Positions 1 to 64,000 of a stretch of DNA of 64,000 nt are shown piece by piece. Numbering within the stretch: position 1 is the stretch's first letter; every line of letters begins with the position of its first letter. The notes below the pieces were generated by a model. That model had not been told where the DNA came from, searched no databases, and worked only from the letters and a program-made list of their open reading frames with translations. The position numbers were made by a program, and so were the translations under genes. Where the stretch lies: assembly GCA_010909165.1 (NCBI GenBank), contig VJWM01000193.1, positions 186,001-250,000 of the forward strand, read 5' to 3'. The DNA comes from Anthoceros angustus (lineage: Eukaryota > Plantae > Anthocerotophyta).

Positions 1-810
1 AAGGTTGCAATACGGTCTCTCAACTCTGCGTCTGCTTGTTTGAAATTTTTATTTGTATTGCACCCTAAAACCCAAGATGCAAGAGATTCGTACCACACTG
101 TGCCATCTGAGTCTTCTTGAGGCCACCAACGAGGATTTTTTGTATAAGTAACTTTTAGATCTAGACGGCTACCAAGGGTTTCGCAAATGCCAGTCACATA
201 TTTCAAGATTTGTTCGCTTACATTCTTCCCAATGTGCATAGGGTCCATCAAGTGACGAATCAACAAATGCTGGGAACACAAAAATAAATTAAAAAAAAAA
301 TCAAAAGCAGTGAGCCAAAACAAAAGCAAAAAAAGCCTAAACAAAAACCATAGCAAAAGCCTACCTCCCAATATGGAAGCTCCCAAAAAATGGAGGAGAT
401 ATCACTAGTCACTCAACGGGGCCCTGGATGGCGAATTCTTCTTAAAGTACTCTTATGTTTGATCATGGTAGGGGTTGGTGCTAGGGCTGGGGTCCAAACA
501 CGCCTCTCTACTTTGCCATTAAACATATCTTTTTCCTCATCACGGAAAGGATGATCATCAGGGAGATGTAGTCTAAAATTGCCATCATAAATCATTTTAT
601 TTAAATCCTTGGAATTCCTAGCTTGCAAGTTTGTCCAACAAGGAGGGCAAGCACAATATCCCTTCGTTTGAAGCTTAGAAGTAAATGTATACCCTGGATA
701 ATCATGCATGGTCCATAGTAAAATAGCCTTTGTCACAAATGATTGTCCTGCAGCTCCAATCTGCATAGATGCATCAACTACTTGGACACCCTCTTCCCAT
801 AATAAATTCG
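1..810 (-). mobile_element. CACTA (En/Spm) TnpD transposase, central/C-terminal fragment with one intron (270-364)
   Basis: Translation gives LLWEEGV..ILLWTMHDYPGY..TKGYCACPPC..LPDDHPFR..FNGKVERR, then SIFWELPYWE | GT..AG intron 364-270 | HLLIRHLMDPMHIGKNV. These are typical TnpD motifs. Confidence 0.9.
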
Positions 811-886
811 CCCAACGGCGTAGCAGTTGTCGAGGTGGAGAACTGCTGGCCTTGCACGCTCTCTCGGTTGGGAATTCAAGAACGGC

Positions 887-1009
887 ATACCATAGTTGAT
901 CTGGCACTTCCGTAAGAGGTGGTGTGACACAGAACAAGTGATAACCCCCGTTGCAACCGTCGCACAGGAGCATGAGCTCTGCGTTATCCACCCTCCTGCA
1001 GATCTGATA
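887..1009 (-). CDS. PHD finger at the C-terminus of the Gypsy integrase (decayed)
   Basis: YQICRRVDNAELMLLCDGCNGGYHLFCVTPPLTEVPDQLWY fits the C4HC3 pattern; the first Cys codon reads TAT and the last Cys pair is lost at a junction. Confidence 0.85.
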
Positions 1010-4000
1010 GGGGTAGTCTGCTGGTGGGATCCAATCTGCTGTCACGATGTTAGGATCCAAGTTGGGCAAGTGGCAGGGTGCGCAATTCTTCATGTGATCG
1101 GTCATGGTCCTCCCATCTGACCCCTGCAATAGCAAAACGCCATTCCCCCGCATCTCCTTCACCCGGAGCACATGTCTGCTGGTGCTAGTATCCAAGGTAT
1201 CACTGTCATACTGAAGATACAACAAAACGACTGAACTTTGAGCTTGGGCTGAAGCTTCCGCGTGTGCGATATCGTAAGGTATCTCTGTCATGAGTTTAGA
1301 TTTGCCATGGCCATGGGCATCGCTTGCTTGAAGAGGGCTGCCCTTTCGCCTACAATTCAGGCCCATGTGGCTGGACTGTCCAAGTCCACGACCTGGTGCA
1401 TTTGTCGGGCAATGGCACTGGGCAGCATGGGTTCTCTTCCAAACAACAGGAAATATGGCGAGAAATGGGCCAAGGCTGCATGCTTGCTCATGCGATAGCC
1501 CATAGCAATATAAGGGAGGGCCAGGTCCCAATCCGTCTTGGGCATTTGGAGGCATAGCTTGCGGAGCCCTTTCTTAATTATTTGCACCATCCGCCGTACC
1601 ATCGGCTCGAGGATTGTCTCACCGGTTCGGCGGTGATCTATCGGCATCTAGGAGATCTTGGAATTCCATGAACTCGACCCTTGATCCGCTCACTGCACCG
1701 CCAAATCTCCCAACACATTATGCAAGAATGCTTGTGCGGTGCTACGGAACTCTTATCTGGGAGTGCCACTACCTCCACCCACTTGGAGAAGTGTTCCATC
1801 ACTCATCACATACACGCTTGCCTGGGCGCCTCGCGCCTCAATCGTCACATGACCACCAAAAATAGGCCCATAATGGGCAACGGTGCAACTGGGATGTCAA
1901 TGGTGAATGATGTCTTCACCCGATCGCATTGTTCACAACAGGCCACCTGTTGCTTCACTTGCAGGTACATCCCGTGCCAGTAGAAGTGGGGAGTGAGCAA
2001 ACTATAAGTTCGCTTAACACCAAAATGGCCCATGTCATTGTGCACACGCTTGATAAGGGCGCCTCTGTCGGCTGGTGGAGGCACAAGCCGTTCCACGCCA
2101 TTGCCCAACCTCCTGACAAGGTAGCCATCATGTTGATACAGTGCCCCGCACTGCCCCAGCTCATCTCGCACACGCAAGCATCAACCTGCTTGCACATACC
2201 TGAGGGTATGCTGGTCTTCCCAGATGTCCTTGACGAGTTTCCACCTGCAGATCACCGAACTTGTCCCTAGCATATCATGTCACCAAGGCGCAACCGTGAA
2301 AGCCTCATGTAGCCCTCGCCTTGCCGCCGTGCCTCCGTGCTATCCTCAGAGCTCTCATCCGGGTTCCTGGATAGGGTATCTGCATTCTGATGCTTGACTC
2401 CGGCCCGATGCACCACCACAAACTCGTAGTCTTGCAAAATCATCGCCCACCTGGCGAGTTTCCCACTTAGCTTTGAGTTGGCCATTAGCCACTTCAAGGG
2501 CTGGTGATCCGTGACTAGGGTGAAAGGCTGGCCGTACAGGTAGGGTCTAAAATGGCAAACTGCCCATACTGCGGCGAGACACTCGCCTTCATAGTTTTGC
2601 CTGCCTCACATGGTTGCTACGAGAAGCATATGCTATGACTCTCTCATGCCCATGCTCATCCAATTGTGTCGGACAGCCTCCCAGCCCAAGTTCCAGTCGG
2701 TATGGACAACAAAGGGTTTCCCAAAGTCCGGTCCGCCAATCGGAATCGGTGAGCTGTGACTTCAGCTCATCAAACGCCTGCTGAGCCGAACTTGTCCATG
2801 CCCATGTAGTGTCCTTGCGCAACATGTCATTGAGTGGCTTGGCAATTCTGCTGAAGTTCTGGATATACACCCGATAATAGTTGCACAAGCCCAGGAACGC
2901 CCTCACAGCTGATACATTGGTGGGTTCCTTGACCCGCAAGATGGCTTGAATCTTGGCTGCATGTGGCATCATGCCATTCGGGACAATCCTATGACTCAAA
3001 TATGCCATAGTGTTCATCCCAAATTCGCACTTTGCTGGGTGACAAGTCAATTGGGCCTCATGTGAGGGCCGGAACAGTCCTCAAGGTGGACCAAGTGTGA
3101 TTCAAGTCCTCAGCACAAGCACATCGCCTATGTAACAAAGTAGATTAGCACGGTCAACACTAGGTCCATCACCCGGAATGTTACGCCCTCGAACCCAAAA
3201 GGCATCACTAGCCATTCCACCTTGAGAGAACCGTGGAATGCGGTCTTTTGATGTCCTCCTCACTGTATGTTGAAACCTTGTCGCAAGTCCTGGAGAAATA
3301 GCCGACCGCCCAATGCTGTCAAAAATCTCCTCTGGAGTTGGCATGGGGTAACGGTCTTGAGCTGTGACGGCATTGATGGGGCGATAATCTCCGCACATCC
3401 TCTTCTCAGTCCATAGCCCCTGGCTGTCTTTCTTTGGTGGCATGACTGGCGCGAATCCAAACTTGATCCGGATGAGTCCGGCATCCAAGAGCTCCTTGCA
3501 CCTGGCGTCGACCATTTCCCATTCCGATTTGCTGAGCCGGTACCGTCGGCGGTAGATGGGCTCCTCGGTCAACACTAGGTCCATCACCCGGAATGTTACA
3601 GTGCTCGAACCCAAAAGGCATCACTAGCCATTCCCACAGCTGGTGAGAACCGTGGAATGCGGTCTTTTTGATGTCCTCCTCTGCTACCGGTACCTGGTTG
3701 AAACCTTGTCTCAAGTCCAGAGAAGTAATGGACCGCCTAATGTCACAAAATCTCCTCCGAGTTGGCATGGGGTAACGGTCTTGAGCGGTGACGGCATTGA
3801 TGGGGCGATAATCCCCGCACATCCTCTTCTCACCATAGCCCCCGGCCGTCTTCTTTGGTGGCATGACTGCGGGCGCTAAATCCAAACTTGACGGTCACGG
3901 ATGAGTCCAAAGATCCAAGAGCTCCTTGCACCTGGCGTCGACCATTTCCCATTCCGATTTGCTGAGCCGGTACCGTCGTCGGTAGATGGGCTCCTCAGTG

Positions 4001-4389
4001 GTCAACTTGATACGAAATGTGGTCACGTTGCACCGCTTGAGCTCCTTCATTGAAAATGCAAAACAATCCTTGTACCTAAGCAATAATGTCCTGATCCACT
4101 CACGCTGGTCATCAGTAAGCTCAGGTCCCATGGTCCAAAGGAACGTGTCCGCCGTTAAAGGTGGCTTGGATGGCGCTCCCCCTCCATCTGTCCCGGCATC
4201 CTGAAGGGTTGATGCAAGAAAAGTAGACCTTGAATCGCCCGCCACCCATACGGCCTCCTCCCTCCTCTGATCGAGCCAAGGATGAGGTGGTAAATCCGGG
4301 AAAGGGAAAGTGTACTGCATCAGTGGGGCAGGCATGTGCCGTGAGCGAATCTTTGCTTGGACCTCAAGATCTCGAATGCCAAACACAAG

Positions 4390-5300
4390 CTAACCAACCA
4401 TGTGACGGCGTTGAGGTCCATGGCTCGCCAAGTGCCGCATAACGCTTGGGAGACTGCGTGAAAGGAGTGAGTTTGGAAACCCATTAGCCTTTCCCTGCTT
4501 CCACGCAGGCTCCTCCCATTGTTGTGTGGTTGTATTTAGAGCAATCCAAAGACCTTGTCCCCTCAGAAGCATGTGAAGCGGGAAAAGTGACCAGTGTTGG
4601 GAGAGTGCTTCTGGGTGCCCTAGGAATGTTGGTGGGGTACCAGGGCGCTCTCTCGGCAGCCCTGACAAGCCTGGCTTGGTGGTGAGGTTCCAATACGGTC
4701 TGCAAGGCCAGCGTCGGGTCGTGTGTAGTGTTGCTAAGCACTATCTCCAGCACCGCCCTTGGCACCCAATTTGTCCAATAGTTGCGTAAGCGGTGCGTGT
4801 AGCTGCCCACTTGTGCTGCATCCATGAGGAAGGGGGGTCCCAGGTGATGTTGCACGAGCATCATGTCTTCTTTCACCTGGGCCCGTGAGTCAAACCGAGT
4901 GTGTGTTTTCCAGGGCGTACAATGAGGGCTATACTGGCCCCACACCAAGATCTGTAAGTCTCAAAAAGCCCCGTTGGGTCTTGGCAGCGTCACCGCCCGC
5001 CTTTTGAGAAAACCTTGCACTCCCATCCAAAGAATGACCAAGTCCATGGGAGCCAATGCATGGATGTGACGCCTTGGATGTACCAGACATCCCGTGGCGG
5101 TCATAAGGTACTGCCACAGTACAAATGACTAGGAAAGCGCAGCGTTCTTGGATGGGTAAAAGCCCAAAAGGTTGGGAGATCTCACAGCTTGTCAAGATGT
5201 ACCGGTGGATAGTGAGCCCGGCCTTGAGAATTGCTTCTAGGCCTGTGCATAACCCACCAAAGAGTTCAACCACCGTCACTCCTGCTGCAGGCAGTGTCCA
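4390..5300 (-). CDS. Cytosine-5 DNA methyltransferase domain inside Gypsy pol (DNMT3/DRM-like motif style), frameshifted
   Basis: Motif I VELFGG (5270-5253); motif IV GWEC (5028-5017); DPTGLF; motif VI YALENT (4919-4902); motif VIII DAAQVGSYTHRLRNYWTN (4822-4769); motif IX RERLMGF (4496-4476); motif X RYAALGxAMDLN (4444-4410). All in canonical order, across several frames. Confidence 0.88.
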
Positions 5301-5799
5301 CCTGATGGGTTGATGATCAACGTGCCCGGGTGAGTGGGTGGTCGGTGTAGGTGCCGCCCAAGAGTCGAGCACGGCCACTTGATCCTTGACCCCTTGCAAC
5401 ATGATAGTTGCATCTTCTCCCGCCGAAACAACCTCGCATGATCCGTGATATTATTGCCGCCCATGCTTCATTAGGCTCATCCTCGAGCTCGGGTGACAAC
5501 CATCTGTGCACGTGAGTGGTGTCCCTTGCCATCAGCGAAGTGCTGGCGCAACAGTTTGTTGTCAGGATGTGGCGCACAGCCAACGAAGCTTCATCCTCAT
5601 CACTCCTTCCATGCAGATGTAAGGGGAAGTGGGCCACCTCTTGGCCTCCACGTTGCCAATCTGGCCGGTAGTAGGCTTGCTCTGTCCAATTGTCGATACT
5701 GACACCTGGCGGGAAGAGAAATTCTTGCCCCAGCAGAACATCATAATTGGTAGCAGTGGTCACTAAACAATGGACAGCTCGTTGGACGCTCAGACATCT

Positions 5800-8700
5800 T
5801 CACGCGCGGCTCACCGTTGAGGTTGGAGCAGCGAACGCGGCGAAGAAGGCGCAACGTGCCAGCGGTCTCCGACAAGCGGCTACAGCAACCAAGGGAGGAG
5901 AAGGCGATGGCACCCAAAAAGCCTGCGGAAGTTTGGGAGCCATGGAACCTCGTGGAGCGCAACATTGTGACTCGGCGCTATCCGGACTTTGGGCCCTGGC
6001 TGGAGGAAGCAGGAGAATTGGTGCAGGAGTGGCACTTGGATGCGCTCCATGGTCCGACGCTCGGTCACCGTCCGGAGTTCGCCCGAAAATGCCGGCGGTC
6101 AATAAGGAGGTGCGGTCCAAGAACCTCCGGAGGACCCAAGGCGATGGACCTTGAGGTCCCGAGGCGCCTACAACCGCCCAAAGGAGGAAGAAGGGGAGGG
6201 TGCCGAGCCCCTCAAGGCGGGAAGATAGGGCCGCCACAGGGGCGCCGAGGCTCGACGCAGGACCACCAACGGATGGTCGATATCCGACCACCGGATACGA
6301 GTAAGGGCGGTAGCCCGATCATTGTCCATTGAACTCGCCACCAAGGTGGATCACCTTGGTGATAACTGCTGGTATTCCCCGCATGCGCCGCAATGGGGAA
6401 GAGGGCGGACTGGGAAGGATTATCTTCGCCGGCGTGAGGCCCGCAAGCTCAGACCGAGAAGCCTCGCCATCTGGGCCGCCCCATACCGATCCATGTATGG
6501 GGCATTTCGAGCTCCTCAAGGAAGGGGAGAGCTTGAGCGAGCGCCCGGAAAGGACCGAGGCCCCGCCGAAGTGGAGCGGCAAGGGCGCCGAGGGAGGAGG
6601 CCGATCGTCAAGGCCAAACGGACCCGGAGGAGGACGATCGAGGATTCCGACTCCATACGCCCTGAACGGACCCCTCACCACCTGTGGAAGTATGGAAGAA
6701 ATTCCCGCCTCCTCCCGTGCCCCAACCGAGAAGCCTCGCCATCTGGGCCGCCCCATACCGAGGAGCCCCGCCACCACCACCACAACCATACCGAGGAGCC
6801 TCACGACTGTGAGGGAGCCAAGAGACGCAAGACCACTTACCAACGCTGCACCTCGGGACGGTGCCAAGACTTACCCCGCCACCACAACCACACCGAGGAG
6901 CCCGCCGACTGTGAGGGAGCCAAGAGACGCAAGACCACCAACGCTGCACCTCGGGACGGTGCCAAGACTTACCCCGCCTACCTGAGTGGCAAGAAGCGAG
7001 GAAGCAAGAAGGAGGGCAGAGGGACGCCTGTGAGCAGGAGGACACCGGGCAGCAGACCCGAGCCGGGTCCTGCCGCCTGTGAAGGGGCAAAAGGCTTGCT
7101 CCCGACCCCTCACCTCCTCCGAGCCCTGTGGAGAAAAGGGCGAGAAGGAGCTCGCGCCAAAAGGGCCAAGGAGGGTGAAGCTCCGAGCCAAGACTCGTGA
7201 CCTAAGGGTCCCGATTAGGTCCGAGAACCCACCGACTTACTCCGGACAATGTATGGAGGTCCTGATCGGAAATGCCGGCCCCGCCACGGACTTTGTGGGA
7301 GCCTCACTGCGCCGTGGAAGAAACACGGCGGGTCCTGCCACTTATGGACATGCTGGGGTCTCGGGATGGCCGAGAAGACCTGTGGAGGTAGAAGCCACCC
7401 GAGGCGCATGGTACTCCTCCGTGAGCAGCTTGAGGGGCCCAGAGGCAGAAGGAAGGCCAAGCTCGGCCGATTGAGGAGGGAAACGCCGGAGGCCGAGAGG
7501 GAGGTCCGTCCATCCGCAAGGACCGACTAAATTCCTTCACCGGAGGAGCACTGGCAAGCTAAGGAGGCCCAAGCGGGCCGAGGACCTCCGCAGTGAGGGG
7601 CGAGCGCAGCAGAAGCGAGGCGCCCGGGCGCAAGCGAGCGGGCGCGGACCGCGAGGCAGCCGACCAGAGCCAAGCTGGAGAGGCTCAGGTGAAGGTGGCC
7701 AAGGAGGCGGAAGCCACGGCGAAGGCCGATCGCGATCACTATCGGCGTGATCGGAACCGGTGGAGGGAGGCGGCTGAGAGAGCCACGGCCAATCTGAAGG
7801 CCGAGCAGGTGGCAGCGGAGCAAGCACGGACGAGCCGTGCAGAAACACTGGAGGCCAGCACCCGGGAAATCGGGGACCTCAGGGCGCAGCTGCAGGAGGT
7901 AGAAGGGAGGCGGCAGGAGTTGGAGGACAGCAAGGACACCTTGGAGTTACAACTCCAAGACGCGTCGGAGCAGCAAGGAGTTCTCAACGAGAGAATCCAG
8001 GACTTCGAGCGGGAGATAGAGCGCCTCCAGCTCTGCCTGAAGATGGAGCAGGAGGTGGCGGAGCAAGCGCGGACCAGCCAGGGCCAAGAAGTTCGCGACA
8101 AGGAGATGGAGGATCTCCGGACTCACCGGAGGTGGAGCAAAGCAGCGTGAGATGGAAGACCGCAAGGAGACTTTGAGCCGCAGCCCAAACTATCATTGAG
8201 AGGAATGGTAGTTCAGGACATGGTCGCGAACGCGACGAAATAGAGCGGCCCGCCTGCTGGCGATGAGTCGACGGCGATGGAACAGGAGCGTGACGCCGAG
8301 ATGGAGAAGGGCCTGGCGAAGCCCGCACCGCAAAGGTTGCCCGACCGTCTGGAGAGGGAGATGGCGGAGTTAACAGCCAGAATGGACAAAGAGGCGAGGG
8401 CGCTGGAAGGCATAAGAAGCCGCCGTCCACCGAGGAAGGAAGGGAACGCCGCTATGGCGGGCAAGCCGGGCAGAACTAAGCGGAGGGAGTTGGAGCAGGT
8501 GGAGCAACAGCGACGGCTGCGGGAGGTGACCGAGGCAGCCCTGGCAGCCTCGCGAGAAGCAGCCCGGCTCCAGCTATCAAACCTGGCGGGGGAGGTGGAG
8601 CAACAAGCCGGCAACAGGCTCAGCTCCCGGAGCACCTATGGCGAAGGGAGTATCGGGTGCTCCGGGCGCACGTGGAAGAGGCAATCCAGCAAGTGGATTC

Positions 8701-8900
8701 GGACTTTGCCTATTACCACGCTGAGCTCCCAAGGAGGAGGTCCGTCCATCCGCAAGGACCGGACCTCGGAAGGCCCTGAGGGGAAGAAGGGCACGGGACA
8801 AAGACAGGACCCTAGGGGCCCTGTTTGGAGACGACGGCAGCGAGAGGAGAAGAGCCCCAAGAGGAGCGGGACGCAACGGACCCCATGGTAAGTTCACCAC
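5800..8900 (+). mobile_element. Repeat-family ORF region, copy 1 (MAPKK..WEPW..RYPDFGPW N-terminus, then long coiled coil), decayed
   Basis: Homologous to 59900-62270, for example EAQVKVAKEAEATAKADRDHYRRDRNRWRE and LEDSKDTLELQLQDASEQ in both copies. ATG at 5907. Confidence 0.75.
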
Positions 8901-8939
8901 CACCCGCTCCGGAGAAGGGAGGTGACGGGCCCGAAGGGT

Positions 8940-10069
8940 GCAGGGAGCCAACCCAACCAAGACAAGGGTCTGGGTAAGGAGGAGGACCTAGCAAGACGAG
9001 GTCCATGGTGAAGGGGTCCGGAGCTTGGGGACCGGACTGAATAAGTTCGACCCCGAGGTCCGAACCTGAGACGAGGCCGGACCCACCGACTCAGAAATAA
9101 GCCGGACCTGGAGTTCAGACTGAGTCGAGACCGACCTCGAGGTCGACTGGCAAGAAGGAGGAGCCCCTTCGACTTACGCTGGGGAGCAGATAGTGGCCCC
9201 ACCGAGGGGACCCATGGGAGGCTGGAGGATGACGTGGTAACGGCGGCCGCCGACCGCCGAGCCAACCCGATGTGATTCCGGGAGAGGAGGGGTCCCGCGG
9301 ATCATCCGATTGCGCGCGCAATCGCCGTGACGGGAGATTGGACCACCAATCCCAAGGCGGAACTCGGACCTTCCCACCACCGCCGGCGAAGGAGATAGGG
9401 GAGGGAATAGGATGGTAGGCGTCGATTAGGCATACCGAAATGGGCCATCACCGTAATAGGGGTGTAATAAAGACGCCGACCGGCGTAGTATAAGAGGGTC
9501 AGCCTCAATAAATCATCTTTCTTGGTGTTGATGCCGCTGCCTGCACCTTGTGTGTCTTCTTGCTAACGTGAGTCCCGAGTCACCGAAAGGTGCACGATAC
9601 CCGAGGGATTGATCGTGGTCCCGTGACGGACCTAACGTGTTGTGGTGTGTGCAGTGGAAGGGTGATCGGGACCGTGCGCCCGAGCCGCGCCGTCACCGAA
9701 CGGACCGAACGTGAGCCGAGGGGACTGGAGGGCGGCAGAGCCCGGACGAGAGGCCCAGAACGCGAGGAGGTCCGGATCGTAACCCGCCTTTCCTTAAGAC
9801 CGATAAGTGTAGTGTGAGTGGAGAGAGGAACGACGAGAGGTGTGAGAGACGAACGGAACGAAACGGACGCGAACGGTCCTTAAACGCTTGGCCATACCGG
9901 CCTGTGCGGTGTTTGTCGCGAGTAGTTAGACGTGAGCTGAGGAGTGTGTGCGTTGGAACTGAACGGACGCAAAGTAAGACGAGAATCGCCGAACGGACCG
10001 AACGGAGCTCGCTATTCCTTGGGAACGAACTCCTTCCTACAACGACACGGACGGGCGCCCACCGGGGCC
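8940..10069 (+). mobile_element. LTR-like sequence with TATA box, AATAAA and a degenerate tRNA-Lys PBS
   Basis: TATAAGAG at 9489-9496 and AATAAA at 9507-9512. The segment ends ..CCTACA/ACGACA (10041-10047) and is followed by GGGCGCCCACCGGGGCC (10053-10069), resembling the tRNA-Lys PBS TGGCGCCCACCGTGGGGC. Left boundary uncertain. Confidence 0.5.
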
Positions 10070-10296
10070 GTTGTCGCGCCACACCGCCACCACGTCACAC
10101 TGTGCCCTTGTCATATTAATAGGGTTCTTACCTACTCGTTAGGCCACTGGCATAGTAGTTGGGTTTATCCTAACTGACTAGCTAAATATATATGAAGACA
10201 CATGCATGGGTTGTGGGCGTGATTGTAACTCTCACTATCGCCTTCTAAAGTATTCATGCTATCACCCATATCCAATCTTCCTACCCGAGCCGCATG

Positions 10297-10620
10297 TCAA
10301 TATCTACTCTTCTTACAAAATACACAATGTTTAATCTTCTTATCCTCATAATCACCCATGAATAACATGCAATCATCAGGGCATGCATGAATCTTATGAA
10401 AAGTAAACCCGAAATGCTTTAACAATAATCTCAACTCTTCCTTGCTATGAGGTACCTTGTTCCCTATCGGCAGACACTCTTTTGAAAGAAGTTTTAATAA
10501 GGCATCAAAGCTGGTGTTGGAAATGCTTCCCCTCATTTGCCAATTGAGCAATTGCATTATAAACGCTAGCAATGAAATTTTTGCTCCATCCCATAATGGT
10601 ATAGTCGCAGCTTTATGCAT
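10297..10620 (-). mobile_element. CACTA TnpD transposase, N-terminal fragment
   Basis: ISNTSFDALLKLL..LPIGNKVP..KIHACPDDCMLF..CVFCKKSRY is the TnpD N-terminal zinc-binding motif (HACPxDC..CxxC..RY). Confidence 0.85.
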
Positions 10621-11249
10621 CGCTTTTGAAATGATGGTACCATCATTTCAAACGATTTGGACACAAAAGATACATCCCACTGTGATGGATTGCTGAGCGC
10701 AGGAGCGGGTGCTTTTGAAGTGCCATGTTTAATGTGAATTAGTGACTAGATAAAAACTATCAAGCGGCGGAAACTTTCTTAGAACCGGCGTTGTTTATTT
10801 CGCCGGAATGAATATTATCGTGTTTGTCACAGCCTGTGCCCTTGTCACTCGCCCACCGCGATGCCTCCTTTGCACCGCCTCCCATTTTCCTCTTTCAGCC
10901 TCCCCCCTTTGTCACAGGTGGCGTTACCTCCACCCTTGGCCCCGCTGTGCAGGTCCATGCTCTCAACATCCGAGTCTGCAAGGTATGTGTATGGCACGAA
11001 ATTAGACACATCTGCAATTTCATCACCTGCCTCCTCTTCTACATCCATGTTCTCCTCTATGTCCCTGCCATGTCATGTCCCCCCCGGCCTCGATCTGTCC
11101 ACTTCCTTGGCACCTGCATGTTCCCCTCCTAGTCCTCCATCATTCTCTCTCCCCCTCGACAACAGCCTCATGTTTGTTACGCACCCTTTTGCCCCAGCCC
11201 CGACCATGGCTTTTGCTGTCTAATCCACTCATGTCCTCCCTCCGCCACC

Positions 11250-11530
11250 CGCCCCTCCCACTCCCCATGCGTTGTTTTTCCTGTCCACACTTGACACATG
11301 TTTGTTACTTGCTAGTGACGGTATACTCGCCCCCCTCTGTGCTTCAGCACGTAACTCAAGCCCTCCAGACACATCCCTCCTGCTGTGCAACGGCCTCGTC
11401 ACTCCCTCTAACCCCAAGGCCCTCCCCACTCCGCACGCATGCCCGTCCCTTGCCAGTGACAGGCACCCCTCCAACCCTTGTCCATTATCTACTTGCTGCC
11501 CACTTGACATAGCCCTCCTCACTCTCCTTC
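11250..11530. repeat. Dispersed repeat shared in inverted orientation with 53690-54010
   Basis: Both translate to RCFxCPHLTHVCYLLVTVxSP..LQH..ALxTxPSxCATAxSLP on opposite strands. Confidence 0.8.
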
Positions 11531-11899
11531 CATTCACAGCATCCCAACCATGTAGCTTCCACCAACCTTGGGTGATCGTGGTGTCGCTGGCACCACAATA
11601 TCATTGCTTGGGATAGCCTCCCTATTGTCATTCGGTTCCCCCCTGCGCTGCATCCCTCTTGCATGGTTCGTCAAGACCACCCCTCCCCGTCTCCACTTCC
11701 CCGCCCCTTATTCATCATCGCCTTTTCCCCAATTCAAAGTCACCTTGTGCCTCACCCCCTCTTGCCTACTACCTTCCACTCCCTCTACCTCCTTATTACC
11801 CTCTCCACATTCACGTCACCACCCCGTGCACTGCAGTTGTCTCCCACCCCTTCCATTCATCGTCTCGGAAATGCCACCAGATCAGGATCCATCTCCAAT

Positions 11900-13480
11900 T
11901 CTATGTCGTTCAGCAAAATGGTCATTTCTCTTGTTCTCCTTGCAATAGCCTCAACCTCTGGGGTCTTGTCATACAATCTCTATCTTACTCACAGAGAACT
12001 CTAGCATAGAACCCCCATCACGAACCGCCCATGAGGGTGCATGGAGATCATTCTCTCAACCTCCCATACCGCCTCTTCTTCGCTTGGGTACCCATAGTGA
12101 TTCTCAAACCTAACCACCCAACTAGCACGCCCTCCCTTTTCCCACGGGTTTGGACCCATTCCCCCGTTTTTCGCTAGCTTCTCTTTAGCAACAATTTCAT
12201 ACTTTGATGGCTCAAACTTCTCGTTCCTCTTCAGCTCCATCTGAGCCCATGCAAGGGCATCTTTCCACTATTCCTCATCGAGCATGCTCGGCTTCTTCCT
12301 AGGTCCTCCTCTCCCTTGTTCCCTCTCTCTAGCAGCGCTATGTGGAATGTGGTTTTTGTGTCCAAAGACACAAGGAGGCCACATTTACCCTCTATGTTGT
12401 TATAGTCCTAGGATTCGATCCCAAGGGAACGATTTTGTGTCAAGATGTTCCAAGGCTATGGTTCTATCTCTACTTCGGTTTGGTCCTACCTAATCATAAC
12501 CCACTACCACGTCCGAAACCACCACCCCTCTTGCATGGTCTGGCCAAGACCACCCCTCCCGCCTCGACCACCCAAGGATCTTCCCCGCATTCTCAAATAC
12601 CCACCCATGCAAACGGCTCTTGCCTCACCCCTCTTGCATGGTCTGGCCAAGACCACCCCTCCCGCCTCGCCTGGCTCACTTACTGCTTCCCTCGGCGTGA
12701 CTCTACGGGTTACGTGATCGCATACGATTCGCACCTATTCCTAGTTCACCTTGAGCATTCACCCCCTTCTTCCCCGCATTCTCAAATACCCACCCATGCA
12801 AACGGCTCTTGCCTCACCCTCTCACAGCCACACAGACCTCTCCACCTATGTCGCTCAAAGAAATGGTCATTTCTCTTGTTCTCCTTGCAATAGCCTCAAC
12901 CTCTGGGGTCTTGTCATACAATCTCTATCTTACCCGCTGTAGGAACTCTAGCATAGAACCCCCCCATCACGAACCGCCCACAGAGGGTGCATGGAGATCA
13001 TTCTCTTCAACCTCCCATACTCTGCCTCTTCTTCAGTTGGGTACCTCCCATAGTGATTCTCAAACCTAACCACCCAACTAGCACGCCCTCCCTTTTCCCA
13101 CGGGTTTGGACCCATTCCCCCGTTTTTCGCTAGCTTCTCTTTAGCAACAATTTCATACTTTGATGGCTCAAACTTCTCGCTCCTCTTCACCCATCCGAGC
13201 CCATGCAAGGCATCTTTCCACTATTCCTCATCGAGCATGCTCGGCTTCTTCCTAGGTCCTCCTCTCCCTTGTTCCCTCTCTCTAGCAGCGCTATGTGGAA
13301 TGTGGTTTTTGTGTCCAAAGACACAAGGAGGCCACATTTACCCTCTATGTTGTTATAGTCCTAGGATTCGATCCCAAGGGAACGATTTTGTGTCAAGATG
13401 TTCCAAGGCTATGGTTCTATCTCTACTTGGTTTGGTCCTACCTAATCATAACCCACTACCACGTCCGAAACCACCACCCC
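11900..13480. repeat. ~630-bp direct duplication (11900-12530 and 12848-13480) containing an orphan minus-strand ORF
   Basis: Near-identical blocks, both encoding EKFEPSKYEIVAKEKLAKNGGMGPNPWEKGGRASWVVRFENHYG. Confidence 0.85.
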
Positions 13481-14316
13481 TCCCGCCTCCCGCTTGAAGG
13501 AACCACCGGTAGACGCCTGTGGCCCATGGGTGTTCCTCTCTCTCCGCCTGTGGACATGGCCCTTAGCCGCCTCGCCTGCCTACTTGGCTACTGCTTCCCC
13601 TCGGCGTGACTCTACGGGTTACAGTATCGCACACAGATTCGCACCTATTCCTAGTTCACCTTCGGGAGCATTCACCCCCCTTCTTCCCAGATTCTCAAAT
13701 ACCCACCCATGCAAACGGCTCTTGCCTCACCCTCTCACAGGCCACACAGACCTCTCCACCCTGGGCCACATAGACCCCTCTACCCCGCGTAGAATGAAAC
13801 ACAATCTGGATAACCAGCAATTTGGGAGGAAGAGGAAGGGAACAGCTGGTTAGTACCCGGGCGATTCGCTCAATCGCGATCCCTCCCCAGCCTTCTGTGG
13901 AAATTCCCCTCCTTCCGGCATGCACAAGGCGCCCTTACCGCTATTCGCCTGGACGTGGAGCTTGGCCACTCCGCTCTCGACCACCCAAGGATCTTCCCGG
14001 CCTTCTTGTGGCGAGAAGGCGGTGTCCCGAATCAGTCTACTGCTCATCGGACGTCTCCAATCAATCGCGCGCGTGGATTCGTCACACGCAAGCTCACACC
14101 TGACATTGTCTATCCAGAGAGACACAAAAGGGTCTCTTATACATCTAGCTGCAGATCACCCCAGCTCTCTCTCCTCTCTAGTGTCTAAAAAAATATGGGT
14201 AACCGCCACAGGCGCACCTACCAATTTAGGTGACTACAGCTCCACAGGTCCTTAAAACACCCTATCCCCTAATCCAAGAAAAAGTCCCCGACCTATGATG
14301 CCGCTTTCCTCTAAAA

Positions 14317-15330
14317 TCAGCGCGGCCGCCTCCGCGGTTGCTGCCTAGCCCTGTGGCCCATGGGTGTTCCCCTGGCTCTCCTGCCACGCCTCTGATCCGA
14401 ACGATTCTCCCCCAAGACCTCCACCTCACTTTCCGTCATGTTCCTTCGCCTCCCATGTGGCGTGCTGCCCCTATGCTCGTTATCCCGCCTCCCGGGATGG
14501 CCCACACCGTGCGCTCCTCCCTCCACGCCCGGCCTCCGCCCGCCATCTCCTCAGCACCACTTGCGGGCGAGGCCCCGCCTCCCGCTTGAAGGAACCACTG
14601 GTAGACGCCCGTGGCAGTTAAGATGTGCGTGGTTTCGCCCCTCCGTCCCAACAACCACATACATATTTAGAGTGAGCACCCGCTCACCATGCATGCGTGG
14701 CTGACATGAGCATCCTCATCCGTGACGCAAAGACAATACGCCTTCATATAAAGGTCCTTACCTCTCCGCCTGTGGACAATCTGGACGTTTCCCCGAATGT
14801 GGGAGTTGTATCCCACCGCAGCCTCCCGCTTGGGGCTTCCCCACCTCAATTCCCCTTCCATGATGGTGGTGGTTTAGCCACCGTGGAAGTTTCCTACGGT
14901 TGCAGCCCCATCATGGCATTGCTCGCCTTCTTCGGTTTGCCCGCCTCTCTCTTGACTCTAGCCCTAGCCTCATCTCTCTCCCGCTTATATCTCTCCGCCA
15001 GTTTCTTGAATTTCTCCAGAGGCGCCATCATCTCCACCGCTTGACTCAAACCTCATTCGAGCTCCTCAATCGTAGCGTGCGCTCCTTTTACTTGATTCAC
15101 TAGGGCCTCCTGTTGGGTGGACATGGCCCTTAGCTGCTCCTGTGCCTTGCACAATGCCTCATCGCACTCCCGTCTGCGATCCTCTGCCACCTTGTTCTCG
15201 CCCTCCAAGCCCTCCAACTTTCCCTTGAGCAACTTCTCTTGTTGCCCCTGCACACTCAGCCAAGTGAGAGCCATGGCCGCCTGGTCGAGAAGGTCTGATA
15301 GCAAGCTAACGATTGTGTGTGCAGATCCCC
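14317..15330 (-). pseudogene. Decayed coiled-coil, TE-accessory-like coding region
   Basis: LLKGKLEGLEGENKVAEDRRRECDEALCKAQEQLRAMSTQQEALVNQ..*..KFKKLAERYKRERE with in-frame stops; no family recognised. Confidence 0.4.
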
Positions 15331-15583
15331 GCCTCTTATCTTTTTTTGTTCGTATATCCTTTTTGCACATAAATAAATTTATTATAATTGTTGAACATCG
15401 GATTAGGAACACAACAGTCATAGGATCAGAAGTTGTATGGATTGTATCCATATAATTTGAATCTCGTCCCATTTGTATGGACGAGTTAAATTCCATAATG
15501 ATCATGGTTTAATTATAAATTTTTATTAGATTTCGAATTTTATCAATTGATTTCTAATTACAGTTATATTTGTAACTATTACA

Positions 15584-15789
15584 GGACTGAAGAGGAGCTG
15601 CCTCCCTTAGGCCTTTTCACATCCCTCACCACGAAGTTCTTCGGGTGATTGGTAGTTTTGAAATAGGTGATCGTGGGGGCTAGTCCCCCCGGCATGGTGC
15701 CCTTCGTTGGGGTTTTCCCCCTTGTTTTTGAGGTGGATGGGTTTTTCCCATCTCTTTTGTATAATAAAGTCTTCTTTTTCCCCTTTTTG
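15584..15789 (+). mobile_element. 5'-truncated 3' end of a CRE-like non-LTR retrotransposon with 13-bp TSD
   Basis: Highly similar to 49607-49775; flanked by the direct repeat TGTAACTATTACA at 15571-15583 and 15790-15802. Confidence 0.85.
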
Positions 15790-16284
15790 TGTAACTATTA
15801 CAAAGGACAAGCTTTGCAAGCATTCATTTGAAGCCCGACTCTTAGTGTCGGCGAAGAGGTATCAACGTGTGCAGCTGTTAGACAATTTGCACTATGTAGT
15901 TTGTGCTACATGAGGAAGTTCTCATCTCGTTATTCTTATGTCCTACCACTAGGAAGTGCTGAGTAGATTGGCTCCTCCGTGTGTGCTTGGGACAAAAGGC
16001 AAAGGCGGCCACTGGTGGTAGTTAACATGCCGTGTGTGAGAGGCCTTCAACTTCGTGGATGTGGAGGCCTCTTTGGCCAGACCTCTTTCGGTTACATCTT
16101 TCTGGTTTTTCTGGGTTCAGCCCGTTTGAATTGGCAGGGACTTGGTACAAGCTGGCGCAGAACAAGCTCTTCGGATGGGTTTGACTTGCTTGTGGGAAGA
16201 AAAGAGAGACCAAAATTCCATTATGTAAGTGGCGCTTGTAATTTCTCCTCACAGGATAGACTTGCCCGTGCTGAATGATGCAGA

Positions 16285-16620
16285 TTTCACACCGTTCCTC
16301 TAGGGAGGCCGTGTTCGAGGTCGACGACATTGCAGTTGGTGCTCCTCGAGGCTCGATCCGAGCCACCGTGCCCATCGAGACGCTCCCGCCCCTGTTCCAG
16401 ATGCATGAGATGCTGTTCCAGTAGAGGGAGCATTCCGGCGGCCTCGCCGTCGCCGACCGCTGGGCATTGGACATTACCTTCTCCTTCAACCATCCCGACC
16501 CTACCATTTCCGATCGGTTCCAGGAGCGCATGAACGAGATCTTTCGAACGAGACTTCATGCTGCTCAACAAGACATGCCGCCATCGCGGCGTCCGGGTCT
16601 TCACTGGAGCTGCCTGCTGC
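16285..16620 (+). pseudogene. Malate synthase gene fragment (pseudogene)
   Basis: [48 protein letters not shown]..SDR resembles the malate synthase core ([43 protein letters not shown]); in-frame TAG present. Confidence 0.75.
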
Positions 16621-16806
16621 CCGACCGCACTGTACACCGGCCAGGTTTAACACTGCCTCATCAAAACGCCCTCCATCCTGCCCTAGGAGACTGAGCTAGC
16701 GAAGGGGTGACCCTACTCAGACTCCTCGGATCGAACAGACATGAAGCTTGCTGCTTTTCCAAGCAAGCACATTCACCCCGAAGCAGTGGCTACCTCTTCA
16801 TGATTC

Positions 16807-19800
16807 TTAGGGTCGACCCTTACAGCTGCAACAACCAGCTGCGAATCGATGCACACGGAAACCATCCCTCACAACAATGTGTCTCTGTTCAAGCATTGAC
16901 ATGATCTCCGTGGAACTGTGGCAGTCACTGCACATTCGTAGATTCTTCGTTACCACCAGAGGTGTCCCACTGGGCGTGTTCAAGAGACCAAACGCCAGAG
17001 CTAGCTTCTCCGCATGCCCACAAAGCGCATCTTCCTTTTCCTTCTCACACACTGGCTTCAAAACCAACTTTGTGTGAGGTACGTGGCCTCCTTCCTGCTT
17101 CAGACGTGAATTCGTGCTCTCTACCTTGAGCGCAATATCCTCTCTCCTTTCTCCCACCAGGAATGTGTGTACCTGCTTTTTCACCTCAACGGTCGCCACT
17201 GCAGGTTTCTTGTTAGCTCCTGCTACCATTCTCTGTGTTTCAATCCTGTCTACATCGGTCCACCTACCTGCATCTGCGTAGGCATTGGCCATGAGCACAT
17301 GAGCAGACGCGTTTTTGGGGTCCAGCTTAACAATGCTTTCAAAACACCAGATAGCCCTCTCTATATCACCGTGACTTTTGCAGGCATTCAACAACGACGT
17401 CAAGCCCACAACATTACTTTCGAATTGACCCTCACATGATAATAGCATCTTCTCTGCCTCATCTAAATGGCCAGCACGCCCAAGAAGATCAATCATGCAG
17501 GTGTAATGTTCAATAGTAGGTTTGATGCCATGCTCTGCAGCCATGGAATCAAAGTGTTTAAGACCCTCGTGGACCAGTCCCTCATGGCTGCATGCTACTA
17601 GAAGGCAAGTAAAAGTAGCACCATTAGGCTGAACACCAGCAACTAACATCTCCTCGAAACAAGCTAGTGCCTTGTGACCTTCATCACAAGTACCATACCC
17701 AGATATCAGGGCATTCCATGTCACCACATCCTTTGTGTTCATGCTGTCAAAAACCTGGCGTGCATCTTCCAGTTCACCACATTTTGCATACATGTCCACC
17801 AGGCAGTTGCCCACCACCATCATCCAGCAGTCCTCTTTCAACAATCTGTGAGTGCAGCTGCCTGCCCTTCTGTAAGGCACCAGTGCTTGCACAGGCCTTC
17901 AGAAGGCAAGCAAAAGTAACATGGTCAGCCAAAATGAGGCCCGCCTCCTCCAGTTGTCCATACACAACAAGCGCCTCTTGGCCAAGTCCTTGCTGTGCAT
18001 ACCCAGCAATCAGGGCGGTCCATGTCACCACATTCTTGGTGGTCAAGCTCTCAAAAACCTGGCGTGCATCTTCCAGTTCACCACATTTTGCATACATGTC
18101 CACAAGGCAGGTGCCCACCACTATGTCGTCCAGCAGTCGTCTTCCCACAATCTGTGAGTGCAGCTGCCTGCCCTTCTGTAAGGCACCAGTGCTTGCACAG
18201 GCCTTCAGAAGGCAAGCAAAAGTAACATGGTCAGCCAAAATGAGGCCCGCCTCCTCCATTTGTTCATACACAACAATCGCCTGTTGGCCGAGTCCTTGCT
18301 GTGCATACCCAGCTATCAAGGCAGTCCATGTCACCACATCCTTGGTGTTCATGCTGTCAAAAACCTGGTGTGCGTCTTCCAGTTCACCACATTTTGCATA
18401 CATGTCCACCAGGCAGTTGCCCACCACTACGTTATCCAGCAGTCCTCTTCCACAATCTGAGTGCAGCTGCCTGCCCTTCTGTAAGGCACCAGTGCTTGCA
18501 CAGGCCTTCAGAAGGCAAGCAAAAGTAACATGGTCAGCCAAAATGAGGCCCTCCTCCATTTGTCCATACACAACAAGCGCCTCTTGGCCGAGTCCTTGCT
18601 GTGCATACCCAGCAATCAGGGCAGTCCATGTCACCACATCCTTGGTGTTCATGCTGTCAAAAACCTGGTGTGCGTCTTCCAGTTCACCACATTTTGCATA
18701 CATGTCCACCAGGCAGTTACCCACCACTACGTTATCTAGCAGGCCTCTTCCAACAATCTGTGAGTGCAGCTGCCTGCCCTCCTGTAAGTCACCAGAGCTT
18801 GCACAGGCCTTCAAAAGGCAAGAAAAAGTAACATGGTTAGCCAAAATCAGCCCCTCCTGCTCCATTTGTCCATACACAACAAGTGCCTCATGTCCAAGTC
18901 CATGCTGGGAATACCCAGCAATCAGCACCGTCCATGTCACCACATCCCTTGTGGTCATGCTGTCAAAAACCTGGCGTGCATCTTTCAGTTCGCCACATTT
19001 TGCATACATGTCCACCAGGCAGTTACCAACAAACAGGTTACTAGGAATGCCACTCTGCACCACATCACAGTGCACTTTTCTGCCAGATTCCAAGTCGGCA
19101 GCTATGGCACAAGCTTGAAGGGCAGCTACAAAGACGTGAGCATCCGCCTTCACTCCTGACCTACGCATCTCATGGTAGAGTTGTACGGCCTTATTAGGTT
19201 TCCCATTCTTGGCGTATGCGGAGATTATGGAAGACCACATAAAGGCATCCGGTTTGCCCACCCTGCTGAGCACATCCATGGCCTCTTCTAGCCTACCTCC
19301 ACATGCATACATGCGCAAGATATGGTTCCCCAAGTATGTATTCGACTCATACCCAAGTTGGACACTGAGGTTATGGACTCGTCGCCCCACAACCAAATCC
19401 TTCTTGGCTGTACACAGTTTAAGCACAATGCACAACAGCTCGTGAGAAACAGCAGAGTCTGTCTGCGCCAGAGATTCCAGGGCTCCAACGGCCGCAGAAA
19501 GCTTCCCCTGCTGACATAACAAGCTCACGGTTTCAGCCGTTACAACGCCCATTTTCGATCGTGCACGCCTCCCAGGTTCAGGATTACCTGAAGAACAGGC
19601 ACCATGGCTCATGTGCAAATCCAAGGAAATGAGCTGCTCATCAACCCAAGCTGGCTTAAACATGTTGTTTAACCACAGCACCTCGCCGGACCCCTTACGC
19701 CGGAAGTCAGGCGAACGGGAGCGCATCTTGTCTCGTCTGTTGTCCCACCACATGGTAGGGTCCAAAAAAAATTGCTGCCACAAGTGCTCCTGCTCCTGGC

Positions 19801-20005
19801 AACGACCATCGCTGGAAAATCCGTCCCCGCCAACACCCTTTTTCGGAGGTGGACGTGCTGGGCTCCTCACACTGCTGAACCGGGAGGCTTTGTTTGCCAT
19901 GGGTTGACTCCCTAAGATGTGGTGACCGGGAGGTCCTGGTAGAATCCCTGTAACCACACCAATTTGTTGGGTCCACAACGGGTCCGGTAGCCATACTGTG
20001 GCCAT
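16807..20005 (-). CDS. PLS-class PPR protein with E domains and DYW:KP (GRP-ending) deaminase domain; one frameshift near 17820
   Basis: Intronless; repeated VVGNCLVDMYAKCG/DVVTWTALIAGY triplets, E1/E2, then KKPAVATVEV, HAEKLA, CSDCH and terminal CSCKGRP. ORFs 17774-20005 and 16807-17892 join through an apparent 2-nt loss in a GTG run. Confidence 0.93.
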
Positions 20006-20799
20006 GGTTCAGGGACCGCTGTGGGAAGATGAGTCTAACAACAGGCTATGGCAGAATGCTCATACTGTGTATGACCACACAATACGGGCGTATAGGTGGT
20101 TAGGCGATGCATTTATGGATAAGACCAGGCCGCTCACAAACGCGTCCCCTCAACGAGCACTAACCCACAGCCTTCACAGCAGCCAGGCCAGGGTTGGTGG
20201 ACTAACCTGGACGGTGAATGGCAGTGCCCAAAAAGCTGCTGACAGCGGGCAGTTAAGCTGTGCTCAGAACCTGGCACAATGCTGCACAATATCAAGGCTG
20301 GCCTGCACCTGGAGAAAGTAGCATTGGCTGGACCTGCACCTGCACAGGTGAATTGTGGCATTGGCACCTGCAACCTTCTTCACCGCAATGTCATTGTTGC
20401 CTTCGTCTCCCTCCCCAATGCCGGAGTGCCCATCAGGCTACCTACATAATAGAGATAAGAGCGGTAGACTATCTTTAACCCCAGACGGACGAGCCTATTT
20501 TGATGGTCCGGCCTCGGCCATATTAGGCTCGGTCTGATCTTGATCTATCACAAGCGTTGTGTTCCTTTCTATATGAAAAAATGCAAGCATACCAAGCTCT
20601 GACCTGCGCATCCAATGAACCCACTCCCACCGCGATCGGATCTCTGTGCGTGAGGAACCTCGGAGAGTTTCTCGAGCTCTTGGTGCTTTCAGCCCAATTT
20701 GCCGTGGTCGCCAAAGCAACAGTGGCATAAGCATACCGTCACATGCGCGTTGGCAAGCTTTCTCAGACATTTCCTAACCAGAAGAGAGGCGAGAACGTT

Positions 20800-20910
20800 G
20801 AGCCACAATTGCGTTATGAACGCTGAGAAGTTGTTCACAATTGTGTTAAACCGCTAAGAAGAAGTTCACAATTGTGTTATGAACGCTGAGAAGATGTTCA
20901 CAGTTGTGCT
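20800..20910. repeat. Short tandem repeat (about three imperfect ~35-bp units)
   Basis: Recurring TTCACAATTGTGTTATGAACGCTGAGAAG-like unit. Confidence 0.7.
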
Positions 20911-21064
20911 GAGAGACACTAACATCTGCAATAATATTCTTGTCGAATTGGTAAATGACCAAAAGAACCTTTGAAAGGCTCAATTTGGGGTGAACCGGTC
21001 TCCTTGTTTTTGAAGTACTTTGGAATCATCGGGTTTTCACCTCATTTATGCTAACTACCTTTGT

Positions 21065-21270
21065 CCATGCTAGGCCATCCATTCTTAGGGATCAAAAATA
21101 ACATTGTTGCTATTGTTCTTGTGCTACACATAGTGCTAGCAATCCATTCTTAGGGATCAAAAATAATATTGTTGTTGTTGTTCTTGTGCTACATTTAGTG
21201 CTAGCAATCCATTCTTAGGGATAAAAAATAACGTTGTTGCTTTTGTTCTTGTGCTCTAGATAGTGCTAGT
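21065..21270. repeat. Tandem repeat of ~63 bp, about three copies
   Basis: Recurring GCTAG..ATCCATTCTTAGGGATCAAAAATAA..TTGTTG..TTGTTCTTGTGCT. Confidence 0.75.
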
Positions 21271-22401
21271 ACATCCAAGATGAGAGATCCAAGGTGCGGC
21301 ATGATGGGTGTAGGATTCGAATCTGATCCTTCACTGCACGTGGTTTGGAACATAGTACAAATCAAGCTATTTCTAAGAGAAATAAAACAGAATACATTTG
21401 ACACTTGGAATGAGCATTTGGAGCGGAAAATGAGATCAGAACACAAAGATATTCCTTCTCATGTCTCAAACGTGATGTTCCAGGAGGTCAGCAGGTTAGC
21501 GGGAATAGTGCCACCACCACCACCATACCAAGAAGGTGCAGAGATAGACAATGATGATGGATTTCCACGACAACGCTATCATCGCAACAAATATGCAACA
21601 AATATCGCTGCTAAGTGGGGTAAGGCAATCAAACCCTTGTAGTTATCCATAACTCTTCCGCATACCCACCTACGTTGCATCCAACCATGGTGCAACTTAT
21701 TGAATGAGGTCTCAGATGCAAGACTTATAGCTGGCGAGGGACATGGCATGTACACCAGCCACCCAAAGGACAAATTGTTTGCCACACCTTGGATTTGCGG
21801 CTAGGAACAAAAGAAGAAACCTCAGGACGGTAGTGGACTCGTTTTAGGAGGGAAGATGGTCGGAGTGGACATGGATTGCTGCCAATTTGCTGCATGAGGT
21901 GCTTTACGACTAACGGTAGGCCCCCTTCAGTGCCACTGAACGTTCAGCTTTGGTTAAAGTCTGCAACACCATTATGAACGTTGTAAAAAAATAACAACCT
22001 CTATGTCCATGCATATTTTATATGTCCGGTATCGATGCAAGTTCTATACGTTGTTGAGCAGTGCCACAAGGACACACACTATTGCCTTGCTGCTAAACAT
22101 GGACCCCAATGGCCAACGTTTTGTGGCCATATAGTTGCGGTTGCCATCGTTCGATAGTAACAACGGCCGTTGGACTATATCTATTCATCTTCTGAAACGA
22201 TTAATTTGCAGTATCTCCTTGAAGAAGATTTTTTTGATAGAAGAAGTACAATCCCGTGAAGTACAATTGTGTCTATGAAATACCAAAAACAAGGTGACCA
22301 ATCAAGCTAAGATTGAGTGTAAGTCCTAGAAGTGGAAGTGGGTCAACAATAAAGAATACAAGCCTTAGAAGTACAAAGGGAGAATACAAAACATGCTCAT
22401 G

Positions 22402-23011
22402 TAGAGCCACTAGAATGCCTATCCTATCCCACGAATACTTTAAGAGCCACCACAATGCTTACACTATCCCACGAATACTTTAAGAGCCACCAGAATGCCT
22501 ACACTATCCCACAAATACTTCAAGAGCCACAAGAATGCTTACACTATCCCACGAATACTTTAAGAGCCACTAGAATGCCTACACTATCCCTCGAATACTT
22601 TAATACTGGACCTCAAACCTATTGTACAATTTAAGAGCCACCACAATGCTTACACTATCCCACGAATACTTTAAGAGCCACCAGAATGCCTACACTATCC
22701 CACAAATACTTTAAGAGCCACAAGAATGCTTACACTATCCCACGAATACTTTAAGAGCCACTAGAATGCCTACACTATCTCTCGAATACTTTAATACTGG
22801 ACCTCAAACCTATTGTACAATTTAAGAGCCACCACAATGCTTACACTATCCCACGAATACTTTAAGAGCCACCAGAATGCCTACACTATCCCACAAATAC
22901 TTTAAGAGCCACAAGAATGCTTACACTATCCCACGAATACTTTAAGAGCCACTAGAATGCCTACACTATCTCTCGAATACTTTAATACTGGACCTCAAAC
23001 CTATTGTACAA
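22402..23011. repeat. Higher-order tandem repeat: 40-bp monomers in a 191-bp unit, three copies
   Basis: Monomer TAAGAGCCAC.AGAATGC.TACACTATCCCACGAATACTT. Four variants in fixed order plus a 31-bp linker; units start at 22441, 22632 and 22823. Confidence 0.95.
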
Positions 23012-24437
23012 GTATTAGTAGTACAGTTTACCACTCTAAATTGGTATACTTTACTAACCAATGGATGAATCATAGTTCAAGCTTATTTTTGGGCAAATAA
23101 AAATTGAATGAGCAATTCTATCCTAGATTGGTTTCTCTACTATACCAGGGTTGGTTACTTAGCACCCACGAACCACAAATAGGGATATCCAAAACTATAT
23201 CCAAGTTAACCAAGTGTGGTCTCGAACCAAAACAAAAATTTTACCAACATTTTTCATGGATGAAGTATAAAAACTTATCTTAAGATTAAAATTCAGGTAT
23301 AGTATATTATATTTTAAATAAAAATAATTAATTATATTATTTTCAAGTTAACCATCATATATAATAGGATGGTAAACTAACATATTTTCATTATTTTTTC
23401 TCTTCTTCTATTTTTATTTTATAATATTTTATCATTGTATAGCATATTTTTATTTTTAATTCTTTTAAACCATATATTTATGGTGTATTCTTTTAAATAC
23501 TTATCTTTAATTTGGATTTTGTTGGGTACAATGAAGCCAGGATAACCTTTTATGACCGTAGTTCACAAAATTCGTCTGCACAAATTATAGTTAGCATAAT
23601 CGAGAAATCCTAGTCTAAGGGCATAAACCAAAGTTAAAATGATAAGAAATTATCCGAACCAGGATGGTTTTGGTTAAGAACCCAACCACCATGTTCTAAG
23701 CAGGTAGTGATTAATACATTTGTATATACCTACCATGTGCATATGGCCGCAGGCTAATCCTCCTTGCAAAGTAAAGGCGCACTCCTCCCGAGGTGGTGGG
23801 CCCCACCGCCCCGCCCTCCCTTGTAGCATGACCGCCATGCCATGTCCATAGGACCATGCACGTATGAACCTGCGTATGAGCGCATCCCGTATCGTATGCG
23901 GCAACCCGCGGCTCCCGGCACCGGGTTGTGTAACATGGAGAGCGCCATGGAATCCTTTTCAACGCCGGCTTAGGTTCCATTTCAAACTCAAAGAGAAGCG
24001 TGCCCTAATCACAAGTTTGCACAAACAAACATGTTCATGGGACAGGGAACGCGTCTCAATGAAGGACGATGACCGAGCATTGAAAGAGCTAGATGAACGT
24101 GCGCCGATGAAGCTGGAAGATCGGCCGCTGAAGGAGGTGGGTGATTGTGAGATGGGCGTGGTGAGAGCGGTGATAATGCCTGATTTGAGCCTTAGAGTCC
24201 TGCGTGTGTATCGTGTCCTTTGTGTGAATGTCTGCCTGTGTTCATGTGAGAGCCACATTTTCTAACTCTGTAGGCAACGGCGTCCAAATGTTCTCACAAT
24301 TCGTGTAATTATGTCTACTCAGGGCTTACCAAGGACAGATGCATGCCCACCGACGAAATCGCGAGGATGCTGGATTTCCTTGAAGTGCCCGTTTACCTCA
24401 TAACTCTGCATTCTTCGCGGCACTGGCAATTTTACTG

Positions 24438-26503
24438 ATGTCTAAAATGGCACAGGACTTTGTGAGCACGGATCCATGCCCTCTGCCTGTACAGCACCCG
24501 ACTGTTGGGCATTTTAGTAAAGAAGATTTACAATGGTCACCCTCTAAGCACTTTGCAGGAAAGATGACTATGCATGTCAAAATAGCCTACATTGTCTGGG
24601 ATAGAGTGGACGATTTCCTTGTAGGGGAAGCTGAGAACTCTATATTTCCTACAAAGCTAGTGAGACGGAATGTTTGGAAACGGGCCAGCGACCGCATATA
24701 CCAGGTACTGCCAAATTCACCAAGCTCATATATGAAATATGAATGTGCTTACGGACCACAAGATTTCCGCCTAACAAGTTTTGAGCCTTTCATTCATGTT
24801 ATGAACCGTCCAACAACAGGAGAAGGCAGCAGGAAGTCACACATTAAGACTGGCCAAAGTAGGAATCGAGGCTGTAAGTTCCAGTTTTTCATTAGCAAAA
24901 TATTGCAATGGCCGGCAAATGCAAAGATACGAATTCACGAGTGGCACCATAAAGACATGAATGGTGATTTCTGCCATGGTTTGTTGACAAATGATACCCC
25001 TGCAAATGTTTCTCTTGCTCATGTTTTATCCATGGCAAAGCGGGAATGGGTTAAGCATAAGCTTTAATGTAAGCTCACCAATTACCAAATTATGTCTGAT
25101 CACGAGGCAGATTTGTATCGCAGAAAGAAGGACAACCCAGGATGCCACTTGGTTCGTGATGATTTTTTATTGCCCAAAAACATAAGAAATATGCAGGTAG
25201 AGCTGGATTGCAGGATATGGAAATTTCATCATAGTGACGAGGAAAGCGTGAGAATTTGGATGGACTTACACAAGCATGAGATTTTCTTTTCTTCTTTCAG
25301 CTGTGAGTCTATAGACGTGTGTCGCTTTGCAGTAGGTATTCAAACAATATTTCAACACTCATCCATGTTGAGGTGGGGCCATAACTTGATTGTTTCTATG
25401 GATGCCAATTTCGGGACTAATAAGTGGAAATTTCAGTTGTTCACACTGTTGGTCTTCGATAACCACATGAACGGCCGCAGCATGGATCATTTCCAGGACA
25501 AAGGCACTTTTGAGAGTATTAGTGCATGGTTGGGGGCTTTAAAGCAAGTCATGGTGAAGGCTAATCAAGCTTGGAAGCCCAACGCCTTCTTGGTGGACGA
25601 TTGCCAAGCCGATCAATGCTATATGGCAAGTATTTGGTCTAACATGCTGGTGTTCTTGTGTTTGTGGCATGTGTGGCATGCCTGGTTGAGACAACTCATA
25701 ATGAAGGTGAAAAACAGAGTGAGGAGAGGGGACATGATGAGCACACTTGGTAAAATCATGTATATGGATGAGCAGGGTTGTGCTATGGAGAAAGTTGTGG
25801 AAGAGCTTGATGCATTCTACTCCTCATATGCAATAACGGAGCTTGACATATTTTAAACGGCAATGGGGGTAAAACATGCCCATGTGGATTAAAGCAGCTC
25901 GAGAAGTCGCACATGCTGGCCAGGACTGCAACAGCAGCATAGAAGCCTACTACCAGCATTTGAAATTCAAGTGTCTTCTAACCAAGAAGCAACTTACAGG
26001 TAGACGTTTAGATTGGTTGCTACATGTCCTTGTGGATGAAGTCAATCGGCATTTTTGGTTCTGATCACAATGCAAGTTGCTGAATATGGTTCACAACACC
26101 AAGTTAAAGAGGCTTGTGCAACATGCTATTGTCAAGGCACTTCAAAAGTGCAAGTTCGAATATGGTTCACAGCACCAAGTTAGAGAGGCTTGTGCAACAT
26201 GCTATTGCCAAGGCACTTCAAATTTCAGATGTTGATATCACACTCCCGACAATAGATAATTCTTCAGCCTATGTTAAAAGTCAGAAGCCACTTAATAGGT
26301 CGGTAGTGGAGTACGAGGTCCTGCATGGAGGAAGGCAATGGGCTGCTTGCAACTGCAAACAAGGGTTGAATGGATTTGTGTGCAAACATCAAGTCAAGGT
26401 CTTACTGATGTTAAACCGGGTTACGGCCATACAGATACTTGTGCACAAATTAATGATTATGTCGAAGGAACATGGAACTGATAGTGTCAATTTGGCAAGT
26501 TAG
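24438..26503 (+). CDS. MULE transposase 1 (N-terminal Cys/His finger, DDE core, SWIM finger), frameshifted
   Basis: YECAYGPQD..RGCKF..H..CHG; VSMDANFG..LLVFD; FLVDD; LCLWHV; CNSSIEAYY; SWIM CNCKQGLNGFVCKH. Confidence 0.88.
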
Positions 26504-27130
26504 GTCATGCAGGCACCATGTTTTGAGGAACCTACAGTAAATGTTTTCGAAGACGAGCCCCAAGTACGGTGCCCCAAAAGCAGGTGTGCGGTCCATGGAC
26601 GCTAGTCAAGTAGATTACGGAATGGTCCATAAGTGGCCTTAGTTAGAAAACCATGTTGCTAGGATGGGACACTTAGCAAGACAGTCAAAGGTTTGGGAGC
26701 GATCTTGATCTTCACCAGTTGCATCGAACACGAATTCTAGAACATGATCCGACACGTACAGACAATTCTTTGAAACGAAAAAGGCCCTTTTGGGAAACGG
26801 GAGCTAGTCGAGAGAGAGCGAGAAGTGCCCCAAGATCAGAACTTGAAGGTCCAGCAGTTCAAACATGAAAACCTCCTGTAGTACCTAGACCTAAGAACTT
26901 TGTCCAATTAGCAGGAGAGTTGCAACCGGATATAGATGTGTTGGCGAAACGCGACAATTTTGTTTGAGCTTAAACATAGCAATTTTGTTTCAGCCTCGAA
27001 ACCCATTGACATCTTAGTTGGTGGGCACTCCATACTACATTACAAGGAGAATGAAGACCACACCCTAGCATTATACTAAGAATCATACCAAAACTAGAGG
27101 TGGAATGTAAACAAAACAATGCTCTAATTC

Positions 27131-29132
27131 TACGCAGAAAGAAGGACAACCAGGATGCCACTTGGTTCGTGATGATTTTTATTGCCCAAAACATAAGAAA
27201 TATGGTGTAGAGTCGGATTGCGGATATGGAAATTTCATCATAGTGACGAGGAAAGCGTGAGAATTTGGATGGACTTACACAAGCATGAGATTTTCTTTTC
27301 TTCTTTCACCGTGAGTCTATAGACGGTGTCGCTTATGGTATTCAAACAATATTTCAACACTCATCCATGTTGAGGTGGGGCCATAACTTGATTGTTTCTA
27401 TGGATGCCAATTTCGGGACTAATAAGTGGAAATTTCAGTTGTTCACACTGTTGGTCTTCGATAACCACATGAACGGGCTGCCGGCAGCATGGATCATTTC
27501 CAGGACAAAGGCACTTTTGAGAGTATTAGTGCATGGTTGGGGGCTTTAAAGCAAGTCATGGTGAAGGCTAATCAAGCTTGGAAGCCCAACGCCTTCTTGG
27601 TGGACGATTGCCAAGCCGATCAATGCTATATGGCAAGTATTTGGTCTAACATGCTGGTGTTCTTGTGTTTGTGGCATGTGTGGCATGCCCGGTTGAGACA
27701 ACTCATAATGAAGGTGAAAAGCAGTGAGGAGAGGGGACATGATGAGCACACTTGGTAAAATCATGTATATGGATGAGCGTTGTGCTATGGAGAAAGTTGT
27801 GGAAGAGCTTGATGCATTCTACTCCTCATATGCACAACGGAGCTTGACATATTTTAAACGGCAATGGGGGTAAACATGCCCATGTGGATTAAAGCCGAGA
27901 AGTCGCACATCTTGGCCGCCAGATCGCAATAAAGAAGCCTACTACCAAGATTTGAAATTCAAGTGTCTTCTAACCAAGAAGCAACTTACTGTGTAGCGTT
28001 TAGATTGGTTGCTACATGTCCTTGTGGATGAAGTCAATCGGCATTTTTGGTTCTGATCACAATGCAAGTTGCTGAATATGGTTCACAACACCAAGTTAAA
28101 GAGGCTTGTGCAACATGCTATTGTCAAGGCACTTCAAAAGTGCAAGTTGCTGAATATGGTTCACAGCACCAAGTTAGAGAGGCTTGTGCAACATGCTATT
28201 GCCAAGGCACTTCAAATTTCAGATGTTGATATCACACTCCCGACAATAGATAATTCTTCAGCCTATGTTAAAAGTCAGAAGCCACTTAATAGGTCGGTAG
28301 TGGAGTACGAGGTCTGCATGGAGGAAGGCAATGCTGCAATGCAAACAAGGGTTGAATGGATTTGTGTGCAAACATCAAGTCAAGGTCTTACTGATGTTAA
28401 ACCGGGTTACGGCCATACAGATACTTGTGCACAAATTAATGATTATGTCGAAGGAACATGGAACTGATAGTGTCAATTTGGCAAGTTAGGTCATGCAGGC
28501 ACCATGTTTTGAGGAACCTACAGTAAATGTTTTCGAAGACGAGCCCCAAGTACGGTGCCCAAAACAGGGTGTGCGGTCCATGGACGCTAGCTGGGCAGAG
28601 ATTACGGGAATGGTCCATAAGTGGCCTTAGTTAGAAAACCATGTTGCTGCTAGGATGGGACACTTAGCAAGACAGGTCAAAGGTTTGGGAGCTGATCTTG
28701 ATCTTCACCAGTTGCATCGAACACGAATTCTAGAACATGATCCGACACGTACAGACAATTCTTTGAAACGAAAAAGGCCCTTTTGGGAAACGGGAGCTAG
28801 TCGAGAGAGAGCGAGAAGTGCCCCAAGATCAGAACTTGAAGGTCCAGCAGTTCAAACATGAAAACTGCCTGTAGTACCTAGACCTAAGAACTTTGTCCAA
28901 TTAGCAGTAGAGTTGCAACCGGATATAGATGTGTTGGCCGAAACGTGACAATTTTGTTTGAGCTTAAACATAGCAATTTTGTTTCAGCTCCTCGAAACCC
29001 ACAGTTGACATCTTAGTTGGTGGGCACTCCATACTACATTACAAGGAGAATGAAGACCACAGTCCCTAGCATTATACTAAGAATCACAGTCAAAACTAGA
29101 GGTGGAACAGAAACAAAAACAATGCTCCTAAT
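27131..29132 (+). repeat. ~2.0-kb tandem duplicate of the 3' part of MULE transposase 1 (25118-27130)
   Basis: Near-identical sequence differing mainly by small indels. Confidence 0.9.
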
Positions 29133-29819
29133 TGCTGACACAGCAGAGCACAAAATCACAATTGCAGCTGTGGGAATGTCCCGTGGACTTGCCAACTTGC
29201 TGGACTGAGTATGCCACTTGCAAGGAGCATACCCGCGCACGGGATTACGGGCGCGACTTTTGGCAAACTTGTGATTAGAGCACGCTTCGCTTCGACTTTG
29301 AAATGGAACTTAAGCCGACATTGAAAAGGATTTCATGGCGCTCTCCATGTTACACAACCCAGTGTCGGGAGCTGCGGGTTGCCGCATACGATACGGGATG
29401 CGCTCATACGTGCATGGCCCTGTGGACATGGCATGGCGGCGCTAGGCCTAAATATTGGTTCGCCAGGGTACGGCCTGGCGAACCGACATGCCATGCCATG
29501 AGCATGGCCCTCCTCTCCCCTACTCCTCTCTCTCTTATCCGTGCCAACCCGTGACCGAGCCACCGGGAGCGACGGGAAACTAGTTCAAGTTCCCATCGCC
29601 TGATTGTCCCGGCAATTCCGCTGGCGATATCGCCGCCTTCGCTCGCTTCGCTTGAGAACGAGAGCGAGAGAGTGCTCGCTCAAAGCAGGCACGTGGTAAG
29701 AGTTGAAAGACCAAGGTCGGGAGGATGCACATATACCGATCGTGCTCGTGATGGATGAGGTTGCAACGCATTGTCCTTTGCGCCTGTAGGCCCGTGGAGG
29801 GAAATTTTCTTTTAATGAC

Positions 29820-32521
29820 TTGGAATGGCAGCAATCCTCATACAAGCATCCATCTTGTCCTGGCCAAGACAAACAACGACAGCCAGCTTACATCCCTTGG
29901 ACCAGAGTGCAGGATTTCATAGAGGGCATGAACGCATTGCCACAAGCTCCTACAAATTATTACAAGGCATCTCGTAGAGGGCCGGCCAGCAATACTTCAG
30001 CAGTAAGTTGTCTGAAGCTAGATGCAGCCATTGTCACAACACGGTATGTATGGACCATAAGGATTTTACTTTCTGCTTGTTGGTATCATTGAAAGATTTC
30101 ATCTTCAGTGTTTTGCTTGCAGTTATTGGTGTGGATATGGGCCACAGGACTTGCGGAATGTTCCCATGCCTCCACCAATTGACTATTCGTGGAGGGTGAG
30201 AAGAAGCGTAGACGGTCTCGGATTGCTAACGGTGAAAGCATCAAACACGGCTGTCGAGCTTCGTTTGCCATTGCACAGTTACGAAGATGGCCAGTAATTG
30301 CTCAAGTAACTTTATACGAAACTATGCACGTGGATGTTTCTAGCAGAGTGTGTCATGGCCCAGAGTACGTAGGCATGCCAAGAGATGTCAAGGCTCCTCA
30401 CTTGAGTGCTGACAAGAAGGCATGGGTGAAACATGGTTTACTGTGTAATGTTTCTGTATCAGAGATTCTTAGACGACACCAGGAGAAGGTGCGAGCGAAA
30501 TGTTATGGGCTTCCAACAAGCTTGGAGCTTGAGTCACAGTATGTCCAGGTTAGAGATGATTTCTTGACACGTGCAGACATTGACAATCTTGCCGTCGATT
30601 TGCAAGGTACAGTGTGGAAACATCATCCGAATGACAATATTAGTGTGGGTATATGGATGCGGCTCAATGCTGTATTTGTGTTTCACAAGTCCACCGATCA
30701 CTGCTTTGTTTGGGGATCTGCACTGCTCATGCTTCGACTGCTTGACACATGGTAAGAATAATGTGCTCGGGATTGATTCCACGTTTGGTGTAAACCAGTA
30801 AAAGTACCAGCTTTTCACAATTATGGCTTTCGACCTTCACATGAATGGTATTCCGGTAGCATAGGTTTTGGCAAAGGACGGTACAAGTGAGACCATAGCC
30901 AGGTGGCTGACATCTTTTCATGAGGTTCTGTTAAGTAAGGATGCAACTTGGTTGCCCTCCACAATATTGGTTAATGATTGTGCAGCTGAGATTGCTGCAA
31001 TTCGAAAGGTTTACAATTATAGTGTTCATGTTCTACTTTGCCTCTAGCATGTGTGTCGTGCTTGGCTGCGTAGTCTTATTAAGAAAGTCCAAAACAGGGT
31101 AGACAAGGAAGCCATATGGCAGGAATTAGGCGAAGTGATGTACATGAAGGGCTCTAGCACATCAATTCGAGATACAATTCGGGAGGGTGAGCAGTTGCTA
31201 TTTTCCTTCTATGCCAAGTGGGAGAAACGGCAACCCGCATTCGTGGGCTATTTCAGAACAACCTCGGGTGCACAACTAGGTTAGTCAATATCTCCAGCCT
31301 CGTATTCTCCCTTTTCAAGCTTGTGCACATACACATCTTCACAAGGCCTGTTTTGATTGCAGGCATGTTCATAAAAAATGCCCGCATGCTTCCGCATGCA
31401 GGGCAAGACTGTGCCTCTGCTATAGAGGCATGGCATCGGTTTTTTAAGCAGAAACTTGGTCTTACGAGGGCATCTCTTGCTGGCAGACGAGCAGACTGGT
31501 TGTTACATCAATTGTGCTTCGTAATTGTGTCCCATTATTGGTATGTGAACCATTGCAAAGAAGGAGGGTATGTGGTTAACATAGCCGAGGAGAAACTGGT
31601 GCACACTGCAATAGATGGGGCAACTTCGATTGAGGACGATAATATTACTTTGCCTTCCCCACCTTGTACCACAGCTTTATGTAGGAGTTCAACAGATGCC
31701 CATGTGACATATACAATTGAGAATGCAGATTCCATGTGGGCTACATGTGAGTGTGCTCAAGGGAGGAAAGGCTTTATTTGTAAACACATCGTGAAAGTGC
31801 AAGATATGCTTGGAGTGCTCTCATACACACTCCGGATGAAACGTCAGTATACAGCAACGAATGGTCTGGTAATTCAGGAGCCTGTAACGACTCTTGCTTT
31901 ATGTGACAATAGAGAATAGGTGATGGAAAGCGTTTCGTGCAACCTGCAACCCGTTGTGGAGGGTCTTTTATGTAACGAAGGCGGAACAGAAGATCAGATT
32001 CGCTTCCGGGAACAAGATTGCAATGCTATTGTGAATTTGATGCACAAGAATAAGGAAGTCGTGGGGGATGCAGCACTTTTGGTGAAACGTACACTCATGG
32101 ATGTCCAGCGTTTGATTGCATATGAGCAGGAAATGGTCTGGTAATTCAGGAGCCTGTAACGACTCTTGCTTTATGTGATAATAGAGAATAGGTGATGGAA
32201 AGCATTTCGTGCAACCTGCGACCCACTGTGGAGGGTCTTTTATGTAACGAAGGCGGAACAGAAGATCAGATTCGCTTCCGGGAACAAGATTGCAATGCTA
32301 TTGTGAATTTGATGCACAAGAATAAGGAAGTCGTGGGGGATGCAGCACTTTTGGTGAAACGTACACTCATGGATGTCCAGCGTTTGATTGCATATGAGCA
32401 GGAAATGCCTGCAGCACGGCAGCCTCTTCAAGCATTCACCATCAACGAGGGAGACAACAACATCGTCAGGACTAAGCCATTCTTCTCACCAACGAACAAA
32501 AAGAAGAAGAGAGTGACTTAG
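29820..32521 (+). pseudogene. MULE transposase 2 (diverged paralog with introns), with premature stops
   Basis: AYIPWTRVQDFIEG; YWCGYGPQD; HGCRASF..CHG; GIDSTFG; LLCL*HV; CASAIEAWH; SWIM CECAQGRKGFICKH. In-frame TAG codons at expected Trp positions. Confidence 0.85.
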
Positions 32522-35119
32522 AAGTTATCAGCACACAAAGAAAACTAGCGTAGGTGTAGGTGCGATGTAGGTGCCAGTAATGTCTCCCTTCAGATGTTTT
32601 GACCAATGCTGCAATTAACCAAAAACTCAGTCTTGATGATCGTTCTCTCCGCTCGTCTAGGTGATCCTCCTCTACGCTTGCCTCAGTGCGTCCCAGCCGC
32701 GCATGCTTGAACGCTGTGTGTGCCGACGAGTTTGACTTTGTATCGTGCCAGAGTATCGCTGCGGTATTCAGGACAGCGGGAACTTGAGTTAGTTCCCCTC
32801 GCCCCCACTGGCCCGGTCGCAGGTTGGCACGGGTACGAGAGAGGGGCAAGGGAGAGGAAGGCCATGCTCATGGCATGGCATGTTAGTTCGCCAGGCCGTA
32901 CCATGGCGAATCGATTTGATTTAGGCCTAGCCGCATGGCAGTCATTGCACAAGGGAGGGCGAGCAGTGGGGCCCACCACCTCGGGAGGATTGCGCCTTTA
33001 CTTTGCAGGGAGGATTAGTCTGCGGCCGATACGGGATGCGCTCATACGCAGATTCATATGTGCATGGTCCTATGGACATGGCATGGTAGTCATGCCACAG
33101 GGGAGGGCGGGCGGTGGGGCCCACCACCTCGGGAGTCTTTACATTGCAGGTAGGATTAGCCTGCGGCGTGCATATGCGTGTGTAGTTCAGCAGAACGCCC
33201 CAAAAGTAGATCAATAGTTACAGATGTACGTAGGTATGTCATCGACTATAACATCAACATTTTCTGTCATTTCAGCACTGACAGCAGAGAACAGGTCAAC
33301 TAACATATGTGCACACGCTTGAAGAAACCTAACCATACGTTTTGAAAAACCTTTCTACTATACTGTTTTTTTGACCGTGCTTATAGTGCCTTTTGGACCA
33401 TCCACCTACACAGAAAGCTAAGGGAGGAGTCGAGGACTGGACTGCTCGACACAAAAGACCGGCCAACCCTTGCTCTGACTCGGGGTATTTTAAAATGGAT
33501 CCAAACATTGTGGATCTTCAGTTGTCTTTCCGACAGCTTCACTGGAAAGCGGTTGCACGGTAATGCAGGATTTACATAGCCTGTTGATTTGTGGGGCGTG
33601 AGGCACGGTGCACTGCTATGCGAACTCACAAACCATATTCTAAGATCCAGAGAGCAAGTCTTCAACAGCAAGCCCAAGCTCACGCCGTGTCACAGTGGCT
33701 CTGCATCGTGCACATAAAAAACCAACCGATATCACGACTTTGAAAGATAAGCCTTGCACGAGTCAAAATCCACCTTAGTAACCATGAAGTGAAGACTGTC
33801 AGATTTGCCCTGTTCAATTCCCCACGCACTAGTCTTATTCCACACAGAATCAAACCACAAGCAACCTCACACACCCCAGTCCTCACACCAGCCCGCATTC
33901 CACATCAGAGTAAGACTGCTCCACTTTACTACAAGACATCTCCAGAAAGAAACTCTTGTACGTAGTAATTTGTATTTGAAGAGTCACAGACACGCCAGCT
34001 AGCAATTCGCATAGGTGGAACCCAAGGAACAACTTCCAGCCACACCATGCCACACGCCCAGTCTGCAACGTCCAGCTTTGCTAAACCCACTCTTCATCCA
34101 GAAAACCGTTCCTTCGTGGTGGACGAAAATCAGAGGCCTCAGTCCAGTTTGAGTTCGGTTTTAACCTGGTTTCGTTACGGTCCGAAAGCAACAGGGTTAG
34201 GAGAATAATGACTCCGTTAGTTCATCGCGAGCATTACAACTACAGCATGTGAGCTAGGCCAAACACAAGTTGAGCACACAATGCATGAGCCTCATCAATA
34301 ATGTAACCACTGATAGCCGTTAGAGCAAGACAGGTTTAAAAAATAATGATGAGACTCCATGAGTTGGGCAGATGAACCCAACCATCTCTGCAGCTTAGCA
34401 GGTAAAAGGTCAGGGCCACCTCTGCGTTGATAGATTTCAGTGTCAGTAAGCAAAGACACCTGGCAAAGTCAAAACCTCACTCAGCTAACAAGGAAATACG
34501 GTCAGCACATCTGATGTTTGCTGAAAATTTAACAATTTCTAGCTTGTATCTGGCCTAAAAGAGAGACGAGGTCAGTCCAGCTGTAAAAGGCATCTTCACG
34601 GGGTCCAACAGTATACCACATAAGACCCAGGCTATTGTGACATCCAGCCTCTGCAACAACCTGGGGAGCTCAGTTAGGATCCACAGACAGCGCAATGACG
34701 ATCAGCACAATGAACTGAACTCTCCCGAGTTAGATCCAAATGCATGCCACAGACTCTCCAGTACCCCTAGCCAAATGGTATTCGCCTCTCAACCAGTCTT
34801 GTCACCTGCTAGAAAATCCGCCTCAAAATCTTCCTAATCGCCCGTGAACTGAGTGCCTTTCCTGCAATTATGATTTGTAACTTCGTAGCACCCAAAGCAC
34901 TTTAACAAAACATCAATAATAAGTTGCCTCAGGGGAACATATCTTCAGTGAAAGACCTGTGCCTCCACCCTGCCCATCCTCCTCGTGTCTCATTGCAGAA
35001 GGAGCAGTAGCCAACACCAGAATGTACAGGAGAAGTTAGCACACAGCAGCTCCTCTTGAAATCCTTTCAGAACGACTGCAGTTCCACATGTAAACTCAAC
35101 TTGGCAGTAACCAGGAGTA

Positions 35120-38100
35120 CTACCGGCTCATTTCGGACATGAACCGCTCATACTCCGACTCAACCGCATTGTTTTGCTGGCCATTTGTCGCAGAGACACT
35201 CGCAGTGTTTGCCCAAGGAGGTGGCATGCCACCAGGAGGTGGAGGTGGTGGCTGTGAAGGAGGTGCACTCGTTGGAGGAGGCGGGGGTGCTGAATAATAG
35301 CCAGCATATTGAGGCATGGGCATGTAAGAACTGCTTCCCATCGGGCCAACAGGTGCACTGGGAGGTCGAGTTCCTGGCCTGGGACCCATGACATTTATAG
35401 GGCTTGGAGGCATCCCAGGTATGCTCGGTCCAGCAGCAGGAGCACCTGGCAGTGTTCCTGCAGCCGGTGGCTGTGTTGGTTGTCCAGGTGGAGGGGGCCC
35501 TGATGGGGGAGCCCCTTGAGAAGGGAGTCCCGAGTACACACTGTAGGGTCCTCCGTAGATTGGAGGAGGCGGACCACGGGGAGGTCCACCAGGAGGTGGC
35601 GGTCCTGCAGGCGGTGGAGGCCCATACATATTACCTGGCGGCGGACCATACGGACTGTATGGCGGATGACCGCCAGGGGCCACCCAAGGCGGCATCCTCA
35701 TCTGTCCACCAGGGGGCCCCCGAGGTGGTTGCTGCTGTGAAGACTGCTGGGATGGTGGGGCCTGCGGTGGTGGCTGTTGTTGTTGTGGAGGAGGATATCC
35801 ACCACCCATCATCTCCATTCCACCTGGATGTGGCCCACCAGAAGGAGGAGGACGACCTGCGACTCGCACTGCTAAGATTTTACCATCAAGTCTATAACCG
35901 TTCATGTGAGCAACAGCCTGCGCTGCACAAGTAGAATCAGTATATTTCACAAACCCATAGCCCTTGCTAGATCCATTCATTCTGTCACGAATGACCTTAG
36001 CATCTTCCACCCGGCCAAATGGTGAAAACAGCCGCAAAAGACCCTCATCATCCACAGAATTGGGCAAGTACCCAACATATAGGTTTGAGTCATCACCATC
36101 CTTGCTGAACTTTGAACCACCACTAGTACCTGGAGGTCCCTGCTGATAGAAGCTATTAGCAAAGCCCTGCTGTTGAGGCATCCCACCAGTTCCTGGAGGG
36201 GTACCCATAGGGGGACCCATTGTTCCTGCTCCCACAAATGTGTCTGACAGACTACCCAGCCCTGGACTGCCGCCCATCCTTCCTGCACCCATACCTCCAC
36301 CGCCTGGTACTCCAGCACCGGCACTTCCAGAACTCGACCCACTTCCAGCACCTCCTGACCAGGGCCCCGCCTGACCCTGCGGACCTGGAAGGGATAGCTG
36401 AGGTCCAGCCTGCCCTCCGCTACGCCCAACATCTCCACTCCCACTACTGCCATCACCGCCTCCCAATTCAGCCAGAAAGCTCTTGTACTCATCATCCATC
36501 TTGTTGCCTTGCGTAGACCCCTTGAGCGGACAGTCAAGAGTAGGATGCCCACCGTCACCACAGATGCGGCAGCTCACGTCACTCTTGAAGGTAGAATGAC
36601 GGGCTGGGCACGCGTATTGACGATGACCCGGCTCTCCACATAACCGACAATACTCATCATCTCTGATAGTCCCATTAAGAGCTGCAAGCTCCCGAAGTTG
36701 AGCTCGCTTGTGCTCATTCCTCCCTTCCTCAACAGGTACCAACAATTTCTCAACCATCCCACCAGCCTTCTCCAAGCCATCAGCTGTATCTGCCTCTATC
36801 AACACATGCAGATCTTCATTCTCAGAAGGATCTGGCTTCATGTCACGTCTCTGCTGCGATCGACCTTCTTTCACCGAGCCCTTGCCCCGTATCACTATTT
36901 TCGCACCCGTTTCCCTTTCCATCCGCTTCTGAGTGTTGCCACGGGGGCCAATGATGAGACCAATGAAATTGTACCCAGGATACTCCTTCACCGGAATGTA
37001 CAACTTCTTGTACAGTTTCGGTGGCTTGTAATCCGCAGGAGGTTTGAAATGAGGATTCTTCTTGATCAACTGCGTGATAATCTCCTGTCTCTCCCTGGTC
37101 AACTTCTCTCGTGCCCTATACTCCCGGGTGTTTATCCTTATCCCCATATTATCATAAATGGGCTCCGGAGAAGGAGACCTCGCACCATCGGGCCTCTCAT
37201 CAAGAACCTGCAAGAAAACTCGCTCCATAAGCAGACAAAAACCCTCCTCACAAACGCAGCACAACCTCTTACGGCTCCCTCCGACCCACCTTGTCACACC
37301 CACAAACAACCATGCAAAACATACCCACCACCGAAGTCCATAAACCACAAAACCCCAGCACTCCCTTCAAGCAATCCTGCCATACCTGCCCCGTAGACAA
37401 CTTCCTATTAATATCCAGCAGCTTGATATTCAGCGCCTGCAACTCCGGATCCAACTCCACCCCACCAGTCAGCTCCTTCACGAACTCAGGAAGCTGAATC
37501 TGGCCGAGCAGCTGCTTCGGCGCATCATCAGCCCACCTGGACTTGCGCTTCTTCACACTCCCTTCCCCGTCCTGATTCTCCCCCTCCCCATCCGGCTGAG
37601 GCCCCCACCTACTCCGCCTCCTCTTCCCGGAGCCCCCATCCGCCGCAGCCACCTGACTCTGCGCAGCGTCCCCTGCCCCGCCGACCCATCACTCCCGGGC
37701 CGCTGCGACCCAGTGTCGTAACTGCTTCCGCCGCCCCTGTTCACAGCCTCCTCCTTCACCCCGTCTCCTGCCCCACTATCCCTATCATACCCTCGTCCCT
37801 CCCAGCAACCCCGCCATAGCCGTCATAGGTATAGTTCACCGCCGGCTTCCCCTCCTCCTGCCCCTGCGCGGCCATGTACTGCCCAGAATACTGCCCTGGG
37901 GTATACTCTACCGCCTCCCCGCTGGTGCTGATGCTGCCCTTCTCCCCTCGTAGCCCGCGTACTGCCCCTCGTAGCCCTGCTGCTGCGGCTGCTGCGCCGT
38001 CCCCAGCCCCTCCCGCCCTTGTACTCCGAGTAGTAGCACTCCCGGGGCTGCGTGTAGGGATCCACGGGGCCCCAGTGGCGGATCCACATACCCCTGAGCC

Positions 38101-38868
38101 GCCGTCCACCATGGCCCCCGGCATCTTGTCCTGCGTCCCGGCGGGGCCGCGTAGCCCGCGTACGAGTACTCGCTGGATCCGTGCTGCGACTGCCCGTTCT
38201 GCAGCGGAGCCGCCGCCGCCTCCTCCTGCCCGCTTCCCGGAAGCTGCTCCGAAGCCCCTGCGCCTGCAGCCAGTGCGGCATCACCACCTTGCTCTGCCCT
38301 GGGGCCTGCCCCTGCGCGGCCATGTACTGCCCAGAATACTGCCCCGGGGTATACTCTACCGCCTCCCCGCTGGTGCTGATGCTGCCCTTCTCCCCTCGTA
38401 GCCCGCGTACTGCCCCTCGTAGCCCTGCTGCTGCGGCTGCTGCGCCGTCCCCAGCCCCTCCCGCCCTTGTACTCCGAGTAGTAGCACTCCCGGGGCTGCG
38501 TGTAGGGATCCACGGGGCCCCAGTGGCGGATCCACATACCCCTGAGCCGCCGTCCACCATGGCCCCCCCGGCATCTTGTCCTGCGTCCCCGGCGGGGCCG
38601 CGTAGCCCGCGTACGAGTACTCGCTGGATCCGTGCTGCGACTGCCCGTTCTGCAGCGGAGCCGCCGCCGCCTCCTCCTGCCCGCTTCCCGGAAGCTGCTC
38701 CGAAGCCCCCTGCGCCTGCAGCCAGTGCGGCATCACCACCTTGCTCTGCCCTGGGGCCTGCCCTTGCGCGCTCGCTCCCGCCCCGTGTGCTCCCAGCGGC
38801 GGCCCTACCGTGGCCTCCAAGCTCGCCAGGAACGCCTCTGCCGCAGCTGTGGCTGCCTCCGGCTCCAT
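35120..38868 (-). CDS. SF1: Splicing factor 1 / branchpoint-bridging protein (two exons: 38868-37386 and 37207-35120)
   Basis: RRRSRW/RKSRW U2AF ligand motifs, KH-QUA2 ([26 protein letters not shown]), two CCHC knuckles, RRM and Pro-rich tail ending [13 protein letters not shown] intron 37385-37208. Exon 1 contains a duplication and indels. Confidence 0.95.
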
Positions 38869-39321
38869 GCCGTTGCCTCCAGCTCCAAGATCGCACTGCT
38901 TGCAAATCGAATCACGATTCACGAATCGCGCGCCTCACTCGTGCAGATCCCGCCACGACCTAAGCCTCGGCTCGCTTGCTCGGCAGGAACGTACGCAGTC
39001 GCCGCCCAGCTCGCCCTCGAGGAGCCTCGGTGAAGGGAGAGCTTGTCTGCCCTAATGGCCGGCTGGTGGGTCACCTGAAGCGAGATAAATAGAAGCGAAA
39101 CAGAAAAACAAAACTGCGGGCTTCTCGCTAGAAAACGAAAACTGCGGATTACCGAGAACCTGGTGACCGGGAACCGGGGTTATTCGGTTATCCGGTCGCC
39201 ACACCTACGAGGGGAAGGATGATGTGAGACCCTGGTTTTGGGTTCAATGTTCGGATTCTGAGGTCGGAGGATCGAGGAAGAAGGAGGCTCATGTCGGACA
39301 GCGAGATGCTTGCGAGCGAGC

Positions 39322-40685
39322 ATGGCCCAAGCTAATGGAAGCCAGGCCAATTGGATGGTGGAGCTTGCGCACGATCCAGGGCTGTCCCTGGATTGGTCTG
39401 CGGAGGAGCAGGCCATTTTGGATGATGGACTGAACAGGTACGGGGTTGGAGCTGTGGGGCAGCTTGTGGGTGATGGGTTGGAAGGAGTCTGGTTGGAAAG
39501 AGCATTGATTTGTCGGGTGTTGGTGCTGTGGTTTGTGAGGCTTGTGGTTTCTTCTCACCTGACATGGCTGGTGTGGTGATGCAGTTATGCGAATGAAGCG
39601 AGCCTCCTGGTGAAGTACCTCAAGATTGCGAATGACCTGCCTGAGAAGACAGTGCGTGATGTGGCACTGCGGTGCAGATGGATGACGGTACATTTTCTTG
39701 TTTCCGAGCTGTGCAGGTACTTCACCCTTGTTTCCATGAAAAGAATCAGCTCTGATTTTGATGGGTGTTCGGCCTTGATCAGAAGAAGGAGAATGGGAAG
39801 AGGAGAAAAGCGGATGAGCAGGTATTGAGCAGATCGAAATTGAAGGATGCTAAAAAGGTATGGGTATTGCGGGTTACGGTCTGTGAGTTGGTGTGAGCTG
39901 TGAGTCTTCGCGTGTTGTTCACCTCGTAGTGTCCGTTACGGTAGTCTGATTCGGTAAACACTGCTCATCCTGTGGAAAGTGATGGCACTCTGTGACCTAC
40001 TTATCACAGGAGAAATTTCCAGATTCCACATCGAGGCCGGTCATTGCAGCAACAAGGTCGGCAGTTCCGATGTACACTCCCCCACCTCCTCCTATCGACA
40101 ACGATGATGGCATCTCTAACGACGGTACGTGACCTCATGTGCGTTGCAGATGTGTGTGTAACAGCTTTGCAAGTCAGAAAGACAATCATGCTGCTACTCT
40201 GCATTTCCCTCTGTGTCACAGTTATAGGAGGCACAACGGGCAAGCTATTTGAGCTGAACGCACAGGTCATAGCTCAAATTCGAAGCAACCTTGCAGCTTG
40301 CAAGGTATGGCCCTTTTCCTTAGCTGCTCTTCCGTCTAAGATTTCAGGTTAAGCTGCCGCTGATACCTTGGTGGAAATCTGCAGCTGCAGGAAAATACGG
40401 AACTTCTGTCCAAGTTCAGGGACAACATTCTGGCCATCATGGAAGGGTGAGCATCAATACTGGCAGCTGGAACAAACCCTAAAGAGTAAACGATGGAAAA
40501 AGACTTTCAGGAGGCCAAAACGTGTTTCTAACTAGACCTTCTTTCTCTGTGTGCACAGGATGACCACCATGCCTGGCATCATGAGTCAAATGCCTGCTCT
40601 CCCTGTAAACCTCAACACCGAACTAGCAGATCAGATCCTGTCGCCCTTGCCCCCTCCAACCTCCAGCCCCATGTCCGTGCAATGA
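39322..40685 (+). CDS. DUF3755 family SANT/Myb-like protein, seven exons
   Basis: Exons 39322-39437, 39585-39687, 39783-39857, 40010-40124, 40222-40304, 40385-40446 and 40559-40685 are all GT-AG and in frame: HDPGLSLDWSAEEQAILDDGL..KTVRDVALRCRWMTKKENGKRRK..NAQVIAQI..FRDNILAI..MSQMPALPV. Confidence 0.9.
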
Positions 40686-40757
40686 CTAGGGCGGACGGAA
40701 GGTAGTGTACATTGTATATCATGTCTGTAATCACAGCCGGTTAGGGCTTGGGCGGGC

Positions 40758-41090
40758 TCATGGTTTGTGCAACCTGCTCCAGTTCTCCCGAGCCTTGTGG
40801 GCTGCATCCTTGGCTCTAGCAAGCTCCGCGTCGGTGAAACGGTGCTCCACCACTCCCAGCGGCCCAGGCTGCAGGACCTCGATCACGCTCTCCAAGTCCC
40901 TCTCCAATTCCCTGCCACCACCACCTTGTGTTACTTCAATTCTTCCTGCTAGCTGGCTAACAAATCGAACTTCTGACCTCAACGACGTTCTCGCTCGACT
41001 GAGAAGCTGGAGGATCCTCTGTGGCCCCATGTGCTCCAACTGGTGAAAGTGCGGTCTATCGTCACTCCTGTGCTGTGTGCACCTTTGCAT
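40758..41090 (-). CDS. Possible terminal exon or fragment of a conserved uncharacterised plant protein
   Basis: VIEVLQPGPLGVVEHRFTDAELARA..ENW resembles a C-terminus recalled from uncharacterised plant proteins; no upstream exons identified. Confidence 0.35.
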   Translation of the reverse strand: MQRCTQHRSDDRPHFHQLEHMGPQRILQLLSRARTSLRSEVRFVSQLAGRIEVTQGGGGRELERDLESVIEVLQPGPLGVVEHRFTDAELARAKDAAHKARENWSRLHKP

Positions 41091-41329
41091 CGCAAGTTAG
41101 CTCTTGCATCTTACCAGTTAGGCATTATATATGATAAATGTAATTTTATGTCCGGAGCGTAGGTGCTCCTCCTCATCAACGTGATCCTCCGGGTGTTTAC
41201 GAGGCTGTGCTCCGGCATACTCGGGCTCATTTTATCGCTACTTATATTCAATAGTTGATGACGTGTCATATGAAAGGCCTTACTATGGCCTAGGGTTCCG
41301 GTGCCATAAGGAAGTGCTTCCGTGCCCTA

Positions 41330-41970
41330 AGGACGTTGGCCTCCAAATTCGAGTGGGCAGCGCAGGGATACATTACGGCCAAAGTTCACAAGTACACCTC
41401 CCTGTATGAAGACCGGGCTTTCATTCCTTCATTCCCTTTGCTATTGAGTAGGCATGGTGCAGCATCTTCGACTTCACACTACGGCCAAGGTTCACAAGTA
41501 CACCTTCATGCACGGAAGGCCATGCTTTCTTTCCCCTTGCTGTTGACTAGGCCTAGTGCAGCATCTTCGTCTCCACACTACGGCCAAGGTTCACAAGTAC
41601 ACCTCCATGCAGGAAAGCCATGCTTTCATTCCCCTTGCTATTGAGTAGGCCTAGTGCAGCATCTTCGGCTCCACACTACGGTCAAGGTTCACAAGTACAC
41701 CTCCATGCAGGAAGGCCATGCTTTCATTCCCCTTGCTATTGAGTAGGCCTGGTGCAGCATCTTGCTTCGGTGGTAAGCAGGCCCTTCCTTATTCAAAACT
41801 ATGACTTCTTCGGAGCCATAGGTAGCTTCAGGGTTAATAATCGGGGGCTAGTCTCCCTTGGCCTAGGGCCCTCTAGAGAGTTGTTCCCCTTGCCCAGTGT
41901 AGATAAGATAGTCGCTTCTCTCTGCATATTGATAAAGTCTCCACATTTTCTCTTCCTTATTCAATAAAGT
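41330..41970 (+). mobile_element. Internally deleted, tandemly amplified derivative of a CRE-like LINE 3' end
   Basis: Four ~100-bp units (41374, 41480, 41579, 41677) encode TAKVHKYT..AFIP and resemble the 49327-49390 region; followed by a 3' tail similar in layout to 49600-49775. Confidence 0.65.
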
Positions 41971-42546
41971 GTAAGAAATTTCTTTCGCACAAGTACCTAG
42001 TTATAGTAGATATTTGAAATAATATATAATATATAATATATTATTATTATTATTAAATAGTAAATAATATTATTATATATATTGCATGTATAATTTGTTG
42101 GATATATACTTTTGATAGTATATATGTGTGTAGAAAATAACTTCAGAGAGGGGCCTCACTATGTGCCAATTTGAAGTGTAGGCTTCTATGCCAGTATTTT
42201 TTTATATTTTTTAAATGGTTCTAAAAATATTTATTTTGGTTCCTAGCAATATAAAATCTTTATGGTAATGTTGCACCAAGGGCAAAAAATAAAATGATGT
42301 ACAATAGAATTAGAATAAATTATAATAGTGTTCTCCAAAAGTGAAGTATAACTTCATAAATTCTTTTTGAAACCCTGTCAAAATCTTGGACCTCAATAGA
42401 AAATAAGTTTTTGCTGGAAATCACCAGCTGATTATATCAATAGACAAATATGCATGAAGATTTGGAACTAATAGCTCTTATATGTTGAGCTTCTTATATA
42501 TTAGCTCTAAAGCGACAAGGTAGAAAAGACACATAAATATGTCCTA

Positions 42547-44133
42547 GTGGGAGAAAAGCATCTTGCACTAGCATATGCATGCACAATGCAAAAAGGGGAG
42601 AAGAAAGACAAAGGAGACAAGGGGGAGAAAGGAAAAGATGATAAAAACAAAAAATCAAGCAAAAAAAATGCAAAGAATGTGGAACTTGAGCCCGAGCCAG
42701 AAGTTAAGGTAGAAGAAGAGGACCCTGAGCTGGCTAAAAGATTTAAGTACAAACAAGATATAATTATAGAGCAAGTGAAGGACTTCTACGAGAAAACAAC
42801 AAATGTCATTGAAGCTGCAAAGTGAGAAGAAAAGTTGTTGTAACTTTTCAAATAAAGTAACACTTTGAAGAGATGTTGTGGTATTGCAGATTCTTGGCTG
42901 AAATATTAGGATTTCAGGAATATACTGTGAATGCACGACAAGCCATCTTTTTGGACTACTGCTTGGGTATCTTGATGTAGGGTTTGTGCTTCAATAAGAT
43001 TTACCACCACACATTTCTATAAAGTACTCTCACTCTCAATATCATGACTCATTGTAACATTTAGGTTTGCGAAGGAAGCAGGCTTTAATTTGGATCAATG
43101 TCTGCTATTGTACAAAATTGGTTTGGAGCTCATGTACATACTTACAGGTGCGCTTCTTAAATCAATATGTGATCCATAGAGTCAGCATGAACGAATTCAA
43201 AAATAAAATGTGTATTTTTTGCTAAATATATTTTTCTATGTATCAGGAGGGGGCGTTTTTGCAGAGGCCGAAAAATTCTTTAAAGAACGATTTTTTTTCC
43301 TCTGTGTGAAGGAGTATGGCAAGGATATCATGTTGCCATTTTCCAATGTAGATATGAAGAAGATAACACGTTTCTTTACAACCACGTGAGCCTGTATGCG
43401 TGCTTCTATGCTATGATTGACTAGCTATGATGCTAATGAAAAGAAGATTCAAGACGTTCCACACAAATGCACATTTTACAGGTTCTTTCAGCACTACTCC
43501 TTATATCGATACAGCTTTCTCAAAGAGCCGGTTGTGATCACCAAGGAGCAGAAAGTGACAGTACAAACAGCAAAGACTCTGCCACTATTTCATGCATTTA
43601 CTAATGAGGAGCTAGAACTTATCCAGGTGATGAACACATAAACTGAACATTATGTTAATGTTAACCTTCTACATATCGTTGTATGCTTAGTTGGGTATGG
43701 TGTTTAGATAAGGGAGGAAGCAATCAAGGTCACGCCGAGTTGGAGAAAACGAGAGGAGGCTGCAAAGAAGGTCGCAATGATGCACTGCGGTTGCCGCAGC
43801 ACACAATTGTTGGAGAACCAACGGAAGCCTCAAAGTCTCGAGGAAGCAATAGAGTTTGCTGTACGGGAGAAGGTTGCGGAGTCCAAAAAGATTCTAGAAG
43901 AAGAATACAATGACCGAGAAGCTGCTTTGATCACTAAATTTAATTCTCTAGATGCAACAACAATACGGTCATCAATAGCCAAAGGACCAACCTCTCCATC
44001 ACAAAAAATAAACACCCCAACTTCATCTAAAACAACTGCTTCATCACCATTGAAGACACCGAATTCGCCCAAATCTACAACTTCCCCTAAAACCCCTTCC
44101 TCTCCAAAATCTCCAAGTCTCACTAAGAAATGA
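42547..44133 (+). pseudogene. Orphan multi-exon Lys/Glu- and Ser/Pro-rich coding fragments with AT-rich introns (TE-accessory-like)
   Basis: ORF pieces at 42547-42825, 43417-43641 and ~43830-44133 (SP/TP-rich tail); stops between pieces; no family recognised. Confidence 0.35.
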
Positions 44134-44289
44134 AAATAAGTTTTGTATAATACAAATAAAAAATAATTTAAGACACTGATCAACAAAACCTTGGTCCTTA
44201 TGTAATTTTAATACCTATTCACCTTCTTACTAAATCAAGACTAGGATAGAGCTAAGCACATATATTATACCACATATATCTATGTACCT

Positions 44290-45180
44290 ATTGGACTTGA
44301 ACAAGACCATAGTGAATCCACAGCATCTCCATATTGTGGATAGAACTTTGAGGCATAACGATGCAGTGGCACTTACACTAGACCCATTAGGGCAAATGGG
44401 GATGTGACAAATGTTATGATTACAGTGGACTTGGAACTTGCAAATGGTATGTTCATGAAGGATATGGATAGTAAAAGCTTAAGAAGAATAAGCTCATTTC
44501 AAGTGGGAGACTTTGTCATCGGTGCTGGATAGGTGGGAAAAGTAGACACAGTGATTGAGCTTGTGACACTGGTGTTTAACGATGGAGCACAGTGCCAGCT
44601 AAAGCTTACAAACCCTGACCACCTAATATGTCAGAACATAGTAGAGGAAGATATGCCATTATTTATTGGTCAGAAAAGTTGTAGCAAGTCATCAAAAAAC
44701 TCTACAAAAGGCGACATGGTTAGTTGGGAACTACAACAAGCGAAGGAGGAAATTATGTGGGACAAATTCACAAATTGATATTAACATGGTCGTTCTTGAA
44801 TGGTTTGCTACTTACGGCAATGTACCTGGGATCCAGAGGAAGCCTATTAGGCAACAGAAGCCAAAAGATTTGATTGTCATGAAGCAGTTTTCTCACACAG
44901 ATTGGTAACAGGGTGACAGATGCCTTTAACATGGGCATATGAAATGTCTCAAAAACAATGCAGCGATTGTTGTGGGCTCTAGCTTCGAAGATGCCAATGT
45001 CATATGTGAAAACAAGAAGCAAGGATCGAAAGGAGGGCGCCCAAGTTTTTAATCTCAACCACAATGCCAAAAACGCCAAAAACGCAAGGAGGAAGGTGTT
45101 ACTCAAGGCTATCACAAAGTGGTAGGCATCAAAACCATGGTTGATGTGCTTTGGCAGGACGGAACAATAAGCAAGAATAT
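44290..45180 (+). pseudogene. N-terminal fragment of a UBC23/UBC24(PHO2)/UBE2O-like E2 enzyme, decayed
   Basis: IVDRTLRHND..DPLGQMG.VTNV.ITVDL..VGDFVI.AG*VGKVD..VFNDGAQC..ATWLVG..LEWFA..QKPKDL..FSHTDW*QGD..TMVDVLWQDGT matches the UBE2O-type N-terminal region; contains stops and frameshifts. Confidence 0.75.
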
Positions 45181-45566
45181 GAGCAAGTTATCGTTAGCCA
45201 AACATGTGGCCAAGTTGAAAGCAGCGTTTGAGAAACTTCCTTGAAATGATTGTAATGAATTTATAATAACCATCAACTTTTCTTAAAAAAATTTAAACTT
45301 TCAAAGAAAAGAGTACCTACCTATATTCGATTATTTGTGCAGAGGTGATAAGAGACCCATCATCTCCAGATAGATATCTAGGCACGTACTCAGATGACCT
45401 CGGGAAGAGTATAGTCTCTTCTGTTGGGATGATACGATGTGTAACATAGGGGAATCAAAACCCTTGCTGAAGATTTTTCCCCCGGGGTTGTTTTGATTTG
45501 TTTTCAAAATACCAAATTAAAAAAAAATCTCCAGATTGCCAAATCACTTCTTAAACCCTTAAACCC

Positions 45567-46926
45567 TTAATGAGAGTCACGGTCTGCTTGGACCATGTCC
45601 GGCAAAGCCATCCGAATCAGAATCGGGCCCTGGAAACACATCAAATGTCGATGCTGGCATTAGCGCTGTCAATGAAACGCCCACTACGCGACTTTGCCTA
45701 TTCTGCTCACACAGCACTTCTGAATCAGTGGCAGGCATCCCAGCGACTATCTCGTCATCCCTGGTGTGGCTGCCCAGCTGGGAACCTGACTGTGGATGAT
45801 CTTTGTCACCACCACCACCTGCACGTTTGAGGAATGGAACACTTCTCCCTTCAGTGCATCGTTGGCATCAGACTGCCCAACAAACACCGAAGACAACATG
45901 CCGTTGGCTAATGGCTTTTGCTCTATGTACGGGCCATCCATCGGTTCCTGCAGATCAGGGCTCACATCCATTTCACGGGCCTCTCCTTCCTGCTGCCTCC
46001 AAGCCTACCAAGCCACCATCTACCCTTGAATGCACCGCTTCAGCTGCTCTTCCCACTAGTTTTGAAACAAAACTTGGTTGTGCATTCTGTGTATCTGTCC
46101 CATAGAAGGCACCGACAGGAGTCCCAACTGCACCAGCAAGACCTTCATTAAAGTCATCCTCCAGCATAACATCAGTTTCATAGAAGAGATTTTCCTCCTC
46201 TCCAAACTCCTCCCCATAGCCTAGCCACGTATCAACTTCAGCCCAGGGATCCATTGCTACCTGGCCTATCTTCAGTTCAGGGGGCACAAGAGTAACTGGA
46301 AAACCCAAAATAGCAGCAGCAGAAGAAACAGCGGCTAACAGAAGACCCTTCAGCTACGGACGCTCTGCCAGGTCTTTGCATTGAAATCAGAGACCCACCA
46401 GCAGTGGCCCTACCAGTGGCCATCCCCGCTACAACAGCTGCAGGTGTGCCTGCAGGAGGTAGGCAGCGAGGGTGAATGAGTGGATTCAGAGAGAGGAGAG
46501 CATGGGCACATACTTCAGCCACTTCTGGACCAGCTTCTTGCCGACCTGCGAGCACATCATAACCGAGCAACATTCAGAGGCATTGCTTAGAAACTAGCTA
46601 CGCAAGCTCATGATTTGCTCCCAACCCAGACAATCAGTGAGCAATAACATGGCCAGTGCAGACCCATTACCTTTGCGGAAGATCGCCAGTCCCTGTGCCA
46701 AGTGAGGAGGTCGGTGGCAGCATGGTGACAATAGGGAGGCTAATAGTGCACGGTATGCGGCAACTTGAAAAGCAACTGAGCATTCTGATGTGATTCCTTT
46801 TACGGCCATCAATTCCTCGTCAACCGCAAGAGACATGGAGCTAACAGATGCACTCACAGCTACATTTGCAAGAACGGCGTCAACCTCAGCGCTTGTTCGA
46901 TGCCCAACTGTCACACTTTGCATCTC
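45567..46926 (-). CDS. C-terminal part of a PELP1/RIX1-like protein (frameshifted; 5' exons not found)
   Basis: QVAAYRALLASLLSPCCHRPPHLAQGLAIFRK | intron | GRQEAGPEVAEVCAHALLSLNPLIHPRCLP; acidic tail ending DSDSD..LPDMVQAD; about four frame changes. Confidence 0.8.
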
Positions 46927-47851
46927 CTGCTATGACTTAGGCCCAGGAAATGACTATGTCTGTAGCAAAGTTGGGGAAACATGCCCTGAGCATCCTCTAA
47001 GCTGGCCACTCTTTGCCCAAATGTTTAACATGGTGCTGTGACTGACAACAACGTCAACCTTAAATCCTTTCCCGAATGTGTGCATGAATCTGCATCCCTC
47101 TGTCCAAAGCCAGAGTATTGCTCACTTCGCAATTGGCAGAAGCTTTACTGGCAGCCTTGATCCAATTCCCAGATTCAGTGCGCGAACTGGCCCAGTTGCG
47201 CAAATTACAGCGTTCATAGCCATTTGAGCTGCCAGAGCGTAGCTTGACTTGAAACCGCGGGAGCACGTTACCTCTGCGAGTCGACATGGGTATGTTCTGT
47301 AGTGAGAACTTAGACGACTTCATTGATCTCCAGGGCAACGAGAGTTGAAAACAGCGCCCCAAGGCCAAGTTCGTGTGGCATTGCTCACTGGCCTAGATGG
47401 AACCAAACCTGCTGAAATTTCGAGAGATCGGAACAGAAATTTTGATATGGGCACCATGATTTGCAAGCGCAAGGAGCCCAGCTGGGAATCACGGCTGCCT
47501 GGAAGCCTTCACACATAGACTGGCAGGGCTCCTTGAAGCACCAGCTTTTCTAGAACCCGCAAACAGAAATGGATCGATTGAAAGCTGATCTAAACTGCCA
47601 CCCAATGTCTCAGGTACTCGAGCAAGACCATCATTCCAACATGGGGGGGCATTCCAAATGCAAGAGGTGAATTGCCCCCACTCTCAGAGACTGAATTGAG
47701 CTATTTATTAGAAAAGAGACAAAGGTTTCGAAAGAACGCAATCCAAGCTTCTACCACTGACCTCCCTGACAAAAGAGAACCACAGTCTCCCTCCATACGA
47801 AAGCAGATAGCTGTTCCAGCTCAACTTCAGCTTGGCATCAAGCATCACGTC

Positions 47852-48148
47852 TCAGTGATGGCCCTTCACATCAACTCCAGCGCGTTTCAGCCTCTCCAGC
47901 TCTTCCTGATGGCGGAGGTGCCGGATTTCAGTGGGCCAGTTGACAGCGTAGCTCAGGAGCCCCACAGAGAGGAACATGTCGAAGAGGGGCCGGATGCTGC
48001 CGGTCTTGATGTACTTGGCGTGGTAGTTTGTCAGCCAGCCGTTGAACTTCTCCCTCACAAAACCCTGATTCGCAATCTGCTTGGCATAACCCGGCACCTC
48101 CGACACCTTCAGCTTAGCCAGCTGTTGCAAGCCGCTAGACTGTGCCAT
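47852..48148 (-). CDS. Mitochondrial ATP synthase subunit f (plant ATP17-type)
   Basis: 98-aa intact ORF with LKVSEVPGY..NYHAKYIKTGSIRPL..SYAVNWPTEIRHLRH, resembling plant subunit f. Confidence 0.85.
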   Translation of the reverse strand: MAQSSGLQQLAKLKVSEVPGYAKQIANQGFVREKFNGWLTNYHAKYIKTGSIRPLFDMFLSVGLLSYAVNWPTEIRHLRHQEELERLKRAGVDVKGHH

Positions 48149-48737
48149 AGCTCCCGCCGACCGGATGGGCGCTCAGCTGCTGCCTCCCTCGGACCTCCTT
48201 GCCGATCTGCAGCTCAGAGGTCAGAAGCAGCCGGGCTTGTTGAAGCCACTTTGGGAATGCATGCTCGGAACCGGTGCTCAGAGCTTCACAAAACCCCAGC
48301 CAAGCTCAGTAGAGAAGGAGCTTACCTCAATCCGAAGGCCAGCTGGAACCAGATGTCTTGTTGGCGATGCTCCGCTTGGACTGATGGCAGCTTGCAGGTG
48401 ACGAAACACGCCCTTCACCATAAAATAAGCTAGCTGTGTCTTTTTACTACCGGCATAAATAGTATTAATACGTCTCCATGCAAGTTTCATTGGTTAAAGA
48501 GGAAGGGATCGATCCCATCACACAAGATTAGCATGTCTGCAAATGCATGAGCATTGTCATCCTTTTTTGAGTGTTTTACCTCTTACGACAAGAAAAAAGC
48601 AACCTATCCAAGTGGTACAAATCACATGAGAATTATTCAAATTAAATGTTCTTGGGTGGAAGAACACTGAGATAGGGGACACGATTTATGCATCTTTTTT
48701 TCCTAGACTCTAATGTTCAAAGATCACTTGCAAGAAG

Positions 48738-49775
48738 GATCACCGTCTTTTTCCTCGCTTTCCGAGGTTGGGCTCCGGGGGCTTCAGGCGTCCCTCCTGA
48801 AGAAACAATACAGGCAGGCGCAATTGGCCCTCCTCCGGGATTCCTCCATTCCTAGGCCTACTCGAGCTCATCTCCATTCTTGCTCAGGAAAGAGGGCAGG
48901 TTCCTGGCTTCTGGCTCGACCTAGTATTCAGGCGTTCCACATCACACCAGCAACTATTTCCACCGCGATGCGTTTTCGCCTTAGCTTGGTCCATCCTCTA
49001 GCTTGCTCTCTTTCAACTTGGAGCTGCGGGGCCTCTCTCGATGACTCTGGGACGCACTTGGCTCGTTGTTCCGCAGGTGGGCAGCGTATCGCTACACATG
49101 ACGCTGTCCGCGACGTCATGTTCTCTATTGCTAGGGAAGGCGGGTTCCTTCCATTTAGGGAGCGCCCTTACACCTTGCTCACCGGGGTCTCGCTTAGGGC
49201 AGACCTATTTTTGACCCGGGGGATCAAGTTTCGGTTGCTGATGTGGTTGTAACCGATCCCAGTTGGGAGAGTATCTGCAAACATGTTATTCTTAACCCTC
49301 CAGGTTCGGCGGCGGAGGGATGCGCGACGGCTAAGGTCCACAAGTACTCTCCTATGTAGGATGGCCATGCCTTCATCCCCCTTTCTATTGAGACTCGCGG
49401 AGTCAAGGGCAAGGATTTCTCCATGTTCATCAAGGCCTGCGCCAAGGCTTATCATAGCCGCAGGAATGGGGTTGGCCTCCCCCTTTCTTGTATTGTTGCT
49501 TTCTTCCGGCAGAGGGTTTCCATCGCTCTGCAGAGGGCGTTAGCTAGCGCAGTGTATAGAACGACAGCGAGCGCGGGAGATGCAGCTTCTTCGACACTAG
49601 TTGTAAGTAGGCCTTTTCACATCCCTGACCACGAAGTTCTTTGGGAGGTTGGTAGTTTTGAAATTCGTGATCTTGGGGACTAGTCCCCTGGCATGGTGCC
49701 CTTTGTTGGGTTTTTCCCCCTTGTTGGATAGATGGGTTTTTCCCATCTTTTTTTTATAATAAGGTCTTCTTTTCC
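48738..49775 (+). mobile_element. 5'-truncated CRE-like (restriction-like endonuclease) non-LTR retrotransposon with 11-bp TSD
   Basis: SCSGKRAGSWLLARPS..MRFRL; CCHC-like WSCG..HLARC; HDAVRD; RAD..ADVVVTDP; KVHKY; FIPLSIETRG; QRVSIALQR. TSD CTTGCAAGAAG at 48727-48737 and 49776-49786. Confidence 0.88.
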
Positions 49776-49978
49776 CTTGCAAGAAGTATAGAGAACTCAA
49801 TTTGGTCAACTATCGGAAAATCATGCACTTACCTGAAGAAGCAATGTTTATTATACATAGAAACAATAAGACTCCTAGAGATAAAAAAAACAAAAAATGT
49901 AAGAAAGTAGACCTAAGTGGTTTTGGAGATTCATAGCAAGGTTTCTAGGATTGAAACAATGACGTCCCTAAGTTGGAC

Positions 49979-50335
49979 GAGGAATATGTATGTGTATGTA
50001 TAGTAGATACAAAGTGAGGAATATGTATGTGTATGTATAGTAGATAGATACAAAGTGAGTTCTTACTTAGAGGGCTGTATAGTCCATATGAGGAATAAGG
50101 ATATGTATGTGTAGCCACTATGGAAGTGAATTCTCACTTAAAGGGCTGTAATTTTTTATAGAGGGTTTTATAGTCCATGAGGAATATAGATGTGTATGTA
50201 TAGCCACTACGGAGGTGAGTTCTCACTTGAAGGGTTGTAATTTTTTACACATGATAATATAGTCCATATGAGGAATATGGATGTGTATGTATAGCCACTA
50301 CGGAGGTGAGTTCTCACTTACAGGGCTGAGATTCT
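49979..50335. repeat. Imperfect tandem repeats built on a GAGGAATATGTATGTGTATGTATAG motif
   Basis: The motif recurs about five times, with a larger ~100-bp periodicity in the second half. Confidence 0.75.
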
Positions 50336-51461
50336 TTACTGTCGCAGTTGCTTATTAGATTCTTAATAGTTTTATGTCATCGTGATCTTTGAATCATTTG
50401 AAGATGTCATAGTTCATCTGGACTTTATATACTCTACCTCTTGTGGCTTTAAATTTCTTACATAGCTAGCTGAGAGCTTATTTAGGGGAGAGCTTACCGC
50501 CACCTTCTAAATCTGCTGTTCTCATATCCTGTTCGAGGTTTACACATTGCGAAGAGTTGTTGGATCTCCTCTCACCTAATAAAGGCATGTAGATATCGCA
50601 GCATTAAAGTCTTTTTCAAACGAGGCTGATTCTATGTATAAGGCAGCTAAGACTTTTGTCTCTAACCAATACACATGTTTAATAGACATTAGGACTTTAC
50701 ATGTCCGAACTCAGGAGTTCATCAAGACCAAGCTATTTGAACTTTAACATCTCCAAGTTGCAGGGAGGCAATGATAATGAGAGCCTAGTATATGATCATC
50801 AATCGGAAGACGAGCTCAAAATGGAACACAATGCTATAATGGTCAATAACCCTAAAATTGAAAGAGGAGTGAACCTTGACACTACTGCCGAAGTTGATAT
50901 TGAAGCAACTGATAGGTCTGCCCCAATCGTCACACGGACGAGCGGGTGAGGCAATGGAAAGGTTACCTAAGTGGTGCTTTCGAAGATGTGTTTGAGGATA
51001 GCCCAGTACCTAGCAAGCATCGGAAGCGAAGGAAAAACCGAAAAGCTTAAAGGGCACAAAGGGTATTTCTCAATCCTTGGCTCTTAGGGTAGATATATAG
51101 GGGTGATCTAGCAGAATTTTTGCTTGGGTGAACATGATCTCCATTTCCATTCACATGTTGTCTCTTTGATTAGGTTATGTACTATCTATGTCCACTTCTA
51201 AAGTCATTGCACCACGGGTGCAATCCAGAAAGTTGGTCATTTTGATTATCTAGACTGATAGATGATAGCCAAATCTGGATCTAGACTGTAAGAGCAAAGT
51301 AGAATTAACTTAGTCAGAATGCTAGCTGATGTGAGTCGGCTCAATCACAACCCTCTCTTCCTCCGCTGCTACGCGCTCTTCCTCTCTGAGTTGTTTGCGA
51401 GCAAAATCTCCTCAAGTATATACTGTCCTTTGAATACATTGCTATTCTTTGTCACCCACCA

Positions 51462-52060
51462 CTACACTGCTAGGTATGGTTCATCACACGTGAAATCCAA
51501 GTTCTCCACCTCCACGACCTTAAATGAACTATTTTGATCATCCGTCTCACATGGAACGGCAATCATATGGCTATGCTCGATCTCGGATACATCTCCATCA
51601 AGTCTGATCATTTCTCGCTCCGTCGCACCAGTGGGTTTATACTTCATGAGATACATGTGTCTAGGTCCATGGTTTCTTGCGATTGGAGCAGCAAGGAGGA
51701 ATACATCGGGAACCACCATGGGGTCGTTGTTTCTCTCAACCTTCTCCCTATTGTACCACCTCCATGGTCTATTTAGTTCCCCGTCGACTCCCCTTTTGAT
51801 TTTCTCACAAATCAGAGTTTGTGACTCCCAAAAGCTTTTCCACCAGGATACCTTATCAGCTACGGAAAGATATTTTTGCATTGGCTCTTCAAGCGCCTTC
51901 CTAATGCCCTCTAGTGACTTATGAGGGTCCAGGTTCGGCACTTTGCCATGTGCTTGTATCACACACAAAGGCGCTCCTACGATGGGGGTTTATGGGATCC
52001 GGCAAAAGAACTCCAGTTCCTCTTCAGGTTCCCAGTGTGGGGAAGTTGAAATTTTTTTGC
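51462..52060 (-). pseudogene. Fragment of an unknown, probably transposon-derived protein truncated at a CACTA-like end
   Basis: 168-aa ORF with stops on both sides; its 5' part abuts CACTAC at 52072. Confidence 0.3.
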
Positions 52061-52071
52061 CTTGTACATAG

Positions 52072-54540
52072 CACTACAACCCTACTAGAAAAGGCAATCT
52101 ATGTTACAGTCGTTGCTGGAATTTTATATTACAATTCCAAATTGCAACATGCTATGTAGGCTTGGTATTAAGTTTGACACCATTCTCATGCTGTCACCAT
52201 CTTAACACGAACCTATCTCTCTCTCTCTCATCACCTCACGGTCCTAAGTACACCCTCTCTCTCTCAAGCATTGTTTATGGTTTCAAACATATACTATGAA
52301 AATCTGCTTATGTTACTGTCCTTTGTTACAATTTCATGTAACACTTTCCATTTGCAACACGCATTAAGTTTGTTGGCTTGGTGTTAAGTTTGTGATTTTC
52401 TTCTCCACCTTCTCTCACCATCTTATCAACATGCAAGTGGTCTTTCGACCTTTCACCTCACCATTAAGATCTTAGCATTAAGTTTGTTGGCTTGGTGTTA
52501 AGTTTGTGATTTTCTTCTCCACCTTCTCTCATCATCTTAACAACCTGCTTCTGGTCTCTCCTTTCACTTCACACTCCTAAATAATGCTTCAGTATGACAC
52601 CCATTTGATAATTTTTCCCTCTTTGTGTTGCAACATGACTGTGATAATGAGCTCCCCTCTCACACTACTATTTTATTCTTCCCCTCTTGCTTTTCCTACA
52701 TGATAGTAACTAGGAACTCTATCTCTCTCCCTGCGGCTGTCATTCTCTTTCCATTTTCCCTCCTTTGCATAGCTATGCGTTTATAATCTACTTTCCCTCT
52801 TCAATGCACCCTTGTGTCCACATCTGGTTTTGTTTTTAAGTTCCGCATACACAATTGAAACTCTTGTTTTTACCTGATTATGTATAGTAGGATTCTAGAT
52901 TATTTATATGTGTATCTTTATATATGGTTTGCAGGCCGACTTATTGTGTATATTCCTATGTATATATATGACTGAAATATGTATTTATGTATGTAGATAT
53001 ATGTATTTATTCTTGTATATACTTGTAACTTAAACATAATATTATTTGCCTATGTCTAAGTTCGTGGGCGTGGGGCTCACTTTGCGTTCGGAGGAGCAAG
53101 AGGAGGGGGAGAGGGGAAGGAAGAGGAGGAGGCCCGTTCCATGCTGTGATTTCAAGTAAAGACCCGTTCCATGCTATGATTTCCTATCTCAATTTTTCAG
53201 CTGATGCGTAACCAGTGTGACATAACGTTGGTGAAGGGATGGTGGCAGGGCGGGACCACGTGTGTAGCCGCAACCAGATCTTGTACTTGCAGAGCATTGA
53301 AAGGTTAGGCCAAGACCTGTTCCAATACTGTGATTTCCTCTCAAATTTTCAGCTGTTGCGTAACTAGCTAGTGTGATTTGCTGTTAGAGAAGGCGATAGT
53401 AGTATGGCGGGGTGTCTCGAGTACATGTACAACTACAAGCAGTTGCAAGGTCAGGCCAAGACCCATTCCATGCTGTTATTTCCTATCTCAAATTTTCAGC
53501 TGATGCGTAACCACACTATGATGTGAAGTTAGGGAAGGCGATGGAAGAATGGCGGGGTCTCATGTACATGTACAGCTGCAAGGTGAGGCCAAGACCCATT
53601 CCATGGTGTAATTTCCTACCTCAAAATTTTATTTGATGCGTAACCAGACTGTGATGTGACGTTAGAGAAGGCGATGCTAGTAGGGCAGGGTCTTGGGGGG
53701 AGTGACCAAGCCGTTGCACAGTAGGAGGGACGTGTTTTGAGGGCCAGATCCCGGTGCTGTAGCATAGAGAAGGGCGAGTGTACTGTCACCAGCAAGTAAC
53801 AGACATGTGTTAAGTGTGATGTGACGTTAGAGAAGGCGATGCTAGTAGGGCAGGGTCTTGGGGGGAGTGACCAAGCCGTTGCACAGTAGGAGGGACGTGT
53901 TTTGAGGGCCAGATCCCGGTGCTGTAGCATAGAGAAGGGCGAGTGTACTGTCACCAGCAAGTAACAGACATGTGTTAAGTGTGGACAGTGAAAACAACGC
54001 AAGATTATCAGCTATGTAGAGGTTCGGTACCTCTAGTAAAAGGAGGTACCGAACCTCCTCCCCATCTACCTTAAGGAAACCAAGATTATCAGCTATGGCT
54101 CTATCAAGCATCCTCGTACTCCTATGTGGTACAGAATCTATCTCAACTATGCTAAGGTGATTATGAGGCGGATTACTGTGCGCCAGTGTCGTGATTATCC
54201 AGGGCATGTCATAAGCATATATAATATGTTACTGAAACTCGCCACTTCCTGGTTTCTGTGTTCAGAAGCACTCACTGACTATTGCAGTTGCTATCTTTAA
54301 CACCATCTCCAACTGCTTGTGTACAGGGTCGAACCAGAGGATCGAAGAGGAAGCCGACTTGGAGGCTGAAGAGAGAATTTCCTACGAAGAGCGCAAGAAA
54401 CGTAACTCTCCTCAATCTGATGAGAGCTTCTCTTCATCTTGAGAGCTTGATGCAGACCCTGATGAAGACACTTCTGCCTCCATTTCCATGAGATCGGGAG
54501 AGGAGTTGGATTTTGAACATTCCTATGACAGCCATGACTC
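52072..54540 (+). mobile_element. Probable 5' portion of a CACTA-like element with internal repeats
   Basis: Starts CACTACAACCCTACTAGAAAAGG. Contains internal duplications (52365-52545, 53130-53660, 53640-53980) and shares the repeat found upstream of the TnpD fragment at 11.3 kb. Confidence 0.5.
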
Positions 54541-54560
54541 AGGCTTTTAGCCTGAGAAGG

Positions 54561-57500
54561 TTAGACAGTGGACGTAGCGGCTAGGAATTCCTGTGAATCT
54601 CCTAGCCTCAAACCTTTCACATATTTGAAGTGCAACTCTCTGTTTAGAGCTTTGGTAAGTATATCTGCGGGGTTGTCTTGTGTTGGCACGTACTGTAATT
54701 CTATCTTTCCAATTGCCACTAGCCCTCAAATATAATGATACTCTACTTCCACGTGCTTAGTGCGTGAGTGGAAGACTGGATTCTTAGCGAGCGCCATGGA
54801 GCCTTGATTGTCTGTATGGATTGTCGTGCATGTAGGTATAGGAATCCCGAGATCCTCAAAAAGCAGTTTACACCACACAATCTCTTTTGCAGCTGCTGTT
54901 AGGACCCTGTATTCTGCTTCTGTAGATGATAGGGCCATTGTGGGCTGCTTTTTACTAGACCAACAGACTGGTCCACTTGCAATGGAGACGACATAGCCAA
55001 AAATTGACTTCCTGCTGTGCGCATCTCCTCCATAGTCTGAATCTGTGAAAACTTCAAGGTCTAATGGATTTCCTTTCAGGTGGTGATACTTAATACCCAT
55101 GTTAGATGTGCCCCTAAGATATCTAAACGCTCGCTTGAGACTTGTCCAATGTTCTTGACCTGGAATTTCCAGGAACTGAGATAATACACTGGTTGTGAAG
55201 GCAATCTCCAACCTTGTAGTGTTGGATGCATAGATAAGCTTGCCAACACCTTGCCAGTAAAGGACACCAATCATCTGGTCCTTTTCTGCTTGTGTAGATG
55301 GGGACATACTCTTACTGAGTTTCAGTCCTGTGGGCAAGGGTGTAGCTGCAGGCTTTGCGTCCTTAAGACCAAGTTGTTGTGCACTATCCAGGAGATACCT
55401 TGGCTGTGTTAAGGTCATAACTCGAGCCTGCCTGTTCCTTAGTATGTGGACACCGAGACAGCTCTATAAGGGTCCAAGGCTTAAATCTCCTTGCAAGCAT
55501 ATCTGTAATCTTTGTAATGAATGCCTGGCTATTGCTTGACAGGATCAAGTCATCAACGTACATGGCCAAGTAACAAATCACATCGCCTTTCTTGTAGATA
55601 TAAAGGCTGCCATCTGCTAGGCTCTTAGTGAAACCTAAAGCTAGAAGTTGAGAATCTAGCTTTGTGTTCCATTTCATTGCTGACTGCTTGAGACCATACA
55701 GGCACTTAATTAGCTTGCACACATGGTCCTCTTTGGATTTAATCTCATATCCTGGAGGTTGTTGCATGTATATCTCTATATCAAGCTTTCCGTGCAAGAA
55801 AGCTGTCTTTACATCATACATTTGCAGTTCATAATCATGATGTGTTGATATTGCGAGGATGACACGAAGTGTGGCTAGCTTCACTACTGGAGCGAAGGTC
55901 TCGAGATAATCAAGTCCAGGGACTTGTGAAAAACCTCGTGCTACTAGCCTGGCTTTGTACCTGTCAAAGGTACCGTCAGCTTTCACTTTCAGTTTGAACA
56001 CCCACTTATAGGACACCATTTTCCTGCCATGAGGTAACTTAGCTATCTCCCATGTGCCATTTTCTATTAGTAAATCATATTCTGATTGTATGGCTTTCTC
56101 CCACTCCTTGTGATCAAGTCTGCTCAATGCCTCAGCATAGGACTGTGGTTCTATGGGATCAAGGGAGGTGGCAGCATGAACTTGCACATGAGCAGAGGAA
56201 GTTCGAAAGTCAGGGGCACGGTAATAATCAAGAGGTCTCCTTTCACGAGTGGGATATCGTCGAAACGGTTCTGGCAGTAGTGCTGGTGACCACCAGTGGT
56301 TCAGGTTCTTTAAGAGTGTCATCACCATCAACAGCGTTAGCAGGCTGGTAATCAGCCTCTGAATGATCAGCTTGAATTTCAGCTTGGGCAGTATCCAGGC
56401 TAAACATCATAATTTTTGAAGGTGGTGAATAATCTCAAGGGGTTTTAGAAATAATCTCAAGGAGTTTTGATGGGCCCAAACAAAAGCTTAAGGCATTCCG
56501 GAAAACATCTCCGAAAAAGGTGTCACCACTAAAGTTCCTACTTTCCATCCAAGAATGTTTCGCCGAATGGTGGTTGCAAACTCGAACCTATGGGATTAAT
56601 GCAAAGTAGAACGTAAGGAAGGCCGCTCGGAAGGGACAATCAGAATTCAGCTTTTGGGAGAAAATGTGGTTTAGTAAGGACACAACAAAAGCCACTGATG
56701 TGGTATTTCCAAAACACACAACATCCGGAACTGACGCATAACATTCACTCTAGCTAAGACCCCGGGACAAACCGTGATTTCAGTTTCACTCATCACCAGA
56801 GTTCAATTCTTCGTCATCACTTGGTCCAGCTTCTCTAGCATTGTCATCACTATCTTCAACGGCTCTTTGACTCGCAGGCTGTATGAAGCCGCACAACTCG
56901 CAGAGCTTATTCCTTATCTCTTTTTTGTCCACCGCATACACATGTTTCCGTGCGTTCAACACAAACCCATAATACAGGATGGCTGTTTCATTCACAAACA
57001 CCTCCTGTATGTTTTTCGGGTAATGGACCTTATTCCCTTTTTTCCTTGGCATCAGACCAGATGGGTTGGCACTTTGATGGACTATGTATTCCTACACATA
57101 TCTCCCTTCGTACGCATCTGTGTGCTCGGTCCGATACCAATGGATAAGAAAGTGAGGTCGTGGTGCATCTAGCTTTGCGTCAATGGCTCTCCCCAATCCA
57201 GAATGGCCTGTTATGCGTGTCCATAGTGCACGGCACTGCCAGAAACATCCCCCTCCAGATTTCCATTATGTCCCCATTCATCCGCGCCATTCCCACTATT
57301 GCCTTCCGGCATTTTGATATGCCCCCAAGTACATATCACGCTGTTGGAAGTCCCTCTATAATGCCTCATCTAGCAAAGCTTCATCCGGCACTTGAAGTGG
57401 TCAGGCTGTATGATCCACTTCTGCACGTGAAAACCACTTCCAAGGACGCTGTAGCACTAGCCCAACGTTATTCTCCACAATGATAGCAATCTCCTCCTGG

Positions 57501-59265
57501 TCCACCCAAAAGGCTTCCCACCACTTGTACTCTTCAACAGTCACCTATGGACGCAAATCTTTTAACCCTTCCTGCAAATGGGCCACACCTTCCATCGGTG
57601 ATAGGATACGCGTTCCTTCTTGTCCCCCCTAGCTTCACCCATGCATGGGATGGTGCTAAGGGAGGCGCGCCGACCGGCGCCTCCCTTAGCATCACCGTCG
57701 GTGCATGCAGTGGAGCAGGGGCACCGCCGGCCAGCGCCTCCCCATGGGCTCCTCATGGGTCTTTAAGAAAATGAATATTTAGCGGCTCAAGAGTTTTGCA
57801 ACTTCGGATTGTTGGTCAAGTGATTGGGACAAAGGTGCACTAATGAGTAGGTTCTGTGTTCGAAATTTATATCTTCTCAATAACTCAACTTTGTTGATTT
57901 TAAGGACGCTTGCATGGGCGCATGGGCAACCAACTTTGTTCATTTTAAGGACGGTGGCATTGCCTTAAAGCCCAAGTGGTTGCATTGAGTGCCAGAAGGT
58001 TGAAGACCATGATTGGCGAGCTTTTGGATGAGGGTCAGCAGACCCTAAATATTGTGTGGCAGTCGACACCGTCCGAAGCTCTGCCCAAGAATTATACTAA
58101 TGAATACGAGCAAGTATTGGAGGAGAATGACAGCTTTGACACATGATTGGCGAGCTTTTGGATGAGGTTCAGCAGACTCTAAATGTTGTGTGGCAGTCGA
58201 CACCGTACGAAGCTCTGCCCAAGAATTATACTAATGAATACGAGCAAGTATTGGAGGAGAATGACAGCTTTGACACAGAGGATATGGACCGCCTTCGGAA
58301 TTTGGTGGTGGTCCTTGACTCAATCGACGCAAGGCATAGACGAGTCGCTCGGCCGCAATCTTGAATGACTATTGTCGATTCTGATGACCACTTCCTCCTT
58401 TAGCAGTTGTTTGTTGCAATGTTCTTGCGACCACTGAAATGAGACTCCCGCTAGTACAGGATTGTTTTCATTGTGTTCCACCACTTGAAAGTAAAAGTTT
58501 TCGGTTGTAATAAACATATGAAAATGGCAGCCCTCTATGCATTCTACAAAACGCAGACGGCCCACACCCCATCGTGCTCTAGTTCGAGTGTAGACTTGAA
58601 AGTCGTCTTTTATCAAAGGTATGGGCTCGAGAAAGGGTGCGCATTATCAAAAGTAGGCGATATGTCACAGGTGAAGGGTGTACATCGTGACAAGGGTGTC
58701 TTCTCTCAAGGGGTTACTATATTCCCCCCCTTCAAAAATTATCATGCTAGCCTAGCAGCATCAGCATCAATGTGTTGAGGAAATTGATCCTGTATATGGG
58801 GCGGTTCAAGCATAGCAGGCGGAGGTTCATCATCTAACTCTACCTCTACATATTCCCCACCCGTAGGAGCAGTGTCCTCAAGTGCTAGATCCTGAGTGCC
58901 ATGATCAGAGAGATCGAAATGAGAGATAGCTGTGCTGTCCTCAGTGTCCTCAGATGCTGGAGGGTGCTGCTGTGCTCCCACTGAAGCCCAAGTGCGGCCC
59001 TCATCAAAGGTAACACTCCGAGCATAGATAACTTTGTTAATGGGGACGTCATACAGCCTGTATGCTCTGATGCCCTCTGTGTACCCCAGTATTAGAAGCT
59101 TCCTGGCCTTATCGGAAAACTTCTTGCGTTTCTCTTTAGGAATGAACGCATAGGCAAGACAATCAAAAGTCCTCAAGTGCTGAAGAGATGGTTTCCTCCT
59201 TGTGAATGCCTCATAAGGGGTTTGTCCAGCAACAGCGTTAGTGGGTAACCTGTTGTGGACAACGG
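54561..59265 (-). mobile_element. Ty1/Copia pol fragment (integrase C-terminus, RT, RNase H), interrupted by a TIR element
   Basis: HNRLPT..TPYEAF..HLRTFDCLAY..ILGY; WEIAKLP..YKWVFKLK..YKARLVARGFSQ..DVKTAFLHG..LYGLKQS..YVDD; FTDSDYGG..SSTEAEY..DNQGSMAL..HSRTKH; premature TGA then ADILTKAL to a stop at 54561. Confidence 0.95.
56409..58742. mobile_element. 2.3-kb TIR-bounded non-autonomous DNA element inserted in Copia pol
   Basis: Imperfect TIRs ATAATTTTTGAAGGTGGTGAATA / TATTCCCCCCCTTCAAAAATTAT; flanks CATC (56405-56408) and CATG (58743-58746); Copia coding sequence resumes on both sides. Confidence 0.8.
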
Positions 59266-59299
59266 ACTCTCCTCGGGAGTAGGAAAATGAGTTAGGCTT

Positions 59300-62270
59300 T
59301 GTTTTTTTTGTAGGTACGGAGTGCAAAATAAGGCGGAAAGGAAGAAATAAGTCCGGACTACTCCGGTCTGTACTCCGGAGTAAGGACTCCGGAGTAGGTG
59401 GAAGGACTCCGGAGCACACTCCGGAGAAACTCCGAACCACACAACGGAGTATCGGGATAAGTCCGGACCACACTCCGGGGCGGGACGAGATAAGTACGCC
59501 AAGTAAAGTAACTTAGAAGTTGGAGCGTGATTTAGACAGACGAAGCCACGTGGACGGTGCTGAGTGGTAGACGGGCATGCAGCAGACCAGGACCGCAGGG
59601 TTGCCAATGGCCGTTATAGGCAGGTATTCACGCCCCGAGGACAGACAGGCGGTTAGAGCACGCTGCGCGTAAGGCCGAGTAAGCGGAAGGCGTGGCGGGG
59701 AGCAGCCATGCACTGGCGCACGGCGAGCCGCCCTCTCCTCGACGGAGGGAGTGGCGGGGAGCTCATTCTTCCCAAGAATTTTGCGCTACCGGCCTCAAGG
59801 CTCGACACCCGGCCTCCGCGTGTTCTCTTGAGCCAAGGCACCCTTACGCGGCTCGACTTATGGAGGAGCGGCGCAATGGGGCGAGGAGCGGGAATTTTGG
59901 AGTCTCAAGCCCCAACGGCAAAGCAAGAGGAGCACGGCGACGATGGGACCCAAGAAAGCGGTGGAGGTGTGGGAGCCATGGCGCCTGGAGGAGCGCAACA
60001 TTGTCACGAAGCGCTACCCTGACTTCGGTCCATGGCTCGAGGAGGCGGAGGAGCTGGTGGCGGAATGGCACCTGGATATTTTCCAGGCTGTCTGGACCTA
60101 CGACAGCGTAACCTTAGTCCGGGAGTACGCCCGGAAAATGCTGGCTGCAGCCAAGAAGGAGGTCCGCTCCAAGAATTTGCGGGAGGACCCCAGGAGGTGG
60201 ACCGTGGAGGTCCCGAGGCGAAGCCACCTCCGAGTCCCAGGAGGAGGGCGAGTGCCGAGCCCCTAAAGGTAAAGGGGAAGGTAGAAGCGGCCAGGGCGGC
60301 TCTCTTACGGCCAGGAACGCAGCAATCCTCTAACGGATGGTTGATGTTGGACCTCCTGGACAAGAGGGTAAGGTCAATGGCGAAAATCATCGTCCACTGG
60401 AACATGCTGACCAAGGTGGACCACCTTGGAGACAATCTGCTGGTGTTCCTCCACGACCTCCAGAAAGGGAAACGCTACCGATCAAGGCGTAATAATCTCG
60501 CCGGATTAACTGTGAGGCTCGCAAGCTGAGGAGCGAGAAGCCACCTCCATCGGCGTTATCGCCGTTCTTGATCCATGTGTGGGGGCACGCAAACCTCCTG
60601 AAGGAGGGCGAGGAGGAACGAGCACTCCGGAAAGGGCTCGCCGCCCTACCAGAGGCAGAAGGGAGAGTGCAGGAGGCGGAGGCCCGCCCAGTCCGGAGTA
60701 AGAGGGTCCGGGAGGAGGACGACTGGGAGGGGATTCCGGACTCCATACGTCTGGAACGGACCCCCTCGCCACCTAGGGAAGTGTGGGAGGACATCCCCGC
60801 TTCACTCCTCTTGGTGCCCCCACCGGAGCAGCCGACGCAGGAAGAGGCGGCCACAGGACGGGGGTTGGCGGTTGCAGCTCCGGCAGGCCAGCAGCCAACA
60901 ACGACGCCAGCTGCTGAGCCCCGCCGGACTCGACGGGAACCAAAGAGGCGTAGGATAGCGCCTACCAACGCAGCGCCCAGGACCGCACCTGTGCCCTTGC
61001 CCCTACCAACGGAGTGGCAGGAGGCAGAGGAAGGCGTGAGGCGGAAAGAGACGCGCCTGTGGAGCGGGTGGACACGGCGGCCCCACCCGTCCCTGCCCCG
61101 ACCGGGAGAGGCAAGAGGGCCAGCTCCCGGACTCCTTCTCCACCTCCGAGTCCCAGGAGGAGAAGGGCGGAGAAGGAGTTAGCGGCCAAGAGGGCCAAGG
61201 AAGGCGAGGCTCCGGACCACAGCACTCACGACCTGAGGGTCCTGATTAGGTCCGGAGAGCCCAGTTCGGCTCCGGACTGCAGTATGGCGGTCCTTGACGG
61301 ACCAGGAGATGCCCGCGCCCACGGACTTCCCGGCATCTCAACAAGTGAAGGCGGCGGAGTTTTAGCTACCGTCATGGACGGTATGCTTTGGGGTCTCTGC
61401 GGAACAGCGGAGAAGACCCAAGAAGTGGAGGCCACCCGGCGGAGGATGGTGGAACTTCAAGGGCAGGTAGAGGCGGCCCAGGAGGCGAAGAAGAAGGCGG
61501 AGTCCCTCGCCCGAATCGAGGAGGGAAAACGCCGGAGGCGGAGCGAGAGGTCCGGACGGTTCAGCAAGACCGGACCAAGGTCCTTCAGCTGTGCGAACAG
61601 CTGAAGCGTGCGCAGGAGGCCCAAGCACGGGCTGAAGACCTCTGCAAACGGAGGGAGGAAGCGCAGAAGGAGGCGGAGGAGGGCCGTAGGCAGGCGGAGA
61701 ACGCCCGCGACCTGGCCGAGGCGGCTCGGCTGGACCAACACCAAGCCGGTGAGGCTCAGGTGAAGGCGGCGCGGGAGGCGGAAGCCGCGGCTAAGGCCGA
61801 CCGGGATCACTATCGACGTGATCGAAACCGGTGGAGGGAGACGGCGGGGGTAGCCACGGCTAACCTGAAGGCCGAACAGGTGGCGGCGGAGCAAGCACGG
61901 GTGAGCCGTGAGGGAGAAATGGAGGCCAGCACTCGGGAGATAGGGGATCTCCGGGTACAGCTGCAGGAAGCAGAGGAGCGGCGACAAGAGCTAGAGGACA
62001 GCAAGGACACCCTGGAGCTGCAACTCCAAGACGCGTCGGAGCAACACGGGATTCTCAAAGAGAGAATCAAGGACTTCGAGCAGGAGATTGAGCGCCTACA
62101 GTCTTGCTGCAGGGCGGATGGGAGCCTACGACGGGCCAAGGAGTTGGCCGTCGTCGAATTGGAGAGAGGGGGCTGAGTCGGGAGGTGACCACTGGAGAGA
62201 GAGATGGCGGAGCTCCAGGCCCGGAATGCCAGTTGTGAGGAAGCCGCGGTGATCATTTTCAGCAAATGGT
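59300..62270 (+). mobile_element. Repeat-family element, copy 2 (TGTAGG-starting, TCCGGA-rich leader, then WEPW/coiled-coil ORF), decayed
   Basis: MGPKKAVEVWEPWRLEERNIVTKRYPDFGPWLEEAEELVAEWHLD (ATG 59943) is homologous to 5907 onward; coiled coil at 61388-62176. Confidence 0.75.
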
Positions 62271-62412
62271 TGTACCACGTGCGCTTCAGGTTGTTGTTGC
62301 CTTGGAGGAAGTGTGAATGTCAGATCAAGCTCTTGTGGAAACAACACTTCAACAATTGTGTTGAATGATTCTTTAAGCCTTGCAGTTTATAGCGGTAGAG
62401 TCCAATGTCTGT

Positions 62413-64000
62413 CACTACTAGGGAGAGGGGTGTTTTACAAAACCCCTTTTGCAAATCCCCCAATCTTTACAACGTCTAGACACCTCCGTTGTAAATTGGT
62501 TTAAGTTTCGCTGATGTGGCAAGTTTTAAGACTCGGTTTACAACGGAGGTTTCTAGTTGGATTATGTGGCACTCTTTTGGGTGCTCATTTACAACAACGG
62601 ATTGATGACGTGGTTCTACGTTGTAGATTACGCTTGTAAAAGCATTTTTCTCAAAATTTGATCTTTATTTTTCTAAAAATATTTATTTACATCATTAATC
62701 ACAAAAATATTATTGGAAGCCATTTACAACAGCATGCGATGACGTGGCTCCCTTGTTGTAGATTACGTTGTAAAAGCCTTTTTCTCAAAATTTGTTCTTT
62801 ATTTCTTCAAAACTCTTTGTTATTATTATTAATCACAAAAATATGATTGGAGGCCATTTACAACAGCGGTTGATGATGTGGCTTCCTTCTTGTAGATTAC
62901 GTTGTAAAACATTTTTCTCAAAATGTGTTCTTTATTTTTTTTAACTCTTTATTATTATTATTATTAATCACAAAAATATGATTGGAGGCCATTTACAACA
63001 GCGATTGATGACATGGCTCCCTTGTTGTAGATTACGTTATAAAGTAATTTTTTCAAAATGTGTTCTTTATTTTTTTTAAACTCTTTATTATTATTATTAA
63101 TCACAAAAAATATGATAGGAGGCCATTTACAATGATTGATGACGTGATTCCTTGTTGTAGATTACGTTGTAAAAGCATTTTCTTCAAAATTTGAGGCGGA
63201 GGGCTATTTTAAATTTGATTGGGGTTATTTTGTGGGGGCATGATGAGCAGCGTCCATTCAAAATGCGAGGCGTGCCACTCGGCAGCTCGCACTCCATTAA
63301 TCCCAGCCCTTACACACAGTCTGGCATGGAGAGGGAAAAAGTTGAGAGGGGGGCCGCTAGTGCTCTAATACTAGTATGTCACGCTCTTTAGCATTTTCTT
63401 TAGTGTTCTTATTGTGAGTAGGTACCACCTCTATGCCCACAAGCAAGTGCGCACTGCCCCGATGGTACATGTTCGTACATGCTTACCTTTCGCAGGCCAT
63501 TGTATGGCTAGCCATCGACGGACGCCATAGTTAATTGGGTGCCATTGTTGGGCGTTGGGCACCATTGTCAGGCGTTAACTGGGCGCCATTGTTAGGTGTT
63601 AATTGGGCGCCATTGTTGGGCGTTAATTGAGTGCAATTGTTAGGCGTTAATAGGGCGCCATTGTTGGGCGTTAATAGGGCGCCATTGTTGGGCGTTAATA
63701 GGGCGCCATTGTTGGACGTTAATTGGGCGCCATTGTTGGGCGTTAGTTGGGCACCATTGTTGGGTGTTGGGCGCCATTGTTAGGCTTTAATTGGGCGCCA
63801 TAGTTGGATGTTAGGCGCCATTGTTGGGCGTTAATTGGGCGCCATTGTTGGGTGTTGGGCGCCATTGTTGGGTGTTGGGCGCCATTGTTGGGCATTAATT
63901 GGGCGCCATAGTTGGGCGTTGGGCGCCATTATTATTGGGCGTTATTTGGGCACCATTGTATGGCCAACTATTGTCGGGCATTGGGCGCCATTGTTGGCGC
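62413..64000 (+). mobile_element. CACTA element terminus with subterminal repeats (runs out of the window)
   Basis: CACTACTAGGGAG at 62413, followed by many TTTACAAC/GTTGTA(A/G) motifs in both orientations and ~135-bp units starting at 62586, 62721, 62855, 62990 and 63124. Confidence 0.85.
63535..64000. repeat. GC-rich minisatellite (GGGCGCCATTGTT core, ~18-22-bp units)
   Basis: About 20 imperfect tandem units of GGGCGCCATTGTTGGGCGTTAATT and shorter variants. Confidence 0.9.

What the first reader, a model, noticed from the sequence alone, without database searches (positions are those of the whole stretch)
4390..5300. Ty3/Gypsy retrotransposon encoding its own cytosine-5 DNA methyltransferase inside pol
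Seen: seven C5-MTase motifs in canonical order (VELFGG, GWEC with the catalytic Cys codon intact, DPTGLF, YALENT, HRLRNYWTN, RERLMGF, RYAALGxAMDLN). They sit between the protease C-terminus (YDVLLGQEFL) and the RT, on the pol strand. Known: as I recall, retrotransposon-borne cytosine MTases have been reported in dinoflagellates and a charophyte alga (Klebsormidium); I know of no described land-plant case. Inference: this may be a land-plant (probably hornwort) lineage of self-methylating Gypsy elements that methylate their cDNA or insertion sites. This copy is frameshifted.
Basis: partly seen in the sequence, partly recalled or inferred. Interest (0 to 1): 0.92.

Follow-up and report, generated by a model that had tools for sequence, protein, structure and literature searches.

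The report
Decayed methylase-carrying Gypsy retrotransposon, hornwort-like plant
This is a broken, truncated copy of a jumping gene (Ty3/Gypsy retrotransposon) that carries its own DNMT3-type DNA-methylating enzyme between protease and reverse transcriptase; papers describe this kind only from an alga, but here it also turns up in land plants (this hornwort-like genome and two liverworts).

Summary
All seven motif strings lie on the minus strand at the stated places, spread over three reading frames. A frameshift-aware alignment of 5354-4371 to an intact relative scores 417, against 39-61 for controls.

The 154-aa in-frame piece finds 364 protein clusters (best E 6e-20). Many are long Gypsy polyproteins that pass Pfam's C5-methylase cut-off. 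A profile of the domain and a confident structure model both match DNMT3A/3B/3C best.

The order PR-MT-RT-RH-IN is native, not a one-off capture. It recurs in Closterium (with LTRs), in the liverwort Calypogeia fissa (intact PR-MT frame), as a remnant in Marchantia, and on a metagenome contig. A much larger chlorophyte group places the same domain between RNase H and integrase instead.

The host is a land plant, most likely a hornwort. The window copy is dead:
- it is cut inside the protease and after the PHD finger;
- its methylase part has roughly 7-10 frameshifts and 1-5 stops;
- its RT carries a tandem duplication.

Self-methylation is untested. The scan found this family before on other DNA of the same genome (s1-253330 and several first-reader notes). 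In the papers I could search, only Klebsormidium is described. I class it as a new member of a known kind, of moderate interest.

The parts
5584..5799 (-). C-terminal part of the aspartic protease. The N-terminal half with the catalytic Asp, and gag, are missing: the element is cut at about 5800-5900.
   Evidence: tblastn with the P0058 PR segment hits 5778-5584 at 38% identity, E 9e-13. YDVLLGQEFL lies at 5716-5745. No PR or gag homology lies above 5800; a plus-strand ORF family starts there.
4371..5354 (-). DNMT3-like C5 DNA methyltransferase domain with motifs I, IV, VI, VIII, IX and X in canonical order. It is decayed: about 7-10 frame changes and 1-5 in-frame stops, depending on the reference used.
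   Evidence: Frameshift-aware alignment scores 417 against 39-61 for controls. phmmer with the piece 4484-4948 gives best E 6e-20. The family profile matches DNMT3A/3B best, E about 1e-23.
3151..4006 (-). Tandem duplication inside the RT: 3151-3573 and 3566-4006, 87% identical. It repeats the N-terminal RT segment.
   Evidence: Self-blastn, direct repeats D7 and D9, and two tblastn hits of the same RT residues at 4017-3559 and 3566-2748.
2748..4017 (-). Reverse transcriptase, including the duplicated segment.
   Evidence: Pfam RVT_1 on ORF 3406-3885, E 5e-8. tblastn with the variant-B RT gives 39-44% identity, E 5e-56 and 3e-28.
2327..2731 (-). RNase H.
   Evidence: tblastn with the variant-B RH gives 58% identity over 145 aa, E 6e-46, against 39% for the variant-A RH. 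Pfam RT_RNaseH_2 hits ORF 2589-3050 weakly.
1380..2177 (-). Integrase: H2C2 zinc-binding domain plus catalytic core, in several frames.
   Evidence: Pfam Integrase_H2C2 on ORF 1845-2177, E 3e-17. tblastn with the variant-B IN hits 2090-1746 at 46% identity, E 5e-27. The lower end is read from ORFs 1638-1802 and 1357-1647 and is approximate.
884..1027 (-). PHD finger at the integrase C-terminus. It is the last recognisable part of the element.
   Evidence: Pfam PHD, E 2.6e-9, on ORF 413-1555. tblastn with the PHD of P0002 gives 40% identity, E 3e-7.
413..880 (-). Boundary marker, not part of the element: a fragment of a CACTA-type (Tnp2) transposase joined in frame to the PHD finger. It marks the 3' truncation.
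   Evidence: Pfam Transposase_21, E 8e-18, on residues 252-355 of ORF 413-1555.

Best explanation
Window 884-5799 (minus strand) is a dead, doubly truncated copy of a Ty3/Gypsy LTR retrotransposon. Its pol reads protease, DNMT3-like C5 DNA methyltransferase, RT, RNase H, integrase, PHD finger. The methylase is a heritable module of a streptophyte element lineage, called 'variant B' here. The same order occurs in Closterium, in liverworts and in this hornwort-like genome, and the lineage is most likely the same kind as the published KnitGypsy-Dnmt3 of Klebsormidium. Shown: the homology, the domain order, the DNMT3-like sequence and fold of intact relatives, conservation of the catalytic Cys and of motifs I, VI and VIII across the family, the land-plant host, and the decay of this copy. 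Inferred, not shown: in intact copies the domain is made as part of Pol. It is then released or left attached after protease cleavage and de novo methylates cytosines (probably CG, as DNMT3 does) on the element's new DNA or its surroundings. Meanwhile the PHD finger on the integrase reads a histone H3 tail state to steer integration. The copy in this window has no function now.
For: The motifs are in place. The frameshift-aware alignment scores 417 against 39-61 for controls. The search found 364 related clusters, many of them long polyproteins. PF00145 is above the gathering score in P0002, P0001, 17 of 26 aligned domains, the Calypogeia ORF (40.6 bits) and the Closterium ORF. The family profile matches DNMT3A/3B/3C at E about 1e-23, DRM at 1e-13 and M.HhaI at 1e-8. 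The AlphaFold2 model of the liverwort domain has pLDDT 93.6, and its best PDB matches are DNMT3A/3B/3C at E about 1e-18, TM 0.83. The PR-MT-RT-RH-IN order lies in one frame in Closterium L001 and metagenome L002, and in Calypogeia L004. Closterium has 98-99% identical LTRs plus the A-coding-B-A-B repeat layout that PMC5890265 reports for KnitGypsy-Dnmt3. The window's RH, IN and RT are closer to variant B than to variant A: 58/46/39-44% against 39/35/33-34%. Spacing from PR to MT and from MT to RT leaves no room for foreign insertion boundaries. The intact host ORFs in the same window, SF1 at 742 aa and PPR at 743 aa, argue that the many frameshifts are real decay and not assembly error.
Against: No Klebsormidium sequence was at hand, so identity with KnitGypsy-Dnmt3 rests on architecture and repeat layout, not on a tree. 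In the MT tree the window sits on a very long branch (2.6) and cannot be placed. In the target-recognition stretch it is slightly more like a variant-A protein (50%) than like P0058 (38%). Most family members have Glu instead of the near-universal Pro before the catalytic Cys, and the only published activity test of the algal counterpart was inconclusive, so catalysis is unproven. The window holds no LTRs and no gag. No expression or methylation data could be obtained.
Confidence: 0.85

Rival explanations
1. One-off capture: this single Gypsy copy picked up a host DNMT3 gene fragment, so the methylase is not a family trait.
For: Only one copy lies in the window, and that copy is rearranged in other ways: an RT duplication and a chimeric 3' end.
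Against: The same PR-MT-RT-RH-IN order occurs in Closterium, Calypogeia and a metagenome contig, with similar spacers. First-reader notes list further copies elsewhere in this genome (unverified).
Confidence: 0.02
2. Rearrangement chimera: a fragment of the chlorophyte-type element (RT-RH-MT-IN-PHD) was pasted between a protease and an RT, by nested insertion or by mis-assembly.
For: Most relatives found, 177 of 261 mapped, have the domain between RH and IN. The target-recognition stretch is 50% identical to a variant-A protein.
Against: Independent genomes show the PR-MT-RT order in a single reading frame. The window's RH, IN and RT group with those elements. No RH or IN fragments flank the window's methylase.
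Confidence: 0.03
3. The element-borne domain is a real DNMT3 relative but no longer a DNA methyltransferase. With Glu in place of the motif IV Pro, it would act as a SAM- or DNA-binding or regulatory module, or on another substrate.
For: The dipeptide is EC in about 129 and PC in about 31 of some 174 domains. KnitGypsy-Dnmt3 gave no detectable methylation in yeast, though human DNMT3B failed there as well.
Against: The Cys is present in every domain where motif IV was located, motif VI EN is present in all 181, and motif VIII R.R is present in 177 of 181. Such conservation is expected for a working active site. Some members, including the liverwort copy, keep the canonical PCQ. Related DIRS-borne DNMT3 domains do methylate CG.
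Confidence: 0.2
4. The bryophyte copies stem from horizontal transfer from algae, not from vertical descent within streptophytes.
For: The distribution known so far is patchy, and the closest relative of the Calypogeia domain is an unnamed environmental sequence (P0382, 60% identity).
Against: The lineage is present in Zygnematophyceae, liverworts and a hornwort-like plant, which fits descent. The tree has no resolution on this point.
Confidence: 0.2

Closest known systems
KnitGypsy-Dnmt3 of Klebsormidium nitens (de Mendoza et al. 2018, PMC5890265)
   Same: A DNMT3-type, non-rearranged methyltransferase lies inside the Pol ORF of a Gypsy element in a streptophyte. The Closterium relative of the window element has the A-coding-B-A-B repeat layout reported for it. 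The paper reports that motif X is poorly conserved, and here it reads G-x-x-M-D instead of the usual motif X.
   Different: The host is a land plant. The window copy carries a PHD finger after the integrase, and the word PHD does not occur in the paper. The domain order of the algal element could not be read because figures are not held. No direct sequence comparison was possible.
Chlorophyte Gypsy polyproteins with RT-RH-MT-IN-PHD ('variant A' here; e.g. hypothetical proteins of Chlamydomonas eustigma, Haematococcus lacustris, Monoraphidium neglectum, Chromochloris zofingiensis)
   Same: The methyltransferase domain is homologous (30-50% identity) and shares idiosyncratic motifs such as AHRLRNYWTN, LPTLVA and ERERALGY. 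Both have a PHD finger at the integrase C-terminus and a Gypsy backbone.
   Different: The methylase sits between RNase H and integrase, not between protease and RT. RT, RH and IN are only 33-39% identical to the window's. I found no paper describing this group.
SymbioDIRS-Dnmt3 and SymbioLINE-Dnmt of Symbiodinium (PMC5890265)
   Same: These are retrotransposon-borne C5 methyltransferases. The DIRS ones are DNMT3-type and methylate CG de novo in yeast.
   Different: The backbones are unrelated (DIRS with a tyrosine recombinase, and LINE), the hosts are dinoflagellates, and the acquisitions were independent.
Accessory enzyme domains in retroviral pol, such as dUTPase (my own knowledge, not tested here)
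   Same: An extra enzyme is inserted at inter-domain joints of pol. As I recall, dUTPase is placed between RH and IN or next to PR in different retroviruses, which parallels variants A and B.
   Different: The enzyme and the hosts differ. This is only an analogy for how modules move within pol.

Membership tests
C5 cytosine DNA methyltransferase (Pfam PF00145) | Motif I (F-x-G-x-G, SAM binding) | tested here: met
   ELFGGLCTG at 5253-5270 and nearby. F and G are invariant in the family alignment.
C5 cytosine DNA methyltransferase (Pfam PF00145) | Motif IV catalytic Cys (normally P-C-Q) | tested here: met
   The TGC codon in GWEC is intact, and the Cys is invariant in the family. The preceding residue is Glu, not Pro, as in about 129 of 174 relatives. 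The window reads ECK, a form seen in 6 relatives.
C5 cytosine DNA methyltransferase (Pfam PF00145) | Motifs VI (E-N-V), VIII (Q/H-x-R-x-R), IX (R-E) and X in canonical order | tested here: met
   ALENT, HRLRNYW, RERLMGF and AMDLN lie in that order along 4919-4410.
C5 cytosine DNA methyltransferase (Pfam PF00145) | Significant match to the curated profile | tested here: inconclusive
   The window's ORF pieces give no hit. Their homologues pass the gathering score, and the window piece matches those homologues at E 6e-20. An X-joined read-through could not be sent to Pfam because it has no reference.
DNMT3 class | Closest to DNMT3 catalytic domains among characterised methyltransferases, by sequence profile and by fold | tested here: met
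   By profile: DNMT3A/3B/3C at E about 1e-23, against DRM at 1e-13 and M.HhaI at 1e-8. By Foldseek on the liverwort model: DNMT3A/3B/3C first, E about 1e-18. These tests were run on intact relatives, not on the window copy.
DNMT3 class | Branches inside the DNMT3 clade in a phylogeny with DNMT1, CMT, DRM, DNMT4, DNMT5 and DNMT6 | not tested
   No reference sequences of these classes could be obtained.
Ty3/Gypsy LTR retrotransposon | pol order PR, RT, RNase H, IN (integrase after RT) | tested here: met
Ty3/Gypsy LTR retrotransposon | gag and flanking LTRs | tested here: not met
   Both are absent from the window copy, which is truncated at about 5800 and about 880. Both are present in the Closterium relative: zf-CCHC gag and 0.54-kb LTRs 98-99% identical.
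KnitGypsy-Dnmt3 lineage | DNMT3-type domain within Gypsy Pol in a streptophyte | tested here: met
   with the definition taken from PMC5890265.
KnitGypsy-Dnmt3 lineage | DIRS-like repeat layout (A-coding-B-A-B) | tested here: inconclusive
   It cannot be seen in the truncated window copy. In Closterium L001 the layout is A 7441-7981, B 14342-14447, A 14452-14973, B 14977-15082.
KnitGypsy-Dnmt3 lineage | Sequence clustering with the K. nitens copies (RT and DNMT trees) | not testable with these tools
   No K. nitens sequence appeared among the named hits, and none can be fetched here.

The most novel reading that the evidence does not exclude
A single ancient green-lineage group of Gypsy elements carries a DNMT3-type methylase plus a PHD finger. 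In this group the methylase module has moved between two joints of pol: RH-IN in chlorophytes and PR-RT in streptophytes. The group has persisted into land plants, with copies in bryophytes that still have intact methylase frames and may be active. That would give a genetically tractable land-plant setting in which to test why a transposon encodes the mark that silences transposons.
Probability: 0.4. Interest if true: 0.75.

Novelty: new member of a known kind. Interest (0 to 1): 0.55.

Why it matters
Cytosine methylation is the main way plants silence transposons, so a transposon that brings its own de novo methylase is a paradox. It has so far been studied only in dinoflagellates and one charophyte alga. 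Finding the same element type in a hornwort-like genome and in liverworts moves the question into land plants, and one of those liverworts is Marchantia, a model species. In land plants methylomes, mutants and transformation are available. The contrast between two insertion points of one methylase module, and the near-universal Glu-for-Pro change at the catalytic dipeptide, also give concrete handles for enzymology and for tracing how pol acquires new domains. The copy in this window is only a fossil. Its value is as a marker of the family.

Tried and rejected
- Pfam on ten separate ORF pieces found no methylase. The pieces are too short, so this is not evidence against homology.
- phmmer of the 154-aa piece against PDB sequences found nothing.
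- The word-indexed search with the motif I piece (4929-5402) found nothing. It sees only proteins of 86-275 aa.
- The look-up of sequencing runs listed no run, so no reads could be laid. Expression and assembly accuracy remain untested.
- CpG observed/expected is 0.62 for the element and 0.52 for the methylase part. That is no different from host genes (0.39-0.48) or the whole window (0.64), so it is no sign of special methylation decay.
- Only some of the suggested frameshift sites sit in A-runs. Homopolymer error therefore cannot explain them, and the intact host ORFs argue the same way.
- The MT tree (64 rows, quick method) could not place the window copy because its branch is 2.6 long. The split between variants A and B has only moderate support (SH-aLRT 90, one A row outside).
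- Name look-ups for 30 representatives yielded only three names: Closterium, Marchantia and Calypogeia.
- Seven literature searches found no land-plant or chlorophyte report. The library lacks most subscription journals, so absence is not proven.
- The ESM Atlas look-up gave only a lead: a eukaryotic PF00145 cluster, commonest in Streptophyta.
- Host-gene capture and chimera readings were considered and rejected; see the rival explanations.

Full report
**What is at the site.**
On the minus strand, the stretch 5799-884 reads as a Ty3/Gypsy pol. Its parts are:
- the C-terminal part of an aspartic protease (5799-5584);
- a methyltransferase-like stretch (5354-4371);
- RT (4017-2748), with an internal tandem duplication (3151-3573 and 3566-4006, 87% identical);
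- RNase H (2731-2327);
- integrase (about 2177-1380, with a Pfam H2C2 zinc domain at E 3e-17);
- a PHD finger (1027-884).

These assignments rest. The Cys codon of GWEC is an intact TGC, followed by a TGA stop at 4990-4992.

**Is it more than chance?**
Pfam sees nothing in the separate ORF pieces, and neither does a PDB sequence search. That is a matter of fragment length. The longest in-frame piece (4484-4948, 154 aa) found 364 clusters at E<=1e-3 and 117 at E<=1e-10 among 1.84 billion representatives, with a best E of 6e-20.

I wrote a frameshift-aware local alignment of an intact relative's domain (P0058, residues 1265-1615) to the DNA. It runs colinearly from 5354 to 4371 with a score of 417 and 130/314 identities. 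The reversed protein, eight shuffled proteins and the wrong strand score 39-61.

The path needs about 7-10 frame changes and passes 1-5 stops, depending on the reference. Host ORFs in the same window are unbroken: SF1 at 742 aa and a PPR at 743 aa. Only some of the shift sites lie in A-runs. This is therefore real decay and not assembly noise.

**What the domain is.**
Long relatives pass Pfam's gathering score for PF00145:
- P0002 and P0001;
- 17 of 26 aligned domains;
- the liverwort ORF, at 40.6 bits;
- the Closterium ORF.

The 26-sequence alignment keeps several positions invariant or nearly so: motif I F-G-G, an acidic motif II, the motif IV Cys, motif VI E-N, motif VIII R-x-R, a P-T-L target-recognition motif and motif IX E-R-E. 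A profile of this alignment hits DNMT3A/3B/3C at E about 1e-23, plant DRM at about 1e-13 and M.HhaI at about 1e-8.

An AlphaFold2 model of the intact liverwort domain is confident (pLDDT 93.6, pTM 0.92). Its best PDB matches are all DNMT3A/3B/3C catalytic domains (E about 1e-18, target TM 0.83). The motifs run I to X without the rearrangement seen in DRM.

One oddity stands out. The residue before the catalytic Cys is Glu in about 129 domains and Pro in about 31 of some 174. The window's ECK form occurs in six relatives.

**Is it part of the element?**
The relatives fall into two architectures.

*Variant A* is RT-RH-MT-IN-PHD. It holds 177 of 261 mapped proteins. Its named members come from the chlorophytes Chlamydomonas eustigma, Haematococcus lacustris, Monoraphidium neglectum and Chromochloris zofingiensis.

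*Variant B* is gag-PR-MT-RT-RH-IN, the order in the window. I found it in four other places:
- Closterium sp. NIES-68 (GJP34393.1, locus L001), in one frame. It has zf-CCHC, an aspartic protease and PF00145 in one ORF, followed by RT-RH-H2C2 and rve. It is bounded by 0.54-kb LTRs that are 98-99% identical.
- A JGI metagenome contig (L002).
- The liverwort Calypogeia fissa, on a 13-Mb contig (L004). A 780-aa ORF there joins a protease with a D-S-G motif to a complete methylase with the canonical PCQ, followed by RT, RH and IN.
- Marchantia polymorpha (L003), as a PR plus half-MT remnant.

The window's RH, IN and RT are closer to variant B than to variant A: 58/46/39-44% against 39/35/33-34%. 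The PR-to-MT spacer is similar in length to the one in Calypogeia, and the MT-to-RT spacer is short. This rules out a one-off capture and a pasted chimera.

**Relation to what is published.**
PMC5890265 describes DNMT3-type domains in the Pol of a Gypsy element of Klebsormidium nitens. That element has DIRS-like repeats (A-coding-B-A-B), Ka/Ks below 0.2 and an inconclusive activity test. The paper also describes DIRS and LINE elements with DNMTs in Symbiodinium, where the DIRS-borne domains do methylate CG in yeast.

The Closterium variant-B element shows exactly the A-coding-B-A-B layout. This is my best link between variant B and the Klebsormidium element, but I had no K. nitens sequence with which to test it.

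The species table of that paper includes Physcomitrella, Selaginella and angiosperms. I saw no hornwort, liverwort or any of the chlorophytes named above in the passages retrieved. Papers from 2025-2026 still cite only that work for streptophytes. My other searches found no land-plant or chlorophyte description.

**Host.**
The SF1 ORF at 35120-37348 is most like liverwort and moss proteins among named species, at 73-86% identity over the aligned parts. The PPR gene next to it ends in a DYW:KP-type domain (KKPAVA, HAEKLA, C-terminal GRP). To my knowledge that domain type occurs in hornworts, lycophytes and ferns. Taken together, these point to a hornwort. Earlier notes of the scan name Anthoceros, which I did not verify.

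**State of this copy.**
- It lacks gag, the catalytic half of the protease and both LTRs.
- At about 5800-5900 it abuts a plus-strand ORF family.
- At about 880 the PHD finger runs in frame into a CACTA Tnp2 fragment.
- It is a fossil. Its amino-acid motifs are still readable, so it probably encoded a normal domain when it inserted.

**Mechanism.**
For intact relatives I favour the following reading. The domain is translated within Pol. It de novo methylates the element's new DNA or its neighbourhood, probably at CG. The PHD finger guides integration by reading histone H3. All of this is inference from homology and from the Symbiodinium assays. The Glu-for-Pro change and the negative yeast result for the algal element leave room for a non-catalytic role, which I put at about 0.2.

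**Earlier scan results.**
A follow-up on another piece of this genome (s1-253330) reached the same reading. Several first-reader notes list more copies 'between protease and RT' and a second diverged family. I could not read those pieces.

**Verdict.**
- It is a new member of a known kind.

Noticed in passing
window 5817-9000 (+) and 59943-62176 (+): A GC-rich, A-skewed ORF family has an N-terminal WEPW / RYPDFGPW motif and a long charged coiled coil, with no Pfam hit. It occurs twice (69-73% DNA identity), each time directly abutting the truncated 5' side of a minus-strand retroelement pol: the Gypsy-DNMT copy here and a Copia element at 54726-59473.
   Followed up: partly
window 413-1555 (-): One open frame of 380 aa runs from the integrase C-terminus through the PHD finger into a CACTA-type Tnp2 transposase fragment (Pfam Transposase_21, E 8e-18). 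This is a chimeric junction that marks the element's 3' truncation.
   Followed up: partly
proteins P0002, P0026, P0176, P0183, P0197, P0244 and about 170 others: A large group of Gypsy polyproteins has the order RT-RH-DNMT3-like MT-IN-PHD. It occurs in chlorophytes (Chlamydomonas eustigma, Haematococcus lacustris, Monoraphidium neglectum, Chromochloris zofingiensis) and in many metagenomes. I found no paper describing it.
   Followed up: partly
family alignment A1/A2; window 5017-5028: In this transposon-borne DNMT3-like family the near-universal Pro of the catalytic Pro-Cys dipeptide is Glu in about three quarters of members (EC about 129, PC about 31 of some 174). The Cys is present in every domain where motif IV was located.
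   Followed up: partly
L001 7441-15082 (Closterium sp. NIES-68, BQMA01000470.1): An apparently young, complete variant-B element has LTRs at 7441-7981 and 14452-14973 (98-99% identical). A second 106-nt repeat flanks the 3' LTR (14342-14447 and 14977-15082). This gives the A-coding-B-A-B layout published for KnitGypsy-Dnmt3. It has no PHD finger after the integrase.
   Followed up: partly
L004 12990-14903 (-) (Calypogeia fissa): A second Gypsy RT-RH-IN in the opposite orientation lies just after the integrase of the DNMT-bearing element. It is only 30-38% identical to that element, and no methylase was detected in it. It is probably a nested insertion that interrupts the first element.
   Followed up: no
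window 16807-20005 (-): A PPR gene has a C-terminal DYW:KP-type domain (KKPAVA, HAEKLA, CSDCH, ending GRP). I used it only as a clue to the host.
   Followed up: partly
window 35120-37348 (-): Splicing factor 1 / branchpoint-binding protein (SF1-HH, KH and RRM domains) forms a single 742-aa ORF. Its best named relatives are liverworts and mosses.
   Followed up: partly
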